A stretch of DNA of 37,764 bases from an uncultured Candidatus Saccharibacteria bacterium (GTDB taxonomy: Bacteria > Patescibacteriota > Minisyncoccia > Minisyncoccales > PEYH01). The stretch spans positions 1 through 37,764 of the forward strand of contig CAZXXF010000001.1 in NCBI GenBank assembly GCA_964644805.1. The letters run 5' to 3'. Every line of letters starts with the position of its first letter. The first letter of the stretch is position 1. Of the stretch, positions 1 through 37,764 are shown one piece after another. The position numbers and the translations under genes are program-made. The notes beneath the pieces are model-generated. The model was not told where the DNA came from and searched no databases. It worked only from the letters and a program-made list of their open reading frames with translations.

Positions 1-70
1 TTTTAATTACCCAGTTTCTGTCTTTATCAAAGGCATGAAAATTAAGATGGGCGTGGGTGTCAAAATACAT
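1..70 (-). CDS. TatD-family metal-dependent hydrolase, N-terminal fragment (gene continues left of the window)
   Basis: The reverse strand from ATG at 70-68 reads MYFDTHAHLNFHAFDKDRNWVIK. The DTHAHL..F..D opening is typical of TatD-type hydrolases. It is missing from the ORF track because the window edge truncates it. Confidence 0.5.
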   Translation of the reverse strand, partial: MYFDTHAHLNFHAFDKDRNWVIK

Positions 71-148
71 AATCAAAAATCAAATTGAAAAGAGATTAAA
101 AACTTTTAATCTTTGCTTGGGCTATAATATTGAAGCCAAACCGCCTGA

Positions 149-2518
149 TTATTGGGTCTGGATCTCGGGCGGATTTTCCTCCATTGTCTCTTGGCTTTCG
201 TTAATGCCCCACAGGGCGGGCAGGCCTTCATTTAAATTTTCTATTATTTTCTTGATCTCCTGATTTTCCGGGTTCAGCTCCTCTATTCTTTTAAAATGGT
301 TGAGCGCCTCCAATTTGGATCCAATCTTGTCCAAAACTAATCCCAGCATGTATCTGGCGTTTGAAAATTCAGGATTCAGTTCTATTGCGCGCTCAAAATC
401 TTTTTTCGCTTCTCTATATTCATTCTTTCTCCAAAAAAGCAAACCTCTCTGAAAAGCGATGCCAGCGTCATGCGCCGCGATATTTTTAGCGACCCCGAGT
501 TTTTTTATCGCTTCCTCAATTTTCCCCTGCTGATCGTAAACAACAGCCATTAGATAATGGGCGGGAGCATAATCCGGTTTGAGCTCAATCGCCCTGTTAA
601 GATTTTCTATCGCGAAAGAAAAAGCTTCGTTTTTTTCTTCATCCAGTTTTTGTTTCTCAAAATTCTGGCCGATCAAAATATAAACCCTTCCTATTTCTCC
701 ATAAGCAAAAGGCGAATTTGGCTCCAGCTCAATCGCTTTTTTATAAGAATCTATCGCCAATTCTCCTGCCTTATTGGCACTATCAATTCCGATCAGGTTT
801 CTATAGAAAAATCCCCTTACGTTCCAGTTGGCAACATTAAAAGGACCAATATTGACCGCGTTGCCGATCGCTTCAACGCCCTTGGCAATCTCTTGATAAA
901 TAAGGGTTTCTTTTTCTTTTTGGTCGGTTATTTTAACGTCGCCTGAAATCTCGTTCGCTCTCGCAAGATGAAGCTGGCCAAGGTCTCGTCCATATAAATC
1001 ATGAGATGGATTAAGTTCGAAAGCTTTTTTGGTTAAATCGATTGCCCGTGAAAAATTTCCGGACTGGAGAGCAATGGTGCCTTCAAAATAGTTTGCGTCC
1101 GCCATATATCTTGTTGACTGAATGAAAAATAAGCTGACGCTCAATATGGCAATCATTGCCGCCGCTATGGCCGGATTGAATACCCGGGGTAATAATTTTT
1201 TAAGCTTCCCCGGTTGAAAGGGCCCGCCAAGAGATTTCGCCTTATAGTTTTCATTTGCCCTCAGAGAAAAAATAAGGGCGGCAAAAAACCAAAAAATAAA
1301 CCACAAAACGAAATTAAAAGCATAAAAAAGAGTTAAAATTATTAATCCTGCGGCTGAAGAAAAAAACGCGATGTCTATTTTATTATCATCTTGCGGGGAT
1401 ATTTTTTTTACAAAAATTCTAAATGCGGAAAAAACCAGCAAACAGATTAAAAACACCATTGATCCAAGGCCCAATATTCCCCTGGTTATGATCCAGTCAA
1501 AAAAAGAAGCATTGCCCGATAAAAATCTGTTATTCCAGAAAATGCTTAGATTGATCGCTTCGGACCGGAATTTAGAATAATTAAAAACAAAAGTGCCGGG
1601 ACCTGATCCAAAAAATACATTTTTTGCGCCTTCGCCAAAGGATCCTTTTAAAATATCCACTTCGGAACTAAAACTGGGCGAAACTTCAACCGGTATTGCC
1701 GGAAAAATCTTTGGTCGCAATGGAAAGAACAGAAAAAATATGGAAATGACGGTTATGGTCATAAGCGCCGCCATCCAATAAAAATCGCTCTTTCCTTGAA
1801 ATTTACGCACTCCGAACAAGAATATAATAAATGCGGAAAAAACCAGCAAAAACCAGGCGGTTTTAAAGCCGATTAGAATAATAGATAAAAGCAAAATAAA
1901 GGTAGTTAAACAAAAAATCCACTTTTTTCCTTGGGAGCGGTGGAAAAGAAAAGCAATTGATATCGGAAAAAAGATGGCCGATAAAATCGCGACGCTGTTA
2001 ATAGAGCCGACGGTGTTAAAAGCAACCGCCTTGACGAAATCGATCGGCAAAATAAAAATCCGATGCAATTGGAGAATGGCCAACGCCGCGGATGCCGAAA
2101 AAGAAATCAGAATAAGCTTTAAGGCGAATAAAGCGTTTTTTTTATCGGCAAATAATTGAATGAACAGAAAAACAAAAACGACGAAGGCGAATATTGCGGA
2201 AAAACTATCTGCTATGTCCAACGGATTGCCAAAAAAAGAATTATTTTTCCATAAAGAAAGGGCCGAAGAAACAAAAGAGGAAAATAAAATTACAATAAGG
2301 GCTATATATAGCATTTTTTCGCCCCTAAAAGGCGTTTTGCCCGAAAAAAGGCGGTCAAAAAAATATCCGATCGATCCGACCGCCAGCAAAAAAACCAAAA
2401 GAAGGTGCTTTGGGAATCCCAAGAAATCCTGCGAGAAAGGAAGAAAAAATAACGGGGCGGAAAAAACGATTGAATAGATGGAGAATTTAGATATTGTCTC
2501 GAAAATTTTTTTGTTCAT
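149..2518 (-). CDS. Polytopic membrane protein (O-antigen ligase/Wzy-like) fused to C-terminal TPR repeats
   Basis: 789 aa. The first ~470 aa are a series of hydrophobic helices. The C-terminal ~300 aa carry several TPR-like units (e.g. AIELEPNSPFAYGEIGRVY, AIELKPDYAPAHYLMAVVY, AIELNPEFSNARYMLGLVL). ATG start at 2518. Confidence 0.7.
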   Translation of the reverse strand: MNKKIFETISKFSIYSIVFSAPLFFLPFSQDFLGFPKHLLLVFLLAVGSIGYFFDRLFSGKTPFRGEKMLYIALIVILFSSFVSSALSLWKNNSFFGNPLDIADSFSAIFAFVVFVFLFIQLFADKKNALFALKLILISFSASAALAILQLHRIFILPIDFVKAVAFNTVGSINSVAILSAIFFPISIAFLFHRSQGKKWIFCLTTFILLLSIILIGFKTAWFLLVFSAFIIFLFGVRKFQGKSDFYWMAALMTITVISIFFLFFPLRPKIFPAIPVEVSPSFSSEVDILKGSFGEGAKNVFFGSGPGTFVFNYSKFRSEAINLSIFWNNRFLSGNASFFDWIITRGILGLGSMVFLICLLVFSAFRIFVKKISPQDDNKIDIAFFSSAAGLIILTLFYAFNFVLWFIFWFFAALIFSLRANENYKAKSLGGPFQPGKLKKLLPRVFNPAIAAAMIAILSVSLFFIQSTRYMADANYFEGTIALQSGNFSRAIDLTKKAFELNPSHDLYGRDLGQLHLARANEISGDVKITDQKEKETLIYQEIAKGVEAIGNAVNIGPFNVANWNVRGFFYRNLIGIDSANKAGELAIDSYKKAIELEPNSPFAYGEIGRVYILIGQNFEKQKLDEEKNEAFSFAIENLNRAIELKPDYAPAHYLMAVVYDQQGKIEEAIKKLGVAKNIAAHDAGIAFQRGLLFWRKNEYREAKKDFERAIELNPEFSNARYMLGLVLDKIGSKLEALNHFKRIEELNPENQEIKKIIENLNEGLPALWGINESQETMEENPPEIQTQ

Positions 2519-2586
2519 GTATGGTTTTGATTATTAATTCTACAATAAAAAAAATTTCCTGTCCAAAATATTAATGGCGGCTATTC

Positions 2587-3705
2587 TTATTTTCTTGAGC
2601 GAATTATTGCGCTTTGCAAAATTCCAATCGCTAAAAACATCGTTATAAGGGAAGATCCGCCGTAACTTACGAACGGCAAGGGAAGGCCGATAACAGGCAC
2701 AATGCCGATATTGCTACCGATGTTTACTAAAAAATGGGAAAACATCCAAATCAAAAGCCCCAAAGCGAATAACCGCGAAAAATTATTATCAGCCCCGAAA
2801 GCGACGCGAATAATTTTTAAAAAAAGGATGAAAAATAAAACGAGCATTCCCGAAATTGTCGCGAATCCGAACTCTTCTCCTATCGCCGCGAATATAAAAT
2901 CCGTCTTTGGTTCCGGCAAAAAGCCGTATTGCGTTTGCGATCCCCCGCTTATGCCCCTTCCAAACCACCCGCCGCTTCCAAGGGCAATCTTCGCTTGCCT
3001 TTGGTTCCATCCTATTTCAAGGGGCTTATAGTCGGGCATTAAAAAGCTTATTATTCTTTCTTTTTGATAATCCTGCAAAAAAAACGACCAACCGAGATAA
3101 AAAATTATAATTGCCAGAAGAGAAAGAAGCAAAAAATGCCTTAGTCTTATTCCGGAAACAATTAAAATGCCAAACCATATAAAAATTAAGATCAGCGCCG
3201 AGCCTAAATTCGGCTGGAAATAGATAAGCGCTACGGGAATAATCATATATATCCCGGAAAAAATTATATGCCTTAATTTATAAAGCTCAACGTGCCTGTA
3301 TGAGAAGTATTTCGCCAAAATAATTATTAAAACAAGCTTGGCGAATTCGGCAGGATCAATTGAAAAATCTCCTATTTTATACCAGCTTTTTACCCCCCTG
3401 ATAGGAGAAGTAAAAATAAAAAGTCCGGCTAATGAAATAATCGAAACAGCGTAAAGGACCAAAACAAGATAAGAATTGTTTTTTAGAATCCTGTAATCAA
3501 AAAAAGCCGTTATGGCCATCAGGGAAAAACCGATCGCCAAAAATATAATCTGCTTTTGAAAATTCAAAAAATCACCGCTTGAGCGGGAAAAGCTGTATAA
3601 AGAGAGGATTCCGATTCCGGTTAAAATAATGATGAGAATTATTATTCCCAGATCTAACCTCTTGAAACCGCTTATTTGTTTTAAAAAATAATTTAAAAAT
3701 GTCAT
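2587..3705 (-). CDS. SEDS family peptidoglycan polymerase (RodA/FtsW/SpoVE)
   Basis: Multi-pass membrane protein ending in the family signature GLPLPFVSYGGSSL. Start moved to the internal ATG at 3705 (MTFLNYF...) because the longer ORF would overlap ligA by 160 nt. With this start the gap to the ligA stop is 4 nt. Confidence 0.85.
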   Translation of the reverse strand: MTFLNYFLKQISGFKRLDLGIIILIIILTGIGILSLYSFSRSSGDFLNFQKQIIFLAIGFSLMAITAFFDYRILKNNSYLVLVLYAVSIISLAGLFIFTSPIRGVKSWYKIGDFSIDPAEFAKLVLIIILAKYFSYRHVELYKLRHIIFSGIYMIIPVALIYFQPNLGSALILIFIWFGILIVSGIRLRHFLLLSLLAIIIFYLGWSFFLQDYQKERIISFLMPDYKPLEIGWNQRQAKIALGSGGWFGRGISGGSQTQYGFLPEPKTDFIFAAIGEEFGFATISGMLVLFFILFLKIIRVAFGADNNFSRLFALGLLIWMFSHFLVNIGSNIGIVPVIGLPLPFVSYGGSSLITMFLAIGILQSAIIRSRK

Positions 3706-3709
3706 TTTT

Positions 3710-5749
3710 TTAAGGTTTTCCGGATAATATGGAAATAAAATCGTTTTCGGATATTGTTTTAATGCCGAGCTTTTTTGCCCTTTTAATTTTACTGCCGGCA
3801 TTTTCCCCGCAAACGAGATAATCGGTTTTTTTGTCCACGGAATCAGAAGCCCTTCCTCCCAGAAAAACAATTTTTTCTTTGGCTTTTTCCCGAGTCATTG
3901 TCTTCAAGCTTCCGGTAATAACGAATTTTTTCCCGGATAGGATATTTTTAACTTTGAGGGAACTTTTAATCGACACTCCAAAATTGGATAATTGGGACAA
4001 AAGCTTAAGATTATTAGAATCATTAAACCATCCGCGTATGCTTGTTGCCGCTGCTTCGCCTATATTGGGCACCTGGATCAACCGGTCAATGGAAGCTTTT
4101 TTTAAATCGTTGATATTTCCGAAAAATTTTGCCAAATCGGCCGCAGTTTCCTCTCCCACATGATTGATGCCCAAAGCGTATAAAAATCGAGCCAATGTGA
4201 TCATCTTGCTCTTTTCTATTGCTTCTATTAAATTGCTAGCCGATTTTTCGGCAAACCGATCCAAAGAAATCAGGTCGCTTGCTTTAAGGCGGAAAATATC
4301 GGCCGGAGAACGAACAAGACTATTGTCAACGAGCTGGTCAATAATCTTTTTCCCAAGCCCTTCGACATTGAATGCTTTTTTGGAAACAAAGTGATAAAGA
4401 TATTCTCTCTTTTTAGCGGGACAATTCTTGTTTAAACATCTCAAAATAACCTCGTCTTTTGACCTTGAAAGATTTTCTTCGCAGGCAGGGCATTTTGACG
4501 GCATTTTAAAATCCAATTCTTCGCCGCTTCGCAAATCTTTCAAGACTTCGCTTATAATCGGAATCACGTCTCCGGCCCTTTCAAGCACGATCGTATCTCT
4601 TATTTTAAGCCCAAGTCTTTTTATTTCATCAGCGTTATGAAGAGTTGCCCTCGAAACAACCACCCCGCCTATCTTTGCCGGCTCTAAAATTGCGACCGGG
4701 GTAACGGCGCCTGTTCTGCCGATTTGGACCCTAATTTCTTTTATTCTGGTTGTTGTCCTTTGAGGACTGAATTTTAAGGCCCTAGCCGCTCTTGGGCTTT
4801 TGCCAGCAATACCCAATTTGTTAAACAAAGAATTTTCATTCACGCTTACTACCACTCCGTCAATTTGAAAAGGAAGATCGTTCCTCGCCCCGCCAACATC
4901 TTGCCAAAAATCAAGCACTTCTTTTTCATTTCTGCACATTTTCCCGGCATCGGTTTTAAATCCCAAGATCTCAAGAATTTCATGTTTTTTGGAATGGGTG
5001 GTCAGGCCGATATCCGTGATAATATCGTAAGCTAAAAATTTTAATTTTCTTGAAGCGGCAAGCCTGGGATCAAGCTGTCTTATGGACCCTGCGGCCAGAT
5101 TCCTCGGGTTCGCGTACGGAGCTTCTCCTTTTTTTATTTTTTCTTGGTTAACCTCTTTGAAAATTTCCTTATCCATATAAACCTCGCCCCTGATTTCAAT
5201 CTCGCCTTCCTCCAGACGGTTAAGGATATTTTTTTCTGTTTTTTTATTCTTGATTTCGGGTTTGATTCCGATGTTAAGGGGAATGCTTTCTATTGTTTTT
5301 AGATTTTGGGTGATGTCCTCGCCAATTTTTCCATCGCCCCTTGTCGCTCCGGCGAAAAAAACGCAATTTTTATATTTGAGAGAAACCGCGAAGCCGTCTA
5401 TTTTTAATTCGCAAAAATAATCAAAATCTGTAAGCGGTTCAAGCCTTTTAAGATAATCGCGCCAGTCGTAAAACTCCTGTTCGCTGAAAATATCTTCCAG
5501 CGAAAGCATGGGAATTTTATGGGCGGTTTTTTTAAACTCTTTTAGAGGCTTTCCAGCGACTCTTTGGGTTGGCGAGTCGGGCGTTATTAAACCGGGAAAC
5601 TTCTGCTCTAAGCCGTAAAGTTCATGCTTTAATGAATCTAAAACTTCGGGGGGCATTTCCTCCCGATCAAGGACGTGATAAAGATAGCGATGATGATTAA
5701 TAAGCCGGCGCAATTTTTCAATTCGCTTTTTTGCCTCTTCGATATCCAT
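3710..5749 (-). CDS. ligA: NAD-dependent DNA ligase
   Basis: 679 aa. Adenylation motif ELKIDG, Cys4 zinc finger (CPACEENL...CLNKNCPAK), HhH region and a C-terminal BRCT-like GKKFVITGSL. Confidence 0.95.
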   Translation of the reverse strand: MDIEEAKKRIEKLRRLINHHRYLYHVLDREEMPPEVLDSLKHELYGLEQKFPGLITPDSPTQRVAGKPLKEFKKTAHKIPMLSLEDIFSEQEFYDWRDYLKRLEPLTDFDYFCELKIDGFAVSLKYKNCVFFAGATRGDGKIGEDITQNLKTIESIPLNIGIKPEIKNKKTEKNILNRLEEGEIEIRGEVYMDKEIFKEVNQEKIKKGEAPYANPRNLAAGSIRQLDPRLAASRKLKFLAYDIITDIGLTTHSKKHEILEILGFKTDAGKMCRNEKEVLDFWQDVGGARNDLPFQIDGVVVSVNENSLFNKLGIAGKSPRAARALKFSPQRTTTRIKEIRVQIGRTGAVTPVAILEPAKIGGVVVSRATLHNADEIKRLGLKIRDTIVLERAGDVIPIISEVLKDLRSGEELDFKMPSKCPACEENLSRSKDEVILRCLNKNCPAKKREYLYHFVSKKAFNVEGLGKKIIDQLVDNSLVRSPADIFRLKASDLISLDRFAEKSASNLIEAIEKSKMITLARFLYALGINHVGEETAADLAKFFGNINDLKKASIDRLIQVPNIGEAAATSIRGWFNDSNNLKLLSQLSNFGVSIKSSLKVKNILSGKKFVITGSLKTMTREKAKEKIVFLGGRASDSVDKKTDYLVCGENAGSKIKRAKKLGIKTISENDFISILSGKP

Positions 5750-5752
5750 AAT

Positions 5753-6115
5753 TTACATTCCCGTTATTTTTATTCCTCTTCTGGTGCCCCTGAAAATCCC
5801 TATTGATTTGATGCAGTAATGGTCGCTTGCGCAGGAAGGATCTATGGATCTATTCGTAACGGAAAACTCAAAAGAAGCTCCGCTTTCCAGAAAGCCGATT
5901 GCCGGGCCGTACGGCGGCACGATGGCGCCCTTAAATATTCCATAAAGAGCTGTTTCCACTCCTGAATCAGCGGCGCAAAGAGCGGCAACGGAATCTCCGG
6001 ATTGTTTGATGTTTTTGATTTGAATAACCATGACCGAGCCCAATCCGAAAACCATTACCATTAAAATGGAAAGTATCACCAATGAAAAATACAGAGCGGA
6101 ACCTTTTTTATTCAT
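5753..6115 (-). CDS. Small membrane-anchored protein, PilX-like pilus-associated (tentative)
   Basis: 120 aa. N-terminal MNKKGSALYFSLVILSILMVMVFGL resembles the PilX N-terminal anchor and lacks Glu5. It is the last gene of the minor-pilin run, 3 nt from the ligA start. Confidence 0.4.
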   Translation of the reverse strand: MNKKGSALYFSLVILSILMVMVFGLGSVMVIQIKNIKQSGDSVAALCAADSGVETALYGIFKGAIVPPYGPAIGFLESGASFEFSVTNRSIDPSCASDHYCIKSIGIFRGTRRGIKITGM

Positions 6116-6140
6116 TTTCTTTTTTTATGTCTTAGAAAAA

Positions 6141-6686
6141 TTAAAAATCAAGATTTCTTTGGGAAATGCTTGTCTGAATCTTTATCGGTGGAATGTTTCC
6201 TTCTCTTGCCTCAAGATAAGCGGTGACTGTCGGCTGCAGTTCATCTCCGGAAGGATTGCCGCTTATTTCAAACTTCAGAGTGATAATCTCCGTGCCGGGG
6301 GAAGTTAAATCTATTATTTGCCCGCCCGCCACTTTTCTTATTTTAGTCGCCCGACTTACGGGATCCCGGTAAAATTCCTGGCATTCGTTTGATTGAAGAG
6401 CGTTAATAAATCTGATTCTTGTGCCGGCGTCAAAAAGCTGATAGGTTGTTCCAGCCGATACGCAAGCTCCGTTTCTATCCCGAGGCGCCATTCTTATGGC
6501 TTTGCTCATAAATTCCATGGCGTAGCTTGTCTCACTTAATATTTTTTTGGTTAATAAAACATTCTGGTGGGTCCGCATCGCGCCTATAAACACGCCAACG
6601 ATGCTTGTTGCTAAAATGGAGAAAACTCCGGCCGAGACCACAAGCTCAACTAAGGTGAATCCCTTTTTATATTTTTTCTTTTTCAT
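6141..6686 (-). CDS. Prepilin-type N-terminal cleavage/methylation domain protein (minor pilin)
   Basis: Leader MKKKKYKKG|FTLVELVV with Gly-1, Phe+1 and Glu+5, followed by a hydrophobic helix. Confidence 0.8.
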   Translation of the reverse strand: MKKKKYKKGFTLVELVVSAGVFSILATSIVGVFIGAMRTHQNVLLTKKILSETSYAMEFMSKAIRMAPRDRNGACVSAGTTYQLFDAGTRIRFINALQSNECQEFYRDPVSRATKIRKVAGGQIIDLTSPGTEIITLKFEISGNPSGDELQPTVTAYLEAREGNIPPIKIQTSISQRNLDF

Positions 6687-6689
6687 TTT

Positions 6690-7220
6690 TTAAAACCAAT
6701 TGTATAAATTCTCCTGCATGCTTACTTCTTTGACCATTGATCTTTCAAGCCAGTAAACAGTAACAATTATTTTTAAAACATCCGGCTGCCGCTGAATGGT
6801 TATCCTTCTTTTAAAAACCGTATTTTCTCCGGCAGAATAGTTGTAGAAATCATTATTGTTTTTTCTCAAAAACCACAGATCTGAAAATCCGCACAAGCCC
6901 GGACAAACGCTAAGCGCTGGATCTTTGGAACGGGGCAAAAAATAATCTGCCTGATAGTTTCCCGAAGACAATCCTTCGTTCCATTCGTTGGTCGGGGCGC
7001 TTGCTTTTTCTAAAAAATTAGTGTCTCTTATGTTGCGGATTATTTCTATTCCTTCCTGCGCAAGATGGGAGGCCGTCGCCCTCATTCTGGCGCCTGTCGC
7101 AACGCTGATGGAATTTTGTATCATAATGTAGGCGCCTATTATGCCCGAAGTCAGCACAAAAACGGCTATCAGCAATTCCGCCAAAGTAAAGCCTTTGTTT
7201 TGTTTATTTTTACTGAACAT
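6690..7220 (-). CDS. Prepilin-type minor pilin
   Basis: Leader MFSKNKQNKG|FTLAELLIAVFVL with Glu+5. Confidence 0.8.
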   Translation of the reverse strand: MFSKNKQNKGFTLAELLIAVFVLTSGIIGAYIMIQNSISVATGARMRATASHLAQEGIEIIRNIRDTNFLEKASAPTNEWNEGLSSGNYQADYFLPRSKDPALSVCPGLCGFSDLWFLRKNNNDFYNYSAGENTVFKRRITIQRQPDVLKIIVTVYWLERSMVKEVSMQENLYNWF

Positions 7221-7767
7221 AAATTAAGCCGGCTGAATTAAAATAAATTGTTTTCTGTTTTGTCGTTCCGGTGATTCCCAGTCTTGCGCTTGAAACGGTT
7301 TGGGGATTGCCGTTGATGATGACCGATGGAGATGGAGGCACAAAAACTATGTTGACCGGAGAGGGAACAATAATGGAAATTGCCTGATCTATCGTTATTA
7401 TTTCCAACGTTTCCGCACAGCTTCCGTTGCAGGGCAAACCCGATGAATCATAAATTCTATTGTTGTTGCAATCCGCGAATAAAATATATCTTGTCAGGTT
7501 CCCCGAATCAAAATAGACGCCATAGCCGCCCGCGGGAAAAATACCGCAATGATGTTTTCCGGAAATAGCCCTTTCCTTGATTTCCTCGGACTTTGAAACA
7601 AGAAAATTCGCCTCTTTCTGAAGCTTTAATTCTTGCTTTCTTTCGCCGTATCCCCAAAAAGACGCAGACGCCAAAATCCCGATAATCATGATCGCCACTA
7701 AAAATTCCGCTATGGTGAACCCCGCTATAATCCCTTGATTTCTAAACAGGGCAAATCCTTTTTTCAT
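7210..7767 (-). CDS. Prepilin-type minor pilin
   Basis: MKKGFALFRNQGIIAG|FTIAEFLVAIMIIGILA. Start placed at ATG 7767, which forms an ATGA overlap with the pilD stop, rather than at the longer ORF start 7809. Confidence 0.8.
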   Translation of the reverse strand: MKKGFALFRNQGIIAGFTIAEFLVAIMIIGILASASFWGYGERKQELKLQKEANFLVSKSEEIKERAISGKHHCGIFPAGGYGVYFDSGNLTRYILFADCNNNRIYDSSGLPCNGSCAETLEIITIDQAISIIVPSPVNIVFVPPSPSVIINGNPQTVSSARLGITGTTKQKTIYFNSAGLIYVQ

Positions 7768-8597
7768 TGAATCAATTTTAAATACCAGCCGATTAATGCT
7801 TCGCCCCAAAGCATCGCTATAAACGCGGACGTAATCAAAAAGGGGGCAAAGGGCAATTCGCTTTTCATGTTCTTTTTTTTCAGAATCAAAAGCGCTGTGC
7901 TTATTATACCACCTATCATATAAGCCAGAAATAAGGCGGCTATTATCCGGGGCCAGCCGGAGAATAAACCCAAAAAAATTCCCAGCTTAACATCGCCAAA
8001 ACCGATCCATTTGCCGCGGGAAAAAATAAAAATAATGAGAAAAAATCCCGAGGCGGTCAGGGCGGCCAATATGTAATTAAAGAAAAATTTAAAATCAACG
8101 GAAAGAAAATTATTGATTTGGAATGATTCAAAAAGACGATAACCCAAAGCTATGAATATGCCCGGGAACAGAATCTCATCGGCTATAAGATAGTGCTTTA
8201 AATCATAAACGAAAATAATAATCAAAAAACAGGCGCAAAGAAGCAAAAAGACAATATTGACAAGTTGGTAAAAATGAACGACTGGGAGATGAAAGCTTAA
8301 AATCAAGATAAACACAAGCCCCGTTGCTATTTCAACCAGCGGATACTGAAAAGATATTTTTTTGCCGCAATGGCGGCATTTTCCTCTCAGAATGAGAAAG
8401 CTTAAAACAGGAATGAGATCAAAAAATTCAAGGTTATGTTTGCATTTGGGGCAGGCCGATCTTTCCGAAAAAGCCCTTTTTTTTGTGCCCAAACGGCAAA
8501 TCACGCAATTTAAAAAAGAGCCGATTGCCGCCCCGAAGAAAAAAACAAAAAAATAAATTAAGCAAATAAATCCCTGAATGAAAAAAGATAAAAACAT
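7764..8597 (-). CDS. pilD: Prepilin peptidase (A24 family)
   Basis: 277 aa polytopic protein. Cys pairs CPKCKHNL / CRHCGKKI, and the aspartyl-protease motif GFGDVKL. Confidence 0.9.
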   Translation of the reverse strand: MFLSFFIQGFICLIYFFVFFFGAAIGSFLNCVICRLGTKKRAFSERSACPKCKHNLEFFDLIPVLSFLILRGKCRHCGKKISFQYPLVEIATGLVFILILSFHLPVVHFYQLVNIVFLLLCACFLIIIFVYDLKHYLIADEILFPGIFIALGYRLFESFQINNFLSVDFKFFFNYILAALTASGFFLIIFIFSRGKWIGFGDVKLGIFLGLFSGWPRIIAALFLAYMIGGIISTALLILKKKNMKSELPFAPFLITSAFIAMLWGEALIGWYLKLIQ

Positions 8598-8612
8598 ATT
8601 AATTTATTTTAC

Positions 8613-8648
8613 CAAAAAAAAGCTCCCTCATAAATCATCTTGAGAGAG
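8613..8648 (-). terminator. Intrinsic terminator downstream of the second pilin gene
   Basis: The minus strand reads CTCTCTCA-AGATGATTTA-TGAGGGAG: an 8-bp stem with one G.U pair, then C and T8. It lies between the pilin stop (8677) and the pilD start (8597). Confidence 0.55.
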
Positions 8649-8676
8649 TTTTTTCTTTCCGGGGCAATTATTCAAT

Positions 8677-9120
8677 CTATGGACAGAAACTGTTTGCATT
8701 GGCGCATAATTGCGTCGCAGAAACATCCGTTGCGAACCGGCCGACGCTGTCAATGCAAAGATAATTATTTGCCTCGGTCAATCTTACATTAACGCAATAG
8801 CTGTCGCTATCGGCATAGCAATATACTCTTCCTCCGCTTTCACTTATTCCCTGCTGAATATGCACAAGAGCCGGCCAGCTGAAATTGGCGCTGTTGAAAT
8901 CTCCGCCGGGCGGAGTGGCGCACAAGCTAACATAACCGTCTGTGGCGCCCATGAATATTCTCTCGGCCAATTTTCTTGCCTCGGCCAAATCAGAAGCTAT
9001 TTTGGTGTTTTTGGACCGCAAAACAGCCGTTCTTGCCGACGCGACAATCAATACGACCAAAATGGCAAATATCATTACCACTATTAAGACTTCCATTAAT
9101 GTAAGACCCCTTGATTTCAT
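8677..9120 (-). CDS. Type IV pilin paralogue (Cys-rich)
   Basis: MKSRG|LTLMEVLIVVMIFAILV with Glu+5. The globular part has six Cys and ends in ...CANANSFCP, the same Cys pattern as the upstream pilin. Confidence 0.8.
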   Translation of the reverse strand: MKSRGLTLMEVLIVVMIFAILVVLIVASARTAVLRSKNTKIASDLAEARKLAERIFMGATDGYVSLCATPPGGDFNSANFSWPALVHIQQGISESGGRVYCYADSDSYCVNVRLTEANNYLCIDSVGRFATDVSATQLCANANSFCP

Positions 9121-9230
9121 TCTTTTTTATGAACCCTGTTAAAAATTTCAGAGCTTGGGTCAAATCTTTTCAAAAGAGAAATTCATTTAAACCCTTGGAG
9201 TTTATGACAGAGTGAAACTATTTTCATCTC

Positions 9231-9659
9231 TTACGGACAATTATGGACGGTTGAGGTACACGTGGTAGTCGGATTTACCGTTCCCTCATAGGCTCTTCCT
9301 TCGTCAATGCAGAAATATCTGGTTGTGCTTGAAGCCATGATCGCATGACTACAATATTCACTAGCACCCAACATGAAGGATGGAGCGGGTCCGTTAGCCC
9401 CATTTTGCGTGTCTATATCACCACAAAGCTGAGTCATTTCACTGTTTGTGGCGCAGCCGAATCCAACATATGTATTGTTAGTTGAATTCCACAATTCTGC
9501 CTGCGTCCTTATCTGGCTGAAAGCGCTGGCAATTCTGGCGTCTCTTGCCCTTAAAGTTGCGCCTCTCAATGAAACCAGCACGATTGCGGCCAGAATTCCG
9601 ATAATGGCGATAACCACTAAAAGCTCAATTAACGTAAAACCTCTTTTGTTTGATTTCAT
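9231..9659 (-). CDS. Type IV major pilin candidate (PilA-like, Cys-rich)
   Basis: MKSNKRG|FTLIELLVVIAIIGILAAIVLVSL is a near-consensus class III signal. Six Cys, ending ...CTSTVHNCP. It has its own strong promoter. Confidence 0.85.
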   Translation of the reverse strand: MKSNKRGFTLIELLVVIAIIGILAAIVLVSLRGATLRARDARIASAFSQIRTQAELWNSTNNTYVGFGCATNSEMTQLCGDIDTQNGANGPAPSFMLGASEYCSHAIMASSTTRYFCIDEGRAYEGTVNPTTTCTSTVHNCP

Positions 9660-9742
9660 GTTATTTCCTGTTTAATGATTTTATATTTTAACGTTGATCG
9701 ACCTTTTGATATATTTTTATGCGTTCTATGTCTAATAATATA

Positions 9743-9771
9743 ATTATATTTCACAAAGTATTGACGGTCAA
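9743..9771 (-). promoter_or_regulatory. Sigma70-like promoter of the major pilin gene
   Basis: Minus strand: TTGACC (9771-9766), 17-nt spacer, TATAAT (9748-9743). It lies about 80 nt upstream of the pilin ATG and just downstream of the pilC stop. Confidence 0.55.
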
Positions 9772-9798
9772 CACGACTGGCAAGCGGTTAACCTTGAA

Positions 9799-11013
9799 TT
9801 AAAAGGCAATTGTGGAAAGATTCTTGTAGAGGGGAAGGAAAATGGAAAGGACCAATCCCGCGATCAGCCCGCCGACAATGATAATCATTACCGGCTCAAT
9901 AATACTTATAAGACCGTCAATGCTTGAATAAACTTCAACCCTGTAAAAATCGGCTATTTTCGTGAGCGCCTCGTTTAATCTGCCCGTTCTCTCGCCCACT
10001 TTTACCATCTGAACCACTGTCGGAGCCATGCTTTTTGGATGTTTTGCCAAAACATTGCTTAAAGAATCCCCTTTCCGAACGCTGTCTCGGGCGTCTATGA
10101 TGATATTCTGGTATGTTTGATTGGACACGATGCCTCTTACCACGTCAAGACTCTGGGTAATGGGAAGACCGGCAAAAATAAGAGTTGAAAGATTTTCGGC
10201 GATCTGGATAACATAAATTTTTCTCATAATTTTGCCTATCACCGGAAAATTAAGAGCAAGATGGTTCCAATATTTTTTCCCCTCCGGGGTCTTGACATAA
10301 AAAACAAGCCCAAAAACAGCAAAAATTAAAAATACGGCTATCATCCACCAAAATTTTTGCAAAAAACTTCCAAAAGCGATAACGAGCATTGTTATTTTAG
10401 GAAGCTGGACCTCTAACGAGGCGATTGTTTCGGTAAAGCTCGGAAACACGAAAAAAAGCATCAAAATTCCAATAACGGCAAAAACCACCAAAACAAAGGC
10501 CGGATAAATCATTCCCATCCTTATTTTAAGATAAAGATTATATTCTCTTTCCAAATTTTCAGAGAGATATTTCAGGGTGTCCGAAAGCTTTCCGGATGCC
10601 TCTCCCGATTTAATCATATTAATGAAGAAAGAGGAAAATATTTTTGGAAAGCGGGCAAGGGCATCTGAAAAATACATCCCGCCCTCAACTTCATCGGCCA
10701 CTTTTAAAATAACTTCTCTTATTTTTTGTTTTTCCGACTGAAGGGCGATGGTTCTTAATGCGTCAACAAGGCCGATTCCGGATTTTACCATCAAAGAAAG
10801 CTGTCTTGAAAAATTCATTATGTCTTTTTTCCCTATCCGGTTAAAAACATTTAATTCTCGGGCATAAAATGGCCTCCTTTCTTCGGGCTCTAGAAAGGTA
10901 ATATAAAGATCCTGTTCCTGCAAAAGCGAAACCGCCCTTTGACGGCTCGGAGCGTCAATGGCTCCCAATTGGATAAGGCCGTTTTTTGTTCTGGCTTGAT
11001 ATTGAAATTTCAT
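9799..11013 (-). CDS. pilC: Type IV pilus platform protein (GspF/PilC family)
   Basis: 404 aa with two repeated GspF-type halves and three hydrophobic segments. It follows the two ATPase genes. Confidence 0.9.
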   Translation of the reverse strand: MKFQYQARTKNGLIQLGAIDAPSRQRAVSLLQEQDLYITFLEPEERRPFYARELNVFNRIGKKDIMNFSRQLSLMVKSGIGLVDALRTIALQSEKQKIREVILKVADEVEGGMYFSDALARFPKIFSSFFINMIKSGEASGKLSDTLKYLSENLEREYNLYLKIRMGMIYPAFVLVVFAVIGILMLFFVFPSFTETIASLEVQLPKITMLVIAFGSFLQKFWWMIAVFLIFAVFGLVFYVKTPEGKKYWNHLALNFPVIGKIMRKIYVIQIAENLSTLIFAGLPITQSLDVVRGIVSNQTYQNIIIDARDSVRKGDSLSNVLAKHPKSMAPTVVQMVKVGERTGRLNEALTKIADFYRVEVYSSIDGLISIIEPVMIIIVGGLIAGLVLSIFLPLYKNLSTIAF

Positions 11014-12101
11014 CTTTTAAGCAATTCTTTTAATTCTTGGGGATGGGGCGAAAAATTATAGGCATTTTCTGCGGAAATCTTTTTTTCTTTTACAAGGATT
11101 GCGATTGACTGGTTCAAACTCATCATTCCGTCTTGAAGCGAAGTCGTGATTACGAGAGGAATTTCGTGAATTTTATTTTCCCTGATAAGATTCGCTATCG
11201 CGGGGGTGTTGAGCATAATTTCGGCGACAGGAATTAATCCCCCCCCGTTTCTTGGAACAAGTCTTTGAGAAACAATGCCCAAAAGAGAACCGGATAATTG
11301 AGCTCTGACCTGGATTTGCCTTGCCCCTGAAAAGCTATCAACGATTCTGTGAATTGTTTGGGCGGCGGAATTTGTATGCAGGGTAGCAAAAACAAGATGT
11401 CCGGTTTCTGCAGCCGTAACAGCGGTTGATATTGTTTCCGGATCCCTCATCTCTCCAAGCATTATTACATTCGGATCTTGACGAAAAGTAGATCTAAGCG
11501 CCTTTGCGAAAGATCTGGTATCTATGCCAACCTCTCTTTGATCTATCACCGACAAATCATCTTCGAAAAGATATTCTATCGGATCTTCTATCGTAATAAC
11601 ATGATCAGCCCTTGTGTGGTTGATTTCATCGATCAAAGAAGCAAGGGTTGTGGATTTCCCCTGATTGGAAGGGCCCGTAACCAAAACTAATCCCTGGGTC
11701 GCCCTTGTAAAAAGATGAAGAATCGGAGGAAGATTTAATTCTTCCGGAGTGGGAATTTCCATTCTGATAAAGCGCAAAACGCAACTGACTGATTCTTGCT
11801 GAAAATAAGCGTTTCCCCTAAACCTTCCCTTCGCCTGATACGGATATGAAAAATCAACCTCTTTCTCTTGCAATAGTTTTGCGAATTTTTCTTTTGGAAG
11901 GATGGTTTGGACTAAATTGAAAAGATCTTTAGCCGAGAAAATCTCTTTTTCTTCAATTTGCCCAAGTCTGCCGGAAATTCTGATGATCGGCTTCCTGTTT
12001 GAAGAAAGATGGAGATCTGACGCTTTATTGCTTATCGTAATCTCCAATAATTCGTGAAATATTTTTAAATAGTCTTTCATAAAATTTTTCTTAATATTCA
12101 A
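11010..12101 (-). CDS. pilT: Type IV pilus retraction ATPase (PilT family)
   Basis: 363 aa. Walker A GPSNQGKST, Asp box/Walker B VIMLGEMRD, His box TGHLVFATLHTN. ATGA overlap with pilC. Confidence 0.85.
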   Translation of the reverse strand: MNIKKNFMKDYLKIFHELLEITISNKASDLHLSSNRKPIIRISGRLGQIEEKEIFSAKDLFNLVQTILPKEKFAKLLQEKEVDFSYPYQAKGRFRGNAYFQQESVSCVLRFIRMEIPTPEELNLPPILHLFTRATQGLVLVTGPSNQGKSTTLASLIDEINHTRADHVITIEDPIEYLFEDDLSVIDQREVGIDTRSFAKALRSTFRQDPNVIMLGEMRDPETISTAVTAAETGHLVFATLHTNSAAQTIHRIVDSFSGARQIQVRAQLSGSLLGIVSQRLVPRNGGGLIPVAEIMLNTPAIANLIRENKIHEIPLVITTSLQDGMMSLNQSIAILVKEKKISAENAYNFSPHPQELKELLKR

Positions 12102-13830
12102 ACTCCGTTGCTCCGATAATTTCTTCTATCGCTGTGAGTCCCTCCATCGCCTTTAAAATTCCGTCCTGCCTCATCGTAAGCATTCCCTGTTTTTTTGCTT
12201 CCCTTAAAATTTTCTCTTCGTTTGGCTGAGACAAAATAATTTTGCTTAATTCTTTGGTCATTTTTAAAATCTCAAAAAGGCCTATCCTCCCGGAATAACC
12301 GGTGCCTCCGCAGTCAATGCACCCCTCGCCCTTCCAAACATAAAATTCCGAACCTGCAAATTCAGCCCGCCTTCTGCTGCGCGCCGGCAGATCGACCATT
12401 GATTCTGAAATAATCTCTCTAATTTTTAAATCGGGCACAATTCTTTTTTTGCATTTTTGGCAAACCCGCCTGACCAGTCTTTGGGCCAAGACAACATTTA
12501 ATGTCGCGGGAATTAAAAAAGGCTTAACCCCCAGGTCGATTAACCGGGGGATTACTCCGACCGCATTATTGGTATGAAGCGTTGAAATAACAAGGTGCCC
12601 CGTAAGCGCGGCATGGATAGCCAATTCGGCTGTTTCTGAATCTCTTATTTCTCCCACCATGATAATATCGGGGTCTTGTCTTAAAACATGACGCAGACCG
12701 TTCGCAAAATTGTATCCGATCTCCGGCTTTACCTGCGATTGGTTTATCCCCTCTATATAATATTCTATCGGATCTTCAAGCGTGATGATATTGGCCCCCT
12801 CTTTATTCAAAGACTCTAAGACAACATAAAGGGTGGTTGTTTTTCCGCATCCAGTCGGACCAGTGGCAAGCAACATTCCATAAGGCGACGCTATCGCTCC
12901 CTTAAGAACTTCAAGCGCGCCGGCTCTTAATCCAAGACTATCAAAGTTTTGGAGTCTTTTCTGCGGATTAAGAACCCTCATTACCACTTTTTCTCCAAAA
13001 AAGGTTGGGAAAGTTGAAACTCTGAAATCAATATTTTGCTCGTTAATGGCAATTGAAAAACGGCCGTCTTGGGGAATTCTCGTTTCGTCAATCCTTAAAT
13101 TAGCGATTATTTTAATGCGGGAAACTATTGAGGGATGAATTTTCTGCGGCAGAAAAAGACTTGAATGAAGAACCCCATCCAATCTGAAGCGCACTCTGGT
13201 CCGGTCTTTAATTGGTTCAACATGAATATCCGAAGCTCCGCCCTCGATTGAATGTCTCAATATAACCGCCACCATTTTGCTTATGGGCGCTTCTGCTATT
13301 CTTTGGCCGATATCTTCGGGGCGGACAAGCGATATTTCTTTTTCTACTTTTTTTATCTGAAGCTGTTTCTCCAAGTCTTCAAGGGCGGTCTTCACCTCTT
13401 TTTTCAAACTCTGATATTTTCTGAATATTTCGTTGAAGTTGCTCGGAGTAATAAGAAAAACGCGATATTCAAAATCTTGCTGGCGGGCCAAAAATTTAAG
13501 CGCCTCAAGCGCTCTTAAATCATCGGGGTAAACCATCCCTATTTCAAGAAGATTATCTTTTTTTTTAACGGGTATCATCCTGTAATATTGAGCGGAATCC
13601 TTTGGAATAAGCTCCAGCGTTTCGGAGGAAATTTCATTGACGGATATTGTTTTTAAATCCACCCCCAAAATCTCGCCCTTAATCTCATATAAAACACTTT
13701 CAGGGACTAATCTCTTTTCCAGAATAATTTCTTCCTCTCTCTGTCCCGATTCTTTTATTTCTTGTAAAAGAGAGGTGACCTTTGATCGGTCTATTATTTC
13801 CCTTTTTGTTAATTCTTCAATTAAATTCAT
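12091..13830 (-). CDS. pilB: Type IV pilus extension ATPase (GspE/PilB family)
   Basis: 579 aa. N-terminal GSPII-like domain, Walker A GPTGCGKTT, IIMVGEIRD, TGHLVISTLHTN and tetracysteine CQKC...CIDCGGTG. Confidence 0.9.
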   Translation of the reverse strand: MNLIEELTKREIIDRSKVTSLLQEIKESGQREEEIILEKRLVPESVLYEIKGEILGVDLKTISVNEISSETLELIPKDSAQYYRMIPVKKKDNLLEIGMVYPDDLRALEALKFLARQQDFEYRVFLITPSNFNEIFRKYQSLKKEVKTALEDLEKQLQIKKVEKEISLVRPEDIGQRIAEAPISKMVAVILRHSIEGGASDIHVEPIKDRTRVRFRLDGVLHSSLFLPQKIHPSIVSRIKIIANLRIDETRIPQDGRFSIAINEQNIDFRVSTFPTFFGEKVVMRVLNPQKRLQNFDSLGLRAGALEVLKGAIASPYGMLLATGPTGCGKTTTLYVVLESLNKEGANIITLEDPIEYYIEGINQSQVKPEIGYNFANGLRHVLRQDPDIIMVGEIRDSETAELAIHAALTGHLVISTLHTNNAVGVIPRLIDLGVKPFLIPATLNVVLAQRLVRRVCQKCKKRIVPDLKIREIISESMVDLPARSRRRAEFAGSEFYVWKGEGCIDCGGTGYSGRIGLFEILKMTKELSKIILSQPNEEKILREAKKQGMLTMRQDGILKAMEGLTAIEEIIGATEFEY

Positions 13831-14120
13831 TTTTTAGACGGGGTAGGTTGTGTCTGCGGAAGGGAAAAAGGATTTTCTCGCCCAAGACTTTCTTCCCATG
13901 CGGGAAACGACTCGTACGATTCGAGGATTTTCAAAACAGGATTATTCAGGTTGGAAAAATTTATTTGGGGCGGCTCTATTTCTTCCAGACTGATTTCAAT
14001 AAGCATTGATTTTTTCCGAAAAATGTTTAAAACAATCAATATAAAAACTATTATAAGCGCTATGAGAATAATCAAAGAATAAAGATCTTTTCTTTGCGGT
14101 TTGGTAAAAACAATTGCCAT
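13827..14120 (-). CDS. Single-pass membrane protein, PilP-like (tentative)
   Basis: 97 aa with one TM helix. The C-terminal GRENPF resembles the R(D/N)PF motif of PilP-type proteins. ATGA overlap with the pilB start. Confidence 0.4.
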   Translation of the reverse strand: MAIVFTKPQRKDLYSLIILIALIIVFILIVLNIFRKKSMLIEISLEEIEPPQINFSNLNNPVLKILESYESFPAWEESLGRENPFSLPQTQPTPSKK

Positions 14121-14124
14121 ATTT

Positions 14125-14658
14125 TTAATAAGAATAAACCCTTAGCTTCACTTCAAAACTAAAAAGATTTAATCCCTTTTGGGGGGCAGTGAAGGAAATT
14201 TCTTCCACCTCGAAAAGTCGGGCGCTTTTCTCCACCTTTGATAAAAAATTATTAAAAGAAGCGTATGTCCCGACAAGATTGACAAAGATTTTTATCTCTT
14301 TGATTTTTTTTATTTCTTCTATCTCTTTAAATTCCTTTGGCTCGCTTATGCTTATTCTGCTTATGATCAATCCGTTTTCAGCGGTTGTTTTTTCAAAGTA
14401 AGCGATTAGCTTGTCGTAATCGGGATCACTCGGAATAGCCGCAACGACTTTTGCGGCCAATTCTTTATCTTTTCCCAAAGTAAGAAACGTTTCCCTTATT
14501 TTCTGAAAATACTGGCTGTGGTTTTTTAAAAATTCCTCTTTATGGGCTAAATTATGCTGCGCCTTAATATATCCCTGATATTTCGGCCAAACAAACACCA
14601 ATCCGACAAACAGGGCGGAAAAAAGACAAATTAAAATGACGATTTTTGGATGTTTCAT
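14125..14658 (-). CDS. PilO-like pilus alignment protein
   Basis: 177 aa with an N-terminal TM helix, a coiled region and a C-terminal alpha/beta part. Called from its position after pilM and the pilN-like gene. Confidence 0.5.
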   Translation of the reverse strand: MKHPKIVILICLFSALFVGLVFVWPKYQGYIKAQHNLAHKEEFLKNHSQYFQKIRETFLTLGKDKELAAKVVAAIPSDPDYDKLIAYFEKTTAENGLIISRISISEPKEFKEIEEIKKIKEIKIFVNLVGTYASFNNFLSKVEKSARLFEVEEISFTAPQKGLNLFSFEVKLRVYSY

Positions 14659-15194
14659 TTTATTATAAGGGCGCTTGAGCTGAAAAAAACTTCAATTTTA
14701 AATCCTATTTTGCCGTCCTCTACCCGATCGGCATCGGAAAGAAATACTTTTTCAATTTTCGGCTTTTCTTTTTCTAACGCTCTTATTTGCTGCGCCAAGC
14801 TAATCATATCGCTGGACGTGCCGGTCAAAATCGCCTTATTGTCTCTCAATACTAACGATATTGAGTTAAAAACAACTTTTGGATGGACATTGTTTTCTAT
14901 TATAGAAAATGCGCTTGTGGAGATTACGTGTCTTTCGATGAGTCTGGGCAGGGCGTCAAGCTTTTCTTTATAATCGTAAGCTTGTTTTTTCATATTTTGC
15001 TGTTCTGGCGTACTGATCTTTTTTAACTCTTCTTCGACGGCTTCTAAAGATGCGCCTACCTTTCGGGTATTTATGTTAAGCGCGAAAAAAGCGCCTATTG
15101 TGCCTATAAGCACCAATATGGAAAACCAAAACAAAAACGAAGCTGCAAACGATTCTCTTTCTACTACTTCTTCCTGAGGAATGACTTTTACCAT
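14655..15194 (-). CDS. PilN-like pilus alignment protein
   Basis: 179 aa bitopic protein immediately downstream of pilM, with a 4-nt overlap with the next gene. Confidence 0.5.
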   Translation of the reverse strand: MVKVIPQEEVVERESFAASFLFWFSILVLIGTIGAFFALNINTRKVGASLEAVEEELKKISTPEQQNMKKQAYDYKEKLDALPRLIERHVISTSAFSIIENNVHPKVVFNSISLVLRDNKAILTGTSSDMISLAQQIRALEKEKPKIEKVFLSDADRVEDGKIGFKIEVFFSSSALIIK

Positions 15195-15197
15195 AAA

Positions 15198-16274
15198 TTA
15201 TTTATTTACTCCTCTTAAAGCGGCACCTACTGCTATTGTAAATTCAGGTCCTATTCTTTTCAAGATCAGCTCCAATCCCGGAGGGTAAGAAACATCAACG
15301 AAAGGATCTCCTATTTCTATCGGCACGCGAAATGCTTCGGCAAAATAATCTCTTAGGCCCGGAAGGGAAGAATTGCCTCCAGCAAGAATAATTTTTTCAG
15401 CTTTTTCTTTTTCTTCAAGAAAATAATTGTTCAAAATATTTTTTGTTTCTTTAACGACAGACTCAATCAGGGGAAAAATAATATTTTTTATCGTTTCTTC
15501 CTTTTTAATGCCGTATATTTTTTTAATAATTTTGGCTTTACGAACATCTATATTTAATTTCTCCGATAATGTACGGACAATTTCCTGGCCGGCGATATCA
15601 ATGCTGTGAGAAACTCTTAGAACGCTTTGGGAAACAATGTTAATGGTTGCGCTTCTTTCTCCAAGATCTATAAGGCATACTGTCGCACGGCGGTCTTGAT
15701 ATTTTATAAGCGCCCTTGCAAGAGAAAATGCTTCGCTCTCAAGGGCGGCGATTTCCAATCCGATAGCTTTTGCTATCGCCTGATATTGATTGATTGTTTC
15801 GTTGGGAACGGCGACCAATAACACTTTAAGGGGTGAGCGGCCATCAAATTGAGGAGCCCCTTTCACTATTTCCCAGTCAAGAGTCACGTCGGCAAGCGGC
15901 ATGGGAATGTGGCGCGGAGCTTCATATTTGACGGCCTCTTCTAATTCTTGCTTGCTCATCGAAGGCAGCTGGAAAGTGGTAAAAAAAGTGGCGTAATCGG
16001 GAATGGCAAAAAAAGCTCTTTTTTTCTTTATCTTCGCTTCTTGCAATACCGCGCCCAGGGCGCTGATTATCATTTCTTTTGAGAGAAAAATCTCTTTGCT
16101 GTATGAAACGACATCGCTTGCCCGACCGAGAAAATATTCTGTCCTCAATTGTCCGTAATTTTCCAACCTTCTTCCGCCCGCTCCGCTTATTTCAACCACT
16201 TTAAGCGAGGCGCTTCCGATGTCTACTCCCAAAAAACTTTTTGAACCGAGCATTCTAAGTGGATTAAAGCCCAT
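15198..16274 (-). CDS. pilM: Type IV pilus assembly ATPase-fold protein PilM
   Basis: 358 aa with an actin-like fold. N-terminal phosphate-1 motif LGVDIGSASLKVVEI. First gene of the pilus operon. Confidence 0.85.
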   Translation of the reverse strand: MGFNPLRMLGSKSFLGVDIGSASLKVVEISGAGGRRLENYGQLRTEYFLGRASDVVSYSKEIFLSKEMIISALGAVLQEAKIKKKRAFFAIPDYATFFTTFQLPSMSKQELEEAVKYEAPRHIPMPLADVTLDWEIVKGAPQFDGRSPLKVLLVAVPNETINQYQAIAKAIGLEIAALESEAFSLARALIKYQDRRATVCLIDLGERSATINIVSQSVLRVSHSIDIAGQEIVRTLSEKLNIDVRKAKIIKKIYGIKKEETIKNIIFPLIESVVKETKNILNNYFLEEKEKAEKIILAGGNSSLPGLRDYFAEAFRVPIEIGDPFVDVSYPPGLELILKRIGPEFTIAVGAALRGVNK

Positions 16275-16359
16275 ATTTGATTTATTATATCACGATCAGC
16301 TTTTTTTATGTAATAATTAATTATATATTATCTTTGCGGATGGCGCATCTCCGACAAGA

Positions 16360-17073
16360 ATGATTAAAAAATTATATAAAATTTTTCTGGATCTGTTTTT
16401 CCCCAAAAAATGCATTAATTGCGGCAAGGGAAAAGATTTTATATGCGAAGACTGTTTTTCAATTATTGAAATTTTAGAGAATGATTATTGCCCCTTTTGC
16501 TTCCCCCCAAAAATCACGCCCGGAGGAAAAACTTGTTCTTTCTGCAAAAAAGATTATTTTTTGGACGGATTGATCTGCGCAACCAACTTAGAAAATATTG
16601 TGGTAAAAAAAGCAATCCATCTTTTCAAATATCCGCCTTTTTTAAAAGAATTGTCGCGCCATCTCTCTTATTTAATTATAAATCATTTGAAATTAACAAA
16701 CAACGAATCAAGATTCCGTAATTTTATTCTAACGCCCATTCCCATCTCAAATAAAAGACTTTCATTCAGGGGTTTTAACCAATCCGAAGAAATAGCCCAA
16801 GAATTATCTTCGCTTTTAAATTTGCCCATGGAAAAAATTATCCGCAGGATAAAAAACACAAGCCCCCAAACAACGCTTGACAAAGACCATAGGCGGAATA
16901 ATGTTTTAAACGCTTTTATTATTGAAGAAAAATTTCAGCAAAAAATCAAAGAGAAAAATATTCTTTTGATTGACGATGTTTTGACAACCGGAGCGACAAT
17001 AAATGAAGCCGCGAAAATTTTAAAAGAAAACGGCGCTAAAAGCGCATGGGGAGCGGTTATCGCGAGAGAATAG
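16360..17073 (+). CDS. comFC: ComF family phosphoribosyltransferase-like competence protein
   Basis: N-terminal double Cys pairs (CINCG...CEDC, CPFC...CSFC) and a C-terminal PRT motif ILLIDDVLTTGATINEA. Divergent from pilM. Confidence 0.85.
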   Translation: MIKKLYKIFLDLFFPKKCINCGKGKDFICEDCFSIIEILENDYCPFCFPPKITPGGKTCSFCKKDYFLDGLICATNLENIVVKKAIHLFKYPPFLKELSRHLSYLIINHLKLTNNESRFRNFILTPIPISNKRLSFRGFNQSEEIAQELSSLLNLPMEKIIRRIKNTSPQTTLDKDHRRNNVLNAFIIEEKFQQKIKEKNILLIDDVLTTGATINEAAKILKENGAKSAWGAVIARE

Positions 17074-17083
17074 AATCCCGAAG

Positions 17084-17171
17084 CGGAGGGGGTGGGAATC
17101 GAACCCACAACTCCGTTTTTGGCGGAGTACAGGTTAGCAACCTGCTGCCTTGCCTTTCGGCGCACCCCTCC
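17084..17171 (-). tRNA. tRNA-Ser (anticodon GCU)
   Basis: The reverse complement folds as a cloverleaf: acceptor GGAGGGG/CCCCTCC, anticodon loop TTGCTAA, long variable arm, T arm GTGGG-TTCGATT-CCCAC. No encoded CCA. Confidence 0.9.
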
Positions 17172-17181
17172 GTATTCCATC

Positions 17182-17210
17182 AGTTTATTTTAAAAATGAT
17201 TTGGGGTCAA
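17182..17210 (-). promoter_or_regulatory. Promoter of tRNA-Ser
   Basis: Minus strand: TTGACC, 17 nt, TAAACT, ending 10 nt before the mature tRNA 5' end. Confidence 0.5.
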
Positions 17211-17308
17211 TAAAAAATTAAAGTATTGAAATTTTTTCAAAAAAAATTATACAACTAAAATTTTTATTAAAAAATTAAAGTATTGAAATTTTTTCAAAAA
17301 AAATTATA
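17211..17308 (+). repeat. Perfect 41-bp direct repeat (17211-17251 and 17268-17308), period 57 bp
   Basis: TAAAAAATTAAAGTATTGAAATTTTTTCAAAAAAAATTATA occurs twice, identical base for base. Each copy contains TTGAAA and an A/T palindrome. Confidence 0.9.
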
Positions 17309-17310
17309 AT
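17283..17310 (+). promoter_or_regulatory. Promoter of tRNA-Glu (inside repeat copy 2)
   Basis: TTGAAA (17283-17288), 16-nt spacer, TATAAT (17305-17310), 14 nt before the tRNA. Copy 1 has TATACA at the -10 position. Confidence 0.5.
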
Positions 17311-17324
17311 AAAATGGCTGAATC

Positions 17325-17399
17325 GGCGCATTCGTCTAGCGGTTAGGACATGGCCCTTTCAAGGCCAAAATACGGGTTCGATTCCCGTATGCGCCACCA
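17325..17399 (+). tRNA. tRNA-Glu (anticodon UUC), CCA encoded
   Basis: Acceptor GGCGCAT/ATGCGCC, anticodon stem TGGCC/GGCCA with loop CTTTCAA, T loop TTCGATT, 3' ACCA. Confidence 0.9.
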
Positions 17400-17477
17400 G
17401 CATTAAACCTTAAACCATCCCGGGCCGCGACTTTTTATGAAAACTGGCCAATCGTGTTAGAATTCGGATTCAAATTT

Positions 17478-19073
17478 ATGGGCTCGGCAGAAGAAAAATA
17501 TTATCTTTCCGTTTCTTATGCAAAAGATCTCCTAAAAAAGAGAGAGAGATTTGTCTACCGCTTATTTGAAATGCTACCGGGTTTTTTAAGCTGGATTACG
17601 ATAATAAGCGCGATTATTTTGTGCGGAATAAGGCCCTTTTGGATGGCTATTTTTATTGTTTCCTTCGTTTTCTATTGGTTCGCAAAGGCGATTTATTTTT
17701 CCGCCCATCTTAAGCTTGGCTACAGAAAAATGAAAGAAAACCAGAAAATTGATTGGTTAAAAGAGTTGGAATCCCTGCCAAAAAATAAATATTCCATTCC
17801 CATAAACGATTGGCGGGAAATTTATCATTTAATAGTTCTGCCAATGTACAAAGAGCCGATTGAAATAGTGCGCGAGTCTCTTAACTCAATCGTCAAATCG
17901 GCATATCCTAAAGAAAAAATGATTATTTTTCTTGCCCTTGAAGAAAGGGCGGGGAAACACTCTCTTGAAATAGAAAAAATGGCTAAAAATGAATTTGGCG
18001 ACAAATTTTTTCATTTTGAGACTGTGCTTCATCCGGCGAATCTGCCCGGAGAAATCGCGGCAAAGTCAGCCAATGAAACCTGGGCCGCCAGACGGGCAAA
18101 AAAGTTCGCAGATCAAAGAAAAATAGATTATCAAAATATCATTTTTTCTTCTTTTGACATAGATACTGTTATTTATCCCCACTATTTCTCCAGACTGTCT
18201 TTTTGCTATCTCACCTCTAAAAATCCGACTCGGGCAAGCTTCCAGCCCATTCCCCTTTTTCTGAATAATATTTGGCAGGTGCCTTTTATTTCAAGGATTT
18301 TCTCTTTTTCCACAACCTTCTGGCACCTGACCAATCAGGAGCGGGAAGAAAGGCTTATAACATTTTCTTCCCATTCAATGTCTTTTCTTCCCCTCATAGA
18401 AGTGAATTTCAAAAAAAGCGACGTCATTTCAGACGATTCAAGAATTTTTTGGCAATGTCTCCTGAAATATGACGGAGATTACCGTACGGTTCCTCTTTAT
18501 TATCCCATTTCTATGGACGCCAATATGAACCGGAGTTTTTTTAAAACAATGTTAAGCATATATAAACAACAAAAAAGATGGGCTTACGGGGCGGGCGATA
18601 TCGCTTATTTTTTGTTTGGCTTTATAAAAAATAAAAAAATCCCGCTGAGAAAAAAAATCAGTCTTGGCTGGGAATTAATAGAGGGGCATTGGAGTTGGGC
18701 TTGCGCCCCTGTTTTGCTTTTCCTGCTTGGATGGCTGCCAACCACAATAGGCGGCTATGCTTTTTCTCAAAGTCTTATTGGGTATAACCTTCCAAGAATC
18801 ATAAGCAAAATTTTAACAATCGCCATGGTCGGATTAATCACCTCCGCTTATTATGCTTTCTATATCCTCCCTCCGAAAACAAAAAAAAGGCGGTTTAATG
18901 TTGTTTTCATTTTTTTGGAGTGGCTTCTTTTGCCAATGACAATGATTTTCTTTACGGCCCTGCCGGCTTTAAGCGCGCAGACGCATTGGATCTTAGGAAG
19001 ATATATTTCTTTTTGGGTGACGCCGAAATCTCGCGGATCTATAAAAACTACTCTAAAAGAGCAATCTCTTTAA
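17478..19073 (+). CDS. Membrane-embedded family-2 glycosyltransferase (processive synthase-like)
   Basis: N- and C-terminal TM helices flank a GT-A domain with LPMYKEP, FDIDT, ISDDSRIF and QQKRWAYG (a Q-x-x-R-W motif). ATG at 17478 is preferred; the ORF track starts at GTG 17454. Confidence 0.8.
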   Translation: MGSAEEKYYLSVSYAKDLLKKRERFVYRLFEMLPGFLSWITIISAIILCGIRPFWMAIFIVSFVFYWFAKAIYFSAHLKLGYRKMKENQKIDWLKELESLPKNKYSIPINDWREIYHLIVLPMYKEPIEIVRESLNSIVKSAYPKEKMIIFLALEERAGKHSLEIEKMAKNEFGDKFFHFETVLHPANLPGEIAAKSANETWAARRAKKFADQRKIDYQNIIFSSFDIDTVIYPHYFSRLSFCYLTSKNPTRASFQPIPLFLNNIWQVPFISRIFSFSTTFWHLTNQEREERLITFSSHSMSFLPLIEVNFKKSDVISDDSRIFWQCLLKYDGDYRTVPLYYPISMDANMNRSFFKTMLSIYKQQKRWAYGAGDIAYFLFGFIKNKKIPLRKKISLGWELIEGHWSWACAPVLLFLLGWLPTTIGGYAFSQSLIGYNLPRIISKILTIAMVGLITSAYYAFYILPPKTKKRRFNVVFIFLEWLLLPMTMIFFTALPALSAQTHWILGRYISFWVTPKSRGSIKTTLKEQSL

Positions 19074-21180
19074 ACCGGGCTAATTCTTTTTTAAGCAAAA
19101 TATGATTTTCTAAATCCCGGTCTTTTTCTAAAATTTCCCTTGCCGCCTCTCTGGTTTTTCCTATCAGTGAAATGTCAGCCAAAGAACGGGCCAAAAAACC
19201 GATCCTGCCCCATTGCCTTTTGCCCACAAAATCTCCCGGCCCCCTTGTTTTTAAGTCAGCTTCGGCCAATTTTAAGCCATCGTCGGTTTTGGTTACGGCC
19301 GCTAATCTTTGCCGGACGTTTTCTGAACGATTCTGACAGAATAAAAGAAAATAAGAGCGGTCTCCGCCCCGCCCTATTCTTCCTCTGAATTGGTGCAATT
19401 GCGCCAATCCGAATCTTTCCGCCCCCTCGACTATCATCACCGTAACGTCCGGTATGTCTATTCCAACCTCAATCACGGAAGTGGAAACCAAAACATTTAT
19501 TTTTTTGCTTTTAAAGTCTTTCATCGCTTTTTCTTTTTCTTTCGAACCCATTTTTCCGTGCAAAATCCCGACTTTCAAATTTTTAAATATTGTTTTGGAT
19601 AATTTCTGATATTCTTCTTTTACCGTTTTCAGATTTTGAATCTCTCCTTCGTCTTCATTGTCCTCTTCTTTTTCAATGCGGGGACAAATCACAAAAACCT
19701 GCTTTCCCCCAAGCATCTCTTTTCTGGCAAGTGCGTAGGCCTTATTTCTTTGGCTCGGAGAAACAATCATGGTACGAACATTTCTTTTCCCTTTTGGCAT
19801 CTCGTCTAAAATTGAAATATCTAAATCTCCGTAAAGCGTTAGGGCAAGAGTTCTTGGGATAGGGGTCGCGGTCATGGACAAAAAATGAGGCAGCGGTTTT
19901 TGGTTCCGGCTGTTGTCCTGATAAACGGCCGATCTTTGATCTATGCCAAAACGATGCTGTTCGTCCACAACCGCCAAAAAAAGATTTTTAAATTTGATTT
20001 TCTTTTGGATAAGACTGTGGGTGCCTATCAAAATATCTATTTCGCCCTTTTCGGTTTTTTCTATCAATTTTCTTTTGGAAATTTCTATGACTTGATTTTT
20101 TAATTTTTTGGAAAAAAACCTGTCCGTTTTTGAAGTAAGCAACCCTATGTTTATATTGGAATTTTTAAGAAAATTGTGTATCGTCTCAAAGTGTTGTTTT
20201 GCCAAAATTTCGGTGGGCGCCATAAAGGCGGCCTGACCCCCCGATTTTACAACATTGAGGGCGGCGATGGCAGCAACAATAGTTTTGCCCGATCCCACAT
20301 CTCCCTGTAATAAACGAAACATCGGCCTTGGTTTTTCCATGTCTTTTAATATTTGCCAAACTGCCTTTTTCTGGCATTTTGTAAGCTCAAATGGCAGCGA
20401 TTTTACAAAATCTTGGATTCTGGGAAGCTTGATAGGAAGAGAAAAAGATTTTGCCCTTATTCTTTTTATCCTTTGGCCCAAGACAAAAAGTTGCAAAAAG
20501 AACAATTCCTGGAAGGAAAATCTTTTCGCCGCTTCCTTCTGGGATGCAAAAGAGTCCGGAAAATGAACAATCCTTAAAGATTGATCCAAAGAAAGAAGAT
20601 TGTTTTTTTTCACTATTTCTGAAGGCAATATTTCAGGAATAAACCGGATTTTTTCAAAAATAATTTTGATGACAAAACGCAACCACCTTGAACTTACTCC
20701 GCGGGTCTCCGGATAAACCGGAACGATCCGCCCCGTATGAATAAGGCGATAAGAAAAGGGTTTCACTTTTAAATCTTCAATTCTTTCATAAACGGGATTG
20801 CTAAAATAAGATCCTTTTTTCGTAAGAACAAGCTTTCCGGCGAAACAAAAAAAACCGCCTTCTTTGAGCGTATTTTTAAGATATGGCTGGTTATACCAAA
20901 AAGCGACCACCGTTCCCGTTTCGTCGCTGATAGCCGCTTCGGTTAGGGCAAAACCTCTTTTGCGCGTAAAAATATTTTCTATTTTTATTATTTTACCGCA
21001 GATGCAAGAAGTTTCATTCAATTTCAAATCTTTTATTGATGAAATTCTTGAGAAATCGTCGTAGCGGGCGGGAAGATGATATAAAAAATCTTCTATCGTT
21101 TTAATTCCGAAGCGATTCATTATTTTTTCGCGCTGGGGGCCGATATACGGAATTTCGCGAATGGAAGAATAAAAATCCAT
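19048..21180 (-). CDS. recG: ATP-dependent DNA helicase RecG
   Basis: Wedge-type N-terminus, Walker A GDVGSGKT, DEQHRFG, and C-terminal QLHQFRGRIGRG. ATG at 21180 preferred over TTG 21186. The 3' end overlaps the GT2 gene convergently by 26 nt. Confidence 0.9.
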   Translation of the reverse strand: MDFYSSIREIPYIGPQREKIMNRFGIKTIEDFLYHLPARYDDFSRISSIKDLKLNETSCICGKIIKIENIFTRKRGFALTEAAISDETGTVVAFWYNQPYLKNTLKEGGFFCFAGKLVLTKKGSYFSNPVYERIEDLKVKPFSYRLIHTGRIVPVYPETRGVSSRWLRFVIKIIFEKIRFIPEILPSEIVKKNNLLSLDQSLRIVHFPDSFASQKEAAKRFSFQELFFLQLFVLGQRIKRIRAKSFSLPIKLPRIQDFVKSLPFELTKCQKKAVWQILKDMEKPRPMFRLLQGDVGSGKTIVAAIAALNVVKSGGQAAFMAPTEILAKQHFETIHNFLKNSNINIGLLTSKTDRFFSKKLKNQVIEISKRKLIEKTEKGEIDILIGTHSLIQKKIKFKNLFLAVVDEQHRFGIDQRSAVYQDNSRNQKPLPHFLSMTATPIPRTLALTLYGDLDISILDEMPKGKRNVRTMIVSPSQRNKAYALARKEMLGGKQVFVICPRIEKEEDNEDEGEIQNLKTVKEEYQKLSKTIFKNLKVGILHGKMGSKEKEKAMKDFKSKKINVLVSTSVIEVGIDIPDVTVMIVEGAERFGLAQLHQFRGRIGRGGDRSYFLLFCQNRSENVRQRLAAVTKTDDGLKLAEADLKTRGPGDFVGKRQWGRIGFLARSLADISLIGKTREAAREILEKDRDLENHILLKKELARFKEIALLE

Positions 21181-21189
21181 GATCAAAAG

Positions 21190-21261
21190 TGTCCCTGCGA
21201 GGAGTCGAACCTCGATTTTAGCCTCCGCAGGGCTACGCTCTGTCCATTGAGCTACAGGGAC
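21190..21261 (-). tRNA. tRNA-Arg (anticodon GCG)
   Basis: The reverse complement is GTCCCTG-TA-GCTC..GAGC-G-TAGCC-CTGCGGA-GGCTA-AAAT-CGAGG-TTCGACT-CCTCG-CAGGGAC-A. All stems are Watson-Crick, with G37. Confidence 0.85.
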
Positions 21262-21277
21262 AAATTATTGTTTTAAA

Positions 21278-21306
21278 ATTATATTATTTACATTTTAAAT
21301 AAGCAA
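21278..21306 (-). promoter_or_regulatory. Promoter of tRNA-Arg
   Basis: Minus strand: TTGCTT, 17 nt, TATAAT, ending 16 nt upstream of the tRNA 5' end. Confidence 0.45.
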
Positions 21307-21330
21307 TATTAGACTGAAAAAAGCTTTAAT

Positions 21331-22572
21331 ATGAAAATTCTTGCCATTGAAACATCTTGTGATGAAACAGCGATAGCGGTTGCCAAAACAAGCCCTGAAC
21401 GAAAAAAAGAAAACTGGGGCGATTTTAAAATTATTTCCGAATCAATCGCTTCTCAAATTGAAGTCCATAAAAAATGGGGCGGGGTGTATCCGAGTTTGGC
21501 AAAAAGAGAACATCAAAAAAATCTTGTTCCAGCGCTTGCCGATGCGCTTAAAAAAGCAAATCTGCTGGAAAAGAAAAAATCGGAAAACAATTTAAAGAAG
21601 GAGCGGATAATGGATGAAATTTTCCAGAAAGAATTTGAGCTTGGAAAAAGGACGAAAACCTTTCTTAAAAAATATAAAGAACCAAATATTGACTTGATAG
21701 CCGTTACGGTCGGCCCGGGGTTGGAACCTTGTCTTTGGGCAGGCATAAATTTTGCAAAAGCATTAAGTCTTTTTTGGGGCGTTCCTATAATCTCCATCAA
21801 TCATATTGAGGCGCATATTTTTGCCAATTGGCTTGCGCCAATAAGCTTAAAATCAAAAATCAAAAGTCAAAAGTCAAAATCCGAAAATATTTTTCCGGCC
21901 ATGTGTTTGGTTGTTTCGGGGGGCCATACCCAGCTTATCTTAATGAAAAAACTCGGCAAATACAAAATTATCGGCGAAACGCTTGATGACGCGGCAGGAG
22001 AAGCGTTTGATAAAATCGCAAGGGTTCTGGGCTTGTCTTATCCCGGGGGAGCAGCCATAGCAAAAGAAGCTCAAAAATGGCAATTGTCCCACATAAAGCC
22101 AAAGCACGGAATAAAGCTCCCGCGGCCGATGATAAATAGCAAGAATTTCGATTTTAGTTTCTCCGGACTTAAAACGGCTGTTCTATATGATCATAAAAGC
22201 AGGGGTAAAAGAGCTGGAAGATCGAGAGATTACATCCGAGAAATGGCTTATTGCGCCCAAGCGGCGATTGTTGATGTTTTGACGGCAAAAACAATAAAAG
22301 CGGCCCGATTTTTTGACTGCAAATCAATCATTTTGGGGGGGGGCGTAGCGGCAAACAGCGAATTAAAAAAAGAATTTGTCAGAAAAATTAATAATGATGG
22401 CGCTTTAAAAAATACGAAATTCATCGCCCCTGAAAAAGAGTTTTCTACAGATAACGCGAAAATGATAGCCGCTTGCGCCTGTTTTTATCTCAAAAACAAT
22501 GTTAAAATTAAAAAAGGCCTCTTTAAGCATTGGAAAAAAAGTGAAGCTCTCGCAAACCTTAGGATAGAATAA
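21331..22572 (+). CDS. tsaD: tRNA N6-adenosine threonylcarbamoyltransferase
   Basis: ILAIETSCDETAIAV, metal site HIEAH, VSGGHTQL, DDAAGEAFDK, GGGVAANS. At 413 aa it is longer than typical TsaD because of two inserts. Confidence 0.9.
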   Translation: MKILAIETSCDETAIAVAKTSPERKKENWGDFKIISESIASQIEVHKKWGGVYPSLAKREHQKNLVPALADALKKANLLEKKKSENNLKKERIMDEIFQKEFELGKRTKTFLKKYKEPNIDLIAVTVGPGLEPCLWAGINFAKALSLFWGVPIISINHIEAHIFANWLAPISLKSKIKSQKSKSENIFPAMCLVVSGGHTQLILMKKLGKYKIIGETLDDAAGEAFDKIARVLGLSYPGGAAIAKEAQKWQLSHIKPKHGIKLPRPMINSKNFDFSFSGLKTAVLYDHKSRGKRAGRSRDYIREMAYCAQAAIVDVLTAKTIKAARFFDCKSIILGGGVAANSELKKEFVRKINNDGALKNTKFIAPEKEFSTDNAKMIAACACFYLKNNVKIKKGLFKHWKKSEALANLRIE

Positions 22573-23288
22573 TGCCATCTGTTTTTTCTATAATGCTCTT
22601 CGTTTTTTTTGGCATGATGCCCAGTATTCTCTGGCTCTTTTTTTATTTGAAAAGAGACGTCTATCCGGAGCCAAAAGAAATGATAATGAAAGTTTTCGCC
22701 CTTGGAATGATTGTCACTTTTTTTGTCGTTTTTTTGGAAATCGCGGTCTTTAATTATTTTCAGGGACTCAATCTTTCTTATTTTGCCCTGATAATGCTTC
22801 AATTTTTCATAAGCGTTGCCTTTATAGAAGAATTCGCGAAATATGTGGTAGTAAGATTGGGTGTTTCAAGAAATTCCGAATTTGACGAGCCCATAGACGC
22901 AATGATATATATGGTTGTCGCGGGACTTGGATTTGCGGCAGTTGAAAACATTCTTGTTCTTTTTCCTCTAACCGCACCCGGCATTTTTGAAGCGACTTTA
23001 AAAATATCTTTTTTGCGGGCGATCAGCGCGACCGTTCTCCATGCCCTCGCTTCGGCAAATATCGGATATTTCTGGGCGTATTCTTTGTACCACCGGAAAT
23101 ATCGTTTTTTTATCGTAACTTTTGGAATTGTTTTTTCTTCTTTCTTGCACGGAATATATAATCTTGGTATAAATATGGATGGAGATTACAAAATCGCAAT
23201 AACATTTTTGGTTCTATCGCTTTTCTTTTTAATGGCGATGGTTCAGTTCCAAAATGTCAGAAAATTAAAAAGCGTCTGCAAAATATGA
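22572..23288 (+). CDS. prsW: PrsW-family intramembrane metalloprotease
   Basis: Polytopic protein with EEFAKY, HALASANIGY and LHGIYN motifs. TAATG overlap with tsaD. Confidence 0.8.
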   Translation: MPSVFSIMLFVFFGMMPSILWLFFYLKRDVYPEPKEMIMKVFALGMIVTFFVVFLEIAVFNYFQGLNLSYFALIMLQFFISVAFIEEFAKYVVVRLGVSRNSEFDEPIDAMIYMVVAGLGFAAVENILVLFPLTAPGIFEATLKISFLRAISATVLHALASANIGYFWAYSLYHRKYRFFIVTFGIVFSSFLHGIYNLGINMDGDYKIAITFLVLSLFFLMAMVQFQNVRKLKSVCKI

Positions 23289-23683
23289 TGTTTAAATTAT
23301 TCCAAAAAAAACAGAAAAAAAGCGAGGAAAAAAGGGACTGGTTTAATCAGGAAAAAATCGGCGAAATGATAATCGACGCCTATGAAACCGATGAGGAAAT
23401 TGTAATTTATTCGGCAGTGGGCGGAATCACACCCAAAGACATAGAGCTTTCGCTGGAAGACCAGATGCTTACTATAAAGGGCGCGAGGAAAAAACCAGAA
23501 AATGATGACAAAAAAAAGAAATACTTCTGCCAAGAGTGTTTTTGGGGAGGGTTTGTAAAGAAATTAATCCTGCCCCAAGAAATAGACATTTCCAGGGCCA
23601 AAGCGACGGTAAAAAACGGCATATTTCATCTCCGAATACCAAAAAAAACGGAAGCTGAAGAAATAAAAATAGAAATTAAATAA
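23285..23683 (+). CDS. Small heat-shock protein (Hsp20/alpha-crystallin)
   Basis: 132 aa with an alpha-crystallin core (...LEDQMLTIKGARKK...VKNGIFHLRIPKK). ATGA overlap with prsW. Confidence 0.85.
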   Translation: MMFKLFQKKQKKSEEKRDWFNQEKIGEMIIDAYETDEEIVIYSAVGGITPKDIELSLEDQMLTIKGARKKPENDDKKKKYFCQECFWGGFVKKLILPQEIDISRAKATVKNGIFHLRIPKKTEAEEIKIEIK

Positions 23684-23767
23684 ATAGAAATTAAATAATT
23701 TGTTGCCCCGCTCATAAAGGCAGGGCTTTGAATTATCTTTTTTTATTAAATAAAAAAACTTTTATAA

Positions 23768-23851
23768 TGCTGGGGGGGAGATTCGAACTCCCACAAGAAT
23801 AATCTCAATGGCTCCTAAGGCCATTGCGTCTGCCGATTCCGCCACCCCAGC
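23768..23851 (-). tRNA. tRNA-Leu (anticodon UAG)
   Basis: In the reverse complement: acceptor GCTGGGG/CCCCAGC, anticodon arm ATGGC-CTTAGGA-GCCAT, long variable arm, T arm GGGAG-TTCGAAT-CTCCC. Confidence 0.85.
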
Positions 23852-23895
23852 TCATTGGCTGATCGCTAAAATCAGCATAATATAAAAACCAGAAT

Positions 23896-23923
23896 AAAAA
23901 CAACCCCAAGAAGGGTTGTTTTT
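23896..23923 (-). terminator. Intrinsic (bidirectional-looking) terminator after the last pilin-module gene
   Basis: AAAAA-CAACCC-caagaa-GGGTTG-TTTTT: a 6-bp GC-containing stem flanked by A5 and T5, 20 nt downstream of the stop at 23943. Confidence 0.6.
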
Positions 23924-23942
23924 ATTCGCTCCATGAAAAAAT

Positions 23943-24299
23943 TTATTGCAAGTCTTTCGGTAGTTCTACTGGTTTTGCAATAATCATTGACACTAGGGCT
24001 ATTATTCCCCTTGCAACCATCGCTACTGCAAAACCAACAAGGGCGTAAATTAACATCTGCCTTGCTTTGGCAACTTGATCAGGATTTCCTCCGCCGGTGA
24101 CAAAGAGGTATCCGGCCACGACAACCATAATCACAACAACAACCATTAAAAAGGTGAATATCCAATTCGTTATTCTTGATATGACCTGAAGTACTTCTTG
24201 GGCAGTCATCTTAGGAATTTTCTCCGGCTCCGTGGCGAACGCTACGCTCCATATTGTCAATCCGAGGAGCATTACTAATCCCAATAATTTTGAATTCAT
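23943..24299 (-). CDS. Small secreted VirB2/TrbC-like pilin-module protein (paralogue 5)
   Basis: Signal peptide MNSKLLGLVMLLGLTIWSVAFA, then two hydrophobic helices joined by GGGNPDQVAKARQ. ATG 24299 is preferred over TTG 24347 because the predicted promoter would start transcription near 24349. Confidence 0.7.
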   Translation of the reverse strand: MNSKLLGLVMLLGLTIWSVAFATEPEKIPKMTAQEVLQVISRITNWIFTFLMVVVVIMVVVAGYLFVTGGGNPDQVAKARQMLIYALVGFAVAMVARGIIALVSMIIAKPVELPKDLQ

Positions 24300-24355
24300 T
24301 GTTTTATTAAAATTTTGGGGAGATTGCTTTTTCCGACCTTTTATCAATTAATATC

Positions 24356-24385
24356 ATTATATCAGGTTTTAAAAACCAAAGTCAA
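24356..24385 (-). promoter_or_regulatory. Near-consensus promoter of paralogue 5
   Basis: Minus strand: TTGACT (24385-24380), 18-nt spacer, TATAAT (24361-24356). Confidence 0.55.
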
Positions 24386-24392
24386 GAAAATG

Positions 24393-25169
24393 TTATTTTT
24401 TATCAACGCCGATCACGAGCTGAACAAGATCTATAATTCCCCTTGACATTGCCATAAGCGCAAAACCTATTAATGCGTAAAAAAGAGCATTTTTCCCCTG
24501 TTGAATTTTTGATGGATCGCCGGCCGCGATTAAGATATTGATTCCGGCAACCAGCATCACCAGAATCAAAATGCCGGTTGCAATCCAATAAACCGATCCG
24601 CTTGCTTTATCGATGAATTCCTCAATTCTTGTCGCCCTTATCGGATTTATCTTATTCTTGTCAATTGGATCTGGCGTTTCTGGCTTTTTTATAACTTTCA
24701 CATTGCCAATAACAGTTTCGGAAATAGTGTTTTGCGCCCCTCCGCCCTCAAAACTGGTACCAGTAACGGTTATTTTATAATTTCCTTCATTGAAAAACTC
24801 CCACCCGAAATTATAATCGCAAGAAACCGAGTTAGATCCTATACATCGATTGTCAACCACAGAGCCCCTAATTTCAAGGCAGCAGGTAGAATGAGCGGGA
24901 GAATACGCTCCGCCAGTTCCTCCATAGTCTATTTTTATCGCTGTGCATTTCTTTGCCGAAGAACAGCTCCCTCCGCCCGATAAAGGAAGCAAGAATCCAT
25001 CCCCTCTTATGGTCACAAACACAGAAATGTCTTCGCCCTTAAAAACAACTTGAGGTTCTATTTTAGCGCTATCTACCTTCCAGACTACAACCGCTGCAGC
25101 ATTTACCAAAAGGGGCATAAAAATATTTAAGAAAACCAACAATAAAAGAATATAATAATATTTTTTCAT
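24393..25169 (-). CDS. Secreted protein with beta-rich (PKD-like) ectodomain plus C-terminal pilin module (paralogue 4)
   Basis: Signal peptide ...PLLVNA, an ectodomain of about 150 aa (IDYGGTGG, WEFFNEGNYKITVTG), then WIATGILILVMLVAGINILIAAGDPSKIQQGKNALFYALIGFALMAMSRGIIDLV. Confidence 0.7.
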   Translation of the reverse strand: MKKYYYILLLLVFLNIFMPLLVNAAAVVVWKVDSAKIEPQVVFKGEDISVFVTIRGDGFLLPLSGGGSCSSAKKCTAIKIDYGGTGGAYSPAHSTCCLEIRGSVVDNRCIGSNSVSCDYNFGWEFFNEGNYKITVTGTSFEGGGAQNTISETVIGNVKVIKKPETPDPIDKNKINPIRATRIEEFIDKASGSVYWIATGILILVMLVAGINILIAAGDPSKIQQGKNALFYALIGFALMAMSRGIIDLVQLVIGVDKK

Positions 25170-25180
25170 AATTTTTGAAA

Positions 25181-25501
25181 TTAACCTTTTAATATCAGTT
25201 TTATCAGGGCGATAATTCCGTTTGCAGACATTATTATCGCGAATCCTGCGATTGTGTATAAAATAATCCTTTTTCCGGTCGCGATTTTTGAAGGATTTCC
25301 GGCCGCGGTTATTATTAGAAAAGCCCCTATCAGAATCATTGCCGGCGCTACGGCAAGGGCGATAGTAAAAAGCCAGCTTCCGACTTTTTGAATCATCTCT
25401 TCCCAGTCATTGGTTGTTGTTGGATTTATTATTTTTACTCCTCCGGCATAACAGAAAAAAGGCGACAACAGCGATGACAATAAAACAGCGATGTTTTTCA
25501 T
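25181..25501 (-). CDS. Small secreted VirB2/TrbC-like pilin-module protein (paralogue 3)
   Basis: 106 aa. Signal peptide, then WLFTIALAVAPAMILIGAFLIITAAGNPSKIATGKRIILYTIAGFAIIMSANGIIALIKLIL. Confidence 0.7.
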   Translation of the reverse strand: MKNIAVLLSSLLSPFFCYAGGVKIINPTTTNDWEEMIQKVGSWLFTIALAVAPAMILIGAFLIITAAGNPSKIATGKRIILYTIAGFAIIMSANGIIALIKLILKG

Positions 25502-25507
25502 AATATT

Positions 25508-26221
25508 TTAATGGAAGGTGATGTCTTTGGCGCTGAAACTTGTCACAAGTTTTATTATCAGCATTATGGCAAAAAAACCGATTGCCAATAGAATAATTTT
25601 TTTTCCTTTTTCTATATTTTGAAGCGATCCGCTGTTAAGCATTAAAAATCCGCCGGATATGATTCCCAAAACCAAAAGAATGATGGATAAATAAAGCAAA
25701 AATCCGGCAATATTGTCAAAAAGATCCCCGAATTTTTGATAGAAGAGAGGGTTGAGCTTGCTTTTATTGATAGAGCTCCCCCCACCCCCGCCCCCGCCGC
25801 CATTTCCTTTTTCGTCTTCTTTTTCTTTTACTTGTATAGAGCATTGGGCAACGTCATAACACGCGCCTTGACGCTTAAGTCCAACACAGCGGTATATTTT
25901 GGCATTATGTTGACCGGGAGAAGAATAGTTATGCTTAAACGTTCCACTGCCCACATCATTAGCCATAAGAATCCATTCAGAACCATCTCCCGGATCGAAA
26001 TAAAAATAAACAGTGGGAATTTTTACACTACCCGTCCTAGATATATTATAAGAAAAAGTGACATCCTTGCCTTGAACTGCCTGTCCGGTAGCGCCTGCAA
26101 AACCACTATAATTAGTATTTAGATACTCTATATCAAAGGCGCATTGGGCGTTAATAATCGTGGGCAAAAACAAAATCAAGAAAAGAAGTATTATTAAATT
26201 TATTGTTTTTGTAATTTTCAT
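25508..26221 (-). CDS. Secreted PKD-like ectodomain, Gly-rich linker and C-terminal pilin module (paralogue 2)
   Basis: Signal peptide ...TIINA, FDPGDGSEW and FKHNYSSPGQHNAKIY (PKD-like), a GNGGGGGGGGS linker, then a degenerate two-helix module. Confidence 0.65.
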   Translation of the reverse strand: MKITKTINLIILLFLILFLPTIINAQCAFDIEYLNTNYSGFAGATGQAVQGKDVTFSYNISRTGSVKIPTVYFYFDPGDGSEWILMANDVGSGTFKHNYSSPGQHNAKIYRCVGLKRQGACYDVAQCSIQVKEKEDEKGNGGGGGGGGSSINKSKLNPLFYQKFGDLFDNIAGFLLYLSIILLVLGIISGGFLMLNSGSLQNIEKGKKIILLAIGFFAIMLIIKLVTSFSAKDITFH

Positions 26222-27120
26222 TATTGCTGCACCCCTAAAATTAATTTCAAAAGCTCAAAAATTCCTCGAGACATCAATGCCATTGAAAATCCTATCAGCG
26301 CCCAGATAATTATTCTTTTCGCTTTTTCTCTTTTCAAAGGATTTCCTCCGCCCGCAACCATAACAAAAGCTCCGATTAAAATCATCAAAACAGAAAGTCC
26401 GAGACAAATATTGAATATAAAGTTTGTGAAATAGAGAATAAATTGAATTATTGAATCCCAAATTAAGGGATCATCGTATCCCGTCGAAAGAGGTGGGGGG
26501 GGCGGAGGAGAAGGAGAAATACACCCAGAAGTGTCAAACCTGCACTGATTTTTATGATCCGGTGGATAGCAAGAAAGCGATCCACTCTCGTATTTTTTCC
26601 CGCTCGAATCATTAAAATCCTGACAGCTTTTGCCGGCTAATTCCGATCCGTCGCAATCTTCTCCGGCGTCAATGGCGCCATTTCCGCAAGATACCACTGG
26701 TGAATCCCTAGAATGAACCATAATCTTGGACGTTTGTATTCCATAAGGATTTCCACAGCCAAGCGCATCGCCAATGCCAAACCTTACAATATATTCTCCC
26801 GGGCTACCATAGCTTGCGCTATAAGTCTGTGTAGGACAATCATATCTGTTTGTGGTGTTGTTATAATCGCAATTGACCTTACTATGCCTTGTCCAGGAAT
26901 TATTGCCCCAATCAAAACAAAAAAATTGGCTGGGCCCCGCGCCAAATCCGGCCGCTGTAACGAAAATGATTACGCTATCCCCAACAAAAGGATCTGGCGG
27001 ATTAAAATCAAACAAAACGCTTATAGCCTCAATTTTTAATGCGAAAGACAGTGCTAAAAAGATAAAAATGCTGAAAATCAAAAACCGTTTTTTAAATTTA
27101 AAGCTATATTCTTTTATCAT
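26221..27120 (-). CDS. Secreted PKD-like and Cys-rich ectodomain, poly-Pro linker and C-terminal pilin module (paralogue 1)
   Basis: Signal peptide ...ALKIEA, FDWGNNSW...YGSPGEYIVRFGI, Cys-rich CGNGAIDAGEDCDG...C...C...C, PSPPPPPPP, then LMILIGAFVMVAGGGNPLKREKAKRIIIWALIGFSMALMSRGIFELL. Confidence 0.7.
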   Translation of the reverse strand: MIKEYSFKFKKRFLIFSIFIFLALSFALKIEAISVLFDFNPPDPFVGDSVIIFVTAAGFGAGPSQFFCFDWGNNSWTRHSKVNCDYNNTTNRYDCPTQTYSASYGSPGEYIVRFGIGDALGCGNPYGIQTSKIMVHSRDSPVVSCGNGAIDAGEDCDGSELAGKSCQDFNDSSGKKYESGSLSCYPPDHKNQCRFDTSGCISPSPPPPPPLSTGYDDPLIWDSIIQFILYFTNFIFNICLGLSVLMILIGAFVMVAGGGNPLKREKAKRIIIWALIGFSMALMSRGIFELLKLILGVQQ

Positions 27121-27124
27121 AATT

Positions 27125-27646
27125 TTATTTTTCCAAAATTACTCCCCAGTGATATGTTCCTGCGTCTATTTCTTCGGATAGTTTAAGCTCCAGTTTCCTC
27201 ATAATTGGTTTAATGTCTTCTGTCTCCATTCTTTTTCCATCCGGGCCGAATGGCGAATTCTTTTTCCACTCAACAATAATAATTTTTCCGCTGGGCTTTA
27301 ATATCCTTTTTGCCTCGCCTAAAACGGCTTTGTCGTTTTCGGTTTGGAACAAGAGATTAATGATGAAAACAAAATCAATGGATTCATCGGGAAGGGTTGA
27401 ACCGCCCGGCTCTTCAAGATTGCATCTTATGCACTTAATATTATTCAGTCCGAAAAGCTTCGCGTTGCCCTCCAGAGCCGAAAGAGGATCCGACTGGATA
27501 TCAAAGGCGTAAACAATTCCTCCCAGTATTTTTTTTGCCAGAGGAATGGTAAATCCGCCAGATCCGCACCCGAAATCAGCCGCAATTGAATTCGGAGGAA
27601 AATAAATCTGTTCTGTTATCTTCTCCGGATCAAAAAAAGAAATCAT
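27125..27646 (-). CDS. Class I SAM-dependent methyltransferase
   Basis: 173 aa. Motif I DFGCGSGG, acidic post-I residue (YAFD) and a motif IV-like FVFIINLL. It ends 4 nt upstream of paralogue 1. Confidence 0.8.
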   Translation of the reverse strand: MISFFDPEKITEQIYFPPNSIAADFGCGSGGFTIPLAKKILGGIVYAFDIQSDPLSALEGNAKLFGLNNIKCIRCNLEEPGGSTLPDESIDFVFIINLLFQTENDKAVLGEAKRILKPSGKIIIVEWKKNSPFGPDGKRMETEDIKPIMRKLELKLSEEIDAGTYHWGVILEK

Positions 27647-27762
27647 ATATCAATAAAAATCCAAAGACCAAATTAAAGCTTAGCCCATGTTGTTTTATCG
27701 TACCACTTTTGCCCTTGATTGGAAATTTGTAATTTTAAATTTTGCACCTTGCATTTTAAGTT

Positions 27763-30255
27763 TCAAGAATTCAGATATATTACCGATGAAACTTTGTCGT
27801 CTTTATCAAGGCGCATTAACCTCACTCCCTGAGTGGTTCTTCCAAGAATCGATATGTTTTTAGCCGGGATTCTGATTACCTGTCCTTTTTTAGATATGAT
27901 AATCAAATCTTCATTCCCGCTTAAAATTTTAGTTTTGACCAGATCGCCGGTCTTAGGATTTATTTTTGCCGTTCTGAGCCCCCGCCCGCCCCTTTTTTGA
28001 AGCCGGTATTGGCTTATTTTTGTCATCTTGCCAAAGCCGTTTTCAGAAACAACTAAAATGTTTTGTCCTTTTGTTGTCTGATCCACAACGCCCACGCCGA
28101 CGACTTCATCTTCCTTATGAAGTTTGATGGCTCTTATTCCCGCGGAATTGCGCTCCATTGCCCTTATCTCTTTTTCTTTGAAGCGGATGGCAATCCCTTT
28201 TTTGGTAATAATGATTATTTGGGCTTCCCCTGTTGTTTTTTGAACCTCTCGCAAAGAATCTCCTTTCTTAAGTTTTATGGCTATCAGCCCGCTGCTTCTC
28301 AAGTTTTCGAATTTATCAAGCGCGGTTCTTTTGATAATTCCGTTTTTGGTAACCATTGCGAGATATTTAACGCCGCCCTCCTTGTCCGCCTTGCCCATTG
28401 AAATAATAGAGAAAACTTTTTCATCGCTTGAAATTTCCAAAAAATTAACAAGCCCCCTGCCCTTGGACGATCTGGTTCCCTTGGGAATCTCATAAGCCGT
28501 AAGACCGAAAACCTTTCCCGAGTCGGTAAAAAATAATAATTGGTCATGAGTGTTTGCTAAAAGAAAGTGCTCGACAAAGTCCTCTTCGTTGGTTTCAACG
28601 CCTATAACCCCCTTTCCCCCCCTATGCTGTATCTTGTAGGCCGCCGGTTCGATGCTTTTTATATATCCATTTTGAGTAAGGGTAATTATCGTTTCTTCTT
28701 CTGGAATAATATCTTCTTCTGTTATTTTCTCCGGTTCCCGGGCAAAAACTTTTGTCCTTCTGGGGTCTTGGTATTTTTCTTTGATTTCCCTAATTTCCTG
28801 CCTGACAACATTCTTTATCAGCTTATCGCTTTTAATAATCGCGGAAAGCTCTTTTATTTTGGCCCTTATTTGGGCCAATTCATTTTCTATTTTCTCCCTT
28901 TCAAGCCGCGCGAGAGCCGCAAGTTTTGTTTCTAAAATCGCTTCCGACTGGATATCGCTAAGCTTGAATTGATTCATTAAGTTTTTCTTCGCCTCTTCTC
29001 TGGTTTTTGATTTTTTGATCAGCGCGATTACCTTGTCAATGTTGGACAGGCACTTAACAAGACCCTCCAAGACGTGTTCTCTTTCTTGCGCGCGCGACAG
29101 ATCGTATTTGCTTCTTCTTAAAATAACTTCTTTGCGGTGGGCAAGGTAGTGAGTTAAAACTTCTGCCAGAGAGAGAACTTTCGGCTCGATCCCGTCAACG
29201 AGGGCAAGCATGTTTAAATAAAACTTTTTCTGAAGATCGGTATAGCGGTATAGAAGGTTAAGGACTTTTTGCGGAAAAGCTCCTTTTTTTAATTCTATAA
29301 CGACTCTTAACCCCTCCCGGTCGGATTCATCTCTGACGTCTTTTATCCTGTCTAATTTTCTGTCTTGAACCAATTTCGCGATTTGAGAAACAAGCATTGA
29401 TTTCTGGACTTGGTAGGGAATTTCCGTGATGACAATTTGCCAATTTCCCTGCTTTTCCAAAATCTCGGCCTTGCCCCTGTTTAAAATAACTCCCTTCCCC
29501 TGCGTATAAGCCGAAACGATTTCTTTTAAATTGAATATCGCTCCGCCGGTCGGAAAGTCTGGGCCTTTTATAAACTGAAAAAGCTCTTCGGTCTCCGCGT
29601 CTGGATGATCTATCAAATAAATGACCGCATCGCAAATTTCTCCAAGATTATGGGGGGGGATATTGGTCGCCATCCCAACGGCAATGCCCAAAGATCCGTT
29701 TAACAAAAGTTGGGGCAGGGGCGCCGGCAAAACAACCGGCTCTTTCCGGCTGTTATCGTAATTGTTAACAAAATTAACCGTATCTTTTGAAATATCGCTT
29801 AAAAGCTCTTCTCCGATTTTTGACAATTTGCATTCTGTATAACGCTGAGCTGCGGGAGGATCATTGTCTATGCTGCCAAAATTACCCTGTCCTCGTATCA
29901 GAGGATATCTCATTGAAAAATCCTGGGCCATTCTGACCAAGGCGTCATATACGGCCAGATCTCCATGGGGATGATAGCGGCCAAGACATGCGCCAACGAC
30001 CGTGGCCGATTTTCTAAACTTTGCGCCGGGAGCAAGGCCGTCTTCGTGCATGGCAAAAAGTATTCTTCTGTGAACCGGCTTTAACCCGTCCCGAACGTCC
30101 GGGAGCGCGCGAGAAACTATAACGGACATCGCGTAATCAATATAGCTTTCTTTCATTTCCTGTATAATTTCCCTCGGCAGGATCTTACCGATTGGATTTT
30201 GAGGAGTATTTTTTTCCAGACTATTCAGGTTTTTATCAGGATTTTCTTTATTCAT
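27763..30255 (-). CDS. gyrA: DNA gyrase subunit A
   Basis: [26 protein letters not shown], active-site region [10 protein letters not shown], and a C-terminal beta-pinwheel repeat region. 830 aa. Confidence 0.95.
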
Positions 30256-30257
30256 AA

Positions 30258-30524
30258 TTAATTTAAGTTAGATGAATCGTTTGGCAGGGTCGGAGATAAT
30301 TCAAAAAAATTAGGCATTTCAATAGAAGGAATTTCAATCTCTGGTTTTTTTATTTGATCAAGAGCTCCGGAATTATTAAAGCCCCGAAAGCGCAATAAAG
30401 TAATCTTTGCCCAAATAATTAAAAAAATAATTCCCAGAACAATGGCTATCGCCCAAAGAATTATTTTTCTTTTTTTTGTGTCCAAATTTTGGATTTTTCT
30501 TAAAAAATTCATATTTTTTTGCAT
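30258..30524 (-). CDS. Small single-pass membrane protein (hypothetical)
   Basis: 88 aa with one TM helix ([20 protein letters not shown]). The stop is 2 nt from the gyrA start, suggesting translational coupling. No recognisable family. Confidence 0.4.
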
Positions 30525-30555
30525 TCAAATTTTGGATCTTTAAAAAATCCAAAAT

Positions 30556-31197
30556 TTATGATTTTTTAAGGACGGCGACGATCGTTTGGAGCGGAAGTTT
30601 ATCTTTGCGAATCAAGATTTTTGGTCCGGGCTCTCCTTCAATCTGGCCAAATGATTTTACAAGGCATTGGAGCCCTGTTGTTTTCGGGTCCCGATCTTCA
30701 GAATAATACGTCGGAATCACAATTCTTGGTTCAATTTGATTTATGATTTTTTGAGAGTCTTTCGTCTCAATAACTTCTTTCCCGCCTATCGGCACCATCA
30801 AAACATCAACATCTCCAATCTCTTCAAGCATGTCCGGAGGAATTTCTTTCAAACAAAATTTTCCCAAATGGCAAATCTTAATATTTTCCGACTCAACCAA
30901 AGCAATGAAGCTTTTTTCTTTTTTGTCAAAACAATTATACTCATCAAGCCCCCTGATAAAAACATTTTTAACGTCATATTCTCCGGGAGAATCTATCAAA
31001 TAAAAATCGCCCCTAAATTCTTTCAAAGAACCGCCGGCATACGGCAAATGATTTATTATCGCAAGGTTGATTTCTCCGCGAAAGGCGGTCTTTAACTGCT
31101 CTTTTTCCGCGGGATCTAACAAAATTTTTACGGGTTCTTTCTTTTCACCGTTCGTCGTAATCAAAAAAGATCCTTGACCAAACCATCGAATCTCCAT
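30556..31197 (-). CDS. MBL-fold (UPF0173-like) protein with a degenerate metal site
   Basis: MEIRWFGQGSFLI... matches the opening of small MBL-fold hydrolases. Where H-x-H-x-D-H is expected the sequence reads LAIINHLPYAGGS. Confidence 0.6.
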   Translation of the reverse strand: MEIRWFGQGSFLITTNGEKKEPVKILLDPAEKEQLKTAFRGEINLAIINHLPYAGGSLKEFRGDFYLIDSPGEYDVKNVFIRGLDEYNCFDKKEKSFIALVESENIKICHLGKFCLKEIPPDMLEEIGDVDVLMVPIGGKEVIETKDSQKIINQIEPRIVIPTYYSEDRDPKTTGLQCLVKSFGQIEGEPGPKILIRKDKLPLQTIVAVLKKS

Positions 31198-31360
31198 ATA
31201 TTTAAATATTACCTTTTTATTCTATCAGGGCCCGCCAAACTTTTCAAGAAAGATTTTTCGAAAAAAATTTATTTTTGCAAGCGCAAGAGCTAGTTTTTTT
31301 AATATCAAAAGTTCCTTGAAAGAGATTATAATTTATGCTAAAACCAAAAATAGTCAAAAT

Positions 31361-32440
31361 ATGCCAAAAAAAATAGAAAGCCAATCTGTAGACGAGTTTC
31401 CTCTCCCGCCCAAAAGGGGCGAAATAGTTGAGGGCACGATCGCGGCAACAGGACCCGCCTGCGTTTATGTTGATTTAAGCCCGATGGGAATGGGCGTAAT
31501 TATGGGTAAAGAATATTATCTGGCCAAAAATACGTTCGGGAAAAATTTTAACACAGGAGAAAAAATATCCGCAAAAGTAGTCGAGGTGGATAATGAAAAT
31601 AGCTTTATTGAGCTTTCGTTGAGAGAAGCGCAAAAAGAAATCGGCTGGGAAAAATTGAAAGAATTGAAAGAAAGTTTCGAAACGGTTTCAATCAGGCCGA
31701 GCGGAACAAACAGAGGCGGTTTGCTGGCGGAGTATTGCGGAGTAAAGGGGTTCTTGCCTCTTTCTCAACTCTCTGTCGAGCATTATCCCAGAATAGAAGA
31801 GGGAGACGCTTCTCAAATATTAGGACACCTTCAGCAATTTGTCGGAAAAGAGCTGAAAGTAAAAATCCTCGACCTAGATCCACAAGAATCAAAATTAATT
31901 TTCTCTGAAAAAGCAGTTGAGTCAAAAACAATACAAGAGCTTTTAAAAAATTATAAGGTTGGGGATACGATAGATGGAAAAATCACCGGGGTTGCAGACT
32001 TCGGAGCGTTTATAAGATTTGCCATCGGCAAAGGAAACAAAAAAAATGAACTGGCAAATATTGAAGGTCTTATCCATATTTCAGAACTTGATTGGCAGCT
32101 TGTCCATGACCCGCTGGAAATCGTAAAAATCGGAGAAAAAATAAAAGCCCAAATCGTCGATATTACAAAAGAAGGAAGAGTATCGCTCTCATTAAAAGCC
32201 CTTAAAAAAGACCCCTGGAAAGGAATAGAAAAGAAATTCAAAGCGGGTGACGCCGTAAAAGGAAAGGTTGTGAAAATAAACCAATTCGGCGCGTTTGTAG
32301 AGATAGCTCCCAAGATAAGAGGTCTCATCCACTCTTTTGACATAAGAGGATCTAAGGAAGAAATAAAAGAAGGCAAAAGCTATCAATTTAAAATTGCTCA
32401 TATTGACCCAAAAGAACATCGCCTGACCCTGAAGCATTAA
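31361..32440 (+). CDS. rpsA: 30S ribosomal protein S1 (four S1 domains)
   Basis: Repeated S1 OB-fold signatures (GEIVEGTI..VYVDL, GDTIDGKITGVADFGAFIRF, GDAVKGKVVKINQFGAFVEI). ATG 31361 is preferred over TTG 31316. Confidence 0.85.
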   Translation: MPKKIESQSVDEFPLPPKRGEIVEGTIAATGPACVYVDLSPMGMGVIMGKEYYLAKNTFGKNFNTGEKISAKVVEVDNENSFIELSLREAQKEIGWEKLKELKESFETVSIRPSGTNRGGLLAEYCGVKGFLPLSQLSVEHYPRIEEGDASQILGHLQQFVGKELKVKILDLDPQESKLIFSEKAVESKTIQELLKNYKVGDTIDGKITGVADFGAFIRFAIGKGNKKNELANIEGLIHISELDWQLVHDPLEIVKIGEKIKAQIVDITKEGRVSLSLKALKKDPWKGIEKKFKAGDAVKGKVVKINQFGAFVEIAPKIRGLIHSFDIRGSKEEIKEGKSYQFKIAHIDPKEHRLTLKH

Positions 32441-32464
32441 AAATATCTCTTATTAAATGAAAAT

Positions 32465-34303
32465 ATGCCTTTTGCCTTGAAAAATTTTGTTAAAAATTTA
32501 TTTTTTGTTGTTTTTCTTTTTCTTTTTTTAAGCGCGGTTTTTTCGATTTTCTCCCCTGCGGCCAATGAAGCAAAAGAAATAGCGCTTACCCAGCTTTCCA
32601 AAGACATTAACGAGAACAGGATAAAAAAGATGGAGGTTTACGACGATAAAATAATGATAGTCTACAATGACGAAAGAATCGCTCAAGCGAAAAAAGAATC
32701 TGGATCGTCAATATTTCAAACATTAGAGGGTCTGAGCGCAAAAAAAGAAAATTTGGCCCAAATAGAAATAACGGTCGGGGAAAAAGGAGGCGGCTGGATT
32801 CTGGGGCTGTCCATAATCGCCGGGTTTCTTCCATTTCTTTTTATAGCTTGGTTTCTCTGGATGATGTTTAAGCAGGCAAAAATGGGCGCGATGCAAACAA
32901 TGGATTTTACGAAAACAAAAGCGAGATTATTCGGAGCCGAGGGCCATCCAAAAGAAAAAATTACTTTTAAAAATGTTGCCGGGCTGAAGGAAACAAAAGA
33001 AGAATTGATCGAAATCGTTGATTTTTTAAAAAATCCCCAAAAATACCTTAAGATGGGAGCTAAAATTCCGAAAGGAGTTTTGCTTGTCGGACCTGCCGGA
33101 GTTGGAAAAACAATGCTCGCTCGAGCGGTAGCGGGAGAAAGCAATGTTCCGTTTTTTAGCATTTCCGGATCGGAATTCGTAGAGCTTTTTGTGGGGGTGG
33201 GGGCGGCAAGGGTGCGATCTCTTTTTCAAGAAGCGAAAAAAAAGCAACCGTCAATATTGTTTGTTGACGAACTTGACGCTATTGGAAAAGCAAGGGGCCC
33301 GGCCGTGATCGGAGGCCATGAAGAAAGAGAACAGACCCTGAATCAACTCCTCGTAGAAATGGATGGATTTGAAGCCGGAGACAAAGTAATCGTTCTCGCC
33401 GCGACAAACAGACCGGACGTGCTAGACAGCGCCCTTCTAAGGCCCGGCAGATTCGACAGAAAAATAGTTCTGGATTTGCCCGATGTAAAGGAAAGAGAGC
33501 AAATTTTAAGAATCCATTGCGAAAACAAGCCGCTTAATTCAGGAGTTAATTTACGGGAGATAGCGGAAAGAACGCCGGGATTTTCCGGAGCTGATTTGGC
33601 TAACCTCGTGAATGAAGCCGCCATATTCGCCGCAAGATATAATCAGAAAGAAATAGAACAAAGAGATTTTTTAAACTCCTTTGAAAAGGTGCTCCTTGGC
33701 CCGGAGAAAAAAAGCAAGGTTCTTTCTGAAAAAGAAAAAAACACTTGCGCATACCATGAAGCCGGACACGCATTGGTTGCGATTAATTTTCCCGAAACCG
33801 GACCGGTAAGAAAAGTCTCCATCGTTTCACGAGGTCTTGCCGCCGGATATACCCTTAAACTGCCCTCCGAGGATAAAAGATTAAAAACCAGAAAAGAATT
33901 TTTGGAAGAAATATCTGTTTTATTGGGCGGATATTGCACTGAAAAATTAATCTTTAACGATCTTACCACCGGCGCCTCTAATGATTTGGAGATAGCTTCG
34001 GAAATCGCGAGAAAACTGGTAAAAGAATACGGGATGTCTGAAAAATTCGGCCCGGTAGTTTTCGGCAGAAAAGACGGTTATTTATTTTTCGGGAGAGATA
34101 TGGGCGAAGAAAAAAACTATTCTGAAAAAATAGCTGAGGAAATTGACAAGGAGGTGGAAAAAATTATAAAAGATGCTCAGATAATAACGGTTAGAATCTT
34201 AAAAAAGAAAAGAAAATTGCTCGAAAGAATTGCCCAAGAATTGATCAAAAAAGAAACGCTCGAAAAGGAGGAGCTGGAAACAATCGTTAAAAAACGGATA
34301 TAA
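32465..34303 (+). CDS. ftsH: ATP-dependent zinc metalloprotease FtsH
   Basis: Two N-terminal TM helices, Walker A GPAGVGKT, Walker B LFVDELD, SRH region and zinc motif HEAGHA. Confidence 0.95.
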
Positions 34304-34307
34304 TGAA

Positions 34308-34379
34308 GGGCACGTAGCTCAAGGGTGGAGCAAGGTCCTTATAAGGCCGAGGTTGTTGGTTCAAATCCAACCGTGCCCA
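34308..34379 (+). tRNA. tRNA-Ile (anticodon UAU)
   Basis: GGGCACG-TA-GCTC-AAGGGTG-GAGC-A-AGGTC-CTTATAA-GGCCG-AGGTT-GTTGG-TTCAAAT-CCAAC-CGTGCCC-A. U33 and A37 are in place and anticodon positions 34-36 read TAT. There is one A:G mismatch at 27:43. Confidence 0.75.
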
Positions 34380-34509
34380 TAGTCATAAAATTGCCAAAGA
34401 AGCGGGGATTTTTTTATTGTCAGATCGCATTTCACCAAAAAAATCAGGCCAAAGAGAAAATTCTATTGTGCGGACGCTGCCCGAAAATGAAATACACCGT
34501 TAATTCCAT

Positions 34510-34582
34510 GGGCGCATAGCTCAGCGGCAAGAGCATTCGCCTTACACGCGAAAGGTCCTCCGTTCGAATCGGAGTGCGCCCA
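34510..34582 (+). tRNA. tRNA-Val (anticodon UAC)
   Basis: Acceptor GGGCGCA/TGCGCCC, anticodon arm TTCGC-CTTACAC-GCGAA, T arm CTCCG-TTCGAAT-CGGAG. Confidence 0.9.
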
Positions 34583-34683
34583 ATAAAAAAGAGATGAAAA
34601 GCTCCTATCTCAAACTAAGCAAGAGCTGAGAATATCCGCCAGCAATAAAAATCAGAATTTTGGTTTTTCGGAGGTTGATAGTT

Positions 34684-35412
34684 ATGATCCACAAACAAAC
34701 AATAGATGTAATCTATGAAGACGAGGATTTAATTGTCGCGGACAAGCCCGCTGGCATAACGGTATTTAATGAAAAAGAGCGCGCCGCCGATTCTTTAATA
34801 GAGAATCTTTTAACACAAAAGCCTGATTTGAAAAAAATTGGCATGCCTCCTCGGTTTGGAATAATACACAGGCTAGATAAAGACACTTCGGGCCTATTGC
34901 TTGTTGCAAAAAACAATGAGGCCTTGTTTTTTTTTCAAAAACAGTTTAAAGAAAGAAATGTCGCAAAAACCTACATTGCCCTTGTCTGGGGCATAATAAA
35001 AAAAGATTCTGGCACGATAAAAACTCTTATCGGAAGATCAAAAAATAGATTAAAACAAATGGCAATACCCTCCCTTCTCAATATCTGTCATCAAAAAGGG
35101 TTAAGAGATGCGGAAACCGGTTGGCGGGTGGAAAAAAGATTTAAAGATTACACCCTCTTGGAAGTTTATCCAAAGACCGGAAGAAAACATCAAATCAGAA
35201 CGCACCTTGCCCACATCGGACATCCTGTTGTTGGAGATAAATTATACTCTTTCAAAAACCAGATTGCGTCTGACAAGCTTAAAAGACAGTTCTTGCATAA
35301 TTATCGATTAAGCATTAAGCTCAAAAGCGGAGAATGGAAAACATTTATTTGCCCAATGCCAACTGATTTAAAAATTGTTTTAAAAAAATTAAAAAAATAT
35401 GAAACCAACTGA
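34684..35412 (+). CDS. RluA-family pseudouridine synthase
   Basis: Catalytic motif HRLDKDTSGLLLVAKN and C-terminal HQIRTHLAHIGHPVVGD. ATG 34684 has GGAGG 9 nt upstream and is preferred over TTG 34660. No S4 domain. Confidence 0.85.
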   Translation: MIHKQTIDVIYEDEDLIVADKPAGITVFNEKERAADSLIENLLTQKPDLKKIGMPPRFGIIHRLDKDTSGLLLVAKNNEALFFFQKQFKERNVAKTYIALVWGIIKKDSGTIKTLIGRSKNRLKQMAIPSLLNICHQKGLRDAETGWRVEKRFKDYTLLEVYPKTGRKHQIRTHLAHIGHPVVGDKLYSFKNQIASDKLKRQFLHNYRLSIKLKSGEWKTFICPMPTDLKIVLKKLKKYETN

Positions 35413-35815
35413 CATATTCGGTGCGTCAAAATCAATAGGAAAAAATTTAGATCTGCGATCGGGAGATATCGTAAAAATTCATGAAATTACGGGTGATCCA
35501 AAACAAAAAAAAGCTCAAATTTTTGAAGGGATCGTATTGGCTCGCAAACATAGAAAAGAGACAGGCGCCACCATTACCGTCAGAAAAATAATAGACGGGG
35601 TGGGAGTGGAAAAAATTTTCCCCCTCCTTTCGCCTACCATACAAAAAATAGAAATAATCAAAAGAACCAAATCGCGGAGAGCGAAACTTTATTATTTAAG
35701 AGAAAGGTCTCAAAAGAAATCGGTCTTAAAAAGAAAAAAGGATTTCACTCCGTCGGTTGTCACCTATCAGGAGGAAAAAGCGAAAAACGAAAAAATGGAA
35801 GGGGAAAAAGATTAA
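35399..35815 (+). CDS. rplS: 50S ribosomal protein L19 with a K/E-rich C-terminal tail
   Basis: ...LRSGDIVKIHEIT...QIFEGIVLARKH....ATITVRKI..GVGVEKIFPLLSP.I.KIEI is the L19 core. About 25 extra basic/acidic residues follow at the C-terminus. Confidence 0.9.
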   Translation: MKPTDIFGASKSIGKNLDLRSGDIVKIHEITGDPKQKKAQIFEGIVLARKHRKETGATITVRKIIDGVGVEKIFPLLSPTIQKIEIIKRTKSRRAKLYYLRERSQKKSVLKRKKDFTPSVVTYQEEKAKNEKMEGEKD

Positions 35816-35817
35816 AT

Positions 35818-35905
35818 GCGCGGGTGCTGTAATTGGTAGCCAGGCAAGGTTGAGGACCTTGTGTCCTTAAAAGACGTAGAGGTTCAAGTCCTCTCCCGCG
35901 CACCA
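35818..35905 (+). tRNA. tRNA-Leu (anticodon GAG), CCA encoded
   Basis: Acceptor GCGCGGG/CCCGCGC, anticodon arm CAAGG-TTGAGGA-CCTTG, long variable arm, T arm AGAGG-TTCAAGT-CCTCT, 3' ACCA. Confidence 0.9.
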
Positions 35906-37360
35906 TTTCGGAAATAGCAAGGCAGAGGAAGCCGCCTCGCTTCGCTCGGCGGCCAGTTTGTATTGAATTTTCGGGGCAAAACCGAATTGGCGATTTTCTA
36001 AAACATGGTTCGAGCCGATTGTTTTCAGAAATGTTGTCATTTCCTCTTTGTTTTCTGATTGAACTAAATTCGCAGCTTGATTTAAGGATAAAACAAACTC
36101 ACGAGCCGGTTCGAGCCAAGACAACCCTTTTTGTTCAAAATCTCTAATTTTCTCGCCAAGCTCGACCTTTTGGGTAAGTAACTTATCTTTTCTCGCTTTG
36201 TAATCATCGGCAGAAATGACTTCGCTAAGATAAGCGTCAAGTAGTTTTTCGAGCTTGGTTTCGATTTCAGTTAATTCCATTTTGAGATTTTGAACAGCAG
36301 TTTTAGCTTCCTCTTTTGCTCGCTCCTCGTCTTTTTGTAGTTCCGCCAAAACTTTTTCTGTGTCTTGGCTCGACAAAGAAACTTTTTGAAGATAACTTCT
36401 GATCTGTTCGGTTAGAAGTTCCTCTCGCAAATAATGCTTTTCTTGGCACGGTCCTTTCTTTTTGGTGCAATGGTAGTAATGATGTCCCTTTTGTATTTCG
36501 GCAGTAATGGCGCAACCACATGAAGCGCATTTGAGTAAGCCAAGAAAAGCAAAATGATGTTTACGAATATCTTTTGACTTTCCGCGTTTTTTCATCACTT
36601 CTTGGCAAGTATCAAAAAGTTTCTTCGAGATTAACGGCTCTTGAGTTCCTTCAAAAACCTCTCCCTTAAATTTCATGAGACCAATATAGAAAATATTTTG
36701 TAGAATTTTTTGCAAACTACTGATTGAGATTTTGTTGTTCTTGTTACCACGAAGATTGTGTTTGACGCACCAATTTGCGAGAGAATGAAGCGGATAATTT
36801 CCAGCGGCATAAAGCTCAAAAACTTTTTTCACCAGTGGAGATTTTGCGGGGTCAATATCTACTCCTCGCGTTCTTGCATTGTTAAGATAGCCAACCGGAG
36901 CCCAGCCAGGCCATACGCCATTTCGTATTTTTTGGCGCAATCCACGCTTCACATTCTCTCGCAAATTATCTACAAAATATTTTGATTGACCAAAGGCGAT
37001 ATTCAACATGAACAAGCCTTGTGGTGTCGCTTCGAACCAAAATGTTGGAAATTTAAGGGAGCGAATCAAGCCGCGATCAACGAAATGGATAATTTTGCCT
37101 CCGTCTACACTATTGCGAGCTAATCTATCCGGGTGCCATGCAATTATCCCGTCCGCCTTGCCTTTTTCGAGTAATGACAACATTTCTGCGAATTTCATTC
37201 GCCCGGGCTCTTTGGCGGTTTTGGCCTCGCAAAGCGAGGCAACAATTTCCAATTTTTCTTTGGCGGCATACTCTTGCAGCTCTACGAGCTGCGCTTCAAT
37301 ACTCAAAACCTGGCGGTCATCTTCTTCGGTAGATTTTCTTGCGTATAATATGTATCTCAT
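35867..37360 (-). CDS. Large serine recombinase (resolvase/invertase N-domain, recombinase domain, zinc ribbon, coiled coil)
   Basis: MRYILYARKSTEEDDRQ with the catalytic Ser in YARKST, HPDRLARN, recombinase domain GW.PVGY, zinc ribbon CASCGC...HYYHC....C and a long coiled coil. The last 13 codons are antisense to tRNA-Leu. Confidence 0.9.
   Translation of the reverse strand: MRYILYARKSTEEDDRQVLSIEAQLVELQEYAAKEKLEIVASLCEAKTAKEPGRMKFAEMLSLLEKGKADGIIAWHPDRLARNSVDGGKIIHFVDRGLIRSLKFPTFWFEATPQGLFMLNIAFGQSKYFVDNLRENVKRGLRQKIRNGVWPGWAPVGYLNNARTRGVDIDPAKSPLVKKVFELYAAGNYPLHSLANWCVKHNLRGNKNNKISISSLQKILQNIFYIGLMKFKGEVFEGTQEPLISKKLFDTCQEVMKKRGKSKDIRKHHFAFLGLLKCASCGCAITAEIQKGHHYYHCTKKKGPCQEKHYLREELLTEQIRSYLQKVSLSSQDTEKVLAELQKDEERAKEEAKTAVQNLKMELTEIETKLEKLLDAYLSEVISADDYKARKDKLLTQKVELGEKIRDFEQKGLSWLEPAREFVLSLNQAANLVQSENKEEMTTFLKTIGSNHVLENRQFGFAPKIQYKLAAERSEAASSALLFPKWCAGEDLNLYVF
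35900..35997. repeat. Inverted repeat A (98 bp), left copy
   Basis: Exact reverse complement of 37396-37493, compared base by base (98/98). It begins with GCACCA, the last 6 nt of tRNA-Leu. 51 of 98 positions are G/C. Confidence 0.95.
35999..36025. repeat. Inverted repeat B (27 bp), left copy
   Basis: TAAAACATGGTTCGAGCCGATTGTTTT is the exact reverse complement of 37604-37630. It is itself an imperfect dyad (AAAACA...TGTTTT around TCGA). Confidence 0.95.
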
Positions 37361-37368
37361 ATGATTTG

Positions 37369-37395
37369 GATTAAAAATTTTTCTTTTCTTCTTTC
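37369..37395. repeat. Inverted repeat C (27 bp), proximal copy
   Basis: GATTAAAAATTTTTCTTTTCTTCTTTC is the exact reverse complement of 37634-37660. It lies 8 nt upstream of the recombinase ATG and directly abuts repeat A'. Confidence 0.95.
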
Positions 37396-37493
37396 AAAAT
37401 CGCCAATTCGGTTTTGCCCCGAAAATTCAATACAAACTGGCCGCCGAGCGAAGCGAGGCGGCTTCCTCTGCCTTGCTATTTCCGAAATGGTGC
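37396..37493. repeat. Inverted repeat A' (98 bp), right copy
   Basis: Reverse complement of 35900-35997, located in the recombinase upstream region. Confidence 0.95.
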
Positions 37494-37603
37494 AGTATTC
37501 TTGAATTAGTCCGAACGCATTTCGCCGCCTGCGGCGGCGAGGAACCCCCCGCGAATTCGGAGCGGCTTCGCCGTGAGATTTCAAAACCGCCAAAGAGCCC
37601 GGA

Positions 37604-37630
37604 AAAACAATCGGCTCGAACCATGTTTTA
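37604..37630. repeat. Inverted repeat B' (27 bp), right copy
   Basis: Reverse complement of 35999-36025. It is separated from A' by a 110-bp G+C-rich spacer (65 of 110 G/C by hand count). Confidence 0.95.
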
Positions 37631-37633
37631 ACT

Positions 37634-37660
37634 GAAAGAAGAAAAGAAAAATTTTTAATC
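37634..37660. repeat. Inverted repeat C (27 bp), distal copy
   Basis: GAAAGAAGAAAAGAAAAATTTTTAATC is the reverse complement of 37369-37395. Confidence 0.95.
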
Positions 37661-37717
37661 ATTAAATTCATAGGATTTTGACCAAGAAACAGCAGAAATG
37701 CTGATTTTTTGTTGGGC

Positions 37718-37746
37718 TTGACAGATAGCACTAAATATGCTAAACT
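37718..37746 (+). promoter_or_regulatory. Outward-facing sigma70-like promoter with an extended -10
   Basis: TTGACA (37718-37723), 17-nt spacer ending in TGc, TAAACT (37741-37746). It points rightwards out of the window, divergent from the recombinase. Confidence 0.5.
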
Positions 37747-37764
37747 TGTTGCAGAATCGGAATT

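Follow-up and report, generated by a model that had tools for sequence, protein, structure and literature searches.

The window analysed here (the whole 37.8-kb stretch of DNA) carries five paralogous pilins of the VirB2/TrbC-like type (PF18895) in a chromosomal operon linked to gyrA; three of them have an additional N-terminal head. On our best reading, pilin hairpins are the basis of a surface-display system, in which they could form a filament or serve as membrane anchors. To a version with a heteropolymeric fibre or short stub we assign a probability of roughly 0.45.

A conserved pilin array beside gyrA

Five co-oriented open reading frames occupy 23943-27120 on the minus strand, exactly where the sequence-only reading had placed a tandem array. 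We label them pilins A-E, with A farthest upstream and E last; the gaps from A to E are -1, 6, 11 and 93 nt. The array was also said to lie behind a SAM methyltransferase, and it does: a class I SAM-dependent enzyme of 173 aa (27125..27646, minus strand; Methyltransf_11, Methyltransf_31 and Methyltransf_25 matches at E ~1e-15) ends 4 nt before pilin A begins. The enzyme shares 95% identity with its ortholog in the relative locus L002 and stands after gyrA and before pilin arrays in L002-L008, L010, L028, L039 and L093/L094; the relative loci L009 and L019 lack it. The methyltransferase is a conserved neighbour of the array, and any functional link would be conjectural. The array site itself, at the gyrA-methyltransferase position, is conserved with no VirB4 nearby, and the five-gene order is kept in L002 and L087 and in part in L003-5 and L007. 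The host belongs to the Patescibacteria, class Paceibacteria. Its closest named relative is a MAG of Ca. Wildermuthbacteria, and this lineage assignment depends on a single MAG label, with GyrA 82% identical.

Pilin E has expression signals of its own. A sigma-70-type promoter-like site (TG-preceded TTGACT-18 nt-TATAAT, 11/12 consensus positions; 24356..24385, minus strand) lies in the 93-nt gap before it and is the strongest in the array; sequence and spacing are kept in L002 and L006, although dS from the window to L002 is about 0.8-1. Just before a tRNA-Leu, an intrinsic-terminator-like hairpin with a 16-bp stem and T run (23892..23927, minus strand) closes the array. This hairpin is kept in L002 with changes in the stem sequence, and L006 has a comparable GC-rich hairpin after gene E. 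Because the conserved promoter fills 24385-24356 and the ortholog also starts MNSKLLGL, pilin E likely starts at the ATG at 24299 and not at the upstream TTG at 24347.

A shared two-helix pilin module

All five proteins end in a common module of ~84 aa in which, in alignments of the five, two hydrophobic helices flank a basic G-G-(N/D)-P...K loop; pairwise identity is 19-39%. The T4SS_pilin family PF18895 matches 5/5, four of them above threshold (E = 6.6e-11 to 3.4e-9; A, 37.1 bits; C, 42.6; D, 39.8; E, 38.1) and pilin B just under it (21.6 bits against a cut-off of 26.6, E = 2.4e-4; its L002 ortholog scores 29.1 bits). When the window was searched with a family HMM made from 56 relatives, these five reading frames alone matched, with E values from 7e-18 for pilin B to 3.5e-38 for pilin E, the top scorer. 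The PF18895-type family comprises 28,765 cluster representatives at E <= 1e-3, NCBI labels its Patescibacteria members 'pilin', and some relatives also match PF04956 TrbC; a Pfam search gave no direct PF04956 match for any of the five window proteins. The proposed VirB2/TrbC-like identity of the module is thereby borne out by a curated family, and the profile searches did not place it in an unrelated one.

Aligned by hhalign with true VirB2/TrbC, the mature N-terminus and first helix are in register (pairwise E 4.9e-4, probability only 32%), and NF045849, a Mycoplasma ICE pilin-like family, gives weak full-length matches to 4/5 modules (E = 3.5e-5 to 0.03). AF2 models the hairpin confidently in pilin A (pLDDT about 90-96) and, in pilin C (pLDDT 84), places helices at 33-64 and 70-105. 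Two proteins are bare pilins of the expected conjugative-pilin size: pilin C (25181-25501, minus strand; 106 aa; signal peptide plus module, nt 25184-25435) and pilin E (23943-24299, minus strand; 118 aa; module nt 23946-24221). Many family members consist of 2-8 hairpins fused in a single chain.

Variable heads on a conserved module

The other three pilins, A, B and D, carry heads of 182, 129 and 148 aa, close to the 130-200 aa anticipated, joined to the module through poly-Pro, poly-Gly or Pro-rich linkers (SPSPPPPPP, GGGGGGGG and KKPETPDPID). Pilin A (26221-27120, minus strand, as for all its parts; 299 aa) has a predicted signal peptide (residues 1-33, read from sequence), a PKD-like beta-sandwich head (residues 34-136, nt 26713-27021), a single Cys-rich CGNGxxDxGEDCDG repeat (residues ~145-201, nt 26518-26688) that resembles tandem repeats of Myxococcota proteins, and the module after its poly-Pro linker (residues 216-299, nt 26224-26475). 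The AF2 model of the head is a confident beta-sandwich (pLDDT 85-96) whose best Foldseek matches in the PDB are a PKD domain (4xed, the top match, E = 5e-5), CARDB (3idu) and the ColG PKD domain (2y72). Pilin B (25508-26221, minus strand throughout; 237 aa) comprises a predicted signal peptide (residues 1-25), a PKD-like head (residues 26-154, nt 25760-26146; PKD E = 0.006, and 6.7e-4 in the L002 ortholog) and the module after a poly-Gly linker (residues 155-237, nt 25511-25759); PKD matches below threshold appear repeatedly, in B itself as well as in the A and B orthologs. Pilin D (24393-25169, minus strand throughout; 258 aa) has a predicted signal peptide (residues 1-24), a Cys-containing head that probably adopts an Ig-like fold (residues 25-172, nt 24654-25097) and the module after a Pro-rich linker (residues 173-258, nt 24396-24653). 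Its head gave no PDB sequence match and only a faint TIG hint in Pfam. Models and profiles together support the beta-rich, PKD-like character proposed for these inserts and suggest Ig-like/PKD-like domains.

Head-bearing pilins are common across the family. N-extended relatives carry PKD, TIG, fn3, He_PIG, NPCBM_assoc and Kre9-Ig domains on Gly-, Pro- or Ser-rich linkers that end at a conserved NP(L/I) motif. In alignments, these fused pilins have their junction at the position where mature bare pilins begin, and no small-x-small signal-peptidase-type motif precedes it.

As proposed, each of the five proteins begins with a signal peptide: a K-rich n-region, a hydrophobic core and a small-x-small motif (IEA, INA, CYA, VNA and AFA) can be read in every N-terminus. 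The Cys count is even in every head (10, 4 and 6), and across the 56 family members the inter-helix loop is basic (net +1.4) and the N-flank acidic (net -0.6). Cleavable signal peptides, even Cys counts and the charge distribution together predict an N-out topology in which the heads face outward and not into the cytoplasm.

Comparison with L002 upholds the idea of swapped ectodomains. In pilin A, dN is 0.76 for the head, 0.087 for the repeat and 0.063 for the module; pilin B retains 92% identity in the module and 33% in the head (dN 0.80). Overall, the A and B heads have dN values of 0.76-0.80, against 0.04-0.11 for modules and 0.02-0.03 for housekeeping proteins, so that between close relatives the PKD heads of A and B show ~30x the divergence of housekeeping proteins while the modules are conserved. 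Pilin D is 78% identical in the head and 86% in the module, and pilin E is 83% identical to its ortholog. Module dN/dS is 0.04-0.19, and coding comparisons indicate that the array is under purifying selection.

Secretion machinery

Across all window reading frames of at least 110 aa we found no VirB4, VirD4, VirB6 or relaxase domain, in agreement with the sequence-only reading, and no VirB4, VirB6 or VirD4 at any orthologous locus fetched. Its broader statement that no secretion ATPase lies nearby holds for VirB4 and VirD4 but not for PilB and PilT, which sit 10-12 kb from the array in a type IV pilus cluster (PilM/O/B/T/C/D and four N_methyl pilins of its own, 8-20 kb away); these ATPases belong to a machine unrelated to the array. 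In a published survey of the phylum, VirB4 occurs in 2/17 of the Ca. Wildermuthbacteria assemblies covered here (15/17 lack it) against 80% of the phylum, a figure for these 17 assemblies and not for the window's own genome. Given this rarity, the usual pilus-assembly ATPase may be absent from the source genome.

Discussion

We propose that each protein would be exported through Sec and its signal peptide cleaved, after which the C-terminal module would insert as a helical hairpin with its termini outward and its short basic loop in the cytoplasm. Pilin E, with its conserved strong promoter and terminator, and pilin C would supply bulk subunits, E being the candidate bulk subunit. A, B and D would act as modular pilins, with an Ig-like head (PKD-like in A and B, supplemented in A by the Cys-rich repeat) tethered to the hairpin N-terminus through a flexible linker rich in Gly or Pro. 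Solved structures of conjugative pili have the inter-helix loop facing the lumen, which forces the termini to the exterior; we infer that the hairpins would co-assemble into a heteropolymeric, lipid-containing fibre or short stub that presents the heads. The fast-evolving A and B heads might then be host- or surface-recognition adhesins suited to epibiotic life, and a VirB4/VirB6-type T4SS encoded elsewhere, if the genome has one, would be the assembly machine. Several points speak against a fibre: a homopolymer would have little steric room for a bulky head on each of its subunits, 2-8 fused hairpins are odd for a classical pilus subunit, and VirB4, VirB6 and VirD4 are lacking in the window and the fetched orthologous loci.

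That same lack of VirB4 favours display in the membrane independent of any T4SS, which we regard as a real, if tentative, possibility. The module would then be a two-helix anchor, maybe forming hetero-oligomeric patches or rings with C and E, and the PKD/Ig heads would be anchored adhesins, or binders of the wall or S-layer, located at the cell surface or within the wall zone, with no filament extruded. Most of the 17 Ca. Wildermuthbacteria assemblies covered lack VirB4, yet the array is conserved under the low module dN/dS given above; long arrays occur far from virB4, such as the 9-gene array in L086, which is distant from any virB4; and the frequent multi-module fusions suggest side-by-side packing of hairpins in the membrane. 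However, a single PKD domain would hardly reach beyond a cell wall or S-layer on a linker of 10-15 residues, a poor fit to head evolution of a kind that suggests contact with hosts or phages, and a pure anchor leaves the conserved bare pilins C and E, and the strongest promoter before E, unexplained. The VirB4 count, moreover, describes a lineage assigned through a single MAG rather than this genome.

Three further readings carry much less weight. It is improbable that the heads are pro-domains, acting as a long leader or chaperone and cut near the NP(L/I) junction to leave bare pilins. The classical pilins TraA and TrbC do have unusually long leaders and extra processing steps, and the coincidence of the fused junction with the mature N-terminus would suit such a cut, but the junction lacks a preceding small-x-small motif, the heads are folded, disulfide-rich, Ig-like and diverse on flexible linkers, and their fast evolution suits exposed recognition domains more than chaperones. 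Assembly by the window's type IV pilus machine has the least likelihood of all: that cluster is complete and nearby, but it already has its four N_methyl pilins, and the five proteins carry ordinary signal peptides and C-terminal hairpins and lack the class III (N_methyl) leader on which PilD and the machine depend. We also give very little credence to a generic membrane hairpin (holin-like, immunity-protein-like or DUF) under a misleading Pfam name. In its favour, the Pfam annotation of the family is a sequence-based prediction, helical hairpins carry little information, Foldseek with a bare pilin returned nothing significant from the PDB, with conjugative pilins missing from the best 50, and PDB sequence searches likewise yielded no conjugative pilin. 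Against it stand the co-matches of family members to PF04956 TrbC and Mycoplasma NF045849, the in-register alignment to true VirB2, and genomic context: the Patescibacteria T4SS pilin family adjoins virB4 in 1135/1948 assemblies (PMC12102498), and Southlakia epibionticum ML1 has an essential 6-gene VirB2-like array in its T4SS cluster (PMC10633639).

Comparison with known systems

Arrays of this type have already been described; the present analysis adds the heads, their commonness across the family and their fast divergence in A and B, the conserved gyrA-methyltransferase site without a nearby VirB4, and the presence of the array in a lineage mostly without VirB4. Tandem VirB2-like arrays number 441, with 2-11 genes each, in 383 Patescibacteria assemblies (PMC12102498), and in Paceibacterales T4SS-pilin genes are among the highest-expressed genes of unknown function (PMC10936435). 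A T4SS pilus is still to be observed in any Patescibacterium; such a pilus has been called an 'intriguing possibility' (PMC12857230). The window array shares with the published ones (PMC10633639, PMC12102498, PMC12857230) the PF18895 family, the phylum, a chromosomal location and tandem divergent paralogs (mean pairwise identity 25% in published arrays; 19-39% here). It differs in that it adjoins gyrA and the methyltransferase and is outside any virB4 cluster, its closest named lineage mostly lacks VirB4 in the 17 assemblies covered, and 3/5 of its members bear 129-182-aa Ig/PKD heads; head-bearing pilins are not mentioned in these three papers.

Mature VirB2, TraM and TraA are 64-74 aa long and have two hydrophobic helices with a basic loop that faces the lumen (10.1101/2022.04.28.489814). 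The likeness of the window proteins to the VirB2/TrbC/TraM/TraA group (PF04956, PF05513) lies in a signal peptide followed by a ~65-85-aa two-helix unit with a basic loop, and in the size of the bare precursors (106-118 aa against 121 aa for VirB2); profile similarity is weak. Unlike classical conjugative pilins, they lack a direct PF04956 match and neighbouring VirB3-B11 genes, and their host is a monoderm. We know of no classical conjugative pilin with a folded N-terminal domain. The NF045849 Mbov_0395 family offers another small two-helix pilin-like protein, from conjugative elements of wall-less monoderms, but the window modules score 14-23 bits against its 40-bit cut-off, and its members are encoded on an ICE with conjugation genes.

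In Bartonella and Anaplasma phagocytophilum, VirB2 paralogs (cited in PMC12102498) similarly form tandemly amplified and diversified arrays, read as variation of a host-facing surface. There, however, variation falls inside the small pilin, with no appended domains, and the arrays are linked to a complete diderm VirB system. The modular design itself recalls PilB and PilC of Streptococcus sanguinis (PMC8179133, PMC9934059), minor subunits beside bare major pilins in a monoderm host, in which a pilin module for polymerisation carries a grafted functional adhesin module. The pilin fold and machine are unrelated there (a type IV filament with a class III leader), and the graft is C-terminal in the Streptococcus sanguinis pilins but N-terminal in those of the window.

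Results

A five-gene array with a common C-terminal module

Five tandem genes on the minus strand (23943-27120) encode the proteins that we call pilins A to E: A (26221-27120, 299 aa), B (25508-26221, 237 aa), C (25181-25501, 106 aa), D (24393-25169, 258 aa) and E (23943-24299, 118 aa), with successive intergenic gaps of -1, 6, 11 and 93 nt. A gene for a 173-aa class I SAM methyltransferase (27125-27646) stands 4 nt before the start of A and is preceded in turn by gyrA (27763-30255). On a reading of hydropathy and cleavage motifs, each N-terminus is K-rich and hydrophobic and ends in a small-x-small motif; each C-terminus holds two more hydrophobic helices. This C-terminal module of ~84 aa aligns in all five proteins (pairwise identity 19-39%), with a common G-G-(N/D)-P...K loop and GF...RG(I) in helix 2, and a family HMM built from 56 relatives matches A to E only among the ORFs of the window (E = 7e-18 to 3.5e-38). 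Coordinates, alignment and HMM all agree with what had been proposed from the sequence alone, a five-gene array with a shared C-terminal module. A, B and D carry an additional domain, or head, between signal peptide and module; C and E are bare.

The gap before E contains an extended -10 promoter-like site (24385-24356, minus strand; 11/12 consensus), and a terminator-like hairpin with a 16-bp stem follows the gene (23927-23892, minus strand). The promoter is kept in two related loci, L002 and L006, in both of which comparable terminator hairpins follow gene E. Having a promoter and a terminator of its own, E is probably transcribed separately and at a high level, which would mark it as the bulk subunit.

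Several other features of the window deserve mention. At ~31.2 kb the cumulative GC skew reaches its minimum and gene orientation switches (intergenic 31197/31316); a replication origin beside the array was considered and is not supported, as no DnaA-box cluster was found at this minimum. The gene for a large serine recombinase (35867-37360, minus strand) shares sequence with the 3' end of tRNA-Leu(GAG) (35818-35905, plus strand), an overlap suggestive of the boundary of an element that integrated at the tRNA gene. At 34308-34379 the prediction is a tRNA-Ile whose anticodon, TAT (UAU), is uncommon in bacteria, where AUA is normally read by a lysidine-modified CAU tRNA. Finally, the gene at 17454-19073 encodes a 539-aa multi-pass membrane protein with no Pfam match, which is kept beside recG in the related locus L087 and by its sequence looks like a membrane glycosyltransferase.

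The module belongs to the PF18895 pilin family

Pilins A, C, D and E match PF18895 (T4SS_pilin) with 37.1, 42.6, 39.8 and 38.1 bits, above the gathering threshold of 26.6 bits. B falls under this cut-off (21.6 bits, E = 2.4e-4); its ortholog in L002 reaches 29.1 bits and the family HMM detects B itself at E = 7e-18. A profile of the five modules retrieved 28,765 cluster representatives (E <= 1e-3) among 1.84 billion proteins, and the named homologs are annotated 'pilin' and come from Patescibacteria, Paceibacterota and Nealsonbacteria. A sample of 88 homologs was drawn with an alignment query; a single-sequence query with pilin C gave 5 proteins. Searches of NCBIfam with A to E produced sub-threshold matches only, to a Mycoplasma ICE pilin-like family.

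The relationship of the module to classical VirB2/TrbC is genuine, though thinly supported. A Pfam search at E <= 1 found no match between A to E and PF04956, which is matched by 3 of 36 relatives (best 4.2e-5), by 5 of 88 in precomputed results and by the A protein of L006 at 0.03. When the 56 CPR pilins were compared with five authentic plasmid VirB2/TrbC proteins by hhalign, the probability was 32% and the pairwise E 4.9e-4, with 41 columns in register across the mature N-terminus and helix 1. The proposal of a VirB2/TrbC-like pilin module stands through the CPR T4SS-pilin family PF18895; a direct PF04956 match did not materialize. AF2 models show a confident hairpin, with helices at residues 33-64 and 70-105 of C and 221-256 and 261-295 of A.

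Topology and heads

Over the 56 family members, net charge is +1.4 in the inter-helix loop and -0.6 in the stretch leading into helix 1. This basic loop and acidic N-flank argue that the N-terminus of the module, and anything fused there, is outside the cell; the predicted topology is N-out, and heads in the cytoplasm are not what it suggests. The heads of A, B and D contain 10, 4 and 6 Cys residues, all even numbers, as would be expected for extracytoplasmic disulfides.

Support for the PKD-like character first described differs among the three heads. The fold of the A head, the one tested, bears the description out: AF2 places a beta-sandwich at residues 34-136 (pLDDT 85-96), whose best Foldseek match is PKD 4xed (E = 5.4e-5, TM 0.69), followed by CARDB 3idu and ColG PKD 2y72. 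Beyond the sandwich, the model continues through a Cys-rich segment of lower confidence and a disordered Pro linker to the hairpin. Against PF00801 (gathering threshold 23.5 bits), head A has no HMM match and head B scores 17.0 bits (E = 0.006), below threshold; orthologs and relatives (A and B of L002, B of L003, A of L006 and the family protein P0243) score 17-21 bits (E = 3e-4 to 6e-3). The PF00801 signal in A/B-type heads is thus sub-threshold but recurrent. Head D gave faint TIG hints only, and phmmer searches of heads B and D against the PDB returned no match. Residues ~145-201 of A, in which a DUF4215/PF13948-like repeat was sought, have no Pfam or NCBIfam match at E <= 1. In phmmer searches, with E values as low as 3e-23, they align to CGNGxIDxGExCDG repeats that occur in tandem in proteins of Myxococcota, and one of the matched proteins carries PF13948; the AF2 confidence of this segment is low (50-79).

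Similar architectures recur across the family. We classified 160 PF18895 proteins, namely the best 150 of the 28,765 representatives plus the window proteins and close homologs: 29 have one module behind an N-terminal extension of at least 100 aa, 29 are bare pilins and 95 fuse 2-8 hairpins in one chain, proportions that are not representative because the ranking favours multi-module proteins. In the less biased sample, 9 of 88 homologs exceed 200 aa. Domains found in the N-terminal extensions include PKD, PKD_4, TIG, fn3, He_PIG, NPCBM_assoc and Kre9-Ig; the extensions are often very Cys-rich and lead through a Gly-, Pro- or Ser-rich linker to a conserved NP(L/I) motif. Many members (among the family proteins P0041-P0185) are 'polypilins', with 2-8 full hairpins head-to-tail behind one signal peptide; P0041, for example, has 7 modules in 606 aa. 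We found no description of polypilins in the PF18895 and Patescibacteria T4SS literature examined.

Conserved anchors, divergent heads

The window is one entire NCBI contig of 37,764 nt. The best match of the window GyrA (82% identity) is in a Ca. Wildermuthbacteria MAG, GCA_037445205.1, which has the same array. The window, this MAG and L002 (a Logan contig) share the gene order FtsH, S1, lactamase_B, gyrA, methyltransferase, five pilins, HSP20, PrsW, TsaD, and in the latter two the pilins have the same order as in the window and similar sizes. The start of the array is kept in L003-5 and L007.

Divergence was measured on one pair, the window and L002, with dS saturated. Housekeeping proteins are 92-95% identical (dN 0.02-0.03, dS ~0.4-1.0) and pilin modules 79-92% (dN 0.04-0.11); the D head is 78% identical (dN 0.14) and the Cys-rich repeat of A has a dN of 0.087. 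The A beta-head and the B head (33% identity) stand apart from the modules, with dN values of 0.76 and 0.80. Given this difference between head and module, 'swapped', the word used in the sequence-only reading, is accurate for these heads, and so is 'hypervariable', the anchor being conserved.

A diversity-generating retroelement with bAvd and a reverse transcriptase lies at 1859-4319 of L003, 4 kb upstream of the orthologous array. Its template (2817-2948) and variable (2344-2475) repeats are 89% identical, and its target is a 206-aa gene, not the pilins. Such an element was rejected as the source of head variation, the variable region of L003 lying in another gene and the window having no reverse transcriptase.

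More distant genomes have arrays of bare pilins only, just downstream of gyrA. Four of these are directly preceded by a gene for a ~430-aa extracellular solute-binding protein (SBP_bac_1/8; L019 3747-5117, L028 8166-9443, L033 3624-4928 and L039 13016-14311), in the position held by head-bearing pilins in the window, which may hint at a link to nutrient uptake. The SAM methyltransferase, down to 46% identity, lies between gyrA and the array in L002-L008, L010, L028, L039, L093 and L094. A metagenome scan with this protein gave 6 distant loci; at L093/L094 (the same array) the methyltransferase is followed by a 6-gene pilin array. It is ruled out as an obligatory partner by the arrays of L009 and L019, which are without the gene.

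Discussion

The sequence-only reading is supported, but both the protein family and this kind of array are already known. Our main reading, to which we assign a probability of about 45%, is that A to E form a heteropolymeric VirB2-type fibre or stub. The bulk of it would consist of E and C, and the modular minor pilins A, B and D would mediate host or surface recognition through their heads.

In all studied systems, a VirB4-type ATPase extracts pilins from the membrane. We found no T4SS components in the 37.8-kb window, nor in L002-L007 and L087. VirB4 is present in 2,417 of 3,035 Patescibacteria assemblies (80%), and among the 17 Ca. Wildermuthbacteria rows read in Table S1 of the same study 2 are VirB4-positive and 15 negative (PMC12102498). 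A source organism with this trait would maintain a conserved, selected pilin array without an extracting ATPase. The main rival is display on the membrane independently of any T4SS, which we regard as a tentative alternative of real weight. A bolder reading strikes us as unlikely: that the hairpin was freed from the T4SS in this largely VirB4-lacking lineage, with C and E forming a self-organising or Sec/YidC-dependent lattice, ring or stub decorated by the hypervariable PKD/Ig heads of A, B and D. This would be a new pilin-derived adhesion or display organelle, of which the 2-8-module polypilins would be fused versions.

The remaining alternatives carry little probability. The idea that the nearby type IV pilus machine assembles A to E has proximity on its side, for the window contains a complete cluster (6141-16274, minus strand) with PilM, a PilN-like ORF, PilO, PilB, PilT, PilC, PilD and four N_methyl pilins. 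The early remark that no secretion ATPase is nearby is accordingly right for VirB4 and wrong for the secretion-type ATPases of this cluster. The machine is, however, unrelated to VirB2-like pilins: none of A to E matches N_methyl (PF07963, class III leader), as the four true type IV pilins of the window do. A generic hairpin unrelated to pilins is a minor rival. Foldseek of the C model against the PDB gave nothing with E <= 1e-3, and its 50 best matches include no pilin; the query hairpin still included the signal-peptide helix and so had little discrimination, and we do not read this result as a negative. Searches of PDB sequences with two module-alignment profiles gave chance matches only. 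On the other side stand the PF04956 matches of some relatives and the closeness of family members to virB4 in other Patescibacteria. Also minor is the view that the heads, placed between signal peptide and module, are cleaved pro-domains.

Patescibacteria, which account for much of bacterial diversity, spend their lives attached to other microbes, and little is known of how they recognize and hold their hosts. A T4SS with its pilin array is essential in the one species tested; in this Southlakia cluster the tandem VirB2-like array is described as 'predicted pilin subunits' (PMC10633639). Head-bearing VirB2-like pilins would supply that T4SS with an explicit recognition surface, with host-driven diversification acting on the PKD heads in A and B, and recombinant heads would be concrete reagents for binding and localisation work. 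Should the array prove to function without VirB4, the hairpins of conjugative pilins would turn out to have another role, independent of secretion, and many metagenomic PF18895 genes (28,765 cluster representatives) would need to be read anew.

In Paceibacterales cultures, T4SS-pilin genes rank with the most strongly expressed genes of unknown function (PMC10936435), and PF18895 is the top Pfam domain among freshwater-specific structure clusters (10.1101/2025.04.23.650224). The function of the Patescibacteria T4SS and pilin array has been called 'completely unknown' (PMC11665869), and a T4SS pilus was still only a possibility in a 2025 review (PMC12857230). Pilins with appended domains are not mentioned in PMC10633639, PMC12102498, PMC12857230 or PMC10936435, and a literature search for them found none.

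Mature VirB2, TraM and TraA are 64-74 aa long and consist of two hydrophobic helices and a basic lumen-lining loop, an architecture that the module resembles (10.1101/2022.04.28.489814). A published catalogue holds 441 arrays of 2-11 genes each in 383 assemblies, with a mean identity of 25%, and in 1135 of 1948 assemblies virB4 has pilin genes in its vicinity (PMC12102498). Elsewhere in Patescibacteria PF18895 genes often stand in tandem arrays, and the array described here occurs in the same phylum.

Follow-up and report, generated by a model that had tools for sequence, protein, structure and literature searches.

Positions 35818-37764 of the window (the whole stretch of 37,764 nucleotides that was analyzed) probably hold the recombinase-proximal portion of a small integrative element that its large serine recombinase (LSR) inserted at the 3′ end of a tRNA-Leu(GAG) gene; we put the probability of this explanation as a whole at about 0.65. 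Because the far end of the element lies past position 37764, its attL site and the distal copies of two segments, here called E and F, are predicted from relatives. Among the explanations that a first-pass annotation had offered for the repeats in this region, the integration scar of a tRNA-targeting island fits best, with one 98-nt repeat arm (A) as the putative element-side arm of attR and its partner (A′), together with the adjoining module X, as a putative internal, inverted copy of attP. The two genes concerned are as follows.

35818-35905, + strand: tRNA-Leu(GAG), the probable integration target and attB-derived arm of attR (ARAGORN, Rfam)
35867-37360, − strand: gene for the LSR, 497 aa (open reading frame, Pfam)

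The LSR carries the Pfam domains Resolvase (PF00239, E = 1e-21, residues 4-150, the resolvase-type catalytic domain), Recombinase (PF07508, E = 2e-14) and Zn_ribbon_recom (PF13408, E = 5e-7), the last two also past their cut-offs. Its catalytic motif YARKSTEEDDRQ, which contains Ser10, varies hardly at all within the family, and the enzyme is of the large serine integrase type, not a small invertase. When it was compared with characterized enzymes, the RD-ZD region aligned with that of A118 Int (E = 3e-6 over 160 aa), and the scores against CcrB and XisF were far under their cut-offs. More than 7,800 homologues were found, with 74-92% identity among the matches listed; members of the family from many candidate phyla are 67-92% identical to the LSR of the window, and their C-terminal tails, when read back, prove to be tRNA antisense. 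Look-ups for proteins identical to this LSR, or to the ribosomal protein L19 of the window, gave no match. The reading frame in the window has the same ending: it passes through repeat arms B and A and then enters the tRNA in antisense, so that its last codons overlap the tRNA gene. The conserved 30-mer of E had no match among viral contigs, and there is thus no sign of a phage origin.

The target gene is well defined. ARAGORN identifies it as tRNA-Leu(gag), + strand, 35818-35905, and an Rfam scan of 35700-37764 (E ≤ 1) recovered it at 49.2 bits, with sub-threshold noise and no other family besides. Arm A had been described as starting 6 nt inside this tRNA and as encoding the C-terminus of the recombinase, and both statements hold, the arm corresponding to LSR nt 1364-1461. 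The tRNA itself is intact, the insertion having taken place at its 3′ end. A tRNA gene was located at the 3′ end of the recombinase gene in 64 of 83 loci, with at least 15 amino acids covered, and relatives on other tRNAs keep the geometry of the window. One such element (L014) is embedded in an ordinary same-strand run of host tRNA genes, with tRNA-Thr(ggt) to its left and tRNA-Tyr and tRNA-Thr(tgt) to its right. None of the loci yielded a true empty site, and the unoccupied target, as we picture it, would be a reconstruction from the flanks of occupied loci.

The first-pass annotation had listed three exact inverted-repeat pairs around the gene. A repeat search returned two of them unchanged, A (98/98) and B (27/27), each 100% identical; the third, C, is likewise an exact inverted pair, but its arms are 28 nt rather than 27 nt long, and the proximal one overlaps A′ by 1 nt. 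Two more pairs, D (21 nt, 100%) and the intragenic G (16 nt), as well as a 17-nt palindrome, m, had been missed. With D recognized, the 110-bp module X, which is indeed present, turns out to be composite and to consist of E plus D′. When 35000-37764 was shuffled 100 times with its dinucleotides preserved, the length of the longest perfect inverted repeat had a mean of 12.8 nt and a maximum of 18 nt, compared with 98 nt in the real sequence; pairs A, B and C all exist, far beyond chance. The features are listed here in their order along the window, with the strand where one applies.

35900-35905: putative attR core GCACCA, an identical 6-mer that ends both A arms
35900-35997: arm A, putative P arm of attR on the element side and 3′ coding end of the LSR gene
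35999-36025: arm B, LSR nt 1336-1362
36026-36041: arm G2, intragenic, pairs with G1
37173-37188: arm G1, intragenic, pairs with G2
37203-37223: arm D, LSR nt 138-158
37224-37240: palindrome m (+ strand sequence GCCTCGCAAAGCGAGGC), located within coding sequence between F and D
37241-37268: arm F, LSR nt 93-120, partner expected past the window end
37369-37396: proximal arm C, purine-rich leader immediately upstream of the LSR start codon
37396-37493: arm A′, putative P arm of the internal inverted attP copy
37494-37581: E, most of X, putative P′ arm of the internal attP copy, with two GC-rich hairpins
37582-37602: D′, the remainder of X, inverted copy of LSR nt 138-158
37604-37630: B′, inverted copy of LSR nt 1336-1362
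37633-37660: distal arm C, putative leader of the cargo slot
37661-37764, + strand: first part of the cargo segment, which the window end truncates

Pairs E and F were found in relatives, where the partner of F is a distal copy adjoining the distal E, and their second copies are expected past the window end at 37764. The A arms (98-101 nt) are 98-100% identical within most complete loci and divergent between loci, and the outer 30-45 nt of E are 92-100% conserved between loci. Measured against the gene body of the LSR, where third-codon-position entropy is 1.19, arm B has a value of 0.59, and the synonymous-site entropy of arm F (0.29) is the lowest in the gene. The palindromy of m is retained by compensating changes (GCCTCGC..GCGAGGC versus GCTTCC..GGAAGC, encoding LC and FQ, respectively), and the pairing of G1 with G2 is kept, as nt 173-190 with nt 1318-1335, in several loci.

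The same layout was found in ~40 independently assembled relatives from many Patescibacteria lineages, some of them inside contigs of 95-320 kb. In one of these (L002, a 256-kb scaffold, at tRNA-Tyr) A is 98 nt long and 98% identical, B 27 nt and 100%, and C 33 nt and 88%. Dozens of 80 GTDB loci carry the modules of the window in identical order and orientation, and self-comparison of 46 loci returned six pairs whose distance from the ATG is constant and whose arms are in most cases 96-100% identical within one locus. The E and A pairs are both present in 38 loci, with an element size of 2,302-3,519 bp. Read in the orientation of the LSR gene, the full element in relatives runs from host sequence into core-E(-) F(-), the cargo ORF or ORFs on the opposite strand, and C(-) B(-) D(-), and continues through E(+)-core-A(-) C(+), the ATG, F, m, D, the gene body with G, then B and A(+)-core, to the tRNA in antisense. 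Neither an inverted dimer nor one nested self-insertion accounts cleanly for the block order (gene order, each block flipped), and both were rejected as origins of this layout.

Comparison of junctions suggests how these blocks relate to site-specific recombination. In junction triples from 22 loci the identity switches exactly at a shared core of 4-6 nt, GTGC, and the right (A..TGGTGC/tRNA), internal (A..TGGTGC/E) and left (host..(TG)GTGC/E) junctions recur in every locus examined. At a tRNA-Asn locus (L046) the core is GCTC, and at a second one (L052) GCTC occurs at the left junction too. We therefore regard as well supported, on these comparisons, an assignment in which the attP of the element would be A-core-E and its recombination with the tRNA 3′ end would give attR (A joined to tRNA) and attL (host joined to E). 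For the window this would place attR at 35900-35997 / 35818-35905, with the crossover probably within GCAC, and attL past the window end. A TTCGAAC-like motif lies 16-17 nt from the core in E and the T-loop motif of the tRNA lies 11 nt from it, an offset that we take to be the difference in half-site spacing between attP and attB of LSRs, as in the A118/LI integrase structures.

An exact inverted copy of the attP so assigned lies directly upstream of the LSR gene, at 37396-37581, and in relatives a second, inverted copy of E forms the far end of the element (attL). As a consequence of the inverted internal attP copy, the recombinase module stands between A arms of 98 nt, and the cargo module between E arms of ~95 nt. 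The ends of the mobile unit, E(-) and A(+), are mutually unrelated, and the core copies beside the modules are inverted, not direct. What the internal attP copy and the short repeats are for can only be inferred. The remaining junctions (B/A, C/A, B/C, F/D, F/E and E/D) were also considered as attP/attL/attR sets of two more site systems with a palindromic attB, and this was rejected since filler or a 17-nt insert occupies the position where overlapping cores would be expected. No motif is common to the short arms, and 0-3 nt of filler, not a shared core, lie at their junctions; the short arms do not, in consequence, have the appearance of recombinase crossover sites.

The block at 37582-37660 (B′, C and D′) comprises short copies of segments of the recombinase gene, which together with F frame a slot for one or two ORFs. 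In the window the cargo segment has an ATG at 37737, a hairpin that resembles a terminator at 37690-37703 and a site that resembles a promoter at 37718-37746, and a promoter and terminator scan gave no sigma-70-like site between the two C copies. At the cargo position relatives have 0.47-1.65 kb (one locus was scored by script at 1.87 kb) with one or two unrelated genes, followed by the F and E copies and then attL. Cargo ORFs in relatives start 0-20 nt from C and stop 0-33 nt from F; as the inverted C copy lies just upstream of the cargo start codon, at a distance of 2-20 nt, C is a leader common to both genes. Among 38 elements no cargo was common to any two, and the families include methyltransferases, HD, NUDIX, AHSA1, SET, radical SAM, DsrE and FAD oxidoreductase. 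Excision by canonical LSRs requires a directionality factor. No gene for one was found among the genes of the element, the recombinase being the only conserved gene and the cargo differing each time, although such a factor could be encoded in trans. The proposed model leaves unexplained why the 20-28-nt arms stay identical to the resident LSR gene across lineages.

A further consequence of the att assignment concerns the protein itself. Since the att core lies within the recombinase ORF, the protein of a circular or flipped form would end in a tail encoded by E. Read in the recombinase frame, E is open and encodes SILELVRTHFAACGGEE; in most of the subfamilies in which the frame could be set, 17 or more codons of the tail are free of stops, and ..WC-SILELVRTHFAA.GGEE looks conserved. 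The entropy of its three codon positions is 0.67 / 0.26 / 0.71, with conservative substitutions; this periodicity is a modest signal, with p of roughly 0.02 from related sequences, and the tail overlaps a DNA site that would be conserved regardless. A protein search for full-length recombinases with the E-encoded tail returned short ORFs and one partial gene (P0128) only. In the mechanism that we propose, integration would swap the E-encoded tail for codons read from tRNA antisense; inversion between the A arms would bring the tail back and would put the LSR gene downstream of, and co-directional with, the tRNA, and it might serve as an on/off or directionality switch.

Other forms of the element were found as well. 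In two public contigs (L083 and L087) the recombinase 3′ end is followed by A-core-E(-) F(-) and cargo, without a tRNA, although these junctions could also come from head-to-tail tandem copies instead of circles. Flipped isomers came to light only in a pattern scan of metagenome DNA, which gave three loci (L085, L088 and L090) with the recombinase module inverted between the A arms; their ORFs are intact (541, 547 and 532 aa) and end in the E-encoded tail. By comparison with these three loci, flipped forms numbered 0 of ~46 in GTDB, where all loci were of one isomer. Two identical inverted attP sites on a circle should permit integration both ways round, yet the isomer with both modules flipped was likewise seen in 0 of the ~46 GTDB loci; the model accounts for its absence by survivorship only, which is an assumption. 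Other rearrangements involve the short arms. At L009 the E/D junction at attL runs directly into the gene body, which indicates that recombination took place inside D, and at L089 the rearrangement point is the G arm. Two loci (L059 and L084) hold arrays of two cassettes, whose spacers are copies of recombinase-gene segments plus the E palindrome, and such multi-cassette arrays might arise by tandem insertion followed by deletion between E palindromes.

Several other explanations of the repeats were weighed against the integrative element. We regard as unlikely one in which they act by folding of a single DNA strand, where the E/E and A/A stems, stacked upon the strand of the internal attP, would reunite the halves in attL and attR as a nicked duplex attP, with C/B/A forming a three-way junction and E/F/m/D a four-way junction. 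The occasion would be uptake of single-stranded DNA by natural transformation, or the lagging strand, and folding of this kind would permit precise circularization and excision without a directionality factor, for which the element lacks a gene. Each junction triple does have the exact three- or four-way topology, with 0-3 unpaired nt; synonymous sites are unusually conserved in the arms and in further nested intragenic repeats; and arms of 18-21 nt acted as rearrangement points (L009 and L089). Transition mismatches in the A arms are compatible with G·U pairing as often as not (30 versus 30), from which it follows that arm identity acts at the DNA level. Against this, the element has no Rep or relaxase gene, and serine recombinases act on duplex DNA. 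Nor can all the helices exist at once, since a ~200-bp rod of E plus A cannot bridge junctions also joined by ~48 bp of D plus B. Folded as RNA, E plus core is no more stable than its shuffled versions (z = -0.62), and E is not a structured RNA by itself. The corresponding larger proposal, of a new class of element with a single-stranded or self-templating life cycle in which the internal attP is a splint, the ends of each module meet at 3- and 4-way junctions and two C-terminal isoforms follow the state of the element, has in our view a small chance of being right. If it were, excision would proceed without a directionality factor, the arms would be re-copied repeatedly, and such an element would be a main single-gene exchange vehicle of naturally competent Patescibacteria.

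A shufflon or Hin/Gin-type switch, in which the recombinase would flip segments between every pair, is unlikely beyond the A arms. The first-pass annotation had suggested one or more invertible switches, and for A and A′ this has support, as flipped isomers exist with the gene intact; for B and C, relatives yielded no flipped isomers, and the ~46 GTDB loci are uniform. All pairs are inverted and interleaved, and inversion at B, D or F would alter the C-terminus or N-terminus of the LSR. Hin, Gin, Pin and shufflon sites, however, follow one consensus with a common crossover core, whereas the sequences of B, C, D, F and G show no relationship and no common motif, and their junctions have filler in place of a shared core. 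The protein search gave the alternative tail in just the one partial recombinase named above, and the enzyme is not a small invertase.

We consider it similarly improbable that the repeats act in RNA. Here, in transcripts that come in from outside or in a long leader, C(-) would pair with C(+) and mask the ribosome-binding region while the other arms pair with the coding region. Recombinase expression would be kept down either through fold-back inhibition, known from IS10/IS50, or through targeting by RNase III. C does span the purine-rich leader of both genes, and the conserved synonymous sites and nested complementary segments within the gene would also suit this explanation. However, G·U-compatible mismatches are not in excess in A, and B, C and F are similar; Rfam has no matching family; no promoter-like site was found that would join the arms in one transcript; and the attP duplication and the E pair are left unexplained.

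The terminal inverted repeats of an IS-like unit, also raised at first pass, prove to be a resemblance only, because the mobile unit exceeds the recombinase module and includes the cargo module. It is very unlikely that the 98-nt A arms delimit an autonomous recombinase module with the cargo module as an unrelated neighbor. Two loci favor this: in L074 the module is flanked by a pair of convergent tRNA-Ala genes, each adjoining one A arm, and L039 has no cargo module. Both, however, are variant loci with decayed arms, and elsewhere the attL and attR cores and the circle-type junctions take in the cargo module. Insertion sequences have terminal inverted repeats with a direct target duplication, and the A arms are flanked by inverted, not direct, core copies. 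An assembly chimera, finally, can be practically dismissed, since the layout recurs in ~40 independent assemblies: the feature does lie at the end of the window, many related contigs break in the A′ region, and 98 and 28 equal k-1 for the common k-mer sizes 99 and 29, but the same arm lengths and order occur mid-contig in long contigs from many projects and other assemblers.

The integrative element thus preferred does not seem to have been described so far. A literature search found no description of this element or of its layout, in agreement with the first-pass remark that no serine-recombinase element with such an interleaved arrangement was known. It is very common in the ultra-small Patescibacteria, which account for a large part of bacterial diversity and whose means of gene exchange are poorly known. 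The different passenger gene in each of the 38 complete elements points to a major, overlooked shuttle of single genes, and because many contigs end inside the A′ repeat, such elements are systematically under-reported. Three features go beyond textbook serine integrases, namely an att core within the integrase ORF, an inverted spare attP able to restore the original protein end by inversion, and short own-gene copies that stay identical across lineages, and in combination they could reveal directionality control without an accessory protein. A compact integrase with a cargo slot that uses conserved tRNA 3′ ends is also a candidate genome-engineering tool, including for Patescibacteria.

Parts of this arrangement have counterparts in known systems. 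Intrastrand pairing creates a duplex site in the folded single-stranded attP of CTX-phi and a T-shaped junction in the inverted terminal repeats of AAV; the inverted copies described here could likewise pair within one strand, by analogy only, and the enzymes differ. The att sites of Mx8 intP and SSV1 int lie inside the integrase gene, and in these tyrosine recombinases the crossover inside the ORF alters the C-terminus upon integration, as here, although, unlike here, they are not known to have an internal inverted attP able to restore it by inversion. Integron cassettes are likewise unrelated, mostly promoterless single ORFs in a defined slot beside a recombinase gene, and likewise form arrays with palindromic spacers (here L059 and L084). 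The present element is nevertheless not an integron: its recombinase is a serine rather than a tyrosine enzyme, the slot is framed by copies of the recombinase gene and not by attC, the whole platform is mobile, and its cassettes are known from arrays, not circles. The tycheposons of Prochlorococcus, as outlined in a preprint (bioRxiv 10.1101/2020.12.28.424599), are also small integrative elements at tRNA genes with variable cargo, in another host group. A further parallel is with the large serine integrases (A118/LI, Bxb1, phiC31, TP901-1, and CcrAB and XisF), which have the same resolvase, recombinase and zinc ribbon domains, short att sites whose dyad symmetry is weak and whose shared core is very short, hybrid attL and attR, and the same motif, whose distance from the core is 5-6 bp greater in the P′ arm than in the B′ arm. 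The LSR of the window is only distantly related to these enzymes in sequence, and in contrast to their elements it belongs to a tiny one (recombinase plus one ORF) that has no directionality-factor gene, uses many different tRNA 3′ ends, and carries an inverted second attP and 4-5 short copies of segments of its own gene.

All three inverted-repeat pairs that the first-pass annotation had described around the large serine recombinase (LSR) gene are present in the sequence, and the longest, at 98 nt, far exceeds the longest perfect inverted repeats in dinucleotide shuffles of 35000-37764 (mean 12.8, maximum 18 nt). Arm A does begin 6 nt within tRNA-Leu, and the LSR ORF, which encodes all three LSR domains, crosses B and A and then runs on antisense into this tRNA. 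Two further pairs, D and G, were also found; one D copy occupies part of the 110-bp segment between A' (the A copy at 37396-37493) and B', previously called X, and the remaining 88 nt are here named E.

Features of the window
35818-35905: tRNA-Leu(gag)
35867-37360, minus strand: LSR ORF, 497 aa
35900-35997 / 37396-37493: pair A, 98 nt, 100% (repeat search)
35999-36025 / 37604-37630: pair B, 27 nt, 100% (repeat search)
37369-37396 / 37633-37660: pair C, 28 nt, 100% (repeat search)
37203-37223 / 37582-37602: pair D, 21 nt
36026-36041 / 37173-37188: pair G, 16 nt, both copies within the LSR gene
36772-36787 / 36952-36967: intragenic inverted repeat, 16 nt
36690-36704 / 36969-36983: intragenic inverted repeat, 15 nt
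36376-36389 / 36612-36625: intragenic inverted repeat, 14 nt
36661-36674 / 37048-37061: intragenic inverted repeat, 14 nt

When 46 related loci from public contigs were each compared with themselves, with positions counted from the recombinase ATG, six pairs were found at fixed places. In recombinase orientation, with signs giving the orientation of each arm relative to that gene and m a palindrome, the order is E(-) F(-) [cargo] C(-) B(-) D(-) E(+) A(-) C(+) ATG F m D .. G1 .. G2 B A(+), then the tRNA, and the element measures 2,302-3,519 bp in the 38 loci with both the E and A pairs. The window ends about 100 bp past distal C, so that the cargo gene, an F copy, distal E and the left junction would fall outside it.

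Inverted-repeat pairs of the element, with arm identity within loci
Pair A: upstream copy -141..-44, partner 1364..1461; 98-101 nt; identical in 25/58 loci; 58 distinct arm sequences
Pair B: upstream copy -276..-250, partner 1336..1362; 27 nt; identical in 30/46; 29 distinct
Pair C: upstream copy -304..-279, partner -43..-18; 26-28 nt; identical in 33/43; 34 distinct
Pair D: upstream copy -247..-227, partner 138..158; 20-21 nt; identical in 33/35; 13 distinct
Pair E: distal copy about -1300..-1215, partner -226..-136; 85-104 nt; identical in 29/38; 38 distinct
Pair F: distal copy about -1214..-1187, partner 93..120; 26-37 nt; identical in 40/47; 29 distinct

Three sequences, the right junction, the internal E(+)/A(-) junction (as its reverse complement) and the left junction, were aligned in 22 loci. 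Right and internal junctions are the same through ..TGGTGC and unrelated beyond, and left and internal junctions are unrelated ahead of (TG)GTGC and the same afterwards. At L046, a tRNA-Asn locus, the core is GCTC at all three junctions, and the left junction of L052, the other tRNA-Asn locus, likewise reads GCTC. Judged from sequence, such triples are the signature of attR (A/tRNA), attL (host/E) and attP (A/E) with a 4-6 nt overlap, and the earlier suggestion of an integration scar left by a tRNA-targeting island is right and can now be made precise. The attP sequence is kept inside the integrated element, inverted, immediately upstream of the recombinase gene. This assignment is supported by the element of L014, which sits within an otherwise ordinary same-strand run of host tRNA genes (tRNA-Thr(ggt) on the left, tRNA-Tyr and tRNA-Thr(tgt) on the right), by weak dyad symmetry in the A and E arms beside the core, and by a TTCGAAC-like motif lying 16-17 nt from the core in E, where the tRNA T-loop motif lies 11 nt from it; work on the A118/LI integrase reportedly describes this same offset between attP and attB half-sites of serine integrases.

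Outside attL and attR, a 72-nt perfect direct repeat brackets the whole element in L016 (relative positions -1008..-937 and 1530..1601), and in L070 and L071 an 18-nt piece of the tRNA 3' end recurs in direct orientation at a distance of 130-250 nt to the left of attL; such repeats may stem from former insertions or from tandem copies. In L003, the stretch directly to the left of distal E (2121-2711) encodes the C-terminal portion of another, more divergent serine recombinase (..IFGSNLLLGEKTV..), which suggests that leftovers of other elements accumulate at the same site.

The alternative of an invertible switch is supported for A/A' only. About 46 informative GTDB loci all show the canonical isomer, with the order given above, and a metagenome scan for the pattern B..A..E(-) returned seven loci. 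Three of these (L085, L088 and L090) read tRNA(+)/A(-) C ATG..recombinase..B A(+)/E(-) D(+) B(+) C(+) cargo(+) F(+) E(+)/host, which by its arm order is the canonical element with the recombinase module alone inverted between the A arms; all three retain an intact recombinase ORF (541, 547 and 532 aa, respectively), and L090 matches the window at 100% in its short arms. L087 is of a junction type also seen in L083, described below; L086 and L091 are derivatives that have lost the recombinase, and so is L084 (the contig of protein P0121); in L089 the G pair is the site of a rearrangement. Among the other loci, L009 has attL-E(-)/D(+) joined straight to the gene body, showing that recombination took place within the 21-nt D arms; L074 has a genuine tRNA-Ala in place of E next to A(-); and L081 and L032, with collapsed E hairpins and A arms at 88%, look like old, decaying copies.

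With the core located within the ORF, translation of a recombinase expressed from a circle or from the flipped isomer would run on into E. The E-encoded tail, (S/C/R)-I-L-(E/K)-(L/I/V)-V-R-T-(H/V)-F-A-A-x-G-G-E-E, is found in 33 of the 42 loci in which a reading frame could be assigned, is open for at least 17 codons, and has codon-position entropies of 0.67 / 0.26 / 0.71 with synonymous or conservative substitutions. Apart from short ORFs, a protein search with the recombinase C-terminus plus this continuation returned a single recombinase, the partial P0128. Its contig, L083, has the order recombinase 3' end - B - A - core - E(-) - F(-) - cargo and lacks a tRNA, as expected of a circle junction, or of a tandem. 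Integration would swap the E-encoded tail for tRNA-antisense codons (AGEDLNLYVF in the window), and inversion between the A arms would restore it, leaving the gene downstream of the tRNA and co-directional with it. The exchange may switch recombinase activity or direction, in which case the stability of a quiet state would account for the prevalence of the canonical isomer.

An assembly chimera, also raised initially, is rejected, since the window's modules keep their order and orientation in dozens of 80 loci from GTDB species representatives and, at tRNA-Tyr within the 256-kb scaffold of L002, the repeats stand in the window's order (A 98 nt at 98%, B identical in sequence, C 33 nt at 88%). 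Given this recurrence, the match of the arm lengths 98 and 28 to k-1 values, considered as a sign of artefact, is irrelevant. More than 7,800 proteins are related to the window's recombinase at E <= 1e-20; among the 120 matches listed, identity is 73-92%, names come from many Patescibacteria lineages, and every C-terminal tail reads ..ERSEA....L.FP.WC.GEDSNL, a tRNA's acceptor and T arm read in antisense, which places the whole family on tRNA 3' ends. The adjoining tRNAs cover at least 15 amino-acid specificities. One relative (L017) occupies a tRNA-Ile(tat) gene; a tRNA-Ile with this anticodon, uncommon in bacteria, is also encoded in the window (34308-34379).

Many related contigs begin or end in A' or the internal attP (the starts of L001, L004, L006, L010 and L085; the window end at 37764), implying that the repeats break metagenome assemblies and that elements are under-counted and often split between bins. 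Seven loci (L004, L008, L010, L012, L017, L031 and L055) lie in MAGs titled 'uncultured Gammaproteobacteria bacterium' despite their Patescibacteria-type element, probably through mis-binning or mislabelling.

Arms vary between loci and are mostly identical within one locus. Homologous gene conversion is plausible as the keeper of this identity for arms of ~100 nt, but not for those of 20-28 nt, and no preference for G.U-compatible changes was found among arm mismatches, giving no sign of selection for RNA pairing. Arm boundaries are fixed at junctions, with 0-3 nt of filler between short arms, and variable on the outside; compensating changes preserve the 17-nt palindrome m between F and D in the gene (protein LC vs FQ); and third codon positions are less variable in F (entropy 0.29), G2 (0.56), B (0.59) and inner A (0.74) than in the gene body (1.19). 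Taken together, these features indicate that the segments are constrained as nucleic acid. Other low-entropy windows of the gene fall on further intragenic inverted repeats, and several of the perfect ones at 36376-37061 (LSR nt 300-985) are found again in relatives at windows of low synonymous variation. The best-conserved part of A, distant subfamilies included, is a 19-nt stretch, GCCGAGCGAAGCGAGGCGG (codons AERSEA; within 35931-35957 and 37436-37462), which resembles m and a GCGAAGC motif of E and may be a protein-binding site.

The cargo slot, from F(-) to C(-), holds one or two ORFs on the opposite strand, with no similarity between the cargo of any two of 38 elements, although their recombinase genes reach 88% nucleotide identity. 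Pfam families include four methyltransferases, HD, NUDIX, AHSA1, DUF218, SET, radical SAM, FAD oxidoreductase and DsrE. Between C and the ORF start lie 0-20 nt, and between the ORF end and F 0-33 nt, making C a leader common to cargo and recombinase and the slot a place for almost bare ORFs. In most relatives the cargo ATG directly follows C, unlike the window, where a terminator-like hairpin (37690-37703) and a promoter-like TTGACA-17-TAAACT (37718-37746) follow, with an ATG at 37737. L059 and L084 carry two cassettes separated by C(-) B(-) D(-), a collapsed E palindrome and F(-), an arrangement that would result from tandem copies if the stretch between the palindromic centres of two E copies was then deleted.

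The element is widespread and its architecture strongly conserved, and a search of a literature collection found no description of it. By domains and att logic it is a serine integrase element, although A118 Int, CcrB and XisF are only remote relatives of its protein. As here, the att site lies within the integrase gene in Mx8 and SSV1, whose enzymes are tyrosine recombinases. In its variable single-ORF cargo and its cassette arrays the element resembles integrons, in its small size and tRNA targeting tycheposons, and in the potential pairing of its inverted att copies CTX-phi; none of these systems is known to combine all of these features.

Follow-up and report, generated by a model that had tools for sequence, protein, structure and literature searches.

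The leader of a large serine recombinase gene as a possible divergent control region with an inverted internal attP copy in a tRNA-targeting element of Patescibacteria

The leader that precedes a large serine recombinase (LSR) gene at positions 37361-37660 of our window (the whole stretch of 37,764 nucleotides that was analysed) is, with a probability of about one half, the control region from which the recombinase gene and the cargo gene of an element of about 3 kb diverge, in which an inverted copy of attP would act as a junction promoter and the start regions of the two genes would mirror each other. We draw this reading from the repeats that compose the leader, from their conservation and co-variation, from the logic of the att sites, from a promoter-like motif, and from the position and orientation of the cargo gene; on these grounds we would attribute to the leader promoter activity, silencing of the recombinase, fold-back inhibition and an inversion switch.

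The LSR gene lies at 35867..37360 on the minus strand, where the longest open reading frame encodes 497 amino acids with Resolvase (PF00239, 1.1e-21), Recombinase (PF07508, 1.6e-14) and Zn_ribbon_recom (PF13408, 5.1e-07) matches in Pfam. The motif YARKST sets the serine at residue 10, and the nearest solved structure is that of the A118 integrase (4KIS). Judged by these sequence features, the protein can be assigned to the canonical large serine recombinases, sharing the domain order Resolvase, Recombinase, zinc ribbon and coiled coil with the phage large serine integrases (A118/LI integrase, Bxb1 and phiC31); the search returned more than 7800 homologous proteins. The 3' codons of the gene overlap the antisense strand of tRNA-Leu(gag) (35818..35905, plus strand), which was detected by ARAGORN and by the Rfam tRNA model (49.2 bits) and which the junction comparison across loci identifies as the integration target. 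The same overlap between the 3' ends of the LSR gene and of a tRNA gene was found in almost every related locus, with 13 amino-acid identities represented. In the window, the final 6 nt of the tRNA gene (GCACCA, 35900-35905) fall within repeat A, and the crossover dinucleotide is probably A73-C74 (35902-35903). The contig, which has a G+C content of 39.7%, stops 104 nt past the leader structure. About 1 to 1.6 kb of the element, with the cargo gene and attL, lie past the contig end, and the region is therefore not interpretable from the window alone.

A repeat finder run on the window returned four inverted pairs in the leader and recombinase stretch. Three of them had been claimed in the sequence-only reading (A of 98 nt, B of 27 nt and the pair C/C') and were all recovered. 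Repeat A has its tRNA-proximal copy, on the attR side, at 35900..35997 (plus strand), where its minus strand codes for about 32 C-terminal residues of the LSR, and it is a perfect inverted repeat, 100% complementary to the leader copy A' at 37396..37493 (plus strand), which forms the left arm of the internal inverted attP and holds the -35 box described below. The 27 nt of repeat B (35999..36025, plus strand) correspond on the minus strand to LSR nt 1335-1361, and the same nucleotides recur at 100% identity in the leader copy B' (37604..37630), in sense orientation on the plus strand. Repeat C (37369..37396, plus strand) adjoins the LSR start codon and constitutes, on the minus strand, the LSR translation-initiation region, and its outer arm C' (37633..37660, plus strand) is the mirror of that start region; the helix that had been proposed to close the leader is thus present, with 28 nt rather than 27, 100% complementarity and 236 nt between its arms.

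The fourth pair, overlooked in the earlier reading, joins 37203-37240 to 37565-37602 over 38 nt at 82% identity, with a core of 21 nt at 100%. Its gene side belongs to a segment in the LSR 5' part (37203..37269, minus strand) that comprises R (37203-37223, LSR nt 137-157), the palindrome P, GCCTCGCtttGCGAGGC (37224-37240), and L (37241-37269, LSR nt 91-119), the last being copied beside the distal X1 in complete loci. The leader copy of R spans 37582..37602 (plus strand), is identical over its 21 nt and carries LSR nt 137-157 in sense on the plus strand. Furthermore, a 16-nt perfect inverted repeat, E, lies entirely within the gene, with its 3' arm at 36026..36041 (plus strand), adjoining B with zero gap, and its 5' arm at 37173..37188 (plus strand; LSR nt 172-187). 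The remaining part of the leader, X1 (37494..37581, plus strand), is a copy of the other end of the element, the right arm of attP; it shows T-loop-like motifs, and the 8-bp hairpin TCGCCGCC-tgc-GGCGGCGA at 37522-37540 and the palindrome CGAATTCG at 37552-37559 can be read straight from its sequence, as had been claimed. Likewise, our counts reproduce the G+C figures given earlier for an AT-rich genome (65 of 110 for X and 51 of 98 for A). Perfect repeats of 27-98 nt within 2 kb have a negligible chance expectation, and every part of the leader can be described as copied, in inverted orientation, from elsewhere in the element.

The complete repeat set is present in 54 of the 54 complete related loci from Patescibacteria, which span 67-91% protein identity and many candidate phyla, within a family that counts 575 relatives among the GTDB species representatives. 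Copies of repeat A occur in nearly all related loci and are mostly 94-100% identical; in L002/L003, L036, L051 and L077 the identity of A and A' is only 76-89%, and the gene is intact there. An assembly artefact had been suspected, given the contig end 104 nt away and lengths of 28 and 98 nt that recall k-1 values, and was ruled out because the same architecture recurs in 54 independent assemblies from different assemblers. Insertion of a MITE bearing 28-bp terminal repeats ahead of the gene was also discarded, since there is no target duplication, the internal segments are all copies of element parts and the arrangement is conserved throughout the family. A degenerate tRNA fragment in X was rejected too, as the segment holds T-loop-like motifs only and no tRNA, and so was a phage origin, for which IMG/VR gave only 2 partial matches. 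No description of this LSR family was found in the literature searched.

The same conservation bears on whether the leader could be a decayed remnant, namely a non-functional second copy of the element in inverted orientation, maintained by occasional gene conversion. The leader does equal an internally deleted inverted copy whose end-points fall at hairpin bases, and its mismatches are unbiased, as they would be in drifting DNA copies. We nevertheless consider a mere remnant highly improbable: the architecture is identical in 54/54 loci at 67-91% protein identity and in many candidate phyla, segments of 21-28 nt are too short for efficient conversion and yet track synonymous changes, and the key positions of the promoter motif are invariant.

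The sequence-only reading had also proposed that the leader carries copies of the tRNA-junction sequence. Comparison of the junctions shows in this sequence the crossover core of an intact, inverted attP (A'|X1), in which the right end of the element is joined to its left end, and no guide-like copy of the target. In particular, the 3' junction (attR side) consists of A' and core followed by the tRNA body, and the leader consists of A' and the same core followed by X1. About 40 loci entered the comparison of the junctions A'+core|tRNA, D'+core|X1 and A'+core|X1, in which the shared core measures 2-8 nt and follows the discriminator base. The core is TGGTGCAG (37488-37495) in the window, and in other loci it tracks the local tRNA (TGGTGC, TGGTGG, TGGCTC, TGGA...). 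In 38 complete loci a second X1, mostly 94-100% identical, lies in the opposite orientation at a distance of 830-2430 nt upstream; before it come the same core and DNA that is not conserved and often resembles a terminator, which makes it attL. The true left end and the variable cargo gene of our element lie beyond the contig end. Moreover, the start of the motif TYGARY falls at position 19 of the tRNA arm (28 of 29 loci) and at position 24 of the X1 arm (23 of 29). In the A118 integrase model the attP half-site motif is displaced by about 5 bp relative to attB, an offset that our two positions match.

The element thus shares with the phage large serine integrases the conversion of attP and attB into hybrid attL and attR junctions around a short core, and a recognition motif whose distance from the core is 5 bp greater in the attP arm than in the attB arm. 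Different from those systems, it inserts not at one fixed site but at the discriminator/CCA end of tRNA genes, with at least 13 identities among them, it measures about 3 kb with a single cargo gene, an intact inverted attP is kept inside the integrated element, and each gene is bracketed by inverted repeats of about 100 nt. No gene for a directionality factor was seen between attL and attR, where only the recombinase and one variable cargo gene are found, such factors being diverse. Recombination of attP with attR is, as far as we know, not a usual reaction of large serine recombinases. Only tandem arrays or short contigs (L014, L097 and L098) showed the joint A'|X1-P-L'. No empty tRNA site was retrieved, exact look-ups of the recombinase, L19 and FtsH proteins having given nothing useful. 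Like our element, the tycheposons of Prochlorococcus (10.1101/2020.12.28.424599) are small, carry cargo, integrate at tRNA 3' ends and accumulate in tandem beside the tRNA; different from it, they use tyrosine recombinases each specific for one tRNA, have direct partial-tRNA repeats at their flanks and lack an internal inverted att copy.

The internal attP coincides with a candidate promoter (37473..37501, plus strand) that extends across its core and reads rightward, away from the LSR gene, with a motif conserved across loci. Its -35 box, TTGCTA (37473-37478), lies in A' and its -10 box, TATTCT (37496-37501), in X1, and the 17-nt spacer contains TGGTGCAG. The TTG of the first box and the TA...T of the second are invariant, and a spacer of exactly 17 nt separates the boxes in 52 of 52 loci, with the consensus TTG(C/A)(A/C)(A/T) and TAT(T/A)(C/T)T; the copy in the window agrees at 8 of 12 consensus positions and was missed by a standard scan, and the -35 box is lost at attL. 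The conserved motif suggests to us a promoter firing toward the cargo gene, and the hexamers could equally be determinants of recombinase binding. No conserved sigma-70 promoter facing the LSR gene was found in the leader, where at most 6 of 54 loci have one at any given position, and no promoter facing the gene was found in the window. The lack of a conserved LSR-facing promoter, together with a strongly conserved one in the opposite direction, means that a discrete minus-strand leader RNA, as earlier envisaged, is not the expected product. Past the leader lie a bidirectional terminator-like hairpin, CAGCA-gaaa-TGCTG, with a T-run on both strands (37690..37712), which is kept in L006, L019, L021 and L032, and a sigma-70-like promoter, TTGACA-17-TAAACT (37718..37746, plus strand), which points out of the contig toward the cargo gene and is homologous to the cargo promoter region of L006 and L008.

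In related loci the cargo gene is variable and always on the strand opposite to the LSR gene, and in about 20 of them its ATG directly follows C'. C and C' are the mirrored translation-initiation regions of two divergent genes, and their pairing is kept by compensatory changes, with UA replaced by CG in 10-11 of 35 sequences. It is possible to hypothesize, on this basis, the following cycle. The LSR element would insert at the discriminator/CCA end of tRNA genes; the halves of its internal attP would supply the -35 box (from A') and the -10 box (from X1) of a permanent junction promoter, which would fire on the plus strand toward the cargo gene and away from the recombinase. A transcript entering from outside would hold both C arms, and its start region would be hidden by fold-back pairing. 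In the present orientation the recombinase gene, devoid of a promoter and antisense to tRNA read-through, would be off; inversion at the 98-nt A/A' repeat that brackets it would put the gene directly behind the tRNA, without a C arm, and would turn it on. This two-way reading is supported by a precedent, the junction promoter of TnpX of Tn4451 (Lyras & Rood 2000, in the account given in PMC13023037). As far as that account goes, Tn4451/Tn4453 are also LSR elements, with the -35 and -10 boxes on opposite ends and joined only at the circle joint; here, different from them, a copy of the joint would persist inside the integrated element and would point at the cargo gene rather than at the recombinase.

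An inverted isomer, with the LSR module flipped relative to the cargo module, was observed in L088, L089, L091, L095 and L096. They are in keeping with the proposed inversion, but may represent mis-assemblies across the 98-nt perfect repeat, and the 54 GTDB loci (54 of 54) share a single orientation. IS10 and IS50 control their transposase by fold-back inhibition and antisense RNA. An inverted copy of the start region could, by analogy, sequester the initiation region in incoming transcripts in our element as well; different from IS10 and IS50, the arrangement here appears mirrored for two divergent genes, with extra pairings to coding segments and to the 3' end.

The inverted repeat C/C' could flank an invertible promoter, in which the 236-bp core that its arms enclose would be flipped through recombination at this repeat of 28-35 bp and the promoter would be read into the cargo gene or into the recombinase gene, depending on orientation, both genes having the same start region beside the repeat. 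A repeat that flanks a promoter-bearing segment beside a recombinase gene recalls fimS, Hin and the invertons of Bacteroides; here it also separates divergent genes with identical start contexts, and the identity of C and C' is kept across lineages while their sequence changes. We give such a switch little credit, however, since the core has one orientation in all 54 complete GTDB loci and in all the metagenome loci inspected (as assemblies), C and C' are unlike att half-sites, and there is no dedicated invertase gene. Different from the known invertible promoters, no polymorphism of C/C' orientation was seen, and the only isomer is that of the whole LSR gene inverted across A/A'.

Beside the divergent control region that we favour, the pairing of nucleic acid strands has to be weighed. 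The minus strand of 37361-37660 is predicted to fold at -111.7 kcal/mol (z = -4.8 against shuffles), with a dominant C:C' stem. The complementarities claimed earlier are present in homologous loci, where compensatory changes keep them, which leaves the earlier reading unrefuted on this point: double changes at synonymous sites affect 7 positions in B, 5 in R and 3 in E, and the intragenic helices 393-408:573-588 and 987-999:1237-1249 co-vary likewise. In the LSR gene itself 26 pairs of perfect inverted 12-mers were counted where synonymous shuffles give 0.15, a 170-fold excess (0 of 300 shuffles reach 26, and elsewhere in the contig there are 0-9 such pairs), with MFE z-scores of -7.1 (sense) and -5.5 (antisense). 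A model confined to DNA accounts neither for the short repeats B, R' and E nor for the way in which they abut exactly in three-way-junction register, and it leaves the 170-fold excess in the LSR gene unexplained.

Different indications came from the mismatches and from the consensus fold. An excess of G-U over A-C mismatches is absent on either strand in any helix (59 against 62 in A, 43 against 46 in B, 19 against 48 in R and 11 against 18 in E). The consensus fold of the leader computed by RNAalifold is weak (-18 kcal/mol, covariation term -0.95), retaining only C:C' and one hairpin in A. An Rfam search of both strands, at E up to 1, matched tRNA and otherwise chance entries only, and no RNA family was assigned to the leader on either strand; a putative plus-strand RNA (37508-37716) has a fold that is not unusually stable (z = -1.6). 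A constraint of pairing on a single-stranded nucleic acid is plausible in view of the self-complementary LSR gene; the lack of a G-U excess, the weak consensus and the lack of an Rfam match tell against the earlier reading of the leader as a structured RNA. One continuous 5'-3' duplex between the leader and the 3' end of the mRNA, predicted in the sequence-only reading, cannot form, the order of the segments being permuted (B-X'-A against B'-A'); a three-way junction or a pseudoknot would arise instead. In fact, the repeats abut in three-way-junction register, with B:B', R':R and E:E' nested and joined by linkers of 0-1 nt, and the triples are cyclic (C|B, B'|A', A|C'; B|R', R..E, E'|B'; X1|L', L|R, R'|X1').

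In a regulator that works at the transcript level, the leader would pair with the LSR mRNA or with antisense read-through, blocking translation and/or eliciting RNase III cleavage, and the pairings C:C', B:B', R':R, A:A' and E:E' would be the main reason why the repeats are kept. The double changes at synonymous sites in B, R, E and the intragenic helices, the nested three-way junction of B:B', R':R and E:E', the inverted-repeat excess of the LSR gene and the z-scores of gene and leader are all in keeping with it. However, we regard it as unlikely, given that neither strand shows the excess of G-U over A-C, no promoter places the leader on the LSR message, A:A' and C:C' cross other helices and impose a pseudoknot topology, X1:X1' and L:L' draw on sequence that lies upstream of the cargo gene and would hence be off that message, and neither the RNAalifold result nor Rfam lends it support. 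Read-through from the tRNA or from a circle joint might still yield a transcript with both partners of a helix.

The bridge (seek) RNAs of IS110/IS1111 likewise come from a non-coding stretch upstream of the recombinase that matches the element end and target bases. Different from that system, the enzyme here is a serine recombinase and not a DEDD (RuvC-like) one, the complementarity extends over 98 and about 90 nt whereas bridge RNAs have two loops with short bipartite guides, the bases that match belong simply to the attP core, the conserved promoter faces the other way, and there is no Rfam match. No bridge-RNA-like structured RNA with two guide loops emerged from the consensus fold, which shows C:C' and one hairpin only, the complementarities being 21-98 nt long. 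RNA-guided serine recombinases were not found in the literature searched.

The cyclic register of the repeats also allows for a single strand, either ssDNA after uptake or transfer or a full-length RNA, that folds through three three-way junctions and docks its two termini (X1 and A') side by side on the internal X1'-A template, a splint that we hold to be improbable; by analogy with known folded sites, a double-stranded attP and junction promoter might then be rebuilt from one strand, a step to which we attach an equally small chance. All the repeat triples are in this register, the interior of the leader is the exact complement of the circular element minus its two long stem-loops, and both stems are about 100 nt, far beyond the need of a recombinase site. 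The missing wobble bias fits pairing of DNA, and the gene-wide inverted-repeat excess fits a folded single strand. Deletion derivatives end exactly at hairpin bases (the L004-type at P, L084 at the X1 hairpin), which shows that the stems form in vivo. On the other hand, a pseudoknot in cis affects two of the three junctions, a distance of 1-1.5 kb separates the arms, and nothing in the present data points to a single-stranded stage in the life cycle; moreover, no case is known to us in which a serine recombinase acts on a folded single strand. The attP(+) of CTX-phi, the attC sites of integrons and the Frpo promoters are folded single-strand sites formed from inverted repeats. They resemble our element in that inverted repeats could rebuild a double-stranded site or promoter from one strand, and differ from it in that tyrosine recombinases or RNA polymerase act there on local hairpins, whereas the arms here lie 1-1.5 kb apart. 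Patescibacteria naturally scavenge DNA, a possible source of incoming ssDNA.

More broadly, it is rather doubtful that the element is a self-folding nucleic acid whose junctions extrude the recombinase and cargo genes as stem-loops, attP being rebuilt without an excision factor; the leader would in that case serve, with similarly low probability, as a splint or guide that a serine recombinase element carries within itself.

With more than 7800 proteins and 575 hits among GTDB species representatives, the LSR family is very abundant. It is plausibly a main vehicle by which the streamlined genomes of Patescibacteria gain genes, with one cargo gene brought beside a tRNA by each copy. Closely related enzymes land on at least 13 kinds of tRNA by way of the universal T-arm and the discriminator/C74 dinucleotide; as natural, easily retargeted serine integrases, they are of interest for genome engineering. 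The internal inverted attP, the split promoter, the mirrored start regions and an LSR gene full of co-varying inverted repeats are without a described counterpart. This architecture poses the testable question of whether the folding of nucleic acid plays a part in the life cycle of a serine recombinase element; if true, self-folding or splinting would be a principle unknown for this class of recombinases.

The gene on the minus strand at 37360-35867 encodes a large serine recombinase (LSR), whose closest solved relative is A118 (4KIS), and its open reading frame extends into a tRNA-Leu(gag) gene located at 35818-35905. Since the frame continues on the antisense strand of the tRNA (35867-35899), the last ~11 LSR residues are set by the host tRNA, and the lengths of the homologues in databases vary between 488 and 656 aa. 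In the 300-nt leader upstream of this gene (37361-37660), we confirmed the inverted repeats described in the sequence-only reading; the G+C counts given there also hold, as do the CGAATTCG palindrome and the hairpin at 37522-37540. In particular, the repeat finder returned four pairs in the window, namely, the perfect pairs A (98 nt, 35900-35997 and 37396-37493), B (27 nt, 35999-36025 and 37604-37630) and C (28 nt, 37369-37396 and 37633-37660, with arms 236 nt apart), and a pair that had been missed (38 nt, 82%, 37203-37240 and 37565-37602). In gene sense, with the ATG as 0, the window has C at -300 to -273 (partner C' at -36 to -9), B at -270 to -244 (B' at 1335-1361), R' at -242 to -222 (R at 137-157), A at -133 to -36 (A' at 1363-1460) and E at 172-187 (E' at 1319-1334).

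More than 7800 relatives of the LSR were found at E <= 1e-20, many of them 75 to 92% identical and with names spanning many Patescibacteria lineages, and no description of the family was found in the searchable literature. When one genome per species was scanned, 575 encoding loci emerged, 80 of which were retrieved for comparison; two related loci, L002 and L003, share 84% identity with the window across leader and gene. The inverted repeats of the window occur at equal relative positions in the 54 loci that include the whole LSR gene plus 380 nt or more of upstream sequence, and this family-wide architecture led us to reject an assembly artefact as their source. It is very common for contigs to stop within repeat A (~50 to 150 nt upstream of the ATG) or in the first 23 to 38 codons (examples among the encoding loci are L001, L007, L009, L029, L058, L080; L011, L041, L050, L053, L069, L076, L085), and the assembly of Patescibacteria bins appears to break frequently because of these elements; some of the bins hold several copies, such as three in CAZZBC01.

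In almost every locus, the 3' end of the LSR gene convergently overlaps that of a tRNA gene (Leu, Arg, Met, Tyr, Ile, Gly, Lys, Phe, Asn, Gln, Val, Ala or Glu). At this junction A', ending in TGG plus 1 to 5 nt, meets the tRNA body, and in the leader the same A' with the same few nucleotides is joined to X1 (AGTATTCTTGAATTAGTCCGAACGCATTTCGCCGCC...), the conserved sequence of the element's left end (leader copy at 37494-37581). The variable core nucleotides match the local tRNA (TGGTGC, TGGTGG; TGGCTC for tRNA-Asn and TGGA for a tRNA-Ala). Furthermore, a second X1 lies in opposite orientation 830 to 2430 nt upstream in the 38 loci with enough upstream sequence, in most of them 94 to 100% identical to the leader X1, and the DNA preceding it (D') is nonconserved, often terminator-like, and ends with the same core. 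Together, these junctions show the pattern of classical site-specific integration, with D'-X1 as attL, A'-tRNA as attR and A'-X1 as attP. The leader had been taken to carry a copy of the tRNA junction; the shared sequence is real, but comparison of the three junctions identifies it as an intact, inverted attP retained in the integrated element.

From the junctions in L068, L004 and L019, we infer that the crossover would fall at the discriminator/C74 dinucleotide. At L049, L055 and L065, which target tRNA-Asn or similar genes, the inferred dinucleotide is GC, and since it is palindromic, a serine integrase should be able to integrate there in either orientation. The T-loop motif TYGARY begins 19 nt from TGG in the tRNA arm (28/29 loci) and 24 nt from it in the X1 arm (23/29 loci); a 5-bp shift of this kind is what allows the A118 integrase to tell attB and attP apart. 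In the window, X1 (37494-37525) holds two T-loop-like motifs, CTTGAAT and TCCGAAC; relative to the true T-loop motif in the tRNA arm, they are shifted by 5 nt toward the core and by 5 nt away from it, respectively.

In complete loci, the order in gene sense is D'-X1, the palindromic P, L', one variable cargo gene on the other strand, C, B, R', P, X1'-A, C' and the ATG, followed by L, P, R, E, the gene body, E', B' and A'-tRNA. By comparison, the remainder of the window's element lies beyond the contig end, and the last 104 nt of the window, which share homology with the region of the cargo promoter in L006 and L008, contain a predicted terminator for both strands (37690-37712) and a predicted outward-pointing promoter (TTGACA-17-TAAACT). 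The cargo gene varies even among close relatives, examples being methyltransferases, a radical-SAM protein, a short-chain dehydrogenase, a flavoprotein and many secreted proteins. On this map, the element is made up of a cargo module within X1...X1' and a recombinase module within A...A', the inverted repeats at the borders of both being ~100 nt long, and the two modules meet at the inverted attP.

Rearranged copies were also observed. In L084, the whole cargo module is missing, and X1 and X1' stand head to head at the GC-rich hairpin (about -205 to -137 from the ATG). The tRNA-Met loci L004, L005 and L012 lack the first 39 codons, including that of the catalytic serine, and X1 is joined directly to R, which is exactly what a deletion from one copy of P to the other, at the base of the L':L stem, would leave; the databases hold several proteins of 443 to 470 aa that are probably the same dead form. 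About 1.3 kb upstream of the match in L094 (Ga0209515_10000218), the order tRNA-Arg, A-B-E-rc(gene body)-E'-B'-A', X1 places a gene body without its 5' part within a 141-nt inverted repeat, which stems either from rearrangement at the 16-nt E repeat or from chimeric assembly. L098, L014, L048 and L006 are tandem arrays, in which the distal X1 of one element meets another recombinase gene at its 3' end (at 1121-1711 in L006, where that gene is of a different subfamily); hybrid sites thus seem to serve as targets, and elements seem to pile up beside the tRNA. The nearest analogues for lifestyle are the tycheposons, which use a tyrosine recombinase.

Folding and covariation were examined for signs of a constraint on a single strand. 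The minus strand of the leader folds at -111.7 kcal/mol (z = -4.8), with ensemble agreement limited to the C:C' stem and two small hairpins. Several results support such a constraint. B and R' follow synonymous changes in their coding partners (-264/1355, AT 32 and GC 12; -231/146, GC 29 and TA 17), and double changes occur also in the purely intragenic helix E:E' and in other helices. Neighboring repeats adjoin one another in exact three-way-junction register (E' to B', 0 nt; B' to A', 0 to 1 nt; B to R', 1 nt). The LSR gene contains 26 perfect 12-mer inverted-repeat pairs versus 0.15 in synonymous-codon shuffles (0/300 reached 26) and 0 to 9 in other parts of the contig, several of its repeats are conserved or covarying across the family, and it folds more stably than shuffles, by 7.1 standard deviations in sense and by 5.5 in antisense. 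The coding region 35906-37360 is saturated with nested perfect repeats (nt 377-391:656-670, 393-408:573-588, 735-748:971-984, 809-821:913-925 and 987-999:1237-1249), the rest of the contig being far below this level.

Other results argue against an ordinary RNA motif: in no helix do G-U and A-C mismatches differ in frequency, a pseudoknot in cis affects two of the three junctions, X1:X1' and L:L' require sequence outside any plausible recombinase transcript, and the consensus fold of the leader is poor. The data fit selection that keeps the complementarity exact, be it on both strands or at the level of the DNA. A lock acting at the level of the transcript is a live alternative to a control region of DNA, though a rather unlikely one, and a splint formed by a single strand is another, more doubtful still. 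The likeness to bridge RNAs is superficial, and the tested features of bridge-RNA systems are absent.

On the strand opposite the LSR, column counts over the 54 loci revealed a -35 element in A' (T52 T52 G51 (C/A)(A/C)(A/T)) and a -10 element in X1 (T42 A51 T48 (T/A)(C/T) T51), with a spacer of exactly 17 nt in 52/52 loci; sigma-70 promoters depend most on just the positions that are invariant here. At attL the -35 is lost (0 to 2 matches in 28/35 loci), and the putative promoter appears complete only where A' joins X1. Tn4451, among the nearest functional analogues, likewise has a promoter formed by its joined ends at the circle joint (Lyras & Rood 2000, as cited in PMC13023037); different from Tn4451, the internal A'-X1 copy would make the putative promoter permanent and direct it toward the cargo gene. 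A C' copy is directly followed by the cargo ATG in ~20 loci, and the context there (...AATCATATG) equals that of the recombinase start; C and C' are thus mirrored start regions of two divergent genes. No LSR-facing promoter-like site was common to more than 6 of the 54 loci. The joint of the window (TTGCTA-17-TATTCT, 37473-37501) is weaker than in most relatives, and since a terminator lies ~200 nt downstream, only a short plus-strand RNA may arise from it in this lineage; fold analysis found no unusual structure in that predicted RNA.

Scanning metagenome contigs for B'-A'-X1 on one strand, a pattern that the common arrangement cannot match, yielded 11 loci. The recombinase module is flipped relative to the cargo module in L088, L089, L091, L095 and L096, L092 is a deleted version of this arrangement, and L097 and L098 carry a circle- or tandem-type joint (A'-X1-P-L'). 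L091 reads tRNA-like 3' end, A-C'-ATG...B'-A', X1-P-R-B'-C'-ATG(cargo)...L-P-X1', flank, so that the recombinase stands directly behind tRNA-like sequence, without the C arm. This flanking sequence (8776-8853, minus strand) is a tRNA-like 3' fragment with T-arm, acceptor strand and CCA, which received no call from ARAGORN or Rfam and lies 60 nt after a complete tRNA-Lys gene without encoded CCA. As A is a perfect 98-nt repeat, the few flipped isomers could be misassemblies; the orientation of the window, uniform in 54/54 genome-bin loci, is at least dominant.

We favor, at about even odds (roughly 0.5), a control region working at the DNA level, a reading that leaves the short covarying repeats and the gene-wide repeat excess unexplained. 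In such a region, the inverted attP would carry a split promoter for the cargo gene, the mirrored start regions would silence read-through, the recombinase would have no promoter of its own, and inversion across A/A' would be the likely switch.
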